A stretch of 63,646 bases of DNA, the filler included, from Chrysochromulina tobinii (Eukaryota), in the NCBI GenBank assembly GCA_001275005.1. It is 8 parts of 8 records of this genome, joined end to end, with 100 filler letters (N's around TTAATTAATTAA, not from the genome) between each part and the next. Parts side by side here need not be neighbours in the genome. Positions count along the whole stretch, not along the records: positions 44,071 to 56,996 come from JWZX01000649.1; 7 more parts are not named here. The stretch is one strand, 5' to 3'. Positions within the stretch are counted from its first letter, which is position 1. Every line of letters begins with the position of its first letter. Position numbers and translations under genes: made by a program. The notes beneath the pieces were generated by a model, which saw only the letters and a list, made by a program, of their open reading frames with translations, ran no database searches and was not told where the DNA came from. Positions 1 through 63,646 of this stretch are shown one piece after another.

Positions 1-135
1 ATTCGCTGCTCCCTGCTCGCTGCCCGCGTCAGTTCGCTCCCTCCCTGCTCGCTGCTCGCTGCTCGCTGCTCGCTGCTCCCTGCTCGCTGCTCGCTGCTCG
101 CTGCTCCCTGCTCGCTGCTCGCTGCTCGCTGCCCG
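1..135. repeat. (CTCGCTG)n heptamer microsatellite
   Basis: Tandem ctcgctg/ctccctg units; similar composition to 60930-61590. Confidence 0.9.
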
Positions 136-330
136 CGTCAGTGCGCACACAAGGCGGCACACATGGCAGCTGTTTCGTGCTTGCCCGTCGACGGGTCGGA
201 TGCATGCATGCATGCTTGTCTGGATGCCTCAGGGCCAGGGCACCGCGATGACCGCTGATGGCCCCTGATGGCCACTGATTGCCACTGATTATCAAGTCGT
301 CGGGTGCCTGCTTCTCTGTGGGTGCCTCAG

Positions 331-2065
331 GGCCAGGGTGGCGAACAGGGCGGAGGCTCGCCTTTCGACATGTTCTTTGGCGGCGGGCAGCGCAAAGACA
401 CCGGCCGTGGCAAGAATATGGACATCGAGCTGCCAGTGACCCTCGAAGACTTGTATGCGCGCGCCCATGGCCTCCGCTTGATTACGCTTGATTACGCTTG
501 ATTACGCTTGATTATGCTTGTGTAATGCTTGATTACGCTTGATTACGCTTGTATGCGCGCGCTCATGGCCTCGGATGGGCTCTGATTGCCTCTTGATGGC
601 CTCTGATGGCCTCTCGATTGCCTCCCTCATCAGGTACAATGGCAATGAGAAGCTCTGATTGCCTCTTGATTGCATTTGATGACCTGATGATTGCCTCCCT
701 CATCAGGTACAATGGCAATGAGAAGCTCGCGACGGTCAAGCGGCGCATCGTTTGCCGCAACTGCAAGGGCAAGGCCCACCTGCCGCGATGTGCTGAGTGC
801 GGTGCCTGCCCGAAAGAAAAGAAGATGGTACATCGGCGTGCGGGGCCTGGGATGGTGGTGCAGCAAGAGGTGCGTGCGCCGCTCAGGGCCGTTGATGACC
901 TCTAATGAGCCCTGATGAGCTCTGATGAGCTCTGATGAGCTCTGATGAGCTCTGATTGCCTCCCTCATCAGGTGCGTGCGCCGCTCAGGGCCGTTGATGA
1001 CCTCTAATGAGCCCTGATGAGCTCTGATGAGCTCTGATGAGCTCTGATTGCCTCCCTCATCAGGTGCCTCGCTCATCCAGTGTCGTTGATGACCTCTTGA
1101 GTGCCTTTGAGTGCTTCTGATTCCTGTCTATGGCAGGTCTGATGATTGAGCCGAAGGAGAAGTGATTGGCCTTGATTGCACTTGATTGCGCTGAATTGCG
1201 CTGGATTGCGCTTGATTGGCCTTGATTGCGCTTGATTGGGCTTGATTGGCAACCGTACGTTCGCCCCTTTTATGGCAGGTGATGGTCGAGTCGAAGGAGA
1301 AATGCAAGCGTGAAGACAAGCGACTCACAGCGACCATCGAGAAGGGTATGCCCTGATGAGCCCTGATGACCTCTAATGACCACTGATGACCACTGATGAC
1401 CATCGAGAAGGGTATGCCCGATGCGGAGGAGATCGTCTTCAAGTACGAGTCCGAGCATGAAAACGCTCACGACGGCGCCTCCGCTTCCCCCCCCCCCACA
1501 GGTATGCCTGATGCGGAGGAGATCGTCTTCAAGTACGAGTCCGAGCAGAAACCGGGCCAGATCCCGGGAGACGTGGTGCTCAAGCTCAAGACGACGCCCC
1601 ACCCGATGTTCACACGCTCCCGCGACTCGTTGTCGATGAAGATCGCCATCCCGCTGCGCGCGGCACTGCTGGGCTTCGAGACCTCGTTCAAGCACCTGGA
1701 TGGGCACACGGTCACGCTCAAGCGAACGACCGTGACCAAGCCGGGGCAGGTGGGCAACACGCTGATGACGACTGATGACGCGCCCTGATGACGACTGATG
1801 ACGCCCTGATGACCTCCTGATGACGCCCTGATGACCTCCTGATGACGCCCTGATGACGACTGATGACGCCCTGACGATGTCCTGGCAGGTGATCCGCATC
1901 AAGGGCGAGGGGATGCCTAAGCACGGCACGCCGTCAGAGTTCGGCGATCTGACCATCACCTTCTCAGTCGACTTCCCCACTACCGTCGAGGCGGCCCTCG
2001 CCCAGGGGCTTGAGAAGCTCCTCCCCACATTCAGCGCCTCCGACCTGCGCATCCTCAGCAGCTGA
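331..2065 (+). CDS. DnaJ/Hsp40 co-chaperone (DNAJA/DNAJB11-like), 5'-partial; exons approx 331-452, 707-869, 1279-1345, 1502-1749, 1889-2065
   Basis: Spliced exons read PFDMFFGGG..LPVTLEDL|YNG..CRNCKG..CAECGAC..TIEKG|MPD..PGDVV..HPMFTR..ALLGF..HLDG..IKGEGMP..GDLTITFSVDFP, the Hsp40 G/F, Cys-rich and C-terminal motifs. All joins are GT-AG and in frame. Confidence 0.9.
689..706 (+). promoter_or_regulatory. Recurrent 3' splice-site cassette A, GATTGCCTCCCTCATCAG (representative copy)
   Basis: Exact or near copies ending at 633, 706, 971, 1063, 40595, 58258, 60253 (+) and 6423, 6539, 6585, 6631, 7788, 7847, 15943, 20856, 21022 (-, approx). Confidence 0.85.
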
Positions 2066-3137
2066 GCGCGCCGTGTTGGGCGACCTGCGCATCCTCAGCA
2101 GCTGAGCGCGCGCCGTGTTGGGCGCATGCCGTCAGCTCGCAGGGCGGCGCCGGCCTGGGCGCGCCGTGCTGGGCATCCCTACTTCGAGACGTACGCGCCG
2201 CGACGGGCGCAGCTATAGGCCGCGGCGCTGGGCAGCGTGAACAAACTGGGCAGCGTGAACAAGGCGCCGACCGGCATGTGACGGGGCATGTGACCTTGAG
2301 ACATGTATGGTCGGGTCAGTGCTACATAGTGGGTCGCTGGGCCGCGCCGTCGCGGGCGTTATGCGTGGCTCACTGGCCGGTGGCTCTCGTGTGAGTCGTC
2401 AGCCCTACATCGCCCAACACGGCGCGCGCCCATCGGTCGCCCTCGGCCGTGCATCGTTGCTCAACTTGTGTCCCCCCGCCGGACCGGTTCGCGGTCGTCG
2501 GGGGGTGGGGGTTACGGGTGTGCGCACTTATACGTTACCGCGAATACAAGCCGAGCGGCCGGCCCCGGGGGATCGGGCTTGATGCGGCTTCGGCCTTCGG
2601 GGGTTATATGCGTCGCTCCGGCGTCTAGATCTCGCGCATCGTACGATTTGCCGTCCGCACACGCGCTGCTGTAAACGTAACACACCTCCACAGCTCGCAA
2701 CCGCCCGGCGCAGCCAACGCCTTTACGAGTACGCGACGGACCGCCGCGTGCGCGCCGCGCCCGCCGCACCGAACAAGCGCCGCCGCACGAGGGCCGAGAG
2801 CCGGGGGGCGCCGAGGCGCGCGGGACGGGCCCTTATCCACACTGACCACTCTCACGACATGCCAGTCGGCGGCTCGGCGCCTGGTGGTTCACACCTGGTG
2901 GTTCACAGGAACATAGCTGCCAAAGCATGCATCGGACACGGCAGTCCGCGTTCATGCCGAAATAGGCAAGAGGAACGGCGCATTCACAGTCCTCACGCGC
3001 CTTCATGCCAGGACGAGCTCGGAGAGGTCGATAGGTACGTATCTCGGACGTATCTCGGACGTATCTCGGGGAATTGGCTCCGCCGCCCCAATGGCGCCGT
3101 CGCGGGCGTCGTCGCGGGCGCCATCGCGGCGAGGCGC

Positions 3138-4955
3138 TCAGCCGAGGGGGACGGCGGCCGCGGCCTCATCAGGGGAGATGAACTCTTCAGCTTCGTCAGT
3201 CTTGTACAAGATCTCGAGCACCTGGGCGCGCGAGAGTGGCGCGCGAGAGTAGCGCGCGAGAGTGGCGTCATCGGTGGTGTCATCAGTGGTGTCATCGGTG
3301 GTGTCATCAGTGGTGTCATCAGCGGCACCTTGTCAAGGAAGGGGATCTGCGCCCCCTCGTAATCAATCTCGTAATCAATCTCGTAATCAATCGTAATCAA
3401 TCGTAATCAAGCGGCACCTTGTCAAGGAAGGGGATCTGCGCCCCCTCGTAATCAATCTCGTAATCAATCTCGTAATCAATCTCGTAATCAATCGTAATCA
3501 ATCGTAATCAATCGTAATCCATCGTAATCAATCGTAATCAAGCGGCACCTTGTCAAGGAAGGGGATCTGCTCCCCCTCGTGGCTCTGGCAGAGCACCTCG
3601 ACCTCGCGCAGCTTCGAGTAGTAAAAGTCACGCTGCGCGCGCACCGAGGCCAACATGACGACACTCAGTCGCACTCCGCGCGGCGCTCAGTTTCGTCAGT
3701 CGCACTCCGCGTGACGCTCAGTTTCGTCAGTCGCACTCCGCGTGACGCTCAGTTTCGTCGATCTCGCGAGGGCCATCAGGCGGCCAGCAGTGCGCCATCT
3801 CGCGCTCGAGATTCTCCGTTGCGTAATCAGTGATGTAATCAGTGGCGCCATCACACCTCGCGCTCGAGATTCTCGACGCTCATCTTGAGCTCCGTGACCT
3901 CGAGGGCGAGCTGCTTCGCGCCGCCCTGAGCGCCCGCACCGGCGCTCGACGCCGCACTGGGCACCTCCGACGCTGCCCGCGCAGACGAGGCCGGCATGCG
4001 CTTGGGCGCCTCCTTGGGCGCCGCCGTGGGCGCGGCGGGCGGCGGCTTGGGCGGCGGGGCCTCCTTAGGGGGCGCTGCCTTTTTAGGGACGGGAGGCGCC
4101 GTAGTGGCGGCAGGCTCGTTGGCCGCCTGGTCGGCGAGCGGCGCCGCTGTACCCTCGGGGGCCACGACGGCGCCGTTGGGTGCATGCATATCCCAGTAGC
4201 ACTTCATAAACTGAGAGGCACCCGGACGCGAAGGCGAGCGCCGTGGTGAGCGAGGTGAGAGGCATGCATGCAGGGGGCACGCCTCAGGGCGCCGTGGGCT
4301 GTGACGCCGTGTTGGGCAGTCGCGCCGTGTTGGGCAGGTCGGGCACTGGCGCCGTGTTGGGCAGTATCGCGCCCACGGCGGCGCCGCGGGGGCAGCGTGC
4401 AGTCGCGGGGTGCCCACGGCGGCGCCGCGGGGCCAGCGTGCAGTCGCGGGTCGCTGGCGTCCGAAGAGGTGCTCGGCGGGCGTGCCTGCACAAATTCCAT
4501 GTTGGTCTGGAAGGACTTTTTGGAGAGTTTGTCGATCTCAATGAACCGGTCGATCTTCTTCTGGCTGAACGCTTTCTGGAGCTGCTTGAAGTTGTTGATG
4601 TAGTCGACCTCGATCTTCGCGTCGCGCTTCACCTTGGCCATGACTTTGCATTCCGGGTAGATGGAGTCGATGATCTGGCAGTAGACGACGCCCGAGCCGA
4701 GGTCCTCAATTTTCTGGAAGCTCGGCTGGAAGTGCTGCTGGATCCACCCGATCAACTCCTTGCGCCCCACGAAGTAACCCTCGTGCATCTGCCATCGCCG
4801 CACGAGGCGGACGCACGCACGAGAGCATGGACGCGCGCCCGCTCAGCACGCTGGGACGCGGTGCGCGCGGCTGCGCGCATAGGCGCTGCGGACGCGCGAG
4901 GGCGATAGGCTCCGAGGGGCGGCGAGGGTCAACCCACCATGCCCATCGCCGCCAT
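3138..4955 (-). CDS. EB1: Microtubule end-binding protein EB1/MAPRE; exons 4955-4938, 4788-4486, 4210-3857, 3632-3549, 3221-3138
   Basis: MAAMGM|MHEGYFVGRKELIGWI..IEDLGSGVVYCQIID (CH domain) and ENLERE|RDFYYSKLREVEVLCQ..VLEILYKTDE (EBH domain). Confidence 0.93.
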
Positions 4956-5361
4956 GATGAGTTCGACGGTGCTGCGCTGCTGCTCGCGAGATCCGAAACG
5001 GCGCCAGACGACTGCGCAAAGGAGCAGAGTGCAGCGCGTGAGCCCATGCTGCTGCGTGAGGCACGCCCGGGAGGGTGGGGCCGGCCGTGGTCGCCGGGTG
5101 CCACCGACTTGGGACCCGCTCGCTTCGGCAGGAAGCACACCGTCTCCGCCTTTCCTTCCTCTCAAAGGGCGCTAACCTCGGCAAACTTGGCCATGCTCAT
5201 GACGGCGCGAGCGTAGTATGCACGGGAGCCCTCGTTCGTCCGCGTACATGCACCCTCACTCATTAGGGTTTAGAAAACTCGCACTTAACTCGCACTCAAC
5301 AAGACCGAGGCTTCATTGGGACCCCCGCTCCCCATGCGCCAGCATCGCCTTCGACACGCTC

Positions 5362-6853
5362 TCAGCAGTCATAATACCCCTTGCTGCTGCTCTCCTCCTC
5401 GTCCCCCGCGGTCGCCGCCCCCCTCCTCGCCGGGGACGGCGCCCATGTCACACTCCGGTCCGTGCGCTCGGTGCGCTCGCCACAGCGCTCGGTGCGCTCG
5501 CCACAACGCGCGCTCGATGGGCGTGGCGTGCGCGTTGTGGCGAGCACCGAGTGCGTGTTCTCTAGCGCGCGGTACGTGCGAGCGACCCGCGCAGACGCGC
5601 TCCCGCCCCCCTCCCAGCCCGCGCCCCCCTCCCAGCCCCGCCCCCCTCCAGCCCCGCCCCCCTCAGCCCCGCCGCTGCCGCCCGCTTGGAAGGCGTCGAC
5701 TAGTTGGACCAGTGACGAAGCGCGCACTCGGTCGCGCATCTCGCGTGCCTCCGCATGCCTCTCGCGTAGCAGCGCCTCGCGACGCTGGTCGATCGCGCCC
5801 GCGGCGGCGCGCAGCGTGCTCGCGCCAACGCGCCTTGAGTGACTGAGGAAGGCTCGTGCCTGCTTCGTCGAGATCGCAATCTCGCTCACCTGAGGGAGGG
5901 ACGCACTCAAGTGTCATCAAGCGCAATCAGTCTGAGGAGGGACGCCATCGATCTGAGGAGGGACGCAATCAATCTGAGGAGGGATGCAATCAAGGGCCAC
6001 AAAGATCGCAATCTCGCTCACCTCCGAGCCCGAGCTCGCAATCTCGCAATCAGATCGCAATCTCGCTCACCTCGTCATGGAGCGCCTCCACGTGGCCCAT
6101 CCAACGCGCATCCCTCAGCCGCTTATCCGCCTTCCGCGCGGCCGCCTCGCGCTTGACGCCGCGCGCGCGCAGCTGGTTCAGTTTCGTCACCCGCTGCCGC
6201 TCCTGCTGCGCCAACGCCCGTTGCGACCAGGCGGCCCTCTGCAGGTCCGCGCCGTGCCGAGCGTGCTCGGCGCGCTGGGCGGCGAGGGCCTGCTCGCGCC
6301 GCACCTGTGGGGAAGGGCGAGGCGCCGTGGTGATCACTTGCATGCAAGGCACGTCATCAGTGGTAATCAGCGAGGGCCTGCTCGCGCCCGCACGTCCTCG
6401 AGGGTCATCAAGCGCAATCAATCTGATGAGGGACGCAATCAAGGGGCCACTGAGCTCGCAATCTCGCGCCGCACGTCCTCGAGCCTCGAATGCCAATACT
6501 CGGCGCGCTTGGACGCATGGAGCAGCCATCGATCATACCTGATGAGGGAGGCCATCAGAGGCGTCATTCGAGGCCATCCGGTTCCTGATGAGGGAGGCCA
6601 TCAGAGGCGTCATTCGAGGCCATCCGGTTCCTGATGAGGGAGGCCATCAGAGGCGTCATTCGAGGCGTCCTTCGAGGCAATTCGACGTACTCAGCGAGGA
6701 GCGTGCTGTCCGTGTCGAGGGCGTCAATAGGGCCACCATTCTGCTCAAGCGACGTGACCTTGCCCACGTCCTCGAGGCTGCGACATCCCTTCGCCGCGGC
6801 CAAGATGAGCCAGGACGGTGGCTCGCCGAAGCTGAAACCGCCACCCGCCGGCA

Positions 6854-6895
<42 letters not shown>

Positions 6896-8292
6896 TCTCG
6901 CCGCCCTCTCCGCCGCAGCCGCCGCGGCCTGGCGAGTGCGCACCTGTGGGGAAGGGCGAGGCGCCGTGGCGAGCACTTGCATGCGAGTGCACAGCACGGC
7001 CCGGCGAGTGCACAGCACGGCCGGGGCTGCCGGTACGTCCTCCCCCGCCAAGCGTCGCGTCCGCTCGCAGAAAGGCCGCCAGGGCAGTCACCTCCCTCGC
7101 CGCCTGTGTGGCGGCCTCGGCCGCCTCGACCGCATCCTTGGCCGCCGCCTCCGCCCCAGCTACCGATCGGTTGGTGGCGACGGTGAGCGCCGTGGTGAGC
7201 GCCGGCGAGGCGCCACAGGAGACATAAGGGGTCGACGGGCGCGCGTATGGTGGCGAGCGAGCCGAACGGCGACGAGCGTTGTCGTCGTCGTCGTCACTGT
7301 CGGCGTCGTCACTGTCGTCCTCGTCCTCGTCCTCGTCCTCGTCGCCCTCGATGCTGTTGCCGTCCTCGACGCCTAGAAAGTCCTCCGAGTACGGCGGAGG
7401 GCGCGCGAGCAGGCGCGTCGCAACCGCCGTCGCCGCATAGGATCGCTCGAGCACCTGTGGGGAAGAAGAGAGAGCGCCGTGGTGAGCACGTGCATGCGAG
7501 GCCCATCTTCGGTTCAGCGGCCGAGAGGGCGCCGTGGTGAGCACATGCATGCGAGGCGAGGGCCATCTTCGGTTCAGCGGCCGCTCGAGTACCCGTTCGG
7601 CGAGCGGCGACCGAAATTGATGGGTCAGTGCAGCACGCTCGGGCGGCGCCGGTAAGGCGAGCGCCGAGGTGAGGCGAGCGAGCCGCAGCTCATTCGCGTC
7701 GGAGCGTCCCAATCGACGATCGAGATCGGCGTGCGGCTCGATGAGGGCGTCGAGGCGCTGTGGGGAATCGAGGCGTAGCCCCATCACCTGATGAGGGAGG
7801 CAATTGGTGGCCATCAGCGGACATCATCAAGGGGCAATCAAGTTCCCTGATGAGGGAGGCAATTACCGAAGCGGGCGATGGCTCTTCACAAGGCGTCGAG
7901 CTGGGCGCTTCGGCCTTCCACAGCGGCGGCGTCGGCGTCGTGCTGGTGAAGCGCGAGCGCGTGCCGGTGGAGGCGCCGGTGGAGGTGGCGGAGGAGGTGG
8001 AGGAGGAGGTGGCGGTGGAGATGGCGGACGCGCCGGAGCGCCGTGTTGAGCTGGATCCCGCCTTAATCGCAGCTGACTCGGCGGGCTCCGGCGGCGCTGG
8101 TGTGAAGGCTCTCGCTGGTGTGAAGGCACTCGCGGCTGTGGGGGTGGCGGCTGTGGGGACGGCGACGACAGCAGCGAAACGGCCGGGGGGGCTTGGCGGA
8201 AGATCGAGTGGCGCTGGCCGGCGCCCGCCGCCACCGCCGCCGCCGCCGCTGCTGCCGCTGCTGCCACCGCTGCTGCCGCTGCTGCCACCGCT

Positions 8293-8323
<31 letters not shown>

Positions 8324-9237
8324 CGGCTGCTGCTGGCCGAGGTGCTCGCGGCGCGAGCGGACGTAGCGCCGGCGGCCCGGGCGGTGGCGGCATGGGAGCA
8401 CGTGGAGGGCGCGGAGGCGGCGAGATATGAGCTCGAGCCGGCGCGCCGAAGCTGCGACCGATGTGACGAAGCTGACGAAGCGCCGGTCGGGCGGCGGCGA
8501 CTCGGCGTCGCACGGCGCACCGCCGCGGCGGAAGCTTCTTTGGAGGACGACGCTGACGAAGCTGACGAAACGGAGGCTGCTTTGGAGGAGGAGGAGGTCC
8601 ACGAGGCGGCGCGCACGAGGCGATGCACGATGCGGAGCTGCTGCTCCGAGCCAGGCGAGGAGGCGGTTGACGTGGCCGCACGAACAGCGCCGTGTTGAGC
8701 GCCCCCCGAGGCGCGAGGGCGGAGCTGCTGCCGCACGTGGGCCCATTTTGAGGTCGAGGTCGAGCGGTCCGTCGAGCGATCGGTGGAGGAGCGGTCCGTG
8801 CTCGGAGCCGGCGGCGAGGCGGGCACCTCGAGCACGCAGCCGCACAGAGGCTCGAGCGCGAGCCGAATATTCTTGAGGTGCATCGGCTTCGCATCGCACA
8901 GCTGAGCGAGTGCCGCCTCGACCTCGCGGTAGATGCCGAGGTCCATGTGCTCCAGGTCGTCCGAGTCCTCGACGCCCGCCGCCTCGAAGGCCACGGCGAA
9001 GCGCGACGCGTACCCGGGCTTGATGCCCTCGAGCCACTCCTTGAGCGAACGCTGCTGCTCCATGGAGCGCGCGCTGTGCTCCACCTCGCCGCCGCCAGTC
9101 GGGTTGTCGGTCAGCTGGCTCACGGTGAGCTCGTCGATCCAGCTCTCCTCCGGGCGAGGAGACGTGATGTCGGCGGGCGCGGCCTGGCCGCCCTTTGCGC
9201 CGTCGGCCATCGCGGGCAGCCAGCTGAACATCTGCAT
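5362..9237 (-). CDS. Multi-exon low-complexity protein with an N-terminal SAM-like domain and C-terminal coiled coil
   Basis: SLKEWLEGIKPGYASRFAVAFEAAGVEDSDDL..KPMHLKNIRLAL resembles a SAM domain. ORFs 7690-9288, 6564-7814 and 5362-5910 can be joined through GT-AG introns (7866-7788, 7592-7455, 6070-5890 and others). Confidence 0.6.
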
Positions 9238-9437
9238 CGTCAGGTTACAGGGAGGATGCAGCGACGCGGAAGGAACACTCCTAGTCAAGTCAAAAAGTCA
9301 AGCATGTCAAGTCAAGTCAAGACTTGACATGTTCCTGCGAAACTGGTTGGAACAGTAAGATCGCTTTTTCGCTACGACTGAAGCCAAGTCAAAAGAGACA
9401 AGTCAAGCCTTGTGATGGAAAACTCCGCAAGCAACCA

Positions 9438-11630
9438 ATGAAGCGACGTCGGTTCGGCGTCGCCGGCGGCGGCGACGTCAACGGCGGCGACGACGGCGAT
9501 GTGAGGGTGCGAAGCGCCGAGGGCGAGGTGGTCGCGTGGTCCCGTTTGGCCGCGGCGCGATCGGCGGCGCTCGCCAACTGGGTGAGCGACACGGGCGGCG
9601 CCGAGGGGGCGTTCTCCACTCTGGTGCCTGCGGCTGCGCTCCGCACGCTCTCGCGCGTCGCCGAGGGCGGGGCGGAGGATGGCGGGGCGCTGGAGGGGTG
9701 CTCGCTCGCGCAGCTCGCGCAGCTGTTGCATGGCGCGCACTTTCTCGACGTGGACGTCGAGCTTCTCCGCCTCCTCTCGCGTTCCCTGTGCACTGGCCAC
9801 CTCGCCGGCAAGAGTGGCCCGGAGCTCGGGCGGCTGCTGGGCGTCAAGAGCGACTTCCCCACCGAGGCGGAGCGGCAGGCGGCGACGGAAGAGCCGATCT
9901 TCACGCATGACGCTCAGGACGACGCCATCGCTCCCGGAGCGGCGAGCTCCGACCTTAGACACCTTAAGATTGGCAACGTGGTCATTGAGTTGCCACCATC
10001 GGCGAAGGTCACCTACGGCGAGGGCGGACGCGCCGAGCTGCACCTGAACGCCTTTACTGGCAGTCTGACCGTCTTGCCGACGGCGGCCTCGATGTCCGTC
10101 AAGCGTGCTTCCGATGCACCCACACCGCCACCGCTCGTGTGCTGGCTCTCGACACAGCTCGTCAACGAGGACGCCCTCGAGGACGCCCTCGCAGACGCTG
10201 ACGTGCCGACGCTGTGTGCACTCAAGGGCGTGAGCCTCGCGTGGCGCGCGCGAGCGCGGCGCGTCCTGTGCGCGCGGCTGTGCGCACGCGTCGGCCTGCC
10301 GCTCACGAGCAACCTCGTCGAGGTGACCAAGCTCGACCTCTCGGGCAGCCGCGCCGCCGGTCGCCTCTTCGCCGACGCGGTCGACGCATCGCGCTGGCTG
10401 CCCAACCTGGCAAAGGTGACGGGGCTGGGCGGTTTCGAGGTGGACGTGGCCGCGCTGAGGAGCGTGGAGTCTTCGGATGAATCGGAAGAAGATGAAGAGG
10501 GTGAAGAGGGTCCGCCGCTGTATCCGATGGCAGGGGTACGCGCGTGCATCCGCGGCGAGGGCGAGGTGTCGATGGAGGTGCTGCTCGCCGCGTGCGTGCT
10601 GCGCGACGGTGAGGCGCACGTGCCGGCGAACGCGTTCCGCGACGACACATCGATGACGTCGATCGCGCTGCCCGCCGGCCTCACGAGCATCGGTGAGAGC
10701 GCCTTCGAGGGCTGTACCTCGATGACTTCGATCGAGCTGCCCGCCAGCCTCATGAGCATCGGTGAGTACGCCTTCTATGGCTGCTCCTCGATGACATTGA
10801 TCGAGCTACCCGCTGGCCTCACGAGCATCGGTGATTATGCCTTCCGTGGCTGCTCCTCGATGACGTCGATCGAGCTGCCCGCTGGCCTCAGGAGCATTGG
10901 TGATGGCGCCTTCATTTCCTGCTCCTCATTGACGTCGATCGAGCTGCCCGCCGGCCTCACGAGCCTCGGTGAGTACTCCTTCGAGGGCTGCTCCAGGTTG
11001 ATGTCAATCGCGCTGCCTGCCGGCCTCACGAGCATCGGTCAGTGCGCCTTCTGGGGCTGCTCCTTGATGACGTCGATCGAGCTGCCCGCCGGCCTCACGA
11101 GCCTCGGTGAGGGCGCCTTCATGAACTGCTCCTCGTTGACGTCGATCCAGCTGCCCGCCAGCCTCACGAGCATCGGTGAGTGCGCCTTCGAGGGCTGCTC
11201 CTCATTGACGTTAATCGAGCTGCCTGCCGGCCTCATGAGCCTCAGGCAGTAAGCCTTCAATGACTGCTCCGCGTTGATGTCAATCGAGCTGCCCGCCGGC
11301 CTCACGAGCCTTGGTAAGGGCGCCTTCCAGGGCTGCTCCTCGTTGACATCGATCGCGCTGCCCACCGGCCTCACAAGCATCGGTGAGTGGGCCTTCGGTG
11401 GCTGCTCCTTGATGACGTCGATCGCGCTGCCTGCCTGCCTCACGAGCATCGGCTATGAGGCCTTCCGTGAATGCTCCTCGTTGAAGTCGATCAAGCTGCC
11501 CGCTGGCCTCACGAGCCTCGGTGAGCTCGCCTTCTTTGGCTGCTCCTCGTTGGCGTCAATTGAGCTGCCCGCTGGCTTCTATGACAGCATTCTCAAATCT
11601 GCTGCAGTGCCTCCCAGCGCCATCCTTTGA
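9438..11630 (+). CDS. SKP1-like + F-box-like + BspA-type LRR (LRR_5) fusion protein, with an in-frame TAA at 11250-11252
   Basis: VRSAEGEVV..LLHGAHFLDVD..AGKSGPELGRLLGVKSDFPTEAE (SKP1-like); EDALEDALADADVPTLCALKGVSLAWR (F-box-like); about 14 repeats of 23 aa LTSIxLPAGLTSIGxxAFxxCSS. Confidence 0.8.
10620..11580 (+). repeat. 69-bp coding tandem repeats (BspA LRR units)
   Basis: Recurring ctgcccgccggcctcacgagcatcggtgag..gccttc at 69-bp spacing. Confidence 0.95.
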
Positions 11631-12127
11631 ATGAGCTGCTGCCGGCCTCAAAAGTTGAGCTGCTGCCGGCCTCATGAGCATTGTGGACTGTGCGGTGCGC
11701 ACGGATCAACTGCAACTGAGGTCAACACATCCCAGGCGTGCCTCGTACAAACTGTACACACCAGCTACGCTTTTCCACGACGCACGAAACCCACGAATAC
11801 ACACGCGCATCTCCACGCACAATAAAACAAGACTGTTCCGCCTAGCTATACTATAATACCCCTATACCGCAAAATCGCACTGGTGCGTCGGTCGAGTCGC
11901 ACCGAGCGGAAAGGCGGTGTTAAACGCTTGGTCTGGGGGGTGAGGTTTGTATTCAGTGTCTCGCTGCAAGCAAGCTAATTAGTCGAAACACACAAGTCCT
12001 AAACCTTGCTTGTTTGCTTGCTTGTCTCGCTTAAAAGCGTCCTCGTGGGCGGATGCCGAAAAAACGACGCAACTTTTCTTTTGGGCACGAAAGCCGTGGG
12101 ACGAAGGCCTCCCAGCAGCGACCCAAT

Positions 12128-13330
12128 ATGGCTCGCGTCGCTTATGGAGCCACGTCCGCCGCGGATGACGACGATGACATCCGCTTCGGCAGCATGGGCT
12201 ACACGACCGAGCTCAGCGAGGACTACGTGACCACGGCGCAGTACATGGCCCGGGATCTCGACGATCCCTACGCCTACGAGAAGAAGCCGATCCACTACAT
12301 CCCTGGCTACACTGGCCACCTGCCGCTGAACCGCGAGCGCTTCGGCGTCAACTACCGCGAGGCCTCTGCCGCGACCATCGCGATGCAGAAATCCAAGGGC
12401 GTCCACCACCCCGTCACCGACCTCTCCGCGCCGGCGCCCAACTACGTGCGTGCCACCCGCACCACCCGCCCGCCGCCAGCGCCGCACTCGAGTGCGGAGC
12501 TCGACGGCCGCAGAGAGGATGGCCCTTGCTCGCGGGAGGGAAGCGATGCTGCCGCCGCCTCCGTGGCCGTCCGAGCGCTGTTCGCTCGGATGCCACGACC
12601 CCACCGCCCGACCGACTAGAGGGCCCCACCGCCCTTCAGCCCCCTCTTCTGACCTTCGTGCGTGTGCATGCGTCGGGCAGTTTGGCAAGACCGCCATCAA
12701 GAAGCTCAACCGGAGCCAGAAGTTTATTGCCGCCGACCAGGTCGCTCAGGAGGAGGCCACTACCAACCAGCAAAAGTATGGGCATCCGCACGCTCAGGCG
12801 CCTTTCGGCGTCTTCCCAGTCGGCACGGCGCCCGGAGCGATGGACTACACGGCGACCTCGAGCAAAGTGTGCCCGAACAACCAAGCCGACGACCCCTCGA
12901 GCCTCGCTTCGCGCATCGCCCACCGCCGCGTCGCTCGCATCAAGGTATGACCACTGCCCCCTCTCGCCCCTCTCACCGACCCCATCCCAGCCTCACCCCC
13001 ATTCAAACGCCACCCCCCTCTGCCTCCCTCTCTTCCCTCATCCCCTTCCTCTCTCTGAACTCGCCCCTCTGATTGCCTCTGATTGCATGCGCTCACCCGT
13101 TCCTCTCTCTGAACTCGCCACTCGCAGCGAAACCTCAACGGCGGCCTCTTCCGCCCCGACCCCTACGACGACTCGGTCGTCGACGACATCGCTTCACTCG
13201 ACCCGCGTCTCAAGATCCTTCAGACCCGCACCGAGTACCGTTCCGATGCGGCCGCATGCATGCAAACCTCCGCGGAGGAGCTCTTCGACATGTGCGTCGC
13301 CCACACGCAACCCCCATCTGCCTGCCTCCC
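12128..13330 (+). CDS. FAM166/UPF0605-like flagellar microtubule inner protein (spliced; 3' end uncertain)
   Basis: HYIPGYTGHLPLNRERFGVNYREAS matches the PGYxG motif; likely intron 12446-12680 rejoins in frame at FGKTAIKK. Confidence 0.55.
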
Positions 13331-13410
13331 CCCCCCTCCGATAGGCAACTCCCCGTATCGGACTGCACCCTTCGTCGCTTGTTCCCGCCCGCCCCCTCTC
13401 CCCCCTTCCC

Positions 13411-13510
13411 NNNNNNNNNNNNNNNNNNNNNNNNNNNNNNNNNNNNNNNNNNNNTTAATTAATTAANNNNNNNNNNNNNNNNNNNNNNNNNNNNNNNNNN
13501 NNNNNNNNNN
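13411..13510. other. Artificial contig linker N-TTAATTAATTAA-N (also 22790-22889, 31967-32066, 35141-35240, 43971-44070, 56997-57096, 60830-60929)
   Basis: Seven 100-nt N blocks, each with the same six-frame-stop palindrome at the centre. Confidence 0.98.
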
Positions 13511-14164
13511 GCTCGCAGAGGGTGCTTTTGCCTGCGTTCCGCTTAGACCCTCTGTGAGGGTCGAAACGGCGTCCCGTCGGTTCAAATTCACGAGACAAAT
13601 CGAGTATGGCTGAGATAATAGGGGGTCCAGGGGTCTCCGAGCTAGTGTTAACCGCATCCGTATGTACGCCGGTCCGGTGTCTTGGGTGTCGAATTATAAA
13701 CATTGGCTGTGAAGAAGGTACCGCCTGGAAGCGAGTCGGGAAGGAAACACGACAGCGGTTTCCCCATGATGCTGCTCCAACAAAAGAGCACACGTCGAGC
13801 GCTGAACCGGCACCCAGCGCGGGGCGACACCACCACAGTGGGTGCAGGGAACACACGAGAGTACGCACACGTGAGATGCTACGAACTACATGTAAAAGTA
13901 CATCGATGTACGATCGATGCTGGATCGATGCCGTTCCGTTCCGTACGGCTTGACAGACCAGACACGCATCATCAGGCTCCGGAAGAGCTTGGTGCAGTTG
14001 CTTGCCTGGGGCAACAGGATCCATGCAAGCGCACATCAGAACCATCTCGATCCGAAAGCGGCAAAGCGCACGCGAGGCCAAGAAGAAGGTGCCGCCTCCG
14101 CTAAGAAGAATGGCTCCATCTGTGTCGCACGAGAGCGCGGGCTGCTGAAATTGCCATCGCCCTT

Positions 14165-14719
14165 TTACTCAGCCTTGCTCTCAGCCTTGCTCATGCTCTG
14201 AGCCTTGCTCTGAGCCGTGTGGAGGAACTGTTCCGCAATGACGAGCTTGGATTGCGCCTCTGATTGCGCCGCAACGAGGTCGGTAATGACTGGATCCACA
14301 TGCTGCGCAGCAACGAGGTCACGAACGACCTTGGCGGCATAAGGGTCGGCTTGGCCGTATCTCATTCCCTCGTAGACGCCACCAACATCGACGTTGTTCT
14401 GCTGGAACTCGTCGAAATGCGCAGGCTTCCGGCGGTGCACCTGAATCGCATCGTAAGAGGCCTGCACCGCCTCCCTGCTGATGCCGTGCGCCTTGAGGAT
14501 CTGATCAATATCGACCACATGAGGCACATTCGGATCTTGGTGTTCGTGGACTTCACTAGTGACATCGTGGCCGCCTTGTGTGTCGATGTTTGCTGCAGTC
14601 ACCTCGTCCAATGAGTCGTCTGCATTCGGGTTGGTGATCAATTTCCCGTGTAGGCTTAGCATGCCATTTTGCATCGGCAGCGCGAAAATGGCCAGTGCCA
14701 TGGCCGCCACAGCCATCAT
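14165..14719 (-). CDS. Hypothetical secreted protein
   Basis: ORF from MMAVAAMALAIFALP (signal peptide-like), acidic body, C-terminal AQSK/AESK repeats. Confidence 0.6.
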   Translation of the reverse strand: MMAVAAMALAIFALPMQNGMLSLHGKLITNPNADDSLDEVTAANIDTQGGHDVTSEVHEHQDPNVPHVVDIDQILKAHGISREAVQASYDAIQVHRRKPAHFDEFQQNNVDVGGVYEGMRYGQADPYAAKVVRDLVAAQHVDPVITDLVAAQSEAQSKLVIAEQFLHTAQSKAQSMSKAESKAE

Positions 14720-14830
14720 TTTACTTAAGTAGTCCGGGTCCTTCCTAAATTGGTGCAGCGAGCGAGAGTCTTTGTGGGAAAGCTTAATTTGGTAAGGACT
14801 CAAACTTCGACACATCCTCTACGTTGTACT

Positions 14831-17800
14831 CTACCAGCATTCGCGCGTCCGCGTCACCCGAGGCACCCACGAGTGCACCACCTCCGCCTCCTTGCAAATC
14901 AGCCGGTTGATCGTGCTGCTGAACTGGCGGCCCTGTAGCCCCGCGCCATTCCAATCGTAGAGAGCGAGCGCGTAGACGCGCTCCCACGCGCGCTGAAAGG
15001 CGTTCAGTCCGAGCAGATCGACGCGGTATCCCGCGACGAAGACGGCACGGTTACGCGGCACCGTCGCGGCAAAGTGTTGGACGAGGTGTGTCAGGTTGCT
15101 CTCGACGTCGATCCCATCGCCTTGTAGGCACAGGCAGTCAAAGGGCGCCGCCTGCTGCACCTGTTGTCGCACGTGCCGACGAATCTCCTCACGGTACGCG
15201 ACGCCGCGCATCACGCGCGCCTTCAGAGCGCTTGCCTCAGCCTCGCTCGCTTCCACAGAAGCGCCCGCCACAGCGCCAGACGCCGCCACAGCGCCCGCCA
15301 CAGCGCCCTCAGCCGCCGCCACCGCCACCTTCCCGTCGTCTGGGTCACTCTCTAGGTGGGCCGCTAGCCGGCCGGCGAGGTCGCCCATCTCGAGCAGCGG
15401 CGCGTTCGCATACGGCGCGAGCCAACCGACAATCTCTGCGTCGGTCGCGCCACGGCGCATGTCGGCGGGGGTGAGGACGAGCGCATCCGATGGCGGTGGC
15501 ACGAGGCGCCATTCTTCGTCTGCGTCGATGAAGAGAGTGGGCGGTGCCGCTTCCACGCCGCCCGCGGCCGCCTGTGCCTGCGCCAAGGCCGCACTTGCGA
15601 GTGGATGTGAAAGGAAGCTCGCTTCCCGGTAATAGCCCGCGAACTCGTCCTTGAGGGCGCTAAGGTCAAAGAACCATTCGACGGTGCACCAGTCTGCATC
15701 GACGGCGTCGTCCAGCACGTTGTCGTCGCGTCGCCCGTCGCTGCCATGGTACACGAGAGGCGGCGGCGGCACGAGCCCAGAGTCGTTGGTGAAGGCGCAC
15801 GTCGAGGGCAGCAGCAGCACGCGCCCGAGGAGGACGGCAAGGCGCAGCGCATTCCGCAGCGCGCTCGTTTCCCTGAGGAGCCCGCTCACGCCCGGCTGTG
15901 CCGCCGCGTAGCGTAGCAGGCGTAATGGCCGTCCGGCCTCACCTGATGACGGAGGCGCTCAGAGGCACTCAGAGGCACTCAGAGGCGCTCAGAGGCGCTC
16001 AGAGGCACTCAGAGGCACTCATTTGCTAGCAGCACAGTCGGCCATGACCGCGGTGTAACGGGCGCATGCACGCAGCACAGTCGGCCATGACCGCGGTGTA
16101 ACGGGCGCATGCACGCAGCACAGTCGGCCATGGCCGCGGTGTAACGGGCACACCTTGGTAGTACGAGGGCGGGTCCTGATTCCACAACTGCGCCTCCCGG
16201 AAGCGATGCCGTTTGTTCTCGGCGCCGCCGATCCAATTGTTCTGCACGACGATGGGGGCCGTTCCCTCACGCTCGCCCGTTCGCTTGACGAAGTACTGGG
16301 TATCGGGAGTGGCATGGGGGGGGGGGGGGTGCAGGGGACAACGACCGTGAGGAGCATGGGTTGGGGGGAGGCGAGGGCAGCCAGAGGGCAAGTCGGAGGG
16401 AATGGCAAAGGCAGGCTCCACTCTGTTCCACTCTGTTCCTCACCTGAAAGCCGTTTGGGAAGAGGCGAGGGTGCATCACCGCCACATTCAAGTCGACGAC
16501 GAGCAGCTCGGAGAGGATTTGGTTGAACGACTGCTGGTCGTGCTGCTCTGGGTGGCGCGCCTGGACGGATGGGGAGGGACATGGTTGGGGCGAGGGTGAG
16601 GGTGAGGGTAGCCATCGGAGACGCCATCCAAGAGGCCATCGGAGAGGCCATCAGAGAGGCCATCCGAGAGGCTAGCCAAGAGACTAGCCGAGAGGCCCTC
16701 TGAAGCTCACCTGGTAGTCAAGATTCTCCTTGAGCAAGATGAGTGTTTCATTGAGGGCAATCAAGGGTAATCAAACGAGATCGCACCTGGTAGTCGAGCA
16801 CCTCCTTGAGCAAGATGAGTGGGCGCACGCCCGCGCGCGCATAAAAGAAGCCAGCCATCACCATACCCGGGGCCTCGCGCCAGTTGCGCGGCACCACCGT
16901 CGAGTCGCACGCGACGACCAGCTGCGCGCGGGGCGGGAAGACGGTAAACGGCGATGCGCGAAAGACGGCGTCGGCGTCCGTGAGGAGCACATTGTACCCG
17001 CGGACGAGCACCTCAGCGAGGTAGAGCAGGCGCAGCTTCATGATGTCCATGAAGGCGGCCGACGTGTGCGCCGCGCTCGCCGGCTGCATCTGCGGCATGC
17101 AGGGCGCGTGGTACGAGACGAAACCCGCCGACCCAAAGATGGCATGTGCGGTTTCGTCAAGTGCGATCACGAGCGTATTGGGAACGACCGCGGGTGCGAA
17201 GCCGTTGAGCACAAAGTCGGCGTAGCCCGCGTTCGCAAATGTGAGGATCACGTCGCGCCCATCCACGCCTAGCGTGCCGACCGTGCTCCCCGCCGCCGCC
17301 GCCCGTTGCAACGCGTCGTCCAGATCGGCCAGAAACGGCTCCGAGCATTTCGTCTCCGCCAGCCACTCCGCGCGGAGCATGCGCATAATCTCGGTGGAGA
17401 GATCGTGCTCGTCGTCCATGTACTCGACGAGGTTGTGGAACGGGACGCCGTGGAGGCCCGAGCGGTGCTCCAAGGGCTCGTTACGCGAGAAACCGCCGCC
17501 GCCGCCGCCGCCGCTGCCGCCGTCGCTTGCACTGCCGGCCGGCGCAAACTCGTCCACCAGCTCAGGCGATCCCAAGGCGTCCTGCTGAGTGCGCACGCCC
17601 CAGCGCTCGTCCCGCTCGGGTGGACCATTGTACGCTGCGCGACGCTGCCGGTAGCGCCGCATCGCCTCGCGGAGCCCAGGGTCTCCTTGGCCACCATTGT
17701 GCTCCGAAGCTGCCGCCGCCGCTACTGCCGCCGCCACGGCACGTGCGACTGCTGCGCTGGCTGCTGATGATGACCTGGATGCTGCAGATGGCTGATGCTC

Positions 17801-18040
17801 AGCATCTGATCGTAGTCTGACGTAGCTGAGCGGAAGCAAGCCCGTGCGGCCATCGGTCGCCTGGCACGAGATCCACTCGTCCTCGCCGTCCGCAAGGCCA
17901 TGCACGCGCAGCTCCTCGCCGCGGATCACACTCAGCTCGTCCGTCTCGCGTGCGCGGTAATCGAAGAGCGCAACTCCAGAGGGCGCGGATGCGACTGATA
18001 CGAACACGGCCAGCAGGCACCGCGACGACGTGATTAGCAT
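14831..18040 (-). CDS. Signal peptide + SH3 + nucleotide-diphospho-sugar transferase (GT77-like); exons approx 18040-16787, 16560-16444, 16295-16154, 15942-14831
   Basis: ALFDYRARETDELSVIRGEEL..EW..GLLPLSYV (SH3); GYNVLLTDADAVF (DxD), MAGFFYAR, HDQQSFNQIL, LFPNG, NNWIGGAENKRHRFREAQLW, LRNALRLAVLLGRVLLLP. Confidence 0.85.
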
Positions 18041-18213
18041 TGAGAAGACGCGTTTCTAGAACATTCACTATGAAAACACACGTAAACGGTATCACTGTGA
18101 ACAGAAATACAGGACTCGCGATACATTCACAACACCGGGAGCGGTTGTATGAGAGCTTTACTGTGTCGAACTGTTCACACACACGTTCACACTGTTCTGG
18201 AACCATTGTGCAC

Positions 18214-18756
18214 ATGCTAGAGACCCTTCATCTCAACACTTGGTTGCGGCTGTTACGCCCGGGATCGAGCTGGGTTGCGCCGTATGTACCAACGCCCATG
18301 GCAGTGGCAAGCCGCCTCCTCTCTCTAGCTCGCCTGAAGAGGGGCGAAACCATAGTGGATCTGGGATGCGGCGACGGCCGCTTGCTCACCCTGGCTGCGC
18401 AGGAGTTTGGCGCTGCGCGAGGTATTGGCTACGAAATGGATGCACAACTGGCCGAAAAGGCACGCGCCCTCACGGAGGAGGTTGGCAATGTCCACATCTT
18501 CAACGAGGACCTCGCGAACGCTGCGCCAGCGCTCGAGCAGGCGGACGTTGTGACACTCTATCTTTCGGTCAGCGGCAACGCCTTGGTGTATCCGCTGCTC
18601 ACGCGTCATTTGAAATCGACGGCGCGCGTGGTGTCCTACGTATGGGATATGCCAGTGGCGCCCACGCGCACTGTGCTGATGCCCGGGTCAGGTGCGCCAC
18701 TGCATCTGTTCGAGCACGCTGATCTCGTGAAAGGCACCCGGGTAGGGGCGGAATAA
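18214..18756 (+). CDS. Class I SAM-dependent methyltransferase (FAM173-like)
   Basis: APYVPTP..IVDLGCGDGRLL..GIGYEMD..ADVVTLYL..ARVVSY; lies head-to-head with the GT77 gene. Confidence 0.88.
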   Translation: MLETLHLNTWLRLLRPGSSWVAPYVPTPMAVASRLLSLARLKRGETIVDLGCGDGRLLTLAAQEFGAARGIGYEMDAQLAEKARALTEEVGNVHIFNEDLANAAPALEQADVVTLYLSVSGNALVYPLLTRHLKSTARVVSYVWDMPVAPTRTVLMPGSGAPLHLFEHADLVKGTRVGAE

Positions 18757-18839
18757 GCGGCGGAATAGCTACTCTCCGCGGTTGAAAGCTTCCTTAGAGA
18801 CTCTACCCGTTTAAAAAGGGACACAACTCCGTCTGATTC

Positions 18840-20489
18840 CTACGCCCGATGAGAATGACTTGAAGGAAAATGCAAGAATCCCCTGTCGAATCCCCTGAAG
18901 GTCGTGCTCTTCCGAAGGTCAAACGCTGCCGACAAATGAGCTCTCGGCGTCTGGGAGGGCGCAGGCATCGCTTGCGACGGGGCGACGGAGGAGGAGGCGA
19001 TGGAGGGAGGGGCGACGGAGGAGGAGGCGATGGGGGGGGTGGCGACGGAGGCCGAGGACTTGGAGGAGGCGAGGGCGGAGGCGATGGAGGCGGAGAGGGC
19101 GGCGGAGAAGGAGGTGGTGAGGGCGGCTGCCGACAATTGAGCTCGCGGTGTCGTGGAGGGCGCAGGCATCGCTTGCGGCGGCCCCAGCGTGGCGGCTTTG
19201 CGTGTCGCTACGCCTGGAAGGAACCAGTCGTCGCCATGCATGGATTTCGAGGGGCTCAACCCAGAGTCGTTCTTGTCGGTCTCGCCGCTACCGGCGGGTG
19301 GAGAGGAACCAGCACCGTACTGGGCGGCGGGTAGAGGGGATCCAGCAGCGTTGCGAGGCGCCTTGCGCGGCGTCCCCTTGCGCGCGCTGTCCTGCTGCTG
19401 CTGCTGCTGCTCGCGCTGCTTCCGTACATTCTCATTGTGGGCCGCGAGCTTCTCTTGGGCAGTTTGTGGCGGCGGAGTGGCGTCGTGTTGAGCGTCGTGG
19501 ACTGGACTGAATAGCTGAGTGCTAAACGAGAGGTTCGCCACCACGGTCGGGGACTGGTGCGCGCTAGCTGAAGGTGGCATTTCGGGCGAGGCTGTGCTTG
19601 TTGCGATTGGTGGCGACGCCGCATCGACGAGTATCGCACTCGCAGGCGGCAGCCGGCCCGCGGAGGTATTGCGGGTGGCGCCAGAGCGATTCGCGCTGTT
19701 GTCGAGTTGACTGGGCCGCGATTGGGTCAGCCGGTGCTGCTGCGCTGAGGAGAGCCTCGACGGCTGCTCGCTCGAGCCGAACCAATCGAATCCACCAAGA
19801 CTGCTCAGTAAGGACGTGATCACCGAGCTCTTGTTCTGAGCAGCAGCAGCAGCCTCGGCGGCCAGGGCTCGCTCCTCCATCGATGCGAGTTGCACCTCGA
19901 GCTCAGCGACCCGGGCTTCGGCCAGGTCGGCGCGTGCCTCAGCGGCCAGTGCCCGCTCTTCGATAGACTGCGAAGTTCGCGCCTTCTTCACCTCCTCCTC
20001 CAGTAATGCCTTCTGCGCCGCCCGGGCATCGCGCTTGACGTTGATGGTCTCGGCGTGCTCGCACGCCTTCACGAGCAATTCATGAGGACGCTCATACGCC
20101 CAGCACTCGAAGATCTTGATGCAATCCCTCTCGTTCAAGGACTGCGCGTCGCTCCTCGCAGCTTCCGCATCGGCTTCACAGGCCAGCAACAGCGCGACTG
20201 CGGCAGGCGACTTGCCAAAGACAGCCATCGACAGCGGCGACGCGCCGTCAAGGTTCTCCGCGTCGACGTCCGCGCCATACTCGAGCAGCAGCATCATCGC
20301 TTGCGTTCGACCGAGATACGCGGCTACTCCGAGTGCCGACGTCCCAGAACGATCGCGGCAGCGGTCTGGATTGACGCCTTCCTCCAGAAGGCGCTGTATG
20401 GTGGCAAGATCAAGCGGAAGCACCGGCCCGTCCTTCTGGTGCGGGTCCGCCCCAATGGCGATCAACAGGTCGCGCTCTTTCGACGCCAT
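18840..20489 (-). CDS. Ankyrin-repeat and coiled-coil protein
   Basis: DRSGTSALGVAAYLG..LLLEYGADVDAENLDGASPLSMAV; intronless 549-aa ORF. Confidence 0.85.
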   Translation of the reverse strand: MASKERDLLIAIGADPHQKDGPVLPLDLATIQRLLEEGVNPDRCRDRSGTSALGVAAYLGRTQAMMLLLEYGADVDAENLDGASPLSMAVFGKSPAAVALLLACEADAEAARSDAQSLNERDCIKIFECWAYERPHELLVKACEHAETINVKRDARAAQKALLEEEVKKARTSQSIEERALAAEARADLAEARVAELEVQLASMEERALAAEAAAAAQNKSSVITSLLSSLGGFDWFGSSEQPSRLSSAQQHRLTQSRPSQLDNSANRSGATRNTSAGRLPPASAILVDAASPPIATSTASPEMPPSASAHQSPTVVANLSFSTQLFSPVHDAQHDATPPPQTAQEKLAAHNENVRKQREQQQQQQDSARKGTPRKAPRNAAGSPLPAAQYGAGSSPPAGSGETDKNDSGLSPSKSMHGDDWFLPGVATRKAATLGPPQAMPAPSTTPRAQLSAAALTTSFSAALSASIASALASSKSSASVATPPIASSSVAPPSIASSSVAPSQAMPAPSQTPRAHLSAAFDLRKSTTFRGFDRGFLHFPSSHSHRA

Positions 20490-20747
20490 CGCAGCCGAGC
20501 AGGCTCCGTAGCCAAGGCTCCGGTTCAGCCTTCGCCCCCCTTCGTGCTAAAAACCCGCGCGGCCCCTTCCAAAAAAATTGCTTCGCTTCGGAACTCAAAA
20601 GTTACGGTAGTTACGTCGGTCAGCAAGTTTGAGTGGCGAACTGTGACTTCAGTGATCAGTGTGTTGACGCTACATGTGTGATGTGATCGGATCGGTGATC
20701 TCGGATGTCTCACTTCGACTCATTATTGGCCTCGCGCCACAGCACTG

Positions 20748-22647
20748 TCAGTGGCGCACTGTCTCCCGCAGCGTCGCCACTGCCCTGGCCTCGAGCTCGC
20801 CGGCGTCGGCAGCTGAAACGCCCCGCCGTGCGAGCTCCTCGAGGAAGCGCCCCACCTGATGAGGCAGGCAATCAGTGGAAATCAGTGGCAATCAGTGGCA
20901 ATCGAATCTCCTCGAGGAAGCACCCCACCTCCTCCTCACGCACGCCGTTGACGCCATACGCGGAGGGCTCGAGGGCCGCCGCCGAGTGGTAGAGCAGCGC
21001 GGCCTCGCGCGAGGCGACCACCTGATGAGGGAGATCATCTGTTTTAATCTCGCGCGAGGTGATCACCTTGGGTTTGGCGAGGCACTCTTAATCAGTGGCC
21101 ATCCAGTCGCACTCAGTCGCACTCAGTCGCACTCAGTTGTAATCTCGCGCGAGGTGACCACCTTGGGCTCGGCGCGATTGCCCATCTCGCGCTCGAAACG
21201 GCCGAGCGCCGTACCGAGCGCCGAGAGCCGCCGGTCCGCGCTCGCGTCGTAGCGGGCACTCGCGTCGTCATGGGCATCGCGCGCGTCCTCTCGGGCGTCT
21301 GGAGGCTCGGCAGCGTCCGCAAGCAGTGCCGCCGCCACGCACTTGGCCATCAGGCATGCGTCTACGAGGGTCTGATTCGCGCCCTGACCCTTGAACGGGG
21401 TCATTGCATGCGCGGCATCGCCCAGCAAGGTGACACGTGAGTGCCACGCGCTGGCGGCGCCCGCAACGGCGCCCTCGCCCGCAACGGCGCCCTTGCTCGC
21501 CACAGACGTTTTACGGCGCAGCGGCAGCGCGGGACGATCGAGCAGCGGCGTTCCCCAGACGGAGGAGGCGAGCGTCTCTTCGAGCATCTGCGGCACTGGC
21601 GCGTGCCAGTGCTTGCATCTCGCCTTCATCTCGGCGAGCAGCGCCGCGCCGCCCGCCCGACACAGCGCGCGCGCGGCTTCGGCGTCCTCGGCACGGAAGG
21701 AGAGTTGCCACATGGTCGTATGCGGCGGCCCCTCGTCCGCAAATAAAGGCGGTTGGCTCGTTTTTGGCGGTTGATTGCCAAGAGGGGCCTGGGCGGCGAC
21801 CTCAGCCGCGGGCGCCGTGTCGGGCACCGACTCGGTGGTGGAGGCTCGCTTCAGAGCCGCCGCGTCGTCGGTCGCGTCGCCCGGCCCCTTGGCATCCTCT
21901 AGCGGCTCGTATGGCATCGTGAACAGGCGGTGGGTGCCATCGACGGTGTAGAAGCCCTGCCGATGAAGGAGAGGATGCTGCGTGGTCGAAAGCCCGAGCA
22001 CGACGACGACGCCGACCTCGCGCAGAGCATCACCCACCTTCTGGGCGCGCACGGCGGAGCGCACGCCGTCCGCGCCAATGAGCACGCTGCCGTACGCCAC
22101 GTGCAGCTCGGGCGGCTGCGGCTCTGGCTCCGGTGGCGGTAGTGGCCGATCGTGCGCACGCTCGCCGGCCGCGCGGTCCCACTCTCTCGAGGTGCACGGC
22201 GACGCGCCGCTTCGCGGGCTGCTCTTCGTACCGGCGGAGCCGCCAGCCCCAGCGCACCGTTCCCGGCGCGAGCCGCTCATACAGCAGCTGGCGCAGCGTG
22301 TGGCGCGGCACCCGGAAGTTGCGGCCGTCGCCCGGCTTACCACTGAAGCAGATGCCAAAGTATCCAAGCACACGCCCATCCGCGGCGAACACCCAATGAC
22401 AGTTAGAGGAGGCTTGCATGTCAGTGGCTCTGATGGCATGTGTGAGCCCGAGCGACGCGAGCGCTGTGCTGCACGTCGGGCCGAGCGTGAGACCATAGCC
22501 ACGGCGAGCAACCTCCCAGCTCTCGTCCCGTTCATACACCAGGCATCGAACGCCGCGGTCTTGCAGCGCCACAGCGACAGCTAAGCCGCCAATGCCACCA
22601 CCGATGATGATTGCCTCGGCGTCACAGCTTTCCTGGGCCGCAACCAT
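20748..22647 (-). CDS. FAD-dependent monooxygenase (FAD_binding_3 type); introns 21161-21022 and 20928-20856; frame change near 22130-22185
   Basis: IIIGGGIGGLAVAVAL..VYERD, LIGADGVRSAVR and VTLLGDAAHAMTPFKGQGANQTLVDA fingerprints. Confidence 0.9.
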
Positions 22648-22943
22648 CCCGCGCTGATGCCGTCGGCGCAGGGGCGGTCACGGCTTGGCGGTGTGTGAGC
22701 TCGCTGCTGCTGCTGTGAAACACACACGCGCACAACCTCCGGACCCCCAAGCACGAGGGCCTCTATCGCTATGGACGGAGGTGTGGCCGNNNNNNNNNNN
22801 NNNNNNNNNNNNNNNNNNNNNNNNNNNNNNNNNTTAATTAATTAANNNNNNNNNNNNNNNNNNNNNNNNNNNNNNNNNNNNNNNNNNNNCCCCTCCCCCC
22901 ACCCACCCACCGCTCCTCCCCCCTCCCGATGCTCCTACTGCAG

Positions 22944-25900
22944 GTACACGGCCAAGCTCAAGCAGCGGCACGATGCCGCTCGGGCGCAGCATGAGTCACT
23001 CAGGCAACTCAACGAGCTGCTCGACGACGGCTTGATCACGCCAGAGCTATTTGAGCTCAAGCGGCAGGAGGTGCTCTCGCGCGGTACCGGCGCGGCACCG
23101 GCGCAACACCATCTCGCGCTCCAACAGGGGCCGCGCAGCTCGATGGTCGTTGACGACACTGTCCATGACGTGGTCGGTGCGTTCACTGAGGCGAACGCGA
23201 CACATGGGCCGAGCGCCCCCGCGAGATCTGTTCAGACGATCCAAGCTAAGTTGCTCGGGCAGACCAACGACGACATCGAAGGCGACTTGTTCGAGCTCGA
23301 GGTGCCGCCGAAGGTAAAGCCAGGCATGAAGCTCAGGTTCTCCATTCCTGGCACGGAGGAGACAGTGATGATCCTCGTGCCCGAGGGCGCCGAGCCTGGC
23401 CACACGATCACGTTCACGATGCCCACGAGCATCCACGACTTGGCCCGGGCCAAGCTGCTCGAGCACGAAGGCCATTCGGCTCGGACGATCCAGAAGCTGG
23501 CGCGCGGCAGGCAAGCCCGTCTGGTGCTCAATGGCCAGCGGTTGCGCCAGTCGAAGGCAGTAGTGGCGCCAGAGCCGCCCGAGCCGCCCGCGGCGCCAGA
23601 GCCACCAGAACCGCCCAGGCGCTCTCAGAGGGTTCCAACGGTGCACATGAAGGAAGAAGCCCCCGCCCTCCGAAGCTTTCGTTCGATGAGCGCTCCAAAA
23701 GCTGCTGCACTCCCGCTCACGCTCCCTGGAGCGGTCCCGGAGGAAGAAGTGGCCATTCCCGCTACGCCCGCGTCCCCTAAATCATCGAGACCGAGCGCGA
23801 ATTCTGAGTCGTTCATCAACCTGATGCGCGACCATATCAAGGCAGGCCAGAGCGCCCAGGTGCCCAAGCCACCGAGCTCCGAATCATTCCGATCACTCCT
23901 CAGGGAGCATCGGCTCAATCCCGACGACCCGGAGCTGTACCGCCGTATGCACCACGCCGCCGTCGTCTCGGTGCAAGGGGAGGGGCGGCGGCTCCTCTGT
24001 CGCCGCGCGGCACACAACGCGTGGCAGCGCCTCAGCTCAGCAGTGCCGGCGCAGAAAACGTCGTTTACAAAAGCATCATCATCATCGAGTGCATCAGACC
24101 TCACCAGCCGTCGCTCGTTTCAACGCCCACCCACGAGCGACTCCGATCAAGTGCCTATGGCCTTCGGCATGTGCATGGGCATGCTCGGCACCATGGGGTC
24201 TGCGCCGCCCCTGAAGCGTGCCGCTTCGGTGGAGCTCAGCCGGGCTGGTTCCGAGGAGCTAAAGGCGATCTCGGAGGCGATCTCGGAGGAACCTCCCGAG
24301 GAGCTCAAGACGATCATCGACAAGACCGCCACCTTTGTCGCGCGCAACGGCCCCGACTTTGAGATGCGCATCAAGAACGAGCAAGATCACGCCAAGTTCT
24401 CCTTCTTGCACGCCAACGACCCATTCCACTCATACTACCGCTCCAAGCTTGCCGAGTTCAGTGGCGAGACAAGGGCGCCGAGATCACCAGCGAGATTGCC
24501 AGCGAGATTGCCAAGATCGCCGCCCGGCGCGCCCGTGCCGCTCGGCGCCTTTCTCGTCGCCCATGTTGCCCAAGATGGCGCCTCGCCACCGGCTTCAGTG
24601 GCTCTTGTGATGCCTACGGCTCCTGTGATGCCTACGGCTCTTGTGATGCCCGAAGCAGAGACGCCCCAACGAGCCGAGCAGGAGGCGATGGCCGCCGCCG
24701 CCGCCGAAGTCGCGGCGGCCAGGGCGGAGGCGGCGGCCAAGAAGGAGAGAGTAGTGGCCTTGGCGGCCGAGCTCAGGGCAAACATGGAGGAGGCGGCCAA
24801 AGTTCAATTGGAGGAGGAGGTGGCCAAAGCTGCAGCGGCTCTCGAAGTGGCCAAGGTGGAGGCGGCAGCCAAGGCGGCGGCTGTAGCCGCAGCCAAGGCG
24901 GCGGCGTTCGAAGCTGCGGCGGCGGCTGTAGCTGCAGCTCGCGCGGCGCTCGAAGCAAGCTCGCCGAAGCCAGAGCCTGTGCCAGCTCCGACCGCGCCCG
25001 AAGCCCCATCGTTGTCGCCACAATTCGGGGGCCGGGGCTTTACTCTCTACAGGACTTCTGCTGACTCGCCAGGCCAAGGCAGCAGCAGCCACCTCCAGGC
25101 TGACGAGTCTCCAATTCAAGCCGCAGCAGCGCCACCCGAGCCGCCGAAGCGCACCGCAAGGGTCCAACCCAAATTAGGGACCATCAGGGTCCAGCCCACT
25201 CACATGGAGGCGGAACAAGAAGGGTCTCATCGAAGCAATTTCACCAGCCTGAAGGTCCCGAAGCACGTGCTGGTGGCCCAGGTGGTTCCGGACGAGGAGA
25301 TTGAGGAGATCTCTGGAAGCGGAGCGAGCTCGAAGGAGATCGAGGAGATCGCTGGAAGCGGAGCGAGCTCGAAGCCCCCTCAGAGCAGTGAAGAGGAGCT
25401 CCTCGAGCAAGTGAGGACTGCGATGACTGAGCGGCGCAAGCAGCAGAACTACTGGCGTGAGCGTGCGCGAAACGCCGAGAAGGTGCTTCGCGATCTCGGA
25501 ATCGAGGTCAATGTACAGGAGCTGGACGATGAGCCACCCAGTCGCCCCTCTTCCTCACTGCATCCCCCTGCCGCCTATGACACCGTCTGCGCCTCCCGAA
25601 TCGGCGGCAGCGGTAGCTCCCGAGCCTCCGAAGCGTAGAGACCCTACCCCGAAGCCCCCTCCCTCTACCGAGTTCCCCATGCCACCTATTGCACCGCCTG
25701 CACCGCCTACACCGCCTACACCGCCTGAAGGTGCGCCAGCGTCGGTGGCTCCGGAGCCACCAAAGCGAACTCCTAAGCCAAAGGTTCAATTGCCAGCAGG
25801 TCGGCCGCCTCAACCACCGCCACCACCGCCGCCACCGCCGCCGCCTCCTCCTCCTCTTCCTCCGCCGGTGTTGCCGGTGTTGCCGGAGGTGCCGGAGGTG

Positions 25901-26494
25901 CCGGTGGTGCCCGAAGACGAAATCCCGCTTCGAAGCGCTCGTGATGGCGCTCGACCGATGACTCCGCCTTCCCGACCCGGATCTGGGCCATCGCTGCTTC
26001 AGAAGACGGACCTCATCAAGCGTAAGCTGGGCCTCAGTGGCAACGTGCCGGCTGTCGCCACTACTGCGGCCCAGCAACTGGGCGTCGACGCGACCGCCAA
26101 GACCACGGCAGCAGTCATCAACGAGTGCTACCAGCAAATCCTTTCGGCCAAAGCCATTCCGCAGGCAGGCGAGGGAGCGCCTCGACAGCCAGCCTCGACG
26201 TCGACTCGCCATCGGAGAGACAGAGGCGTTTCTGAGGAGACCGAGGAGACCGAGGCTCCCGAGGTGTCCCTGGGGGGTCATACTCTGAGTTTGGAGAGGA
26301 TCAAGCTTCGGCAAGACTCAAGCTCATCTCCGGCTTCGGAGGCGATCAGCGCGCAGATGAGGTACCTCCAGGCGAGCGAGAAGTCGATCTCGGAAGATCT
26401 AGAATCTTCGCTCGAATCGCCGCCCGCGTCGTCAGCCCCGAAGACCGGCCTTGACGCGGAACAGTCAAGGTTCATGTACATGCTGCGGGTTTAG
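22944..26494 (+). CDS. Large Pro/Ala-rich protein with SHOCT-like, IQ and SURP/SWAP motifs (5'-partial; two overlapping ORFs 23032-25638 and 25457-26494)
   Basis: LRQLNELLDDGLITPELFELKRQEVL; TIQKLARGRQAR; PEELKTIIDKTATFVARNGPDFEMRI..FSFLHANDPFHSYYRSKL. Confidence 0.65.
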
Positions 26495-26853
26495 CATTTA
26501 ACTGCGATGGACGGTTGCGGATTCAGACGAACCATAGTCGATCCAGGGCGAGCGTCAGACGCGGCGCGCGTCGGCGCTGGTGCACGCGCAGCTTCCGGCA
26601 CCGAGCAGCCGCGAACAGACCGATGGACTTTGATGGAGCATGTCAAGTGAGGTTGACTCTTGAGCGACTTTTGAGTTGAGTGAGGGGAGGCTGATGCGGC
26701 ATACGTGCTTTGTTGTTTTCTTCCGAGGTCCGCGTTTAAGGCTTGTAACGACGTAACGAAACTTGTAAGTTTCAAGTTTGGTTGGGCTGCATCTCGGTGC
26801 AACCCTGCGTTCAGCGTGCACGTTCAGCGCTGCAGCTCGGGCGCCACTCCCCA

Positions 26854-29800
26854 ATGCCGGGCTGCTGTTCAGTTTGCTGCACGCTCCTACGCCGCAAGGA
26901 GGCGCTCCTCAAGGCGAATCGCTGCTGCTCGAGCGTCTTCGAGATCCTGATCCCCATCTTCCTCAGCGCCATCGTGCTGGTCGGCGCCCTCGTCTCTGAG
27001 ATCGAAATGTTCCCGACCGAGCTGTTTGTGCCCGATAACTCAACGATCGCATTTCGGGATCTTCAGGGGCTACTTCCTGACATGACCTTCAATAGCTTCA
27101 CGAGCTTCGCGAGCTTGCCAACCTTTGTGCCGCCGCTTCCTCTCTTTCTCGCGTACAATGCCATGTTCACCTCTGCATTCCCCAAGCCCACCGAGTGGGT
27201 CGATGGTTTCAATCCATACGACGGCTCGTACTTGGCGGTGGCTCCGGACACGCCGGAGGTGCGCGCCTTTGTTCAGAGCGTCGTGAGCCCCGCGCCGCGT
27301 GGGTGGATGATCGACCCGACGAATATGGTTGGCGCTTCGGTCCACGCCTCGCTCAAACACGTCAGCATGATCACCAACAGGGACTTCAACATTTCCAACT
27401 TTGGCCATCAGCCGCTTGAGGTGCGCTACCTGCCGAGCGACGAGGCGCTTGAGGTCCTTGCGCGTGCACGGGGGGCCATCTGGGCGGGCCTCGTCTTCAC
27501 CAGCATCCCGGTCGACGGCGTCGGCACCTGGGAATACAAGCTGCGGTACAACGCCTCTTTGCTTCCGCAAGCCAACAGCAGGTTTGATAGGTTCCCGGGA
27601 CAGGGTACGAGCAGCGCGCTCTCGAAGCAGTTTTTCCAATACTACCGCAGCGGCTTCCTCTCACTGCAGGCCGCGATCAACGAGCGCATCCTCCTCATCA
27701 ACACGCGCGTCAACTCGACCATATCGGCGGTCGAAGATGACGTGCTGCCGTATGGCATGCCCTTCCCCGTGCTGGAGAACAAGCTCAACAGCTTCTTCGC
27801 GTTCGCGGGCAACTTGGTCGGCCTCGTGTGCGTCCTCGCTTACCTGATTCCAGTCTCGACCACTTTGCGCACGCTCGTCCTCGAAAAGGAATCGAAGCTG
27901 CGCGAGCAGCTGCTCATGATGGGCGTCACCCTGCCCGCCTACTACGGCTCCGTGCTCACGACGTTTGGCGCGTCCTTCGCCATCATCGCGGCCATCAGCG
28001 GCGTGATCATCTCGATCGGTTGCTTCACGCACTCCTCGCCTGGCATCGTGGCCATCCTCTTCATCCTGTTTGCACTCGCGTCGCTTGCGTTCACCCTCGC
28101 TATCTCGTCGCTCTTCCGCAACTCGCGCGTCGCGGCGCTCGCGGGGCCTCTCATCTTCTTCCTCACCGCGCAGTTCTACAACGTCTTCCTCGAGCGTGGT
28201 GAGCTGCAGGAGGGGATGAATGGCGCCAAGGCGCTCACCTCGCTCTTCCCCGCCATGGGCTTCTATCTGGGCGCCTCTCTCATGGCCAAGTACGAGGGCA
28301 CCCAAATCGGGATCACAGCCTCGAACTTTGCCACGGCAGGCGGCGGCTTCTCCGTCGCGAACTCGATCGCGATCCTCTTCTTCGACATCTGGCTCTGGCT
28401 CTTCATCGCGTGGTACCTCGACCAGGTCATGCCCTCCGACTACGGCCTCCAGCAACGCCCGTGGTTCCTTTGCTCGCCCTCCTACTGGTGCGGAGACAAG
28501 AACGAGCCACTTGCTCTGCGCGCTCTCATCGCCAACGATGCGAACCGGCCGCTCGCCGTCGAGCCGATAGATGAGCCGATGGGCGCGAGGGGCGTGGTAG
28601 TGCAGGGACTTCGGAAGGTGTGGCCGCCGCGCCGCGTCGCTGTCGAGTCGTTGGATATGGAGATGCGATCTGGGCAGATTACGTCCCTCCTTGGCGCCAA
28701 CGGCGCGGGCAAGACCACGACGATCTCGATGCTGACTGGCCTGATGCCGCCAACGTCGGGCAACGCGACGATTGACGGCCTGAGCATCACGTCGCACATG
28801 GCCACGATCCGCTACTCGCTCGGCGTCTGCCCGCAGCAAAATGTCCTCTTCGACCAGCTGACCCCTGTGCAGCACCTGAGCCTCTACGGTGCCATCAAGG
28901 GGCTCGAGGGCGCGGCTCTGCGGGAGACGATCGACCTTCTGATCAGCAAGGTGATGCTGAGCGAACGCAAGGACGTACAGGCCAGAAATCTGTCGGGCGG
29001 CCAGAAGCGCAAGCTGTGCCTTGCAATCTCGCTCATCGGCGGCGCGAAGACGATCTTCCTCGATGAGCCGACGAGCGGCATGGACCCGCACTCGCGACGC
29101 TCGATCTGGGCGCTGCTGCGCGAGCAGCGCGAGGGACGTACGATCGTGCTCACGACGCACTTCCTCGACGAAGCCGAGATCCTCTCCGATCGCATCGCCA
29201 TCATGGCCGAGGGCAAGCTCAAGTGCGTCGGCTCCCCCTTATTCCTCAAGGAGCACCTGGGCACCGGCTACGCTCTTACCATCACCAAGACGATGGTCGC
29301 TGCCTCGGCCAAGTTTGATAAAGAGATGTTGCTCACGTTTGTGAAGAAGCACGTGCCGCTTGCGACGCTCCAAAGCGAGACGAAGCGCGAGGCGAGCGTG
29401 CGCCTGCCGGGCGACAAGCTCTCGATGTTCCAATCGCTCTTCGAGGAGCTCGACAAAAACTTCCGCCAGCTGGGCATCGATGACTATGGCGCCACGTGCA
29501 CCACCCTCGAGGACGTCTTCCTCAAGATCAACGAGAATGCGCTCCAGCGGCTCGAGGACCAAAAGGAATCGCACAACGATGCGAATCTCCAAAAGGCGCA
29601 CAACGATGCTCGGCTCGAGATCCCACCTCCCAAAGGCGAGCTGATGAAGGGCGCCAAGTCGTCTCCGGACAGCCGCGCGGCACCCCAGGTTTTGGCCCCT
29701 ATGTCCCAGACTGGGGCCACCATGCACGTGTACAGCGGCCTCGTCGCTAAGCGCCGGATCGCCGCGCGCCGTGACTGCTACACGACGTGCTGCATGATCT

Positions 29801-31966
29801 GCTTCCCCGTGTCGCTCGTCATCGGCGCGCTCGCGCTGCTGGGCGTCGCGGGCAGGATCACCGCCATCCCCGACCCAGTTGCCCTGCTCCCCGACCCGCT
29901 CTTCCCGAACGGCTTTGGCGGAGACATCCCGCGGCCGGTGCCGCTCACCGTGCCCAAGGGCAACCTCGCCGAGACTCTGCTTCCACAGCTGGCCGAGGGC
30001 GTCTGCCGGAAGAAAGGTTGCGGATGGATGGGCCTCCAATATCGTGCCAACTCGACTCGGAACGGATTCCTTGAGGTGACGCAGGAGATGGAGGCCTATG
30101 TGCTCGCAAACCCGAGCGAGGCGCGGCCGGCGGCGATGGCATGGAGCCCCGGCGTGCGCATCCCCCCTGCGCCCACTTCCTATAAGGACGTGGGGCCGTA
30201 TTGCGGCGACGCGTATTGCGCCTCCCTCAGTTCCGGCGACGCATATTGCGCCTCCCTCAGCACGCCGGGCCCGTGCCCAGCGACTAGCAACAGCAGCGTG
30301 AGTGTCGTGACTCTTATGCACAACGCAACCAACTGGCACTCGATGCCGATCCTGATCAATACGCTCTACGACGCGCTGCTCCTGCAAGCGACGGGCGGCG
30401 CGAGCACGATCACGGGGTACACCCAGGACCTGCCGCTCGATGACGCGAGCAAGGCGTACATCGACTCGTTCATCGCCGTCTTTGCCGCCATCCTCATCAT
30501 GGTGCCATATTCCTTTGTGGGGGCGACGTTTGTGACGCCCCTCGTCCGTGAGAAGGAATCGGGCTCGAAGGAGATGCAGTTCATCTGCGGCGTTGGCACG
30601 GTGACCTACTGGTTCGCATCATGGACGTGGGACCTGTGCATGTATCTGATCATCGAGCTCGCATCCTTCATCGTCTTCATCATCTTCAATCGCGAGGAGT
30701 TCATCGGCACACCCGAGGCGTTCTGGGGCACCATCTTGATCCTCCTGGGCTTTGGCTGGTCGGTGCTCGGGCTGTCGTCGATGGTCTCCTTCTACTTCAA
30801 GACGCCCTCGAATGCGCTGATCGTGATGATCGCCTTCCACTTTCTGACCGGCTTCGGCATGGTCGTGGCCGACTTTATCCTAGCGAACATCGAATCGACC
30901 AAGGAGATCATCAAAGGCCTGCGCCACTTTTTCCGCATCTTCCCGGCCTATTGTCTCGGCCAAGGGTTCGTGACGCTCGCGACCCGCAAGTCGACCAAAG
31001 CGATCAGCGCCCTCATCCCGGGGCTTCCTTCGATTCCAACGCCTGGGCTGTATGAATGGGACCAGCTTGGCGCGATCATCTTTTACCTCTTCGTCACCGG
31101 CCTCATCTTTGGCCTGGCGACCCTCGGGTTCCAGTACGGCAGCTCGTACGTCGCCCTGCGCCAGCGCATGTCCGTTTCGGGAGGGCTCGCCGCCGCGACG
31201 GGTTCCACAAGCACCACCGAGCAGAGCGCCCTCGAGGATGATTCGGTCATCGAGGAGCGCCGGCGTGTGGACGCCGGCGACACGAAGGACTCGATGCTCG
31301 TGCTCAGCCACATGCGCAAGGTCTTCACGGGCGTCTCCGTCAACCGGAAGACGACCCAAAAGATCGCTGTGCGCGACCTCTCGCTGCGCATCGACGCGGG
31401 AGAGTGCTTCGGCTTCCTCGGCGTCAACGGCGCCGGCAAGTCGACAACCTTCTCGATGCTCACGGGCACGCTCGTGCCGACCTCGGGCGATGCGACTCTC
31501 AACGGCATGTCGATCCTGTCCGAGCAAGAGAAGATCCGCCGGCTCGTGGGCTACTGCTCGCAGCACGATACGCTCGAGCACCTGCTCACCGCGCGCGAGA
31601 CGCTCCGCATGTACGCAAGGATCAAGAAGGTAGATCCCGCCATCATTGAGTTCGAGGTCGACCAGCTCATCAAGGATCTCGATCTCGGCAAGTTTGCGGA
31701 CAAGCCCGCGGGCACGTACTCGGGCGGCAACAAGCGCAAGCTCTGCGTCGGCATCTCGTTGATTGGCAACCCGCAGCTCGTGCTGCTCGACGAGCCTTCG
31801 TCGGGCATGGACGCGGCGTCCAAGCGCTTCCTGTGGACACTGATCAAGCGGCGCACGGCGCAGGTCTGCACAGTCCTAACGACCCATTCGATGGAGGAGT
31901 GTGAGGCGCTCTGCGGCCGCATCGGCGTGATGGTCGACGGCACCCTCCGCTGCCTCGGCCCCATTC
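26854..31966 (+). CDS. ABC transporter subfamily A (full transporter), 3'-truncated by gap, intronless
   Basis: Two TMD-NBD halves: LGANGAGKTTT/LSGGQKRKL/LDEPTSGMD and LGVNGAGKSTT/YSGGNKRKL/LDEPSSGMD; EKESKLRE, TTLEDVFL. Confidence 0.96.
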
Positions 31967-32086
31967 NNNNNNNNNNNNNNNNNNNNNNNNNNNNNNNNNN
32001 NNNNNNNNNNTTAATTAATTAANNNNNNNNNNNNNNNNNNNNNNNNNNNNNNNNNNNNNNNNNNNNTCGCCACCGCCACCTTCTCC

Positions 32087-35000
32087 GCCACCTCCATCGC
32101 ACCCTCCATCGCCACCGCCGCCCTCGCCGCCGCCGCCCCCGCCTCCGCCGCCCACAAGCTATTCTGCCCTGCTGGCGCTCGGGACCTACCACACGTGCGC
32201 GTACCTGACAAACGGCGCGCTCCTCAAGTGCTGGGGCGCCAACGGCAACGGCCAGCTTGGCGATAATACGACGACCCAACGCGCCACCCCGACCACGATC
32301 GACGTCGGCGGCGCCGTCGGGCTGCTGGCGCTCGGAGGCTCCTGCACGTGCGCGTACGTGACGAGCAGCGCGCTCCCTCAAGTGCTGGGGCTACAACGGC
32401 AACGGCCAGCTCGGCGACGGCACGACGACCCCACGCGCCACCCCGACCACGATCAACGTCGGCGGCGCCGTCGGGTTGCTGGCGTTCGGAGGCCCCCACA
32501 CGTGCGCGTACTTGACGAACAGCACGCTCCTCAAGTGCTGGGGCTCCAACTGGGCCGGCCAGCTCGGCGACGGCACGACGACCCAACGCGCCACCCCGAC
32601 CACGATGGACGTCGGCGGCGCCGTCGGGCTGCTGGCGCTCGGATACTCCCACACGTGCGCGTACCTGACGGCCAGCGCGCTCCTCAAGTGCTGGGGCTAC
32701 AACTACAACGGCCAGCTCGGTGACGGCACGACGACCCATCGCGCCACCCCGACCACGATCGACGTCGGCGGCGCCGTCGGGCTGCTGGCGCTCGGAGACC
32801 ACCACACGTGCGCGTACCTGACGAACAGCACGCTCCTCAAGTGCTGGGGCTACAACATCTACGGCCAGCTCGGCGACGGCACGACGACCCAACGCGCCAC
32901 CCCGACCACGATCGACGTCGGCGGCGCCGTCGGGCTGCTGGCGCTCGGAGGCTCCCACACGTGCGCGTACGTGACGAACAGCACGCTCCTCAAGTGCTGG
33001 GGCGCCAACTACTTCGGCCAGCTCGGCGACGGCACGACGACCCAACGCGCCACCCCGACCACAATCAACTTCTGGGGCACCGTTGGGCTGCTGGCGCTCG
33101 GAGGCTCCCACACGTGCGCGTATGTGACGAACAGCACGCTCCCCAAGTGCTGGGGCTACAACTACTACGGCCAGCTCGGCGACAACACGACGACCAATCG
33201 CGTCAGCCCCTTTTCGCCGCCTGCTCTATGCGGCACCCTCTCGGCAGACACGTTCCTCGTCGCGGGGGGTCAAGTCTACGTTCTCACGTGCCAGGTGTTC
33301 GTGCCCTCGGGCGTCGTACTGCGTATCGCGCAGGGCGTCACCATTTACGCCTCGCCGGTGGCTGCCGGTGGCGGCGGCGCGCCCGCCCTGATCGTCGAGA
33401 AGGGCGGCTCTCTGCTCGCCGAGGGCTCTGCGACTGCGCCGATCACATTCACTGCCTTCAACCCCACCGAGTCATCGTCCTCGTCGTCGGTGTCGACCGA
33501 CCCTACCGTGCTCGAGACGCGCGGCAAGTGGGGCGGGCTCATCCTGCTCGGCAGCGCGCCGACCAACGTGGCGACCACCACGATCATCGAGGGCATCACC
33601 GCGAAAACGTACGGCGGCACCAATCCGACCGACTCGTCGGGCTCCCTGCAGTACGTGCGCGTGTGGCACGGCGGCGCGGTCGTGGGCGCGAACAACGAGA
33701 TCAACGGCATCACCTTCGGCGGCGTCGGCTCCGGCACCATCGTCGACCACTGCGAGGTGGCGTACAACGTGGACGACGGGTTCGAGTTTTTCGGCGGCAC
33801 CGTGAACGTCAAGTACCTGTCGGCGCTCTTCGTGGGCGACGACGGCTTCGACACGGACCAGGGCTACATTGGCAAGGGCCAGTTCCTGATCGTCATCGAG
33901 GGCCTGAGTGGCGACCACTCGATGGAGATCGACTCGGGCATCGGCTCGAATCAGGACGTGACCCCGCGCTCGCACCCGGCCTTCTACTCGTTCACCTTGA
34001 TCGGCGGAGGCACCGGTACTGGCGCGCGCACGGGCGAGCTGATCCACGTCAACGACGGCACGGGTGGCAAGTTCGGCAACGGCATCCTGGCGTACCCGCA
34101 CTTGAACGGCCTCCTCTTCGAGGACTGCGGCTCGACGCTGAGCTACACGCAGACGCTGCCGGCGGCCTCGGTCAGCATTTCGAACCCCGGATACTTTTAC
34201 TTCTCGGCCAACAACATCATCGACACGGCGACGACTGCGTCGCAGTTCGCTCTGCTCGCCGGTGGCTCCGGCGTCGCCGCCTGCACGCCCGCGGACACGT
34301 GGACGGCGGTTCTTGGTGCCCCCGGCTTCGTTGCGGTCAGCGCCGCCACTGACCTCGCGGAGGGCTCCGCCACCTTCAACCCTCTGCCGTCCGCCACCGG
34401 CGCGGCGTGCACGGGCACCAAGGACGCACTCCCCAACAGCGACCCCTTCTTCTCGTCGGTGAGCTGCAAGGGCGCGTTCGGCTCCTCGACGGACAACTGG
34501 CTCGCCGGCTACTCGTGGCTCGCGTGCAGTGGCAAGATGGCTGGCGCCACGTGCCCGGGCGTACCGGCGACGTTGTTTGCTGCGCTTGGTTCCTCTGTGG
34601 TTGCGATTGGAGGGACCATCTCCAGCTCGTTGGCCCTCGTCTCTGGCACTTCGTACCTGCTCACGTCGCAGCTCTTCGTGCCCTCTGGAATGGCCCTGAA
34701 CATTGAGGCCGGAGTCATGGTGTACGCGCTTCCAGCCGCCTCGCCAACCAGTGCTCCGGCGATCGTGGTCTTGAAGGGTGGCAGGATCGTTGCGCCGGGC
34801 ACGGCGACCATGCCGATCACGTTCACGTCCGTGCTTGCGGAGTCGGCGCTCGTGAGCTCGGCCACCGCCTCCACGGACTCGAATGAGAACGCCATCACGC
34901 TCGGCGAGCGCGGCAAGTGGGGTGGCCTCATCCTGCTCGGCAAAGCGCCGACCAACATGCCGACCAGCACGCAGATCGAGGGCATCACCGGCTACACGTA

Positions 35001-35140
35001 CGGCGGCACCGACGCGACCGAGTCGTCGGGCACTTTGCAGTACGTGCGTGTATGGCACGGCGGCGCGATCGTGGGCGCGAACAACGAGATCAACGGCATC
35101 ACCTTCGGCGGCGTCGGCTCCGGCACGACGGTCGCGTACT
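32087..35140 (+). CDS. Surface protein fragment: SP-rich linker, seven RCC1-like repeats, tandem bacterial-type beta-helix domains; +1 frameshift at about 32376
   Basis: HTCAY..LKCWGxNxxGQLGDGTT repeats; GKWGGLILLG..YGG..SGSLQYVRV..NEINGITFGGVGSGT..DDGFEFFGGTV, with the first part repeated again before the gap. Confidence 0.85.
32165..33200 (+). repeat. 153-bp coding tandem repeats x7 (RCC1-like)
   Basis: caagtgctggggc recurs at about 153-bp spacing. Confidence 0.95.
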
Positions 35141-35240
35141 NNNNNNNNNNNNNNNNNNNNNNNNNNNNNNNNNNNNNNNNNNNNTTAATTAATTAANNNN
35201 NNNNNNNNNNNNNNNNNNNNNNNNNNNNNNNNNNNNNNNN

Positions 35241-35566
35241 CTCGGCCCGCGGGCGCGTCCGCTCGGCCCGCCGCCGCACCGCCGCCTGCTGGGCCCACGA
35301 CGAGCCTCACGCCCGAGCAGGCGATCGAGCGCATCCTGCAGATTGCGTACCGCACGCAGGTGCACGCGCCCGCGAGCACGCGGCTTGCGGACATGCTTGG
35401 GCTGCCCTCCGCCACGAGCCCCGAGTCCAACGCCTTCAAGGTGCCCTGGTCCAGGGTGTGCCTCATGATCCATCCCGACAAGTGCAAGCACCCGCGCGCC
35501 GAGGAGGCCATCAAGGCGCTCAATGGGCTGTACACGCAGGTCAAGAAGGACTTTCACTGGGCGTGA
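35241..35566 (+). CDS. 3' end of a protein with a C-terminal J-domain
   Basis: FKVPWSRVCLMIHPDKCKHPRAEEAIKALN carries the HPD motif. Confidence 0.7.
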
Positions 35567-36009
35567 GAGCGTGAGAACTCTTCCGGTCTGTGTGTTTGCA
35601 CACGTTTGCTTTGGCACTGAATTCGAAATCAAGTCGAGTCAGAAGTGTGAGCTCTACTAGAAATACTAGTCAATGGTGGGCGAATCCAGGAACCAAACAC
35701 CCTCATCCTATCGTATGTGGGCCGCGATAAGGCCGCGACATGGGCCGCGATTGGTCAAACACACGCATGAGAGCGGGCAGTAACAGTGCCGTAGCACCGG
35801 TTGTCGCGTCTGTCGTGTTCACGTTCACGCATGCTTCAAGCTCGCGAAGGGCCTCTCGCCCTACTACGCGCATTCGTTTCGGTGTGATTTATAACACGCA
35901 TGCAATCTCGATTGTTCTGAACGTCCAAGATGTGTTTTCCTAACTTCATGCGTCGTATGGCGTCCGTGTGAGATCGTCCCGCCTGCATCATCGTCCCGCC
36001 TGCATCATC

Positions 36010-37476
36010 ATGCAGACGCGCTGCAACGTGCGCTGCACAGACGCCTTGTGCTCCGATGGCGCCGCACCGCTGTTGAATCCGCCCCTGCCGAGTCTGCGCT
36101 ATTTCATCCATGGCCACGGTGCCTTCAATTTCAGCGACGTGCTCTCCGCACTTCACGCTCGGACAGCGGGACAGCGTATGGACGTGGCGCTGCCCGTTGG
36201 TGAGGCGCAGTACCTGTCGGACATCCCAATCATGGCGGCCCTCGAGCGACATCCACTTCGCACATTCGATGCAAACGCGGCCGAGCTGCACGTCATTGGC
36301 GCGCTGCCATTTGCTTCTTACGTGCTGGCCCTCGTGAGCGGCGGAGAGGAGGCACATGGACGGCGAATGGGCGTGCTCGCAGCGGAGCTGGCGAAGCTGA
36401 CGCTCTTTGTCGAACGCGAGAGGCCCTTTCTGCTGCTGCATTGCTCGTGCTCCGCCAATGAACTGGGCGTGCCGCTCATGAATACCCTCGGGCGTGGCAA
36501 CCTGATAGTCGCCTCGTGTGATCCCTTCTTCGCACGTGATTTCGGCAAGCTGCCGCAGTCTTTCGCCCATGCCTACCGCCGTGGCGTGACAATCCCCTTT
36601 TATCCGCACTCCCTCGCGTACGATGACGGCGGACAAACCAAACGACAGGCGCCGCGCCAAACCTTCATCTTGGGCGATGGCATCGGCGATGGCCGCGCGT
36701 TGCTCAGCGCTCGCTCCGGCCTGATGTTCCACGGCGGTCTGGGGCGGTACGACCACGGGCTGCGTGACGCCATGCTGCTGCTGCTCGAGCGAGTCCGCCT
36801 GAACGGGAGCGTGCCCGTTGACACGCGGGCAGGCGAGATGACACGCGGGTCCAACCGGTCGGCATACAGCCGGGACTCATACGCACGTACGGCGCGGAGC
36901 TACCGGGCGGCATCGATGTGCATGGTGCCCTCGGGTGATGTGCCCTCCTCGCGGCGGCTCTTCGACGTCATGTCTGCCGGCTGCGTCCCCGTGCTTGTGC
37001 GCTCGTATTACCGGATGACCTCCGATCGCCACAGCTTCACCACCTCGCTGCCATTCCCGCTTTCCATCGACTGGCGAGCGACGTCGCTCTGGCTGGGGCC
37101 GATCGTGCGCGGCAAGAACCGCGAGGCATGCATGGAAGAGACGAAGAACTGGTTGCTCCGGTGGCACTCGGAAGGAGCGGAAGCGCTCGAGACGACGCGT
37201 CGGAACGCGCGCGCCGTCTTCGGTGCGTACCTCGACTCCGATCGCAATCCCGAGGGCATTGTGTGGGGGTTACTGCGCGAGATCGAGCACCGCTCCAAGA
37301 ATTGCGACCTCACGATGACCCGACCCAAGAGCCCCTACTTGAAGAACAACACGGTCGACGACCCAACCTTGTGCCCATACAATGATGCGGCCTCGGTGCG
37401 ACGACACCCGGGTTTTAGTGATCGTCCAGCATCGAAAAGGATTTATGTAGCACCCGGGACGGGTAGTAGGTGGTGA
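36010..37476 (+). CDS. Exostosin-family glycosyltransferase (GT47); start uncertain
   Basis: HPLRTFDANAAELHVI..TIPF..LMFHGG..MCMVPSGDVPSSRRLFDVMSAGCVPV..LPFPLSIDW. Confidence 0.88.
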   Translation: MQTRCNVRCTDALCSDGAAPLLNPPLPSLRYFIHGHGAFNFSDVLSALHARTAGQRMDVALPVGEAQYLSDIPIMAALERHPLRTFDANAAELHVIGALPFASYVLALVSGGEEAHGRRMGVLAAELAKLTLFVERERPFLLLHCSCSANELGVPLMNTLGRGNLIVASCDPFFARDFGKLPQSFAHAYRRGVTIPFYPHSLAYDDGGQTKRQAPRQTFILGDGIGDGRALLSARSGLMFHGGLGRYDHGLRDAMLLLLERVRLNGSVPVDTRAGEMTRGSNRSAYSRDSYARTARSYRAASMCMVPSGDVPSSRRLFDVMSAGCVPVLVRSYYRMTSDRHSFTTSLPFPLSIDWRATSLWLGPIVRGKNREACMEETKNWLLRWHSEGAEALETTRRNARAVFGAYLDSDRNPEGIVWGLLREIEHRSKNCDLTMTRPKSPYLKNNTVDDPTLCPYNDAASVRRHPGFSDRPASKRIYVAPGTGSRW

Positions 37477-37564
37477 GTGAGAGGCTATCGAGGCTTCGTT
37501 GGCATGCATCGGCCATCGCGAAATAGTTACCCCCAAACCGACCAAAACTCGAAGCGCTAAAGTC

Positions 37565-40500
37565 ATGACAGACAACACGCCGACGCCGTCGGCTGCCGCT
37601 TCTGCGGCAGCGTCTCGCATGGCTGGACAGCCGCGGAAGCTTTCGCATCCCACGCTAAAGGTGAAGCCGCCAGCCGCAGATTGTGGGTCCGATGTGATGG
37701 TCACAAGCGCACGACGCTCGCAGCAGCAGCAGCACAGCATGCGCTCCGTGTCGTCGCAACCAGGAGGCATGCCCAGCTTCCGATCCGGTGCTTCATCGGA
37801 GCGCTCCCGACGCCGACCGCCAGCGCCATCGCCAGCCCCCGCGCCGCCCGCTCCCAGGACGCAGCGACCGCCAGTTCTCATGCCGTCGTCGGCCTCCGCA
37901 CCATCGGCAGCGCCTCGCATGGCTTGGCAGCCGCAGAAGGGGGCGGCGCATCCAACGCTGATGGTGAAGCAGCCACCAGCTGACTTTGGGCTCGACGGGG
38001 TGATGACCAGCACACGACAGAACTCGCAGCAGCAGCCTAGCATGCGCTCCGTGTCGTCGCAGCCGGTTTCGGGCACGCCCAGCTTCCGAGCAGGCGCTTC
38101 GTCGGAGCGCTTGCGACGCCGACCGCACGAGACCAGAGCCGTTGCATCGCAGAGTACCATCGAAGGCCTCGACGCTGTCGTCAATGCTCGTCAACTCGTC
38201 AGCTTCACCATCGTGGCTCGAGATGCCTTCGACTCCCCCCTGTCGTCCGGTGGCGACCCCTTCGTCGTGGGCGTGCGTGGGCCGTCGCATGCGCATGCAC
38301 GCGTGACCGACACAGGTGATGGCCGATACGCGGTCGAGTTCAAGCTGTCGACCTCGGGCACGTACTCGGTGTGCGTGAGCCTACACGGTGCGAAGGTTGC
38401 TGGCTCGCCGATCGCACTCCTCGTGCAGCGACCACAGCCGAGCGCGCCCCACTGCGTGCTGCTATCTGTGCAGGCGCAGGCGAGCTGCATGCCACCAGTG
38501 CAGGCTCAGGCGCAGGCGAGCTCATATGCGCACATGCACGCGTCGGGCGCCAAGCCCGGTGCACACCTCGTCGTGCAGGCGCGCGAACCCACCCGATTGA
38601 CGATCGCGTTCCGCGACGCCTTCGGCCAACCCACTCACTCAGAGGAGGTCGACTGCTGGGTGGTCTGGGACCCGATTTGGGACGAGAGTGCCTCTGCCCC
38701 CGGAGGCGTTGGCGGAGCCGCCAGCATTTCAAGCAGTGGACCGTTGCCGACTGTAACGCCCGTCGCTCCGATGCTGCGCTCATGCTTCCAGCTACCACGC
38801 CCGACACCAAGCCAGCCGACGCGTGCCGCCCTGCGCATCCAGTCCATCTTTCGCGGCATCCTCTGCCGAAGGCATCAGGCCGCCATCTTGCGACTAGCCA
38901 AGCGCATTCAGGCATGCGCTCGAGGGCGCGCGGTGCGACGGACGCAGGCGCTCGCGCGACCAGCGCCCGTGACGGCGCCGACGCGCGGGCTGGTCGAGAT
39001 GGCGGAGGCCTTGAAGAAGGATCTTCCACAGATCCTTCCACAGAAAGAGAAGCGAACTGAGAAGCGTGCTCAACACAACGCTCGTGGCGGCGTGGGGCGA
39101 CGAACCCCTTCGGCCGAGAAGGCGACTAAGAAGGCGGCAGCTGACAAGGTGGCAGCAGAGAAGGCGGCAGCGGAGAAGGTGGCGGCTGAGAAGGCGTCGG
39201 CCGAGGAGGCGGAAAGGGTGGCCGCCGAGAAGGCGACAGCGGACAAGGTTGCAGCGGTTAAGGCAACACCAGCGCAGGGGGATGAGGCCGCGCTGCATGC
39301 GCGCTGTATGCGTGCTGCATGCGCAGAGGCGGCACAGCATACGAAATGGAGCGAGGCGTCGCTCGAGCACGGAGTGCTACTTCCGATTCGGCAGCCGCAG
39401 CAGACGGAGAGGGCCCCTCCGCAGCATAGCCCACAGCATAGCCCACAGCATAGCCCACAGGGCAGCGCAGGGCGACCGCAATCCCCTCAGAAACAGATCC
39501 CCTCGGGCCGCAATCATGCTTCCGAGGACAGCATAGCCGCCGGAACCAGTACGACTTCATGGGCGCCACTTTCGCCCAACAGCCATCGGCTCAGTAGCTC
39601 ACGCTACTGGTCCGGATCGCCACGCCGAGGCTTTGCCTTGCTGCGGCTCGGGGCGGCCGAGCGACAGCGCCATCGGCGACTCTGGGAGCGTCGGATGGGG
39701 AGTTTGCGGCCGTCGTCGCCGCCGCCGCGTCCGCCTGCCCAGACGGCGCCGATGCCCGAGACGGCGCCGTTGCCGCGGGCAGGAGCCGGAACAGCAGTTG
39801 CGAGCGAGCGCACTGGTGCTGCTGGCGCTGCTGCTGCTGCTGGCGCTGCTGCTGCCGCTGGCGTTGGCGCTGCTGAGTCGGGCGCTGCTGCTGGCGCTAC
39901 CGAGGGGAAGCAGAGAGGCGTGCCGGAGGAGACGATGCCATTCGAGCAGGCAGAGGAGAGCACTCAGAGGACGGCCGACGCAGCGGCGGCGACAACTGCT
40001 GAACGTGAGGAGTTGCTCTTCCTTCCCCTGAGCCCCAAGCCGCCAGGCGCGGGCCCCAGTCACGCTCACGAGCTCGAGGAGGACCCCGAGGGCATAGGCT
40101 TCGCCATCGGGTCGCTCTACCCAGGCACGCTGTACGCCAAGGGCCAAGTGCAGCCCGAGCACACGCTGCCCTTTTCGATAGGCCGCGCGGGCTCGTACAA
40201 GTTGTACGTGGGTCTACGTCATCAGGCAGCGCTGCTCCCAGGATGCCCATTCTCGCTACGTGTGCTTCCCGGCCTCCCGTCGGCACGCCACACGCACGTC
40301 GAGCTGCTCGAGGGCGAGATCGTCGTGAGCGAGGCGGGTAGCCTCTCGCGGAGCGTGCGGGTGGTCACGTGCGACGCGCTGGGCAACCGATGCGTGCGCG
40401 GCGGCGGAGCAGTCGTCGTGAGCAGCCCGGGTCCGGACGTGGAAACACAGCTCATCGACCGCGGCGATGGCACTTACACCTTTGCATGGCTCGCCACGCG

Positions 40501-42125
40501 CAGTGGCCGCCATCGGCTACATGTGAGCCTCGATAGCCTCGATGGCTGATTGCCACTTCTTGCCACTGATGACCTCTGATTGCCTCCCTCATCAGGTGAG
40601 CCTCGATGGCCTCGAGTGAGGAGGCCTTGCATGCAAGTGCTCACCACGGCGCGCCCCTTCCCCACAGGTGAGCCTCGATGGCCTCGAGGTACTCCGGTCA
40701 CCCGTGCACCTCCGTGTGAGTGCGGCGCCGCCCGACGTGGCGCGCTTCCAACTGACGGGCGAAGGGCTCCAGGCAGCCAACGCTGGCGAGCCCGTGCGTC
40801 TGTGCATACGCTGCTTCGACGCGTTTGGCAACCGGCTGCGGCCGCCGCACGGCTTGCCACTATCGCAGACGAACGCCGTGTTCGGCATCGCCATCGTCGA
40901 CAGCGGCAAGGGCAGCAGCGGCAGCGGCAGCAGCGGCAGCGGCAGCGGCAATAAGGGGCGAGCAGCAGCCAAGGCGAACGGTCTGACGAAGCTCCCGCGA
41001 GAGTCTCAAGAGCTCGTCAATCTGCCGGAGTTTCGTCAGGAGTTTCGTCAGGAGCAGCAGCAGCAGCAGCAGCAGCAGCTCGTTCCGCGCCAGCCGCACG
41101 TACCCCTGCGAGCAGGGCACTGCGGTGTCCTAGCCGGCCTCCGCCTCGGCTTCGACTCGATCATAGAGTCGATGCCCTTTGAGGGCAGTTGGCTTGAGGC
41201 GGACGAGTACAGCCTCGCATTGGTCGCCGAGCGCGCGGGAGATTTTGAGCTGCACGTGTGGGTCGAGCTCACGGGCCGGGGAGGTGGGCGCGCCGCACGC
41301 GAGCAGTTGCCAGGCTCGCCGCTCGCGCTGAACGTGCAGCCCTGCCGCCCTAGCGCGGCCACATCGATCATTTGCGCGCCCGAGCCGCTCAAGTCGGGAA
41401 CGCTCACGATGGCCGCGGGTCCCGCCGACATCAGCTTCCGTGTGCAGCTCCGCGACGAGTACGGGAACACGACCCCCGCTAATGAGAGAGCGCTGAAGGC
41501 ACTGGGCATCGTCGCGCACGCGCCCGACGCTGAGCGTCCTCTGTCGGTCACGCGCGTCTCGGACGCCCTCGGAGAGTGCTTGGTGTCCTACCAACCTGCT
41601 CTGTACCCGATGCTCGTGGGCGAATACCGGATCGCCATCATGCTCGGGCACGAGATCCTCGGCGAGTCGCCACTCGTCTTCGCGGTCACGCCTGGCCCAG
41701 CGGACGCCCCGAACTGCGTCATCAGCATGCCCAGCCGTGCGCCCATCTACGATCCGTACTCGAATAACCGACCCTTCAGTGCGACGCTGACGGCGTTCGA
41801 CCAGTTTGGAAACCGGCTGTGCAGGGGCGGTGCAAACGTCATGGCGCGCGTGCAGCAGGTGGAGAGAAACGGCGAGACGACGGGCGTTCCATTATCGGCG
41901 AATGTGGAGGACTGCAAGGACGGCGAATACCGCTTCACCTTCACCTGGCATCGTGTGAGCTTGGTGCTGCTGCAGGTGCGCATCGAGAACAGTGATCTCG
42001 AACCGCAGCACGTCGAATTCTTCGACCCACTCGCGCAGATGGCGCAGAGGGCGAGGGCCAAGTCACCGCCACCAGAGCAGGAGGAGAGCGACGGGGACGG
42101 TAGAGGCGAGGAATCAGAGGGTTGA
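37565..42125 (+). CDS. Filamin/ABP280 Ig-repeat protein with IQ motifs; intron 40523-40667
   Basis: FTIVARDAFD..GGDPFVV..DTGDGRYAVEF..GTYSVCVSLHGAKVAGSP and further copies; IQSIFRG and IQACARG motifs. Confidence 0.85.
40629..40667 (+). promoter_or_regulatory. Recurrent branch/acceptor cassette B, GCATGCAAGTGCTCACCACGGCGC-Yn-CCCCACAG (representative copy)
   Basis: Copies near 1455, 40629, 55244/55304/55364, 55847, 57397, 57923, 58922 (+) and 4240, 6305, 6944, 7455, 7530 (-). Confidence 0.85.
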
Positions 42126-42258
42126 CTTAAAGCGAGGTGGGAAGCGCCTGGCGCGCGCCGATAATAACCAAGGTAAAAGAGTTCATGTATGTACAGCCCA
42201 ACGCGCTTTATACGCGCTTATACGTTTGACTGTCTTCATGCATGTGCTCGAGACACCG

Positions 42259-42900
42259 TCAAACTTGCGGGGCTTTCTTCGAGGGCTTTCTTGAAAGGTG
42301 CCTCGCTGGCGGCGGCATCCGGGGAGAGCAACGAGTAGGCGACGACCGGCGGGCAGCGCAAGACAGGGTTGTACGGCATGCGTAGCTCCTCATTTTCAGC
42401 TCCCGAGCCTGCAGCACGCGAGATATGAGCGGCAGCGCAGATGGGGTGAGAGCTGCGTACGTAGCTGGTAGCTGGGAGGAGGCTGGTGCCCGACTTCGAG
42501 GGCTATGGCAATTACTGCGCATGTATGCGTTTCGGATCTTTTGGTGCAACGGCATCTGCCCATTCGACGATTCCTCCGCTGAGAGATCAGGGAAGTGCTC
42601 CATGAACTGGTCGCAGGCGGCGCGATGATGCTCCCATCGCTCCTTGTGCACCAGCTGGTGCATCTCCTCAAGCTCCGCCTCGGACTCCGATGCGAGCTTC
42701 CTCATGGCAGTGATCATTGCATCGGCGCTCTCGTCAGGCCCCTTTGAACGCCGTTCGCGAATGCGCTCCCGAACCTGTCGGTCCCGGATGCGCTGCTCCT
42801 GCACGGCCGTGTCGCAGATCACCTTGTTCAGCACTTCGCGATACTTGTCATGAAGCGCCGAAGGGGGCGCCTTCTCCGCGCGGTACTTGCCGATGTCCAT
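42259..42900 (-). CDS. Hypothetical helical protein, probably an internal or last exon
   Basis: 213-aa ORF with a charged helical N-half, preceded by ctaac..tag acceptor; upstream gtaagt donor near 43030. Confidence 0.45.
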   Translation of the reverse strand: MDIGKYRAEKAPPSALHDKYREVLNKVICDTAVQEQRIRDRQVRERIRERRSKGPDESADAMITAMRKLASESEAELEEMHQLVHKERWEHHRAACDQFMEHFPDLSAEESSNGQMPLHQKIRNAYMRSNCHSPRSRAPASSQLPATYAALTPSALPLISRVLQARELKMRSYACRTTLSCAARRSSPTRCSPRMPPPARHLSRKPSKKAPQV

Positions 42901-43249
42901 CTAGATGTTAGAGATTAGAAGCGCCAACAAGGGCCTTGGTAACCGAAGGCGCGGGTGCCGATACCCCAGGCTGTGCCGACCTCCAGGCGGGCGAGGCGTG
43001 ATACATGCGAAAAACGAGTCGCAAACTTACCTTGTGTGTCGATTCAACTGACCCTTTCTCAAACTTGACGCAACAGGAAAGCAATTTGCATGCATGAGAA
43101 TTTGCCTACAATCCTCAAATCAACGCGAAAGGTCTCAGCTCCACAAAAGCCGCATCCCGCCGGCGCATCTTGCTCACGTCGATCTGTTGCGCCTGCCGCC
43201 CTTGACGTTCTTGTTCGCCCCTGAAGACAACCAATCTAGCGCTATCGCG

Positions 43250-43970
43250 CTAGAACCCACCGTCTTCTCTGTACTTCTCCCTTGAGGTGTCAACGGACGC
43301 CGCGTCGAACACGAAACTCGAGAGACGGCGGTCAAGGCGGTCCGACGGTAGCGGGGTTGGCGATGGGGATGGCGGCGGTGGCGAGAGGATTGCTGTGCAG
43401 CACGAGAAGCCGCTGCATCCCCTCGCGCCGAAGCCACAGGCGGCTCCGTCCGAGGCTTGGCCGAGCCTGCAGCAGGCACCCTGAGCGCCACAAAACGTTG
43501 GGCAAGGGCCGGCACGTCCGCACGCTGTCCAGCAGCGGAGACCCACGTTCCGCAATGAGGGTTGGGGCGGTGAGGGCGAGGGGGGCGGCGGAGAAGGCGA
43601 TGGCGGTGTGAGTAACGAGGGGGCAAGTTCGAGGACGCTCAATGCCAGCGGCGGTGGCGAGAGGATTGCTGTGCAGCACGAGAAGCCGCTGCATCCCCTC
43701 GCGCCGAAGCCACAGGCGGCTCCGTCCGAGGCTTGGCCCAGCCTGCAGCAGGCACCCTGAACGCCACAAAACGTTGGGCAAGGGCCTGCACGTCTGCAAG
43801 CTGTCCAGCAGCGGAGACCCACGTTCCGCAATGAGGGTTGGGGCGGTGAGGGCGAGGGTGGCGGCGGAGAAGGCGATGGCGGTGTGAGTAACGAGGGGGC
43901 GAGTTCGAGGACGCTCAATGCCGGCGGCGGTGGCGAGAGGATTGCTGTGCAGCACGAGAAGCCGCTGCAT
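43250..43970 (-). CDS. Cys-rich repeat protein with SPPPP linkers (5'-partial); 276-bp units
   Basis: LRNVGLRCWTACxRAGPCPTFCGxQGACCRLG..CGFGARGCSGFSCC twice plus a partial third; anchors at 43381, 43657 and 43933. Confidence 0.75.
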
Positions 43971-44070
43971 NNNNNNNNNNNNNNNNNNNNNNNNNNNNNN
44001 NNNNNNNNNNNNNNTTAATTAATTAANNNNNNNNNNNNNNNNNNNNNNNNNNNNNNNNNNNNNNNNNNNN

Positions 44071-45967
44071 CGCCATCATGCCGTACGGCATCATGCCCAT
44101 CCCCATCCCCATACCCGGCTGCGGCTGCATCATGCCCATCCCCATCCACCTCTGAGCGATCAAGACCTTGTTCTCGGCGTTGACCGCGAGGTTCTCTAGC
44201 GCACCCGCCGCGTTCTTCTTTTGGTCATCCGTGCCGCTCTGCACCAGCGTCACGAGCGGCGCGACGGCGCCAGCCTGCGCGATCAAGACCTGGTTCTCGG
44301 CGTTGTTGAACGCGAGGCTCCACAGCGCAACCGCCGCGTGCTCCTTTTGGCCATCTGTGCCGCTCTGCACCAGCGTCACGAGCGGCGCGATGGCGCCAGC
44401 CTGCGCGATCAAGACCTTGTTCTCGGCGTTGAACGCGAGCCACCGCAGCGCAGCCGCCGCCTGCTCCTTTTGGCCAGCCGTGCCGCTCTGCACCAGCGTC
44501 ACGAGCGGCGCGATGGCGCCCGCCTGCGCGATCAAGACCTGGTTCTCGGCGTTGCACGCAAGGTTCCCCAGTGCACGCGCCGCGTGCTCCTTCTGGCCAT
44601 CCGTGCCGCTCTGCACCAGCGTCACGAGCGGCACGATGGCGCCAGCCTGCGCGATCAAGACCTGGTTCTCGGCGTTGTTAGCCGCGAGGTTCGCCAGCGC
44701 AACCGCCAAACCCTCGCGCTCCATGACCGCTTGGAACGCGCCTTGCACGGTCACGTCGAGCGCCTTGATCTTGGGCAGCTGGCCTTCCTTGTCGCTCTGG
44801 TTGGTCACCGTCACGTCCGGCTTGGAGAGGAAGTCGAAGGCCTGCTGAGGCGTCTTGGTGGCCCACTGCTCGGTGAGCACCTTGGCGAACGTATCGGCCT
44901 GAGCGGCGGCGTTCTGGATGCACACGATGTGGTAGCGCGCGTTTTCCGTGCCAACCGCCGACTTGAGGCCGTTAGGCGTCGCAAACTGCATGCTCAGCCA
45001 CGCCTCGAACTGCGTCCAGAAGCGGGACAAATACGAGAGGTCGAAGAGGATGAGGACGGTCGTGCCGAGGTAGAGCATGTTGACCTGCGCGCAAGTTAAC
45101 GGGGGAGAGAAAGGGCGGGGTGTAGCTGAGTGGTGGGGAAAGGTGGCGAAAAAACAAAAGGGCGGTGCCCGAGGCAAAGCGCGGCACAGACCTGCGACAG
45201 CATGGTCTTGAAATCGGCCGTGTCCTCGTCGCTGCGAATGAGGCCGATGGTAGGCTGGTGCTGTGGCATTGACCCGCCGTCGATCCACACGAGCTCGATC
45301 CGCTTGCCAGCCGACGAAACGAGAAAGGCCTTGATGGCCTTGAGCTGTTCGCCGTCGGGGTCGGGCTGAGTAGGGACCATCCAGCGATGGGAGATGGACA
45401 GAATCTTCTCGACATGTGTCCCGCGGACCACCTCTTCATAGCTGATGGTCACCTCGACGAAAGCACTCGGGTGCTTCGCGCGCAGCTCCTGGAAAAAGGG
45501 CAGGTTCGTGCCGGTGAAGGTGCGCAGGAAGTCCGCCTTGATCATCCAGAACCTACACGAGACAGGGCCTGCTGGCGCTTGAACAGCGCTCGGTGATCGG
45601 GATGGTGCGGCCTGTGCCAGTGCAGCACTGGGATGTAGATCAGGGGGGCTCGCCGGGTGCTGCGGCGTGGGCTTGGAGGCAGCGGCATTCCCCGTCGTCG
45701 CACCCTCGCGCTCCATGACGGCTGGCGGATACTCGTCGTCGTTGGGGGGCGCTTGCGCCTCGTTTTGCCCCCGAGCGGTCTGGCTGCTCGACGGTGCAAC
45801 GGGAACGATTTCGAGACGTCAAGGCCGAGGCTCGCCAGCTTCATCTTTTCTTGATCGCCCACTTTGACGAGGAAAGCCGACCGCTCATCTGCCGATGCAC
45901 CTTCGTACGCGGCCTTGATGTCCGCGTCTGGGCTCTCGACGGACAAAGCCGAGGCGCCCGCGCCCAT
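44071..45967 (-). CDS. N-myristoylated HET-like domain + armadillo repeat protein; intron 45191-45085; frameshift near 45810; 3'-truncated
   Basis: MGAGAS start; ILSISHRW..PDPDGEQL..VWIDGGSMPQ..MLSQ|VNMLY..YLSRFWTQFE; ARM units NAENQVLIAQAGAIAPLVTLVQSGTDGQKEHAAxAL. Confidence 0.8.
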
Positions 45968-46289
45968 CGAAAAGAAACTGCTGTCCTCGTTGTTCAGTGT
46001 GGAACTGCAGACGGGTGAGGAAAACCGCGGCGACATGAACGTTGCTTCCCCTAAATTGGCATGCAAGTGCTCGTTTTTTTCATTCGTCAAGTTGCACGTT
46101 TACCCCTATCGGAGAAGCCTATTCACAGACAACGCTTGACAGCGCGTGGTCGCACGTGATCGATGTGGGCAGCGAAAGCACACCGTTCACGAACCGCGTC
46201 AGTCGGACCTCGTCCCTGAAGAAGATCCACTTAACGCACAGTCGTCACGTACAGCGTCAGCGGGGGCCCTACCTGTTGAAAGATCCAAT

Positions 46290-47688
46290 TTAGGCAAGAG
46301 CAGGCGCCATCAACTCGTCGGAGACCAAGCCTTTCAGAGGCTGCTTCTTATGCAGCCGCTCGACGTTCTCGACAAAGTACCTGCGCCGCACACACATCAT
46401 TACACGGTGGCACCCATCATTACACGGTGGCACCCCAGTGGCAATCAGTGCCACTCCGTGGCGCTCAGCGGCACTCAGAGGCACCCAGTGGCTATCAGCC
46501 GGCGCCCCTCTCGCGCCACTCAGCGCCAAACCGCACCTTGAGTGGCAATCAGTGGCAATCAGTGGCAATCAATGGCAATCAGTGGCAATCAGTGGCAATC
46601 AGTGGCAATCAGTGGCAATCAGTGGCAATCAGTGCCAATCAGTGGCAATCAGTGGCAATCAGTGGCAATCAGTGCCAATCAGTGCCAATCAGTGGCACTC
46701 AGTGCCAATCAGTGCCAATCAGTGCCAATCAGTGGCCATCCAAACCACACCTGTGATTATCCTTGAGTGCCTCATCGGTCCTCCAAGAGTCATGCGGCGT
46801 GATGATGACATTCTCCATCGCCCACAGCGCCGAGTCGGGCGGCAACGGCTCCGTCGCAAAGACGTCGAGCACAGCACCTGCCACGCCGGCCGAGCCGAGC
46901 GCCGAGATGAGCGCCGTCTCGTCGACCACCGCGCCCCTGGCGACGTTGATCAGCCACGCGCTTGGCTTCATCATCCTCAGCCGCTCGGCGTTCAGCAGGC
47001 CGGTCGTGGCCGCCGTCTTGGGCACCGCCACCACCACAAAATCCGAAGTCGAGAGGACAGCGGCGAGGCCATCGTCGCCGCTGAGAACCTCGTCGAAGTT
47101 GAGTGCCGGCGCCGCCTGTCGACGCCATCCGAGGACGCGCATCCCAAACGCTTTACTCAACCTCGCCACCTCGGTGCCTATGCCTCCTGCGCCGATGACG
47201 CCGACCGTGCACGTGCGCGCATCGCGCTGGAGGAGGCTCGTGTACGAGCGGCTCGCCTGGTTGGCGGCGTGCGCCGGCCCCATCCGGCAGATGGAGAGTA
47301 TGTGGCCCAGGCAGTACTGCGCGATCGGGACTGCGTACACGCCGGGACAGTGCGTGATCGTCACGTTGGCCTCGTGGCAAGCCTTCATCAGCGGAAAGAA
47401 GAGTGGGACGTCGAGACCGGAGGCGCACATGTGCACCCACGCCACACGGCCCGCGCGCACAAGGCCGGCGAGGACGTCGTACAGCTCCGCGAGCGCCTTG
47501 GCACCGGACTCGAAGTAGAGCTTGAACGACTCGGGCGTGATCATCGCGCCGTCCCACGTGGCGTCGTCGGCCGCATCGAAGGTACCATCGAACTGTAGGG
47601 TGGTTACGCTCGCAGGGATCGCGGCCAGCTCCGATGCCCAGTTCTGCGCAATGGGCGGCGTGCACAGAAGCCGCAGGTCCTCGGCCAT
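46290..47688 (-). CDS. D-isomer-specific 2-hydroxyacid dehydrogenase; exons 47688-46751, 46380-46290
   Basis: VGVIGAGGIGTEVAR, MKPSAWLINVARGAVVDE, GAVLDVFATEPLP, VIITPH. Confidence 0.93.
46541..46740 (-). repeat. Intronic decamer array (CTGATTGCCA)n, about 20 copies
   Basis: agtggcaatc/agtgccaatc tandem on + strand. Confidence 0.95.
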
Positions 47689-48075
47689 GTGCCGTCGGAG
47701 AGTCTCGTCAAGTGCCTGAGACAGCGCGATTTTTGAGACAGCGCGGCGGCGGCGGGGCGGCGGAGCGCGCGCTGATGACCGATGCCCCAATGGTGCACCT
47801 CCGAGGTATTAAATTGGGTATTAAACCGTAGAATACTCGCGCAACGTAAGAGTACGAGTTTCAGTTTGTGCGGGCACCAGCCCCGCGTGCCAAACGCCCC
47901 GGGCGGCTGTATCGTTGGGCTGCTCGTCTGGTTATGTATACATGTACACACGCGTCGGTACACCATGGTACGCGGGCCCCCCGCACCGCCCCAGTGTTTT
48001 TGCATTGCGTTGAGGGCGGCGCGTGCGACCAATGCAGTCGCCGCCGCCATCTGCCCGGCTGTGCGCCGCGCAGGC

Positions 48076-48806
48076 TCACGTGGTGCGCCCGTCGTTGAAA
48101 TCGACCCACGAGCCACCCGCTTTCATCATCTCGACCTCCTCCTTGAGGTCGTCTTCAGAGTACCCCGACGCGACCACATTCCTCCAGAAGGCAAGGAACT
48201 CGTCCCACGTGATGGTGGCGCTCTTGTCCTCGTCGACCTCGTTGAACATGGCGGTGGCGTTCACCTTGGCAAAGTTCTTGCCCCAGAACGCGATCGCCTC
48301 ATCCTTGGACACCTCGCCGTTTTTGTCGCCTGCGCGAGCGCAGAGGCGGGCAGCCGTGGTGGGCGTGAGAAGGTCATCCGTGGTGGGCGTGCGAAGGTCA
48401 TCCGTGGTGGGCGTGAGAAGGTCATCCGTGGTGGGCGTGAGAAGGTCATCCGTGGTGGGCGTGCGAAGGTCATCCGTGGTGGGCGTGCGAAGGTCATCCG
48501 TGGTGGGCGTGCGAGAAGGTCATCCGTGGTGGGCGTGCGAAGGTCATCCGTGGTGGGCGTGCGAAGGTCATCCGTGGTGAGTGAGAAGGTCCAGCAGCAG
48601 CAGACCAGCCACGAGGGGCGCGCCGCACCGTCCATCGCGTCGAAGAAGGACCTGAGCTCCTGCTCGAGGGCCTCTGACAGCGCCGCCGCATCCTTCTTGA
48701 ACCCATGGGCGAGGTCGTCGCTCGATTTCGAGCGGTGGCCGCTGCCTACGGAGACGCCATCGAACCCGACGTGCTTGTCCTCTGGGGTCGATGACGCGCA
48801 ACCCAT
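48076..48806 (-). CDS. Small EF-hand Ca-binding protein with MGC acylation signal; exons 48806-48629, 48329-48076
   Basis: MGCASS; FFDAMD|GDKNGEVSKDE and MFNEVDEDKSATITWDEF loops. Confidence 0.88.
48354..48592. repeat. 24-bp intronic minisatellite, about 10 copies
   Basis: ccgtggtgggcgtg(a/c)gaaggtcat tandem. Confidence 0.95.
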
Positions 48807-49611
48807 TTCGTCTGATATTTTTCACGTAAGCTCAAAAGAAGGACGTCCGAGTCCGCGGACTTCTGAGTGGCGAAAAACAGAGCGCCAGAAGTTACGTGGC
48901 GCCCGCCGCGACGCGGCACACACTTCGACCTCGAAAAAGTACGATGCCTCTCTTATCGTTTGTATGCTTGGATCTCACAAAACTCTACTCAAAACTCAAC
49001 TCTGAACTCAGCCCCACGAAACGCGTACACAGTACATAGTGTCCACCCCCCTGTGAATCCCGGGAGCCGGGATCTCGGGCGGGAGCCGAGATTTGCCGCG
49101 CGGCGTTGCGCGGTTCCACATGCACATGGGGTCACAGAGGGCCGGCCTTTCGTTCAGTGTCGAGTGTGACCACTTCCTTTTCTTTCTGTCGAGCACCTAG
49201 AGCACCAACTTTTCGTGATTTATTTGCGCCGTTCCGCGACGATCGCTGATCGTTCCGGGACCGTGACCGGCGTTTTCAGCTCATACAATCAAGTTGCTTC
49301 ACTCTGGCCTGTCGCCAGCCTCTGAGTCTGCCCCCCCAGAGCCCCCACCAGGGGGGCAACCTATAAGAGTACGTTCTGAGTACGTTCTGGCCCATCAACC
49401 CCACGCAAGCGCCGACCCGGATGCCGCAAAATGGCAGGCTCGCAAAGTCTCGCACGCAGCGTTCCACACCCATGGCTCACAAGACCAATAATATAATATA
49501 GAAATGTGCGTCCCACCAGCTCACCGGGTAGTAGCAGCGCCCTGAGTCGTGCGCGGCTAGAGCTTGAGCCCAAGCAAGAGGGTCGAAACGTCGCGTTCTG
49601 TCCATGCGCGG

Positions 49612-50176
49612 CTACAGCTTCAGCCCGAGCGCAAAGCCCGCCGCAAACCCTCCACTTGTGCCGAGGCTGTTATCGGCCAGGATGGCCGCCGTCTTGTCGG
49701 AGAGGAACTCATAATCCTTCTGGTCCACCTTGCCATCCTGCCGAACGCGGCGACGAGCGCATGTGTGTAGGAGCAGCATCAACGCAGTGATCCAGGGAAC
49801 GCCTCACCTTGTTGAGATCCATCAGCTTGGTAACATCCGCCTCGATCTTGTGGTAGTTGATCGTCACGTACCCCGCCTTTTGGAGCACAGTAGCCACGAC
49901 GTAGAGGCCGCCCACGGCAATCGCAGCCACATTCCCACCGATTTTCACAGCCTTACCAGTGCAGAAGCCCATCACGCCGCCAGCACCTGCTGCCGGAAGC
50001 ATGTTGGACCCGATGCTGATGGGCAGGAGTGATGAGATACCCTTCTCAGAAATGATGGCCGCAACCGGTGGATTGTGGCGCGCGCGCTCGTGGCGGCGAG
50101 CGACAGACATCGCCTCGCCCGCCGGCATCATGAGAACGAGGCACGTGATCGCGAACAGCTTCGCGGGCGCCATCAT
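49612..50176 (-). CDS. FUN14-domain membrane protein; exons 50176-49808, 49737-49612
   Basis: GAGGVMGFCTGKAVKIGG..LQKAGYVTINYHKIE..LMDLNK|DGKVDQKD..GGFAAGFALGLKL. Confidence 0.85.
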
Positions 50177-50533
50177 CTAAATGATAAACGACTATTAGTC
50201 CCCGCATAGACGATTAAGATTTCGTCGAAAAGGCGATGAACGAGGGCAGGCCCAGGCCCATCAGCCAGATGATCAGTGGGCACAATTCTGTGAGTCTATC
50301 GTCCCAGTCCCCTCAAGACCCTCTATAGGTGAGACTTCGTGACTTCCAGAGAGTCTCTGCTCTCTCTTCCTCTCAATGTGCCTCTCTACGTGTCACCATA
50401 TCGCTCATCTCCAATAAGGGTGTCATGCCACGTAGGCAGGGCGAGCAGCGCACACGTATCGTGCCACAGGCAGGGCCACAGGCAGGGCCACAGGCAGTGG
50501 ACCGTAAGCCAGATCCTGCAGCGCTCCTCCTCC

Positions 50534-51031
50534 TCACGGTGCCGCCGCTGCGCGCAGCTTCTCGAGGAGTTTGTCCTTGAGAAACGGCTTGCCCCGCGGG
50601 GCATACTGCTTGGTGGCCGGGTCGCTCACCATCAAGCTCACGTCCCATAGAGAGTCCACATACTTGTGAAGGTCTGCCACCGAGTAGGTGAGCTTCGCCA
50701 GGCCCGGGTTGAGCTTCCGTAGTTCCTTTTCGTAGAGAGCGATGAACGCATCGAGCGCGAGTGGCAAGGAGTTGAAGTCGGACCATGTGCGCGTGGTGGT
50801 GGCGGCCGTCGTCTGCAGCAGCAGCAGGGTGTGCAGCGCCTTCGGTGTCGGTTCGGCGTTCGGCTTTGTGACCTTCGCCCCGGCGCCCGCGACCGCCACC
50901 AGTGACATGTTGGTAGGCTTGCCGGGCTTATTTTTCCGCTTCTTCTGGACGGCGCCCACTGCTGCCCGCGCGATTTGGCCACCGGCATTGCTCAGCTTCA
51001 TCTTGAGGGATGCTTTCGGCCCCTTACCCAT
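50534..51031 (-). CDS. ERH: Enhancer of rudimentary homolog with N-terminal basic extension
   Basis: HTLLLLQ..TRTWSDFNS..YEKELRKLNP..LTYSVADLHKYVDSLWDVSLMV..QYAPRGKPFLKDKL. Confidence 0.9.
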   Translation of the reverse strand: MGKGPKASLKMKLSNAGGQIARAAVGAVQKKRKNKPGKPTNMSLVAVAGAGAKVTKPNAEPTPKALHTLLLLQTTAATTTRTWSDFNSLPLALDAFIALYEKELRKLNPGLAKLTYSVADLHKYVDSLWDVSLMVSDPATKQYAPRGKPFLKDKLLEKLRAAAAP

Positions 51032-51264
51032 TGGCGCCCCGCGTTTCGCGAAGCTGCGAAAACGCGCGCGCCTTTCGACGCGTTGCGGTGGGCGCTCGTC
51101 GCCAGGCGTCCTTCTCACGGTGGTGCGACACGTGCGTCTCCACACATGGACCACCGTCTCCACAGATGGCCTTCAGATGGCCTCCTCTCGACTCCTCTCG
51201 ACTGTACCAAGACTGTAGTACGGTTACGCCCTCACATAGTGGGCGCGATGAACTATTGTACACG

Positions 51265-51437
51265 CTACATGTGACTCATGGCGGCGGCCAGCCTCCTCTC
51301 GCTCTCGGCGAGCCTCATTGCCGCACTCTCCATCTGGTGAGCCGAGCGCCGGCGGCGGAGCTGGCGCTGCTGCAGCAGCAGCTGATGAGGCGTGATGGGG
51401 CTCGGCTCGCCGTCTGCACCGATGGCCGCTGCCAGCT

Positions 51438-51468
<31 letters not shown>

Positions 51469-53055
51469 CGCCTCTGCGGCCGCCGCCGCGGCCGACGACG
51501 ACGGCGGCACCGCCGCTTGACGCGCTGTGTTGGGTATACGCGCTGTGCTAGGCGACGCGGCGCCGCCCATTTCCAAATTAGGTAATGACGGATCCGCGTC
51601 GCTCAGCTGCGGGGCGAGCGCGCCGTCGCGGGCGCCCGCCCCCGCCCTCCGGCCGTAGCGCGCCCGCGACGGCGCCGCGCCCGAGCGGCTGAAGCCCGCC
51701 GCGGAGGCGTAATGTGAGTGGAGGATCGGCGGGGGAGGGGGGAGCTTGTGTGCGAGAGCGGCAGCCAAGCGCCGCTCGCTGCCCGCGAGGTTGGCGGCGG
51801 CAGCCACCATTGCGGCCTGCAGCTGCGCCGCGGGGTCGTCGCCTAAATTAGGCAATGGAGGGTCGTCGCCCAAATTAGGTAATGGAGGATGGCCGTCCTC
51901 GGCCCCGGCGTCGCCACCGCCCGGTACGGCGCCTGTCGAGCCGCCCGCAGCGGCCGATGCTGACGCCCTGTGCTGAGCGCTGTGCTGAGCGGATCCGCTT
52001 ACGGGTGAGCGTGTGGGTCGTCGGGCGGGTCGCGCTGTGCTGAGCGCTGTGCCGCCGAGGCCGACGCCACCGCCGCGCTCGTCCGCGGCGCCGTACCGGG
52101 CACTCGCGCTCAGAGGGATGCCGCCGCCGCCGCCGCCGCCGCCGCCTCCGCCGCCTCCGTCGACGCTGCTGCTGCCGCCGCCTTCGCTGCCGCCGCCTCC
52201 GTCTCCTCCGTCGACGCTGCTGCTGCCGTCGCCACGAGGTGAACCGCCGGTGCCCACGACGGCGCCCAGACGCCGTTGACGTGGCGGTACTGCGAGAGCC
52301 GATCGTCCAGCCCCAGCCCCAGTGCCAGTGCTAGCCCCAGCACCAGTGCCAGTGCTAGCCGCAGCGCCCGCGCTCGTGCTGGCCACAGTGCCCGCGCGGA
52401 GGATGAGGAGAGTCATTTTGGCGCCGAGGGCGTCGATCAGAGTCCGTCGGCCGCCCTCGGTGTTGGCGAGCACGCGCGCGCTCATGCGCGCGGTGGGCGT
52501 CAGCGGCTGCGCGTCGAGCGACGAGAGCCCAGGCAGCAGGAGGAGCGCTGTGCTGCTACCGAGCCCTTTGGGTACCGCATTGTCCAAATTAGGGTTGTTC
52601 ATCAGGACGAGGTGGCGCAGGCTGTGGATCGATCGGAGGGCGGGCAGCGCGGGCAGCGCGAGCCGATTCGACGGCAGCCAGAGCTCTACGAGCGCCGCCA
52701 GGCCGCCGAGCGCCGACACGTCCGTCAGCCGGTTGCTCGAGAGGTCTAGCCTCCGGAGGGCGCCGAGGGTGCCGAGCGACGCTGGGAGCGACCGGAGCCG
52801 ATTGTGGGCGGCGCTGAGGCGCTCGAGGTCGGGGCAGGCCTCGGCGAGGCCCTCGAGCGAGCTGAGCAAGTTGAACGCCAGGTTGAGCTCGAGCAAGCAG
52901 CCGTCGAGCGCAGGCAGCGAGTGCAGCGCTTGGTTGTCAAAGGAGCCGATCGGGTCGGGCGCCGGAGCGGACGGCGCCGATCTGGCAAATGTGATGTCCG
53001 GGGCGCCGTCGTCGTCGCCACCGCCGTGGTCGTCGAGGCTGCCGTCGCCCGCCAT
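51265..53055 (-). CDS. Leucine-rich repeat protein (SDS22-like) with a low-complexity tail
   Basis: LLELNLAFNLLSSLEGL, LERLSAAHNRL, LRRLDLSSNRL, LRHLVLMNNP, LPGLSSLD (LRR cap). Confidence 0.85.
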
Positions 53056-53058
53056 CTT

Positions 53059-53268
53059 TCACTGCGACTTCTTCTGGCCGCCGTGCCTCTGCACCTCGTT
53101 GGCTGAGATGCTCAGCGTGTCTCGCGTCGACTCCTTTTGCTTGTCGCCCGCGACCGTGTACCCGCGCGACGCGAAGATCGCGGGAGCCGCGAAGCCGGCG
53201 CAGCAGAAGGCGACGAGTCCGAACACGAAGCCACTCCCGACCCTTCCACCTGTTGCAGATGGGCGCAT
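53059..53268 (-). CDS. Small single-TM protein or uORF (69 aa)
   Basis: ATG start, one hydrophobic segment FVFGLVAFCCAGFAAPAIF, coding-like GC3; stop lies 3 nt before the LRR ATG. Confidence 0.45.
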   Translation of the reverse strand: MRPSATGGRVGSGFVFGLVAFCCAGFAAPAIFASRGYTVAGDKQKESTRDTLSISANEVQRHGGQKKSQ

Positions 53269-53458
53269 GGACTTCAGAGGAGCGGAGGAGCCTATTTATT
53301 TCCGAGCATTATGAATCGTTAATCAGCCATCCAGGCGTGCCCTGATGATCCGGGCGCATGTTCACACGCTTTTCACACTTCCACGGGACGCAGGGCCCGA
53401 TCGTCAGCCGGACACACGACACGGCGCAAAGCCTCGCCGTCCCCGGCCGGCCGGGGCC

Positions 53459-53666
53459 ATGCTGAGAGAAACGGAAAGAAGATTTCTCCTGCTATCCGCC
53501 GGCACGATCTTCTTCATCCAGGTGAGCTGCATCATCGAGGAGTGGATCTTCAAGCAGTTGGCCGACTTCCACTACCACTGGTTCGTTGCGCTTCTCGAGC
53601 TTGCGATCTTCAGCCTCTTTGGCCACCTGGCGCACGTGAGCGATTGCGACGGCAGCAGCAGCAGCA

Positions 53667-53706
<40 letters not shown>

Positions 53707-55686
53707 CGGCGGCAGCGGCAGCAGCGGCAGCGGCGGCAGCAGCTGTACGACACCCGCGCGGAAAGGGCCGCTGCGCCTGTACGTGCTGGTCGGCCTCTCC
53801 CTCGCCGCGGGTACGGGGCTGGGCAAGGTCGCGTACCGGTACGTGAACTACGCGACGGGTACGGTGCTCAAGTCGATGAAGCTGCTGCCCGTGATGGCCG
53901 TCTCCGTTTGCTGGCTCCATCGGAGCTACACGAGGCTCCAGGTGGCTGCGGCCGTGCTGATGGTCGGCTCGGCCGTGTGCTTTGGGCTGGGCGAGGCGGA
54001 GCTCGAGCCGAGCTTCCATCCGCTAGGCTTGCTGCTCTCGTTTGGGTGCCTGGTCGCTCAGGTGACGAATCTGATGACCTCTGATGACCTCTGATGACCT
54101 CTGATGACCTCTGATGACCTCTGATGACCTCTGACGACCTCTGATGACCTCTGACGACCTCTGATGACCTCTGATGACCTCTGATGACCTCTGATGACCT
54201 CTGATGACCTCTGATGACCTCTGATGGTCGCTCAACAGTGATGAATCACCTCCGGATGCTCAGCACGTGATTGCCAATTGTTTGGCCACGTGATTGCCAC
54301 GTGATTGCGCATTCTGAGTGCCATAAACGTCAATTGGGTTGAGTCTCGATGATTGCCTCTGATGACCTCTGATGCCATCGATTGAGCCTCGTTGATGACC
54401 TCGGATGGCGCAGGCGCTCTGATGACCTCTGTTGACCTCTGATGATCGTTGATGACCTCTGATGGCGCAGGCGCTCCAGAACAACACGTCTGACCGGCTG
54501 CTGCGCGACTACGGTGTGAACGTTCACGAGGCGATGGCTTGGTCGAACGGTGTGGGCGCCGTCGCGGTGCTCTTTGTCACGCTATGGACGGGCGAACTGT
54601 GGAGGGCACTTGCCTATTTTGGAAACACCGGCCTCGGCTCGGCGCTGCTGCTACTGCGCTCGCTCCTCTTTTATGTGGGGGCTTTGCTCTACACGATACT
54701 CATCAGGTGAGTGACCTCGGAGTGACCTCGGAGTGACCTCGGAGTGACCTCGGAGTGACCTCGGAGTGACCTCGGAGTGACCTCGGAGTGACCTCGGAGT
54801 GACCTCGGAGGGCCATCTGAGTGACCTCTGCCGTCGACTCACTGACTGTATGCGGTGTGAATGTGAATGTGAATGCCCTCTGCCGTCGACTCACTGACTG
54901 TATGCGGTGTGAATGTGAATGCCCTCTGCCGTCGACTCACTGACTGTATGCGGTGTGAATTCACAGTGAGAGTGGGGCCGTCACCGCCGTCTTCGTGACG
55001 ACGATGAGGAAAGCGCTCACGGTGGCGCTCTCATTCCTCATCTTCCCCAAGCCATGGTGATGACCTCTGATGGCTGCTGATGACCCTTGATGGCCAATGA
55101 TGGCCAATGAATTGTCACTGATGGTCGCCGATTTCCACTGACGTCGCAGGTGCTCAAAATACTCTCTTGGGCTACTGCTGCTGCTGGCGGCCATCGTGTG
55201 CGAGGTGCGCCCCTCTCCGCTCCTCTCAGCTTGCAACGGCTCGCATGCAAGCGCCCATCACGGCGCGGCACGCCCCTCTCCGCTCCTCTCAGCTTGCAAC
55301 GGCTCGCATGCAAGCGCCCATCACGGCGCGACACGCCCCTCTCCGCTCCTCTCAGCTTGCAACGGCTCGCATGCAAGTGCCCATCACGGCGCGTCGCCTC
55401 CCCTCTCCTCCCGTCACAGGCGCGCGGCAAGCCAGCCAAGGACCATCAGCGCTCGCCGCCGCCCACCAGTGAGCATGCACGCGCTCCATATGGCGCGGTG
55501 TGCGGCGGCGCAGACGACAGCCCAGGCGCCGAGCTGGGCGCCGAGCTGCGCGGGCTGGGCGCCGTGCTGGGCGCGAGCAGCGGCGGGATGCGCGCCCGGG
55601 AGGGCGCCCGGGATGTTGCCTCTCCGGAGCCCAAGGATGATGACCACGACGGCGCGGGCGAGGAGCAGCCGCTCGTGCGCCCGTGA
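53459..55686 (+). CDS. Nucleotide-sugar/PAPS transporter (SLC35B/UAA family); exons 53459-54061, 54471-54706, 54967-55056, 55151-55204, 55420-55686
   Basis: YRYVNYATGTVLKSMKLLPVM, FHPLGLLL, GAVTAVFVTTMRKALTVALSFLIFPKP; all joins in frame. Confidence 0.9.
54071..54226 (+). repeat. Intronic decamer array (CTGATGACCT)n; an 11-mer array (GAGTGACCTCG)n follows at 54709-54809
   Basis: Direct tandem repeats. Confidence 0.95.
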
Positions 55687-56305
55687 CGAAGGCGTCGTAT
55701 TGGGCACCATGACCACGACGGCGCGGGCGAGGAGCAGCCGCTCGTGCGCCCGTGATGAAGGCGTCGTATTGGGCACCACCCGTGTGCCACCCGTGACACG
55801 TCGAATCGGCCGTTGCACTCGACCCTTCTATATGGACCTCCGCCTTGCATGCACGTGCTCACCACGGCGCCCTCGGTCGAATCGTCGTTGCACTCGACAC
55901 GGATTTTGCGTGGTATTCACGCAGCATACAGGCGTACATAGCCGCGGAGTCTAACAGATGCGTGCAGGGTGCAGCTCGAGGTTCCATAGAAAATAGGTAA
56001 CTGCTTAAAACTCGCGACCCCGGCCCCGCGACTGCCGCATGTGGCATGTGCCGTCGCGAATGAACAAGGAGCGTGCCTTCCGGCCTCACTTACTTGACCG
56101 CCCGTTAAGGCCGTGTCCATCACTCGCTCACTCACTCACTCACTCCCTCACTCCCTCACTCGATTGTGTGATATCCAGGCTCTTGGAGTGCGTGGGGACC
56201 ACGACGAAACTGACATGAAAACCTAATTAGGTTCGGCAACCCCGCGTGCGCAAAAGGCAAGCCGACGGCCGCAAAACCTCTCGTCGCGCCTGTTCTGGCG
56301 CGATC

Positions 56306-56996
56306 ATGGATGATCTTGTCCGGGATGCCATCTTCAAGATCCTGAAGCCCTTGAAAGACCGAGACAACATCTCACGAAAAGAAGCTGAACGGATAGAGGA
56401 CGATGTGGCCGAGTCGGTGAGCTTTGCACTCTGATCCCCCCAAAACCAACTTGCACTGCACATAACATAACATTCCAATGCCTCGCGCCGCGCGCAGATA
56501 CTTCGCGAGATGCGTCACGACGGGCGCACGCACCTCAACTCCGATGATCTGAGTGCTATCCAGCGGCGTGTCACCAGAAAGGTGGACCACCTTCTTGAGG
56601 ATCGCGGCGCGGGCGGCCACCAGCAGACAAACGTGCGACGCGACGAGCCGCGGCACGAGCGCGATGCGCCACGGCGAGACCGCGACGAGCCACGGCGGGA
56701 GCGAGACGTCCCGCAGACCACAAGCGGCCCGACTCCGCGCTTTGCCAGTGAGCAGCAGCTCGGGGGACACAAGCGTGGGGGGAACTTTGCCGACGACGGG
56801 GGCGAGCGCGGGGCGCCGCGACCGCGACCGGACCCTCCGTTCGCGGGGGTGGCGTCGCAACCATTCGGCCAAACAGGGGTCTCGTCATCCTCTGGCCCGG
56901 GGCGCGCGCCGGGCTCCGGGCAGAAGGTGCGTGTGATGACCAACTTCGTGCCTCTTGGCGTGCGGCCGACCTTGGTGGTGACCCAGTACGACGTCT
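56306..56996 (+). CDS. Probable Argonaute/Piwi protein, 5' fragment; intron 56418-56498
   Basis: Ends at the gap with GSGQKVRVMTNFVPLGVRPTLVVTQYDV, which resembles the Argonaute N-terminal GxxxxxxTNxF..QYDV motif; preceded by an R/D/G-rich disordered region. Confidence 0.6.
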
Positions 56997-57294
56997 NNNN
57001 NNNNNNNNNNNNNNNNNNNNNNNNNNNNNNNNNNNNNNNNTTAATTAATTAANNNNNNNNNNNNNNNNNNNNNNNNNNNNNNNNNNNNNNNNNNNNCGCC
57101 GCCCTCGCCGCCGCCACCCCCCTCACCGCCGCCCCTCTCGCCGCCACCGCCGCCATCGTCGCCGTCACCGCCGCCGCCGCGACCGCCCCTGCCCTCGCCA
57201 CCGCCGTGACCGCCGCCATCACCGCCACCGCTGCCGCCGCCACCGCTGCCGCCGCCACCGCCGCCACCGCTATCGCCTTTGATGCCTCCCGTCC

Positions 57295-60200
57295 TTTTGT
57301 GACGACAAGCACCTCAAGTACATGGGCTGGCAGCTGTCCGACATCCAGTCGGCCGCGGTGCGCTTCGTGTGTACATGGCAGGCGAGTGCGCGGCGCGCAT
57401 GCAAGTGCTCATCACGGCGCCCCCTCTCCCCGCTGCACCCTGCAGGTGCGCCTCGCGTCGTTGCAGGCGCTCGGGCTCGTGTACGAGGCCTTTGACGAGA
57501 TCAAGGATCTGACGCCCATTCGCCACTTCACCGAGCGCTTCGAAACGCGGCTGCTATCGATGTTCAAGGACGTCGATGACAGTGTCGCTGTCGAGGCCAT
57601 CCGTCTCGTCACCCGGCTGCAGGCATGCCATCGCCCTGAGCGTTTCTGATTGCGCCTGTCGGTACCTGAACCACCTGTCAATACGATTGCAGGTGCTCCG
57701 CCTCCTCCAGACCTTTTGATTGCATCTGATTGCCCCTCTAATTGCCTCTGAGTGCACTCTGATCACAGGAGCTCGGCCTCCTCAAGTCCTTCGCATCGAC
57801 GAAGCGGGCGGCGCTCCATCTCATGTGCCAGCGCGACGTGCAGCCGAAGCTCTGGACGGCCCTCGGACCCCTCATCCAGCTCCACCTCAAGGTACGTTGA
57901 TTGCATGCGGAGGACCTGCCTTGCATGCAAGTGCTCACCACAGCGCTCTCGCCTCCCAACCCCACCTCAAGGACGACTCGCCCACGGCAACCAAAGGCGG
58001 CGCCGAGGCCGGTGCAAGCGGCAGCGCGGCAGCGGCAGGTGGTGGCGGCGCGATGGCGGACGGCGATGAGGGCGGCGGCGGCGGCGGCGGCGGCGGGGGC
58101 CCGACCTCGCCAAGTAAAGCGCAGCGGCAGCACCTCGCCACCGGCTCCGTCGCCCGGCTCGCCAAGTCCCCTCTCGTGCAGCTCGCATCGCTCCTACTCG
58201 CCGATCGGCAGGTAGCTCTGATGATCTCTGATTGCATGCTGATTGCCTCCCTCATTAGTGCAGCTCGCGTCGCTCCTACTCGCCGATCGGCAGGCGCACC
58301 AAATTCGGGTCGCGGACACGGAGGAGGTGGAGCCGGCGCTGGCGGACGAGGAGAAGGAGGCGAAGGAGGAGGCGGAGCTGGGTGTGCGCTGTGGGCAGTT
58401 GGTGCGCGCGATGGCGCCCATCGAGCCCGCGCTCACCAACTGGGCGGCGTACGTTGAGGTGCGATCACCTGCCTCTGATGGCCAGACTGATGATTCCGGA
58501 TGGACAGCTGATGGATGACCCCTGAGTGCCATCTGAGTGCCGTCTGAGTGCGTCTGAGTGCGCCCCTACCCTCAGGTGCTTACCACCGACGACGAAGATC
58601 TCGACCCATCCATCGAGGCGACGCTGCCCGTGATCCTTCAGCTGATGCATGCCGCCGCGATTGAGACGAACGGCCGCTTCGACGCCGCCGCCGCCGCGGA
58701 GCTCGACGAGCATGACGAGGACGAGGAGGAGGAAGACGACGACGGCGACGTGGACGACGTGGTAGGCGGGCGAGGACGTAAGAGTCGCAAGCGCAAGCAG
58801 CGCAAGGCGATCGCGGCTGTGGAAAAGACGTCGACGGCCCTCTCCACCCACCTGGCGAAGGCGATGGCGCAACTGCTCCAGCGGTTCGGTACGCATGCAG
58901 GACCGCTGCGCGCCGTACTCTGCATGCAAGTGCTTACTACGGCGCCCACCCCCCTCTCCCCACAGGTACGCATGCAAGGCCGTTGCGCACCGTGCTCGCG
59001 CTCGTGCAGCAGATGCGCCTCGCGTCCGCCCAGGCGACGCTGAAGGACAAGGCGTTCGAGAAGATACTCTCGGAGCTCGAAGACGTGACGACCAAGTACG
59101 CTGATGGCCTCTGATGGCTTCTGATGACCACCTGATGGCCCTCTGATGACCACCTGATGACCACCTGATGACCACCTGATGACCACCTGATGACCACCTG
59201 ATGACCACCTGATGACCACCTGATGACGCCATATGACGCCATATGACGCCTGATGACGGCTGATTACATTCGGAAGTGAATGTCTCGTTGATCAGGCACA
59301 CCGACCGGGCGACGCTCGAGGCTTGCGGCGAAGCATGGTCCGCGCTCCTGGCCCAGCCCGGGGCGCCCGCGCTGCAAGAGAAGGTGCAACGTCGATTCGA
59401 CAAGCTCGTCGAACGCCTCCTTCTCCAGCTCAAGACGCTCAAGACGGCGCTCAAGAAGCCGAGCTCGGCCCAGGGAGATCCGCCGAGATTCGGGCTCGTG
59501 TCGGAGGCGCTCGTGACGCTCCACCGGCTCGAGAGCCTCACCAAGGGCCAACGGCAGCCGCTGCCTGGCCTCTCGGGCCTGCTGGGTGGGCTGCTGCAGG
59601 TGAGGGCCGCTGATTGCATCGGATGACCTCTGATTGCCACTGATTACCTCTGATGGGCACTCGGGCCTGCTTGGTGGGCTGCTGCAGGTGAGGGTCGATG
59701 GATTGCCACCGAGTGCCGCTGAGTGCCGCTGCCCTGCCAAGGATAGCCATGGATGGCCACTGACGGCCATCTCCTCTGTTGCAGATGGCGCAGACCAAGG
59801 ACCTCTTCGGGGCCGTGGACACGTACATGAGCCACCAACACGACATTGAAGCCATCCTTCGGGGGGACTCGATGGGCGCTGGAGCAGCGGCATCGAGCGG
59901 CGCGGCTGCCAAGGGAGGCAAGAGCGGCAGCGGCAAGGGCCGCGGCGGCGGCAAGGGCCGCGGCGGCAGCAAAGGCGGCGGCGGCAAGGGCGGCGGCGGC
60001 AAGGGCCCCTCGTCGCCCACAACGGCGCGTCACATAGCCGAGCTCGAGGCGCATGCGCCCACGACGGCGCTCGCGGGCCGGCTGGCCGGCTGCGTGTGCT
60101 CGCTGTTCCGGCTGCAGCTGGCGCAGCTCGTGCTGCGCGTCGAGGCGTTGGTCGTCGCTAAGAGTGACGACGAGACAGCTGTGCGCGAGCTGCTGATGAC

Positions 60201-60759
60201 CTCTGATGACCTCTGATGGCCTCTGATGACCTCTTGATCGCCTCCTTCATCAGGTTCGCGAGCTCGTTGGGCTGCGCCGCGAGCTGCTGCCGAGCCTCCA
60301 AGCGCTCATCGAGGGTTCGTCAGGTGAGCACCGCGGATTGCAGCCACTGATTGCGATGGATTGCGACTGATGAGCTGCTGAGCCTCCAAAGCGCGCCTCG
60401 AGGGTTCGTCAGTCTCTCTCGCGCAGCTCGCACTCGAGATGCTGAGTGCGATGGCCATCACGCTCCACAAGTACCTCGAAAGCGTCGCGTCCGTGGATGA
60501 GCACGCCATTGCGCTGCGGGAGCGCCTCGCTACCAAGCGACTCGAGGCGGAGGCTGCCAAGGACGACCTGTGGCTCACGAGCACCAAGCTCTCCAAGCTG
60601 CAGGAGGAGAATAAGGTGATCAACAAGGAGATCAAGGAGGCGTCCAAGGAGCTGCGTTACCACGAGACGGCCAAGGAGAGGCTCGGTGCCGAGCTTCGTC
60701 AACTTGCCGAGCTGCGCATCGGCCTGCCGCGCGTGATGAGCCTGCGTGGCGGCAGCAGC

Positions 60760-60790
<31 letters not shown>

Positions 60791-60829
60791 GCAGCAGCAG
60801 CGGCGGCGGCAGCGGCGGCAACGGTGGCG
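57295..60829 (+). CDS. Cohesin subunit SCC3/STAG-like, partial, many introns (57358-57445, 57623-57768, 57892-57971, 58212-58293, 58459-58575, 58889-58965, 59096-59295, 59600-59784, 60181-60253, 60324-60412)
   Basis: DKHLKYMGWQLSD..|VRLASLQALGLVY..FTERFETRLLSMFKDVDDSVAVEAIRLV matches the STAG motif YLKYxGWxLxD..VRL..FTxRFxxRxxxM..VAVEAI. Confidence 0.82.
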
Positions 60830-60929
60830 NNNNNNNNNNNNNNNNNNNNNNNNNNNNNNNNNNNNNNNNNNNNTTAATTAATTAANNNNNNNNNNNNNNN
60901 NNNNNNNNNNNNNNNNNNNNNNNNNNNNN

Positions 60930-61590
60930 GCCGCGCTCGCTGACGCTGCGCTCGCTGCTGCTGTGCCCGCTGCGCTCGCTGCTGCTGTGCTCGCTGCTGC
61001 TGTGCTCGCAGATGCTGCTCGCGCCACCGCTGCGCTCGCCGCTGCTCTGCTCGCGCCACCGCTGTGCTCGCGCCGCTGCTCTGCTCGCGCCACCGCTGTG
61101 CTTGCGCCGCTGCTCTGCTCGCGCCACCGCTGCGCTCGCCGCTGCCGCTGCGCTGGCACCACCGCTGCGCTCTCCGCTGCTGCTGCGCTCGCGCCGCCGC
61201 TGCGCTCTCCGCTGCTCTGCTCGCTGCGCTCGCGCCACCGCTGCGCTTGCCGCTGCCGCTGCGCTCGCACCGCTGCGCTCTCCTCTGCTGCTGCGCTCGC
61301 GCCACCGCTGCGCTCGCACCGCAGCTGCTGTGCTCTCGCGCCGCTGCTGTGCTCTCGCGCTGCTGTGCTCTCGCGCCGCCGATCACGCCGCTGCTGTGCT
61401 CGGGCCGCCGCTGCTCTGCTGGCACCACCGCTGTGATCGCGCCGCTGCTGTGCTCGCACCGCCGCTGTGCTCGCGCCGCCGCTGCTCTGCTCGCACCGTT
61501 GCTGTTCTTGCGCCACTGCTGTGCTCGCGGTGCTGCTGTGCTAGCGCCGCTGCTGCGCTCGCCGCTGCTGGGCTCACCGCTGCTGCTTGC
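60930..61590. repeat. Low-complexity A-poor satellite (GCTCGC/GCCGCTGC units)
   Basis: Degenerate tandem cgccaccgctgcgctcg/ctgctctgct units; produces spurious ORFs in all frames. Confidence 0.85.
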
Positions 61591-61635
61591 ACGTTCTCTT
61601 GACTCACAGGGAGCAGCTCCGATGACTCGGACAAG

Positions 61636-63646
61636 ATGATGGCTGACCTTGTCCGCATGTCGGCATGCCCCTATAAAAGCGAATCTCTCGACCTCTGCTC
61701 AAGTAACTTCTTCATCCATTTGATGGATCTCAAGAGTGTCGAAACGCAGATCACGAAGGTAGTCAAGCAGCGCCAGCATACTCACACACTCTTCCAGCAG
61801 TACAGACTTGTGGCGTGTGGTGGGACAGAGCGTGTGGTCACTGGCTTGAAGCCCTTCTTCTCCGCCTTCCGCAACTATCGTACGGCCATCCTTAGTTGCC
61901 CCCTCGCCCACCCCCCTTCTCATCCCCCTCCTGTGGTGTCTTCCCTGGTCAGGAACAAGGGCAAAAGCGCAAAATGCTGCTGTAAACGCGTTGCTCAATA
62001 CCACGCTGCGATGCGGTGAGGAGATCGCAGGTGCCAGACCTCGTGCAACAAGGACTGTGGATGAGGAGAAAGACCTGCAGACAGCTGCGGACCATGCGGA
62101 GGCTGCCCAGCTTCCTCCCAACACCGAGGAGGAGGTGCCTTGTAATATGTGGGATGCAGCTGAAGACCGTCAGGGTCGAGCAGAAGGAGATGAGCAGCTG
62201 GATGAGCTTGCCACTGCCCTTTCAGGTGCTGACGAGGAGCCAGCTCAATCGTACGGCCTCATGGTGAAAGACGACGCCTTGGCGTATGCCTTGGTCCTTC
62301 TCATGATGGACTCTTGCCCGACCACCGGGCACATTAGCAGCACTATAGTTGCACGGATGACTTGCGATGCAGCTCGCATCAGAGGGCAGCTTGTGGGCTA
62401 CCAGAAATGGACATCAGTCATAACGCAGGTGATCGGCAATGGGAAGCTAGGCTGCGAGGCAGTTCGGCACCGTTTCAAGACAGCGATGTGCAGTTCACGT
62501 GCCATCTTTGACCGCCTTGGTCCAGGCTCCGACAACCTACCATGGCTCGAGCGCAACTTCGTCCCGTATCTGCGACAAATTGCTGCGTGCAATCAAGCCA
62601 CCCAAGCGGGACGGGCTCGGAAGTACAATCTTGTGTTGGCACGCTCGCCATTGCAGTTCAGCCCATCGGACAACCCGAACGATCACAATCAATCCAAGTG
62701 GTCTCCTGTCTTCTGCTTTCCAAGGTCTCCGCATCGCCCCACTCCTGTGGACCTGAGCGATCAATGGGCAGGCACCACGGAAGACTGGCTCAATAGCCTG
62801 TATCACGTTGTGCCAACTCCTCTGCTTGTGGAATGGATCTTGGGCCTTGATGGTGGCACCTTCTGTGCCCTTACGCGCACGAGCCCATCGGGTGCAATGC
62901 CTGATGCTTGGACGCTGGCTGTCCAGGCAGAGACACAGAAACCGTATGAGTATGCTGTCCTCAAGAAGGGCAAGAGTGCTGAGGTCTTTGCTGCGGAGCA
63001 TGACCCGAAGAGTGGATGCCTGACGGATGAGATTGAGCACGCAAAGCGCAAACGATGAGCGGTTTAACCGTCGTCAGTTCAGCCTCACCAGGTCTCCTCG
63101 AGAGAAGCCAACACTCGATGCACCACAGACTGGGCCCCAGCGTGGTGGCACACGACAAGCAGCAGAGTTGAGAGCCCTCGCCCAAGACCAGGATCCACAA
63201 CTGCGAGCTGCTCGTGGAGCTATATTCACGGAAGGCATCTCGGATGATGATGACGAACGAGCGCAGCCACAGTTCCAGACACGCATTGAGTATGAGGACC
63301 AGGACTTTAACAATCTTCCAACACCATTCAACCCTGATTCGTTCCGCCCACCACCGAGCTTCACAAAGTCCAAGACGTACGAGACTGACGTGGTCATACG
63401 TGTGCCTGTCAAGTGGTCACAGAATCGTACGCAGACGCGAGCTCTGATTGCGCCACATGAGCCCCCACTGTCACCTTCATCATGTCCTTCCCCTGTATGA
63501 CTGAATGTGCTGCTTCGAGCTCTCAGGTACCGTGGAAGGCATCCTTGGAGAAAATGATGGAGAGCTCCTTAAGCAGTTCACATTTTGCGCCCTGCACATC
63601 CAAATGCGTATTGTTGAATGGATTGGCAACCGCACTCTTGCTGATG
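61636..63646 (+). mobile_element. Lower-GC ORF region (61636-62019, 61991-63058, 63027-end), possibly transposon-derived
   Basis: Codon usage is visibly less GC3-biased than the host genes; overlapping broken ORFs; terminal FCALHIQMRIVE resembles the xLHxxxR motif of Transib/RAG1-like transposases. Confidence 0.3.

Follow-up and report, generated by a model that had tools for sequence, protein, structure and literature searches.

What gives rise to the tandem arrays of 10- and 11-nt, TGA-containing units found in introns of the haptophyte Chrysochromulina tobinii, and why do they read in the direction of transcription? The question is posed by an intron at positions 54062-54470 of the stretch of DNA analysed here (the window; 63,646 nt, GC about 63%), in which eight contigs are joined with seven artificial linkers between them (each TTAATTAATTAA set between two N runs; gaps at 13411, 22790, 31967, 35141, 43971, 56997 and 60830). 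The host gene encodes a UAA-family (SLC35B3/PAPST2-like) nucleotide-sugar transporter, identified by Pfam PF08449 (E 1e-13) and by homologues, and its 90%-identity protein cluster includes a protein of Chrysochromulina parva. The gene model joins 53459-54061, 54471-54706, 54967-55056 and 55150 onward, and its first three junctions are gap-free against 8/8 full-length homologues tried. The gene contains:

53459-54061, + strand: exon 1 of the UAA-family transporter (Pfam PF08449, homologues)
54062-54470, + strand: intron 1, 409 nt, GT..AG, phase 0 (gap-free spliced alignment; C. parva protein P0044)
54070-54226, + strand: (TCTGATGACC) x15.7, 97% matched (TRF)
54225-54247, + strand: degenerate copy of the end of exon 1 and the donor, the original lying at 54051-54071 (sequence)
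54264-54308, + strand: older degenerate 11-mer run, CACGTGATTGC x4, 77% (tandem repeat detection)
54357-54476, + strand: 57-nt tandem duplication across the acceptor, taking in 6 exon bases (tandem repeat detection, spliced alignment)
54471-54706, + strand: exon 2 (spliced alignment)
54707-54966, + strand: intron 2, 260 nt; 54709-54828 holds (GAGTGACCTCG) x10.9 (spliced alignment, tandem repeat detection)
55057-55149, + strand: intron 3, 93 nt, nearly all degenerate 10-mer units beginning at the donor (spliced alignment)
55205-55419, + strand: intron 4, 215 nt, a 63-nt unit x3.2 built on cassette A, described below (repeat and cassette scan)

A first-pass annotation of the window had placed the array at 54062-54470 within an intron, and the gap-free spliced alignment bears this out, delimiting a GT..AG intron that rests on homology, the gene being outside RNA-contig coverage. 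When eight AGs in or just past intron 1 were tested, the frame was open only with 54470 and 54479, and the 54470 junction is shared by C. parva P0044, a model that itself ends at the start of intron 2. The copy at 54225-54247 joins the pure array via a 2-nt overlap, and the 57-nt duplication provides a decoy AG at 54413, which keeps the frame but meets a TGA, besides the true AG at 54470. The 63-mer of intron 4 has no stop in any frame and a period divisible by 3. The intron 1 array is not an assembly artefact, given that both flanks of the pure array are confirmed by a DNA run (matches at 53749-54096 and 54200-54626 with 0 differences) and that the same junction copies occur in an allele on another metagenome contig (L010); assembly may have affected how many copies the pure array shows. 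Summed DNA-run depth reaches 55,848 in the array bin against about 48 on single-copy stretches, a value that is not a copy number.

We annotated 40 introns in the window, 17 of them RNA-supported (14 from listed joints, 2 from piece boundaries and 1 from a loose end, among the best joints listed), 4 by homology and 19 by ORF restoration; removal of the ORF-restored introns yields long frames, such as 811 aa over 10 introns in an SCC3/SA-like gene. Three partial introns at contig ends are excluded, as are four uncertain candidates (about 42904-43030, 45553-45820, 61871-61951 and 63400-63527), which are counted under other non-coding DNA. The introns are 64-409 nt long with locus-specific 5' ends, 29/40 are in phase 0, and the downstream exon begins with GT in 21/40, the GT frequency in gene bodies being 0.042. 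GC donors occur in 3/40 introns, at 4485(-), which is RNA-supported, 57382 and 57623. Intron density is patchy: long genes (ABC-transporter-like and others) at 26854-31965, 22946-26491 and 32067-35139 are intron-free, and neighbours have up to 10 introns per 3.5 kb.

The arrays are real and strongly non-random. The core TGATKRC is found 147 times in sense and once in antisense in the 40 introns (7,031 nt), 70 versus 0 in the RNA-supported introns only, 15 versus 24 times in CDS, and 5 times in the 11,115 nt of non-coding DNA that remain. Pairs of cores in tandem number 74 sense and 0 antisense in introns, with 2 more in partial introns, and there are none in the 44,300 nt of CDS or the 11 kb of other non-coding DNA of the window; with a looser pattern, a sense pair is present in 25 introns and an antisense pair in 1 (P 8e-7), and CTGATGACCT occurs 22 times on the + strand and 0 times on the -. 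Array orientation therefore follows the host gene, as the first-pass annotation had noted, and arrays are not equally common in antisense or intergenic DNA of the window, the outcome it had named as contrary to its view; its nine motifs were all recovered on the strands it had assigned, with positions right to one unit or less. The consensus of 158 units is (C/T)TGAT(T/G)(A/G)C(C/G)H. Arrays are carried by 25/40 introns and lacking from 15/40, while the stop-codon comparisons below used 21 array introns and 19 others.

One explanation holds that selection favoured periods that are not multiples of 3 as an NMD trap, giving a retained intron stops in every frame. Pure 10- and 11-mer TGA arrays do give stops in all three frames, as had been noted, and an in-frame stop is present in 21/21 array introns versus 9/19 others, with stops in all frames in 20/21 versus 3/19. 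Every decoy acceptor (19/19) leads to a stop or a frameshift, the five that keep the frame (5/5) leading to a stop; 3n-length introns number 7/40 (one-sided P 0.02); and NMD has been proposed as a help or safety net for new introns of Drosophila (PMC2809761, in the part available). Shuffling, however, already yields an expected 19.7/21 array introns with an in-frame stop and 4.7/5 for the frame-keeping decoys, and when the core TGA is masked 18/21 array introns still have a stop and the other 3 shift the frame, the TGA stops being redundant in 21/21. Only a single frame is relevant per intron and one stop suffices, yet arrays have up to 20 copies. The deficit of 3n introns may be a product of ORF-based detection, since it is not seen among RNA-supported introns (5/17).

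The period itself likewise argues against this explanation. Core spacings (10:75, 11:26, 12:15, 13:3, 9:0) peak once, at 10, and tail off above it; 12 shows no depletion, its 15 cases fitting the fall from 26 at 11 to 3 at 13. In runs of at least 3 cores the modal period is 10 in 21/30, 11 in 6/30 and 12 in 3/30, and recurring spacings per intron are multiples of 3 in 7/33 cases (P 0.095), or 7/13 without the 10/20 mode, so that the depletion of periods divisible by 3 expected by the first-pass annotation was not found in the window; 12-, 21-, 24- and 63-mers are present, and the exceptions of period 12 and 24 that it listed are real and intronic. The cores show no frame preference (68/64/58 per frame; first cores 9/10/8). 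The NMD-frame reading is thus unlikely, and we rate selection of the period for this purpose as very improbable. TGA richness would nonetheless expose mis-spliced forms to NMD and may aid the survival of new introns, the period not being tuned to frame.

A second proposal, that the arrays are selected splicing signals, i.e. tandem branch-point or SF1/BBP-like sites that mark introns where the genome is GC-rich and splice sites are weak, accounts for the 147:1 strand bias and the confinement to introns. Most unit positions also fit the branch-point-like motif YTGAY (T at -1 in 138/158, Y at -2 in 149/158, T at +2 in 140/158), and YTRAY lies about 17 nt upstream of the AG in several introns ending in the acceptor cassette B introduced below. 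To this extent the splicing signal suggested earlier stands: units match the motif, and one cassette ends in an acceptor. Against the remainder of the suggestion, 15/40 introns have no array, the cores are spread throughout the intron and are denser at its 5' end (52/46/39/31/22 by fifth, 5' to 3'), 18/158 units are of a GAG type without Y, and the 11-mer array of intron 2 is absent from allele L010. Moreover, inner copies of array and acceptor are skipped in the listed joints of the RNA-supported introns at 453, 870, 6305, 6539 and 7788. We consider selection as splicing signals doubtful, if compatible with an origin by copying. Recursive splicing via inner AG/GT sites is unsupported (12 seen vs 13.7 +/- 3.7).

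The predominance of periods 10 and 11 could also suggest a DNA-level helical-repeat signal, with nucleosome or protein binding at about 10.5 bp. The autocorrelation maxima lie at exactly 10, 20, 30 and 40 (0.41, 0.36, 0.34, 0.32), not at 21, 31-32 and 42, which rejects a helical period of 10.5 bp, and a signal in DNA need not track transcript direction or shun intergenic DNA; we regard this reading as extremely improbable. CUGAUGA could be read as a C/D-box or k-turn motif. We dropped this interpretation of the units, half of which are TGATT, as the window has no match to a known structured RNA (e.g. a C/D snoRNA) at the Rfam gathering score.

Many array introns are also related to their own exons. 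We looked inside each intron for copies of the adjoining part of either exon, namely where the next one starts or the previous one ends (junction copies; x-drop score of at least 9), and found them, 9-46 nt long, in 17/40 introns and in 7/17 RNA-supported ones, against 0.64% of 1,560 cross pairs; control segments 30 nt off the junction are copied in just 3 and 0 introns. Junction copies are present in 16/25 array introns versus 1/15 others (Fisher P 6e-4), leaving 9/25 array introns without one; the copy in intron 54062-54470 itself scored 8, under the threshold of 9. In six introns the copy opens the intron and gives its GT, and in three it closes the intron and gives its AG. Joints between array and copy show microhomology; counted once for each side and intron, it amounts to 32 vs 15.7 expected (P 3e-4), with 19 vs 7.6 expected at the 3' joint of the array (P 3e-4), the 5' joint taken alone not being significant (13 vs 8.1, P 0.08). 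The junction copies in 17/40 introns and the array microhomology are new relative to the first-pass annotation.

Two cassettes end 15/40 introns, 8 for A (..GCATGCAAGTGCTCACCACGGCGC..CAG) and 7 for B (..GATTGCCTCCCTCATCAG), and the upstream decamer of cassette B is the array unit. Sense matches to cassette B number 19, all intronic, and those to cassette A comprise 11 in introns, 1 in an annotated exon and 1 downstream of a gene, in addition to one weak antisense match. Array introns on different contigs share words of at least 14 nt in 30/227 pairs in sense and 0 in antisense. Similar intron sequence is therefore present at unrelated gene positions, as in introners, limited to 3' parts and arrays. 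Pairs from the same gene are no closer (P 0.35), which rejects local same-gene templating; templates would therefore be genome-wide. The array units look like an amplified branch-point decamer of a shared 3'-splice-site cassette. Several introns illustrate these combinations:

20856-20928, - strand: 21-nt copy of the next exon's start, giving GT, a 10-mer run and a cassette B acceptor (ORF-inferred intron)
40523-40667, + strand: exon start in three copies, with cassette B then cassette A in between (ORF-inferred intron)
1346-1501, + strand: 46-nt copy of the next exon's start, 14-nt copy of the previous exon's end and a cassette A acceptor (RNA-supported)
453-706, + strand: 10-mer array; a duplication of 73 nt takes in array, acceptor and exon start, the inner acceptor being skipped (RNA-supported)
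46381-46750, - strand: (GATTGCCACT) x20, the array noted earlier at 46541 (ORF-inferred intron)

The first of these reads as a clean example of intron birth, and in intron 1346-1501 the 14-nt exon-end copy meets a 10-mer run via a 5-nt microhomology. At 6944-7036 (-), a 93-nt, stop-free GT..AG cassette A insert lies in frame within a coding region and is crossed unspliced by RNA contigs of two runs, among the joints listed, beyond which a spliced form may occur; it may be a new intron that is retained or has failed, and that NMD would not see. At 9438-11627, a leucine-rich-repeat-like gene has a 69-nt repeat and an in-frame TAA near 11250, and its RNA contigs represent many divergent paralogues.

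Comparison of alleles and homologous loci bears on the age of these introns. Allele L010 has an exon 1 that is 99% identical and the same junction copies; its intron 1 contains a TCTGATGACC array x7.7 with an extra internal block, and its intron 2, by direct comparison of the sequences, is 66 nt long, with no 11-mer array and the in-frame stop still there. Among 21 related exon-1 proteins, read-through peptides indicate an intron start like that of the window in 16, 5 additional codons in 3, fewer than two array units in 1 and no sign of the array before the stop in 1, a tally at the protein level only, in which assembler collapse is possible. In 12 distant homologous loci (L011-L022; 47-60% identity, tblastn), the intron 1 site is read through in 12/12, L018 aligning to residue 244 only but still across intron 1, and the sites of introns 2 and 3 in 11/12; some of these contigs may be cDNA-derived. 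The intron 1 position is, by this 12/12 read-through, likely recent and lineage-specific, again as in introners. Among the alleles compared, none from the same species lacked the intron. Because the distant loci read through and the arrays vary in L010 and the peptides, the transporter introns are likely recent gains and their arrays labile; two alleles cannot polarise gain versus loss.

Similar arrays occur beyond the window. An Argonaute (PAZ + Piwi) gene at 13539-16364 of contig L009 continues the last ORF of the window before the 56997 gap, and its intron at 14195-14401 consists of three tandem 69-nt units, each a 25-nt exon-start copy plus cassette B; L008 and L024 also have sense arrays in what appear to be introns. 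Two bacterial genome bins include contigs (L003, L024, L008) that look algal, bear introns and have the same arrays, likely through contamination; in prokaryote genomes, 8 loci matched, of which 2 are apparent algal contamination (3/8 inspected). Viral contigs have no match to the exact array or to cassette B. A loose pattern gives 121 stretches there, mostly of period 12, which look unrelated, the 36 shorter ones listed having a GC of 0.23-0.56. Phage and giant-virus loci (e.g. L039, L050, L072, L142) contain three-copy TGATKRC runs with 10-11-base spacing, mostly in AT-rich, apparently non-coding DNA, and are probably unrelated protein-binding repeats.

Could the arrays be subterminal transposase-binding repeats of a classical introner/MITE family? 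Common cassettes end 8 (A) and 7 (B) of the 40 introns, the unit core CTGATGA and the acceptor TCATCAG are reverse complements, and the donor derives from a duplication, as described for Polarella classes 4/5 and 6/8/10 in the available part of bioRxiv 10.1101/2020.10.14.339549. The duplications here measure 9-46 nt, however, versus the fixed 3-8-nt TSDs given there for the Polarella classes; the 40 introns (64-409 nt) have no constant 5' end, end-to-end similarity or characteristic length, and we found no fixed left end. Furthermore, the 2025 survey, in its available part, gives 0 introner families for C. tobinii (PMC12130899). We do not class the array introns as MITE introners, because tests for a short fixed-length TSD and for end-to-end similarity failed, and judge a classical family quite unlikely; the arrays are introner-like, but no fixed-TSD introner.

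Other systems share part of this picture. In Symbiodinium and Polarella, introners carry the 3' splice site and obtain the 5' site from target duplication (available parts of bioRxiv 10.1101/2020.10.14.339549, PMC9860276 and PMC11282704). As described there, and as here, introns are new and lineage-specific, the mRNA is unchanged, phase 0 is favoured, and the repeated sequence brings one splice site and the duplicated target the other; unlike there, the duplications in C. tobinii are long and variable, no 5' end or length is constant, the body is a minisatellite, and existing junctions are struck repeatedly. In the available part of PMC12130899, introner fam24 of Emiliania huxleyi, also a haptophyte, is listed with 5 copies and "10bp terminal direct repeats", a direct repeat longer than usual, and with the same splice-site logic (co-opt 5', carry 3'), and fam1 of Pavlovales is classed as non-LTR; unlike the C. 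tobinii arrays, both are small fixed families, in a comparison by description, not sequence. Intron gain via double-strand-break repair or tandem duplication with direct repeats has been reported in Daphnia and Drosophila, where such repeats are rare or not over background (19/77 vs 26/100 for at least 5 bp; PMC2809761, PMC3296678, available parts). There too direct repeats overlap the splice sites of new introns, with NMD proposed as a safety net; the filler there is mostly of no known source, whereas here it is genome-wide and intron-derived, and the copies are long. The parts of PMC4580454, PMC12480563 and PMC3152781 available contain nothing on arrays or cassettes, and the two motifs are absent from the part of the PMC9860276 supplement searched. 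Nothing in the literature we searched describes these arrays or cassettes; outside that search, the genome paper of E. huxleyi and some supplements of PMC12130899 and the bioRxiv paper may bear on novelty.

We favour, with moderate confidence, a model in which cassettes derived from introns are copied by microhomology-primed template switching, leaving long target duplications of variable length; inserts are retained only where they can be spliced, and then expand by slippage. Among the three origins offered by the first-pass annotation, this agrees best with production by the insertion machinery, on the strength of the junction copies and microhomology. The two cassette families would be the source: a nascent DNA end in a gene would switch to one of many cassette or array copies, copy 30-200 nt and rejoin upstream, leaving a variable target duplication. 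An exonic insert would persist only if its sense reading supplied a branch point and YAG and the duplication added the missing GT (or AG), the mRNA being unchanged by a surviving insert; arrays would be in sense because only sense-spliceable inserts survive. Sense copies already in introns would seed later events, and arrays would grow or shrink, likely by slippage; between the two alleles, array length and presence do vary. TGA would be a by-product of the branch-point-like YTGAT.

Several points weigh against this copying. Some events amount to no more than tandem duplication of a junction already present, and several cases (periods 57, 73, 89, 92) fit such local duplication equally well; it also occurs outside introns. 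Local duplication is generally frequent in the C. tobinii genome, and tandem duplications of 11-276 nt without the TGA core are found outside introns too (2041-2124, 3037-3129, 43372-43970, 55640-55778). In addition, 19/40 introns rest on ORF restoration, and no enzyme or autonomous element for copying was identified. The weak point is that arrays are missing from the antisense strand and from the 11 kb of non-coding DNA outside the introns, which untargeted insertion does not predict; targeting, seeding or function must therefore be added, and an RNA template or a splicing function is still conceivable.

Insertion by non-LTR TPRT leaves a variable TSD, a fixed 3' end, variable 5' truncation and 3' microhomology. 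Set against these features, the window has variable copies, AG-ended cassettes and microhomology that is stronger at the 3' joint, and no poly(A) was seen. Conceivably, spliced-out intron RNA, with AG as its end, serves as the template from which a repair or retrotransposon enzyme reverse-transcribes new copies into transcribed genes, which would yield 5'-truncated acceptor cassettes and long, variable duplications; we hold this alternative to be unlikely, on a par with selected splicing signals.

The 2013 Nature paper of Read et al. reportedly describes stranded 10-11-bp tandem repeats in E. huxleyi introns, and is said not to tie them to junction duplications or intron birth. Found in a second haptophyte, these repeats would resemble the present arrays in the size of the unit, the strand bias and the placement in introns. 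The finding is thus known in kind, haptophyte intron repeats having reportedly been seen before and introner-like gain being established; what is new is that long, variable duplications are tied to a minisatellite body.

The origin of new spliceosomal introns is a long-standing question. This culturable algal genus shows the source sequence, the footprint at the target and segregating alleles together, which makes the mechanism directly testable. Decoy junction copies may mislead gene models, as in C. parva P0044, which stops where intron 2 starts. Copying of intron-derived cassettes would supply an origin for the stranded repeats said to occur in E. huxleyi introns, and would explain the 0 introner families for C. 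tobinii in the available part of the 2025 screen (PMC12130899). If intron RNA is indeed copied back, the haptophyte 10-11-mer repeats would be the amplified branch-point tail of that cycle, and such copy-back would constitute a transposase-free route of mass intron gain overlooked by family-based introner screens.
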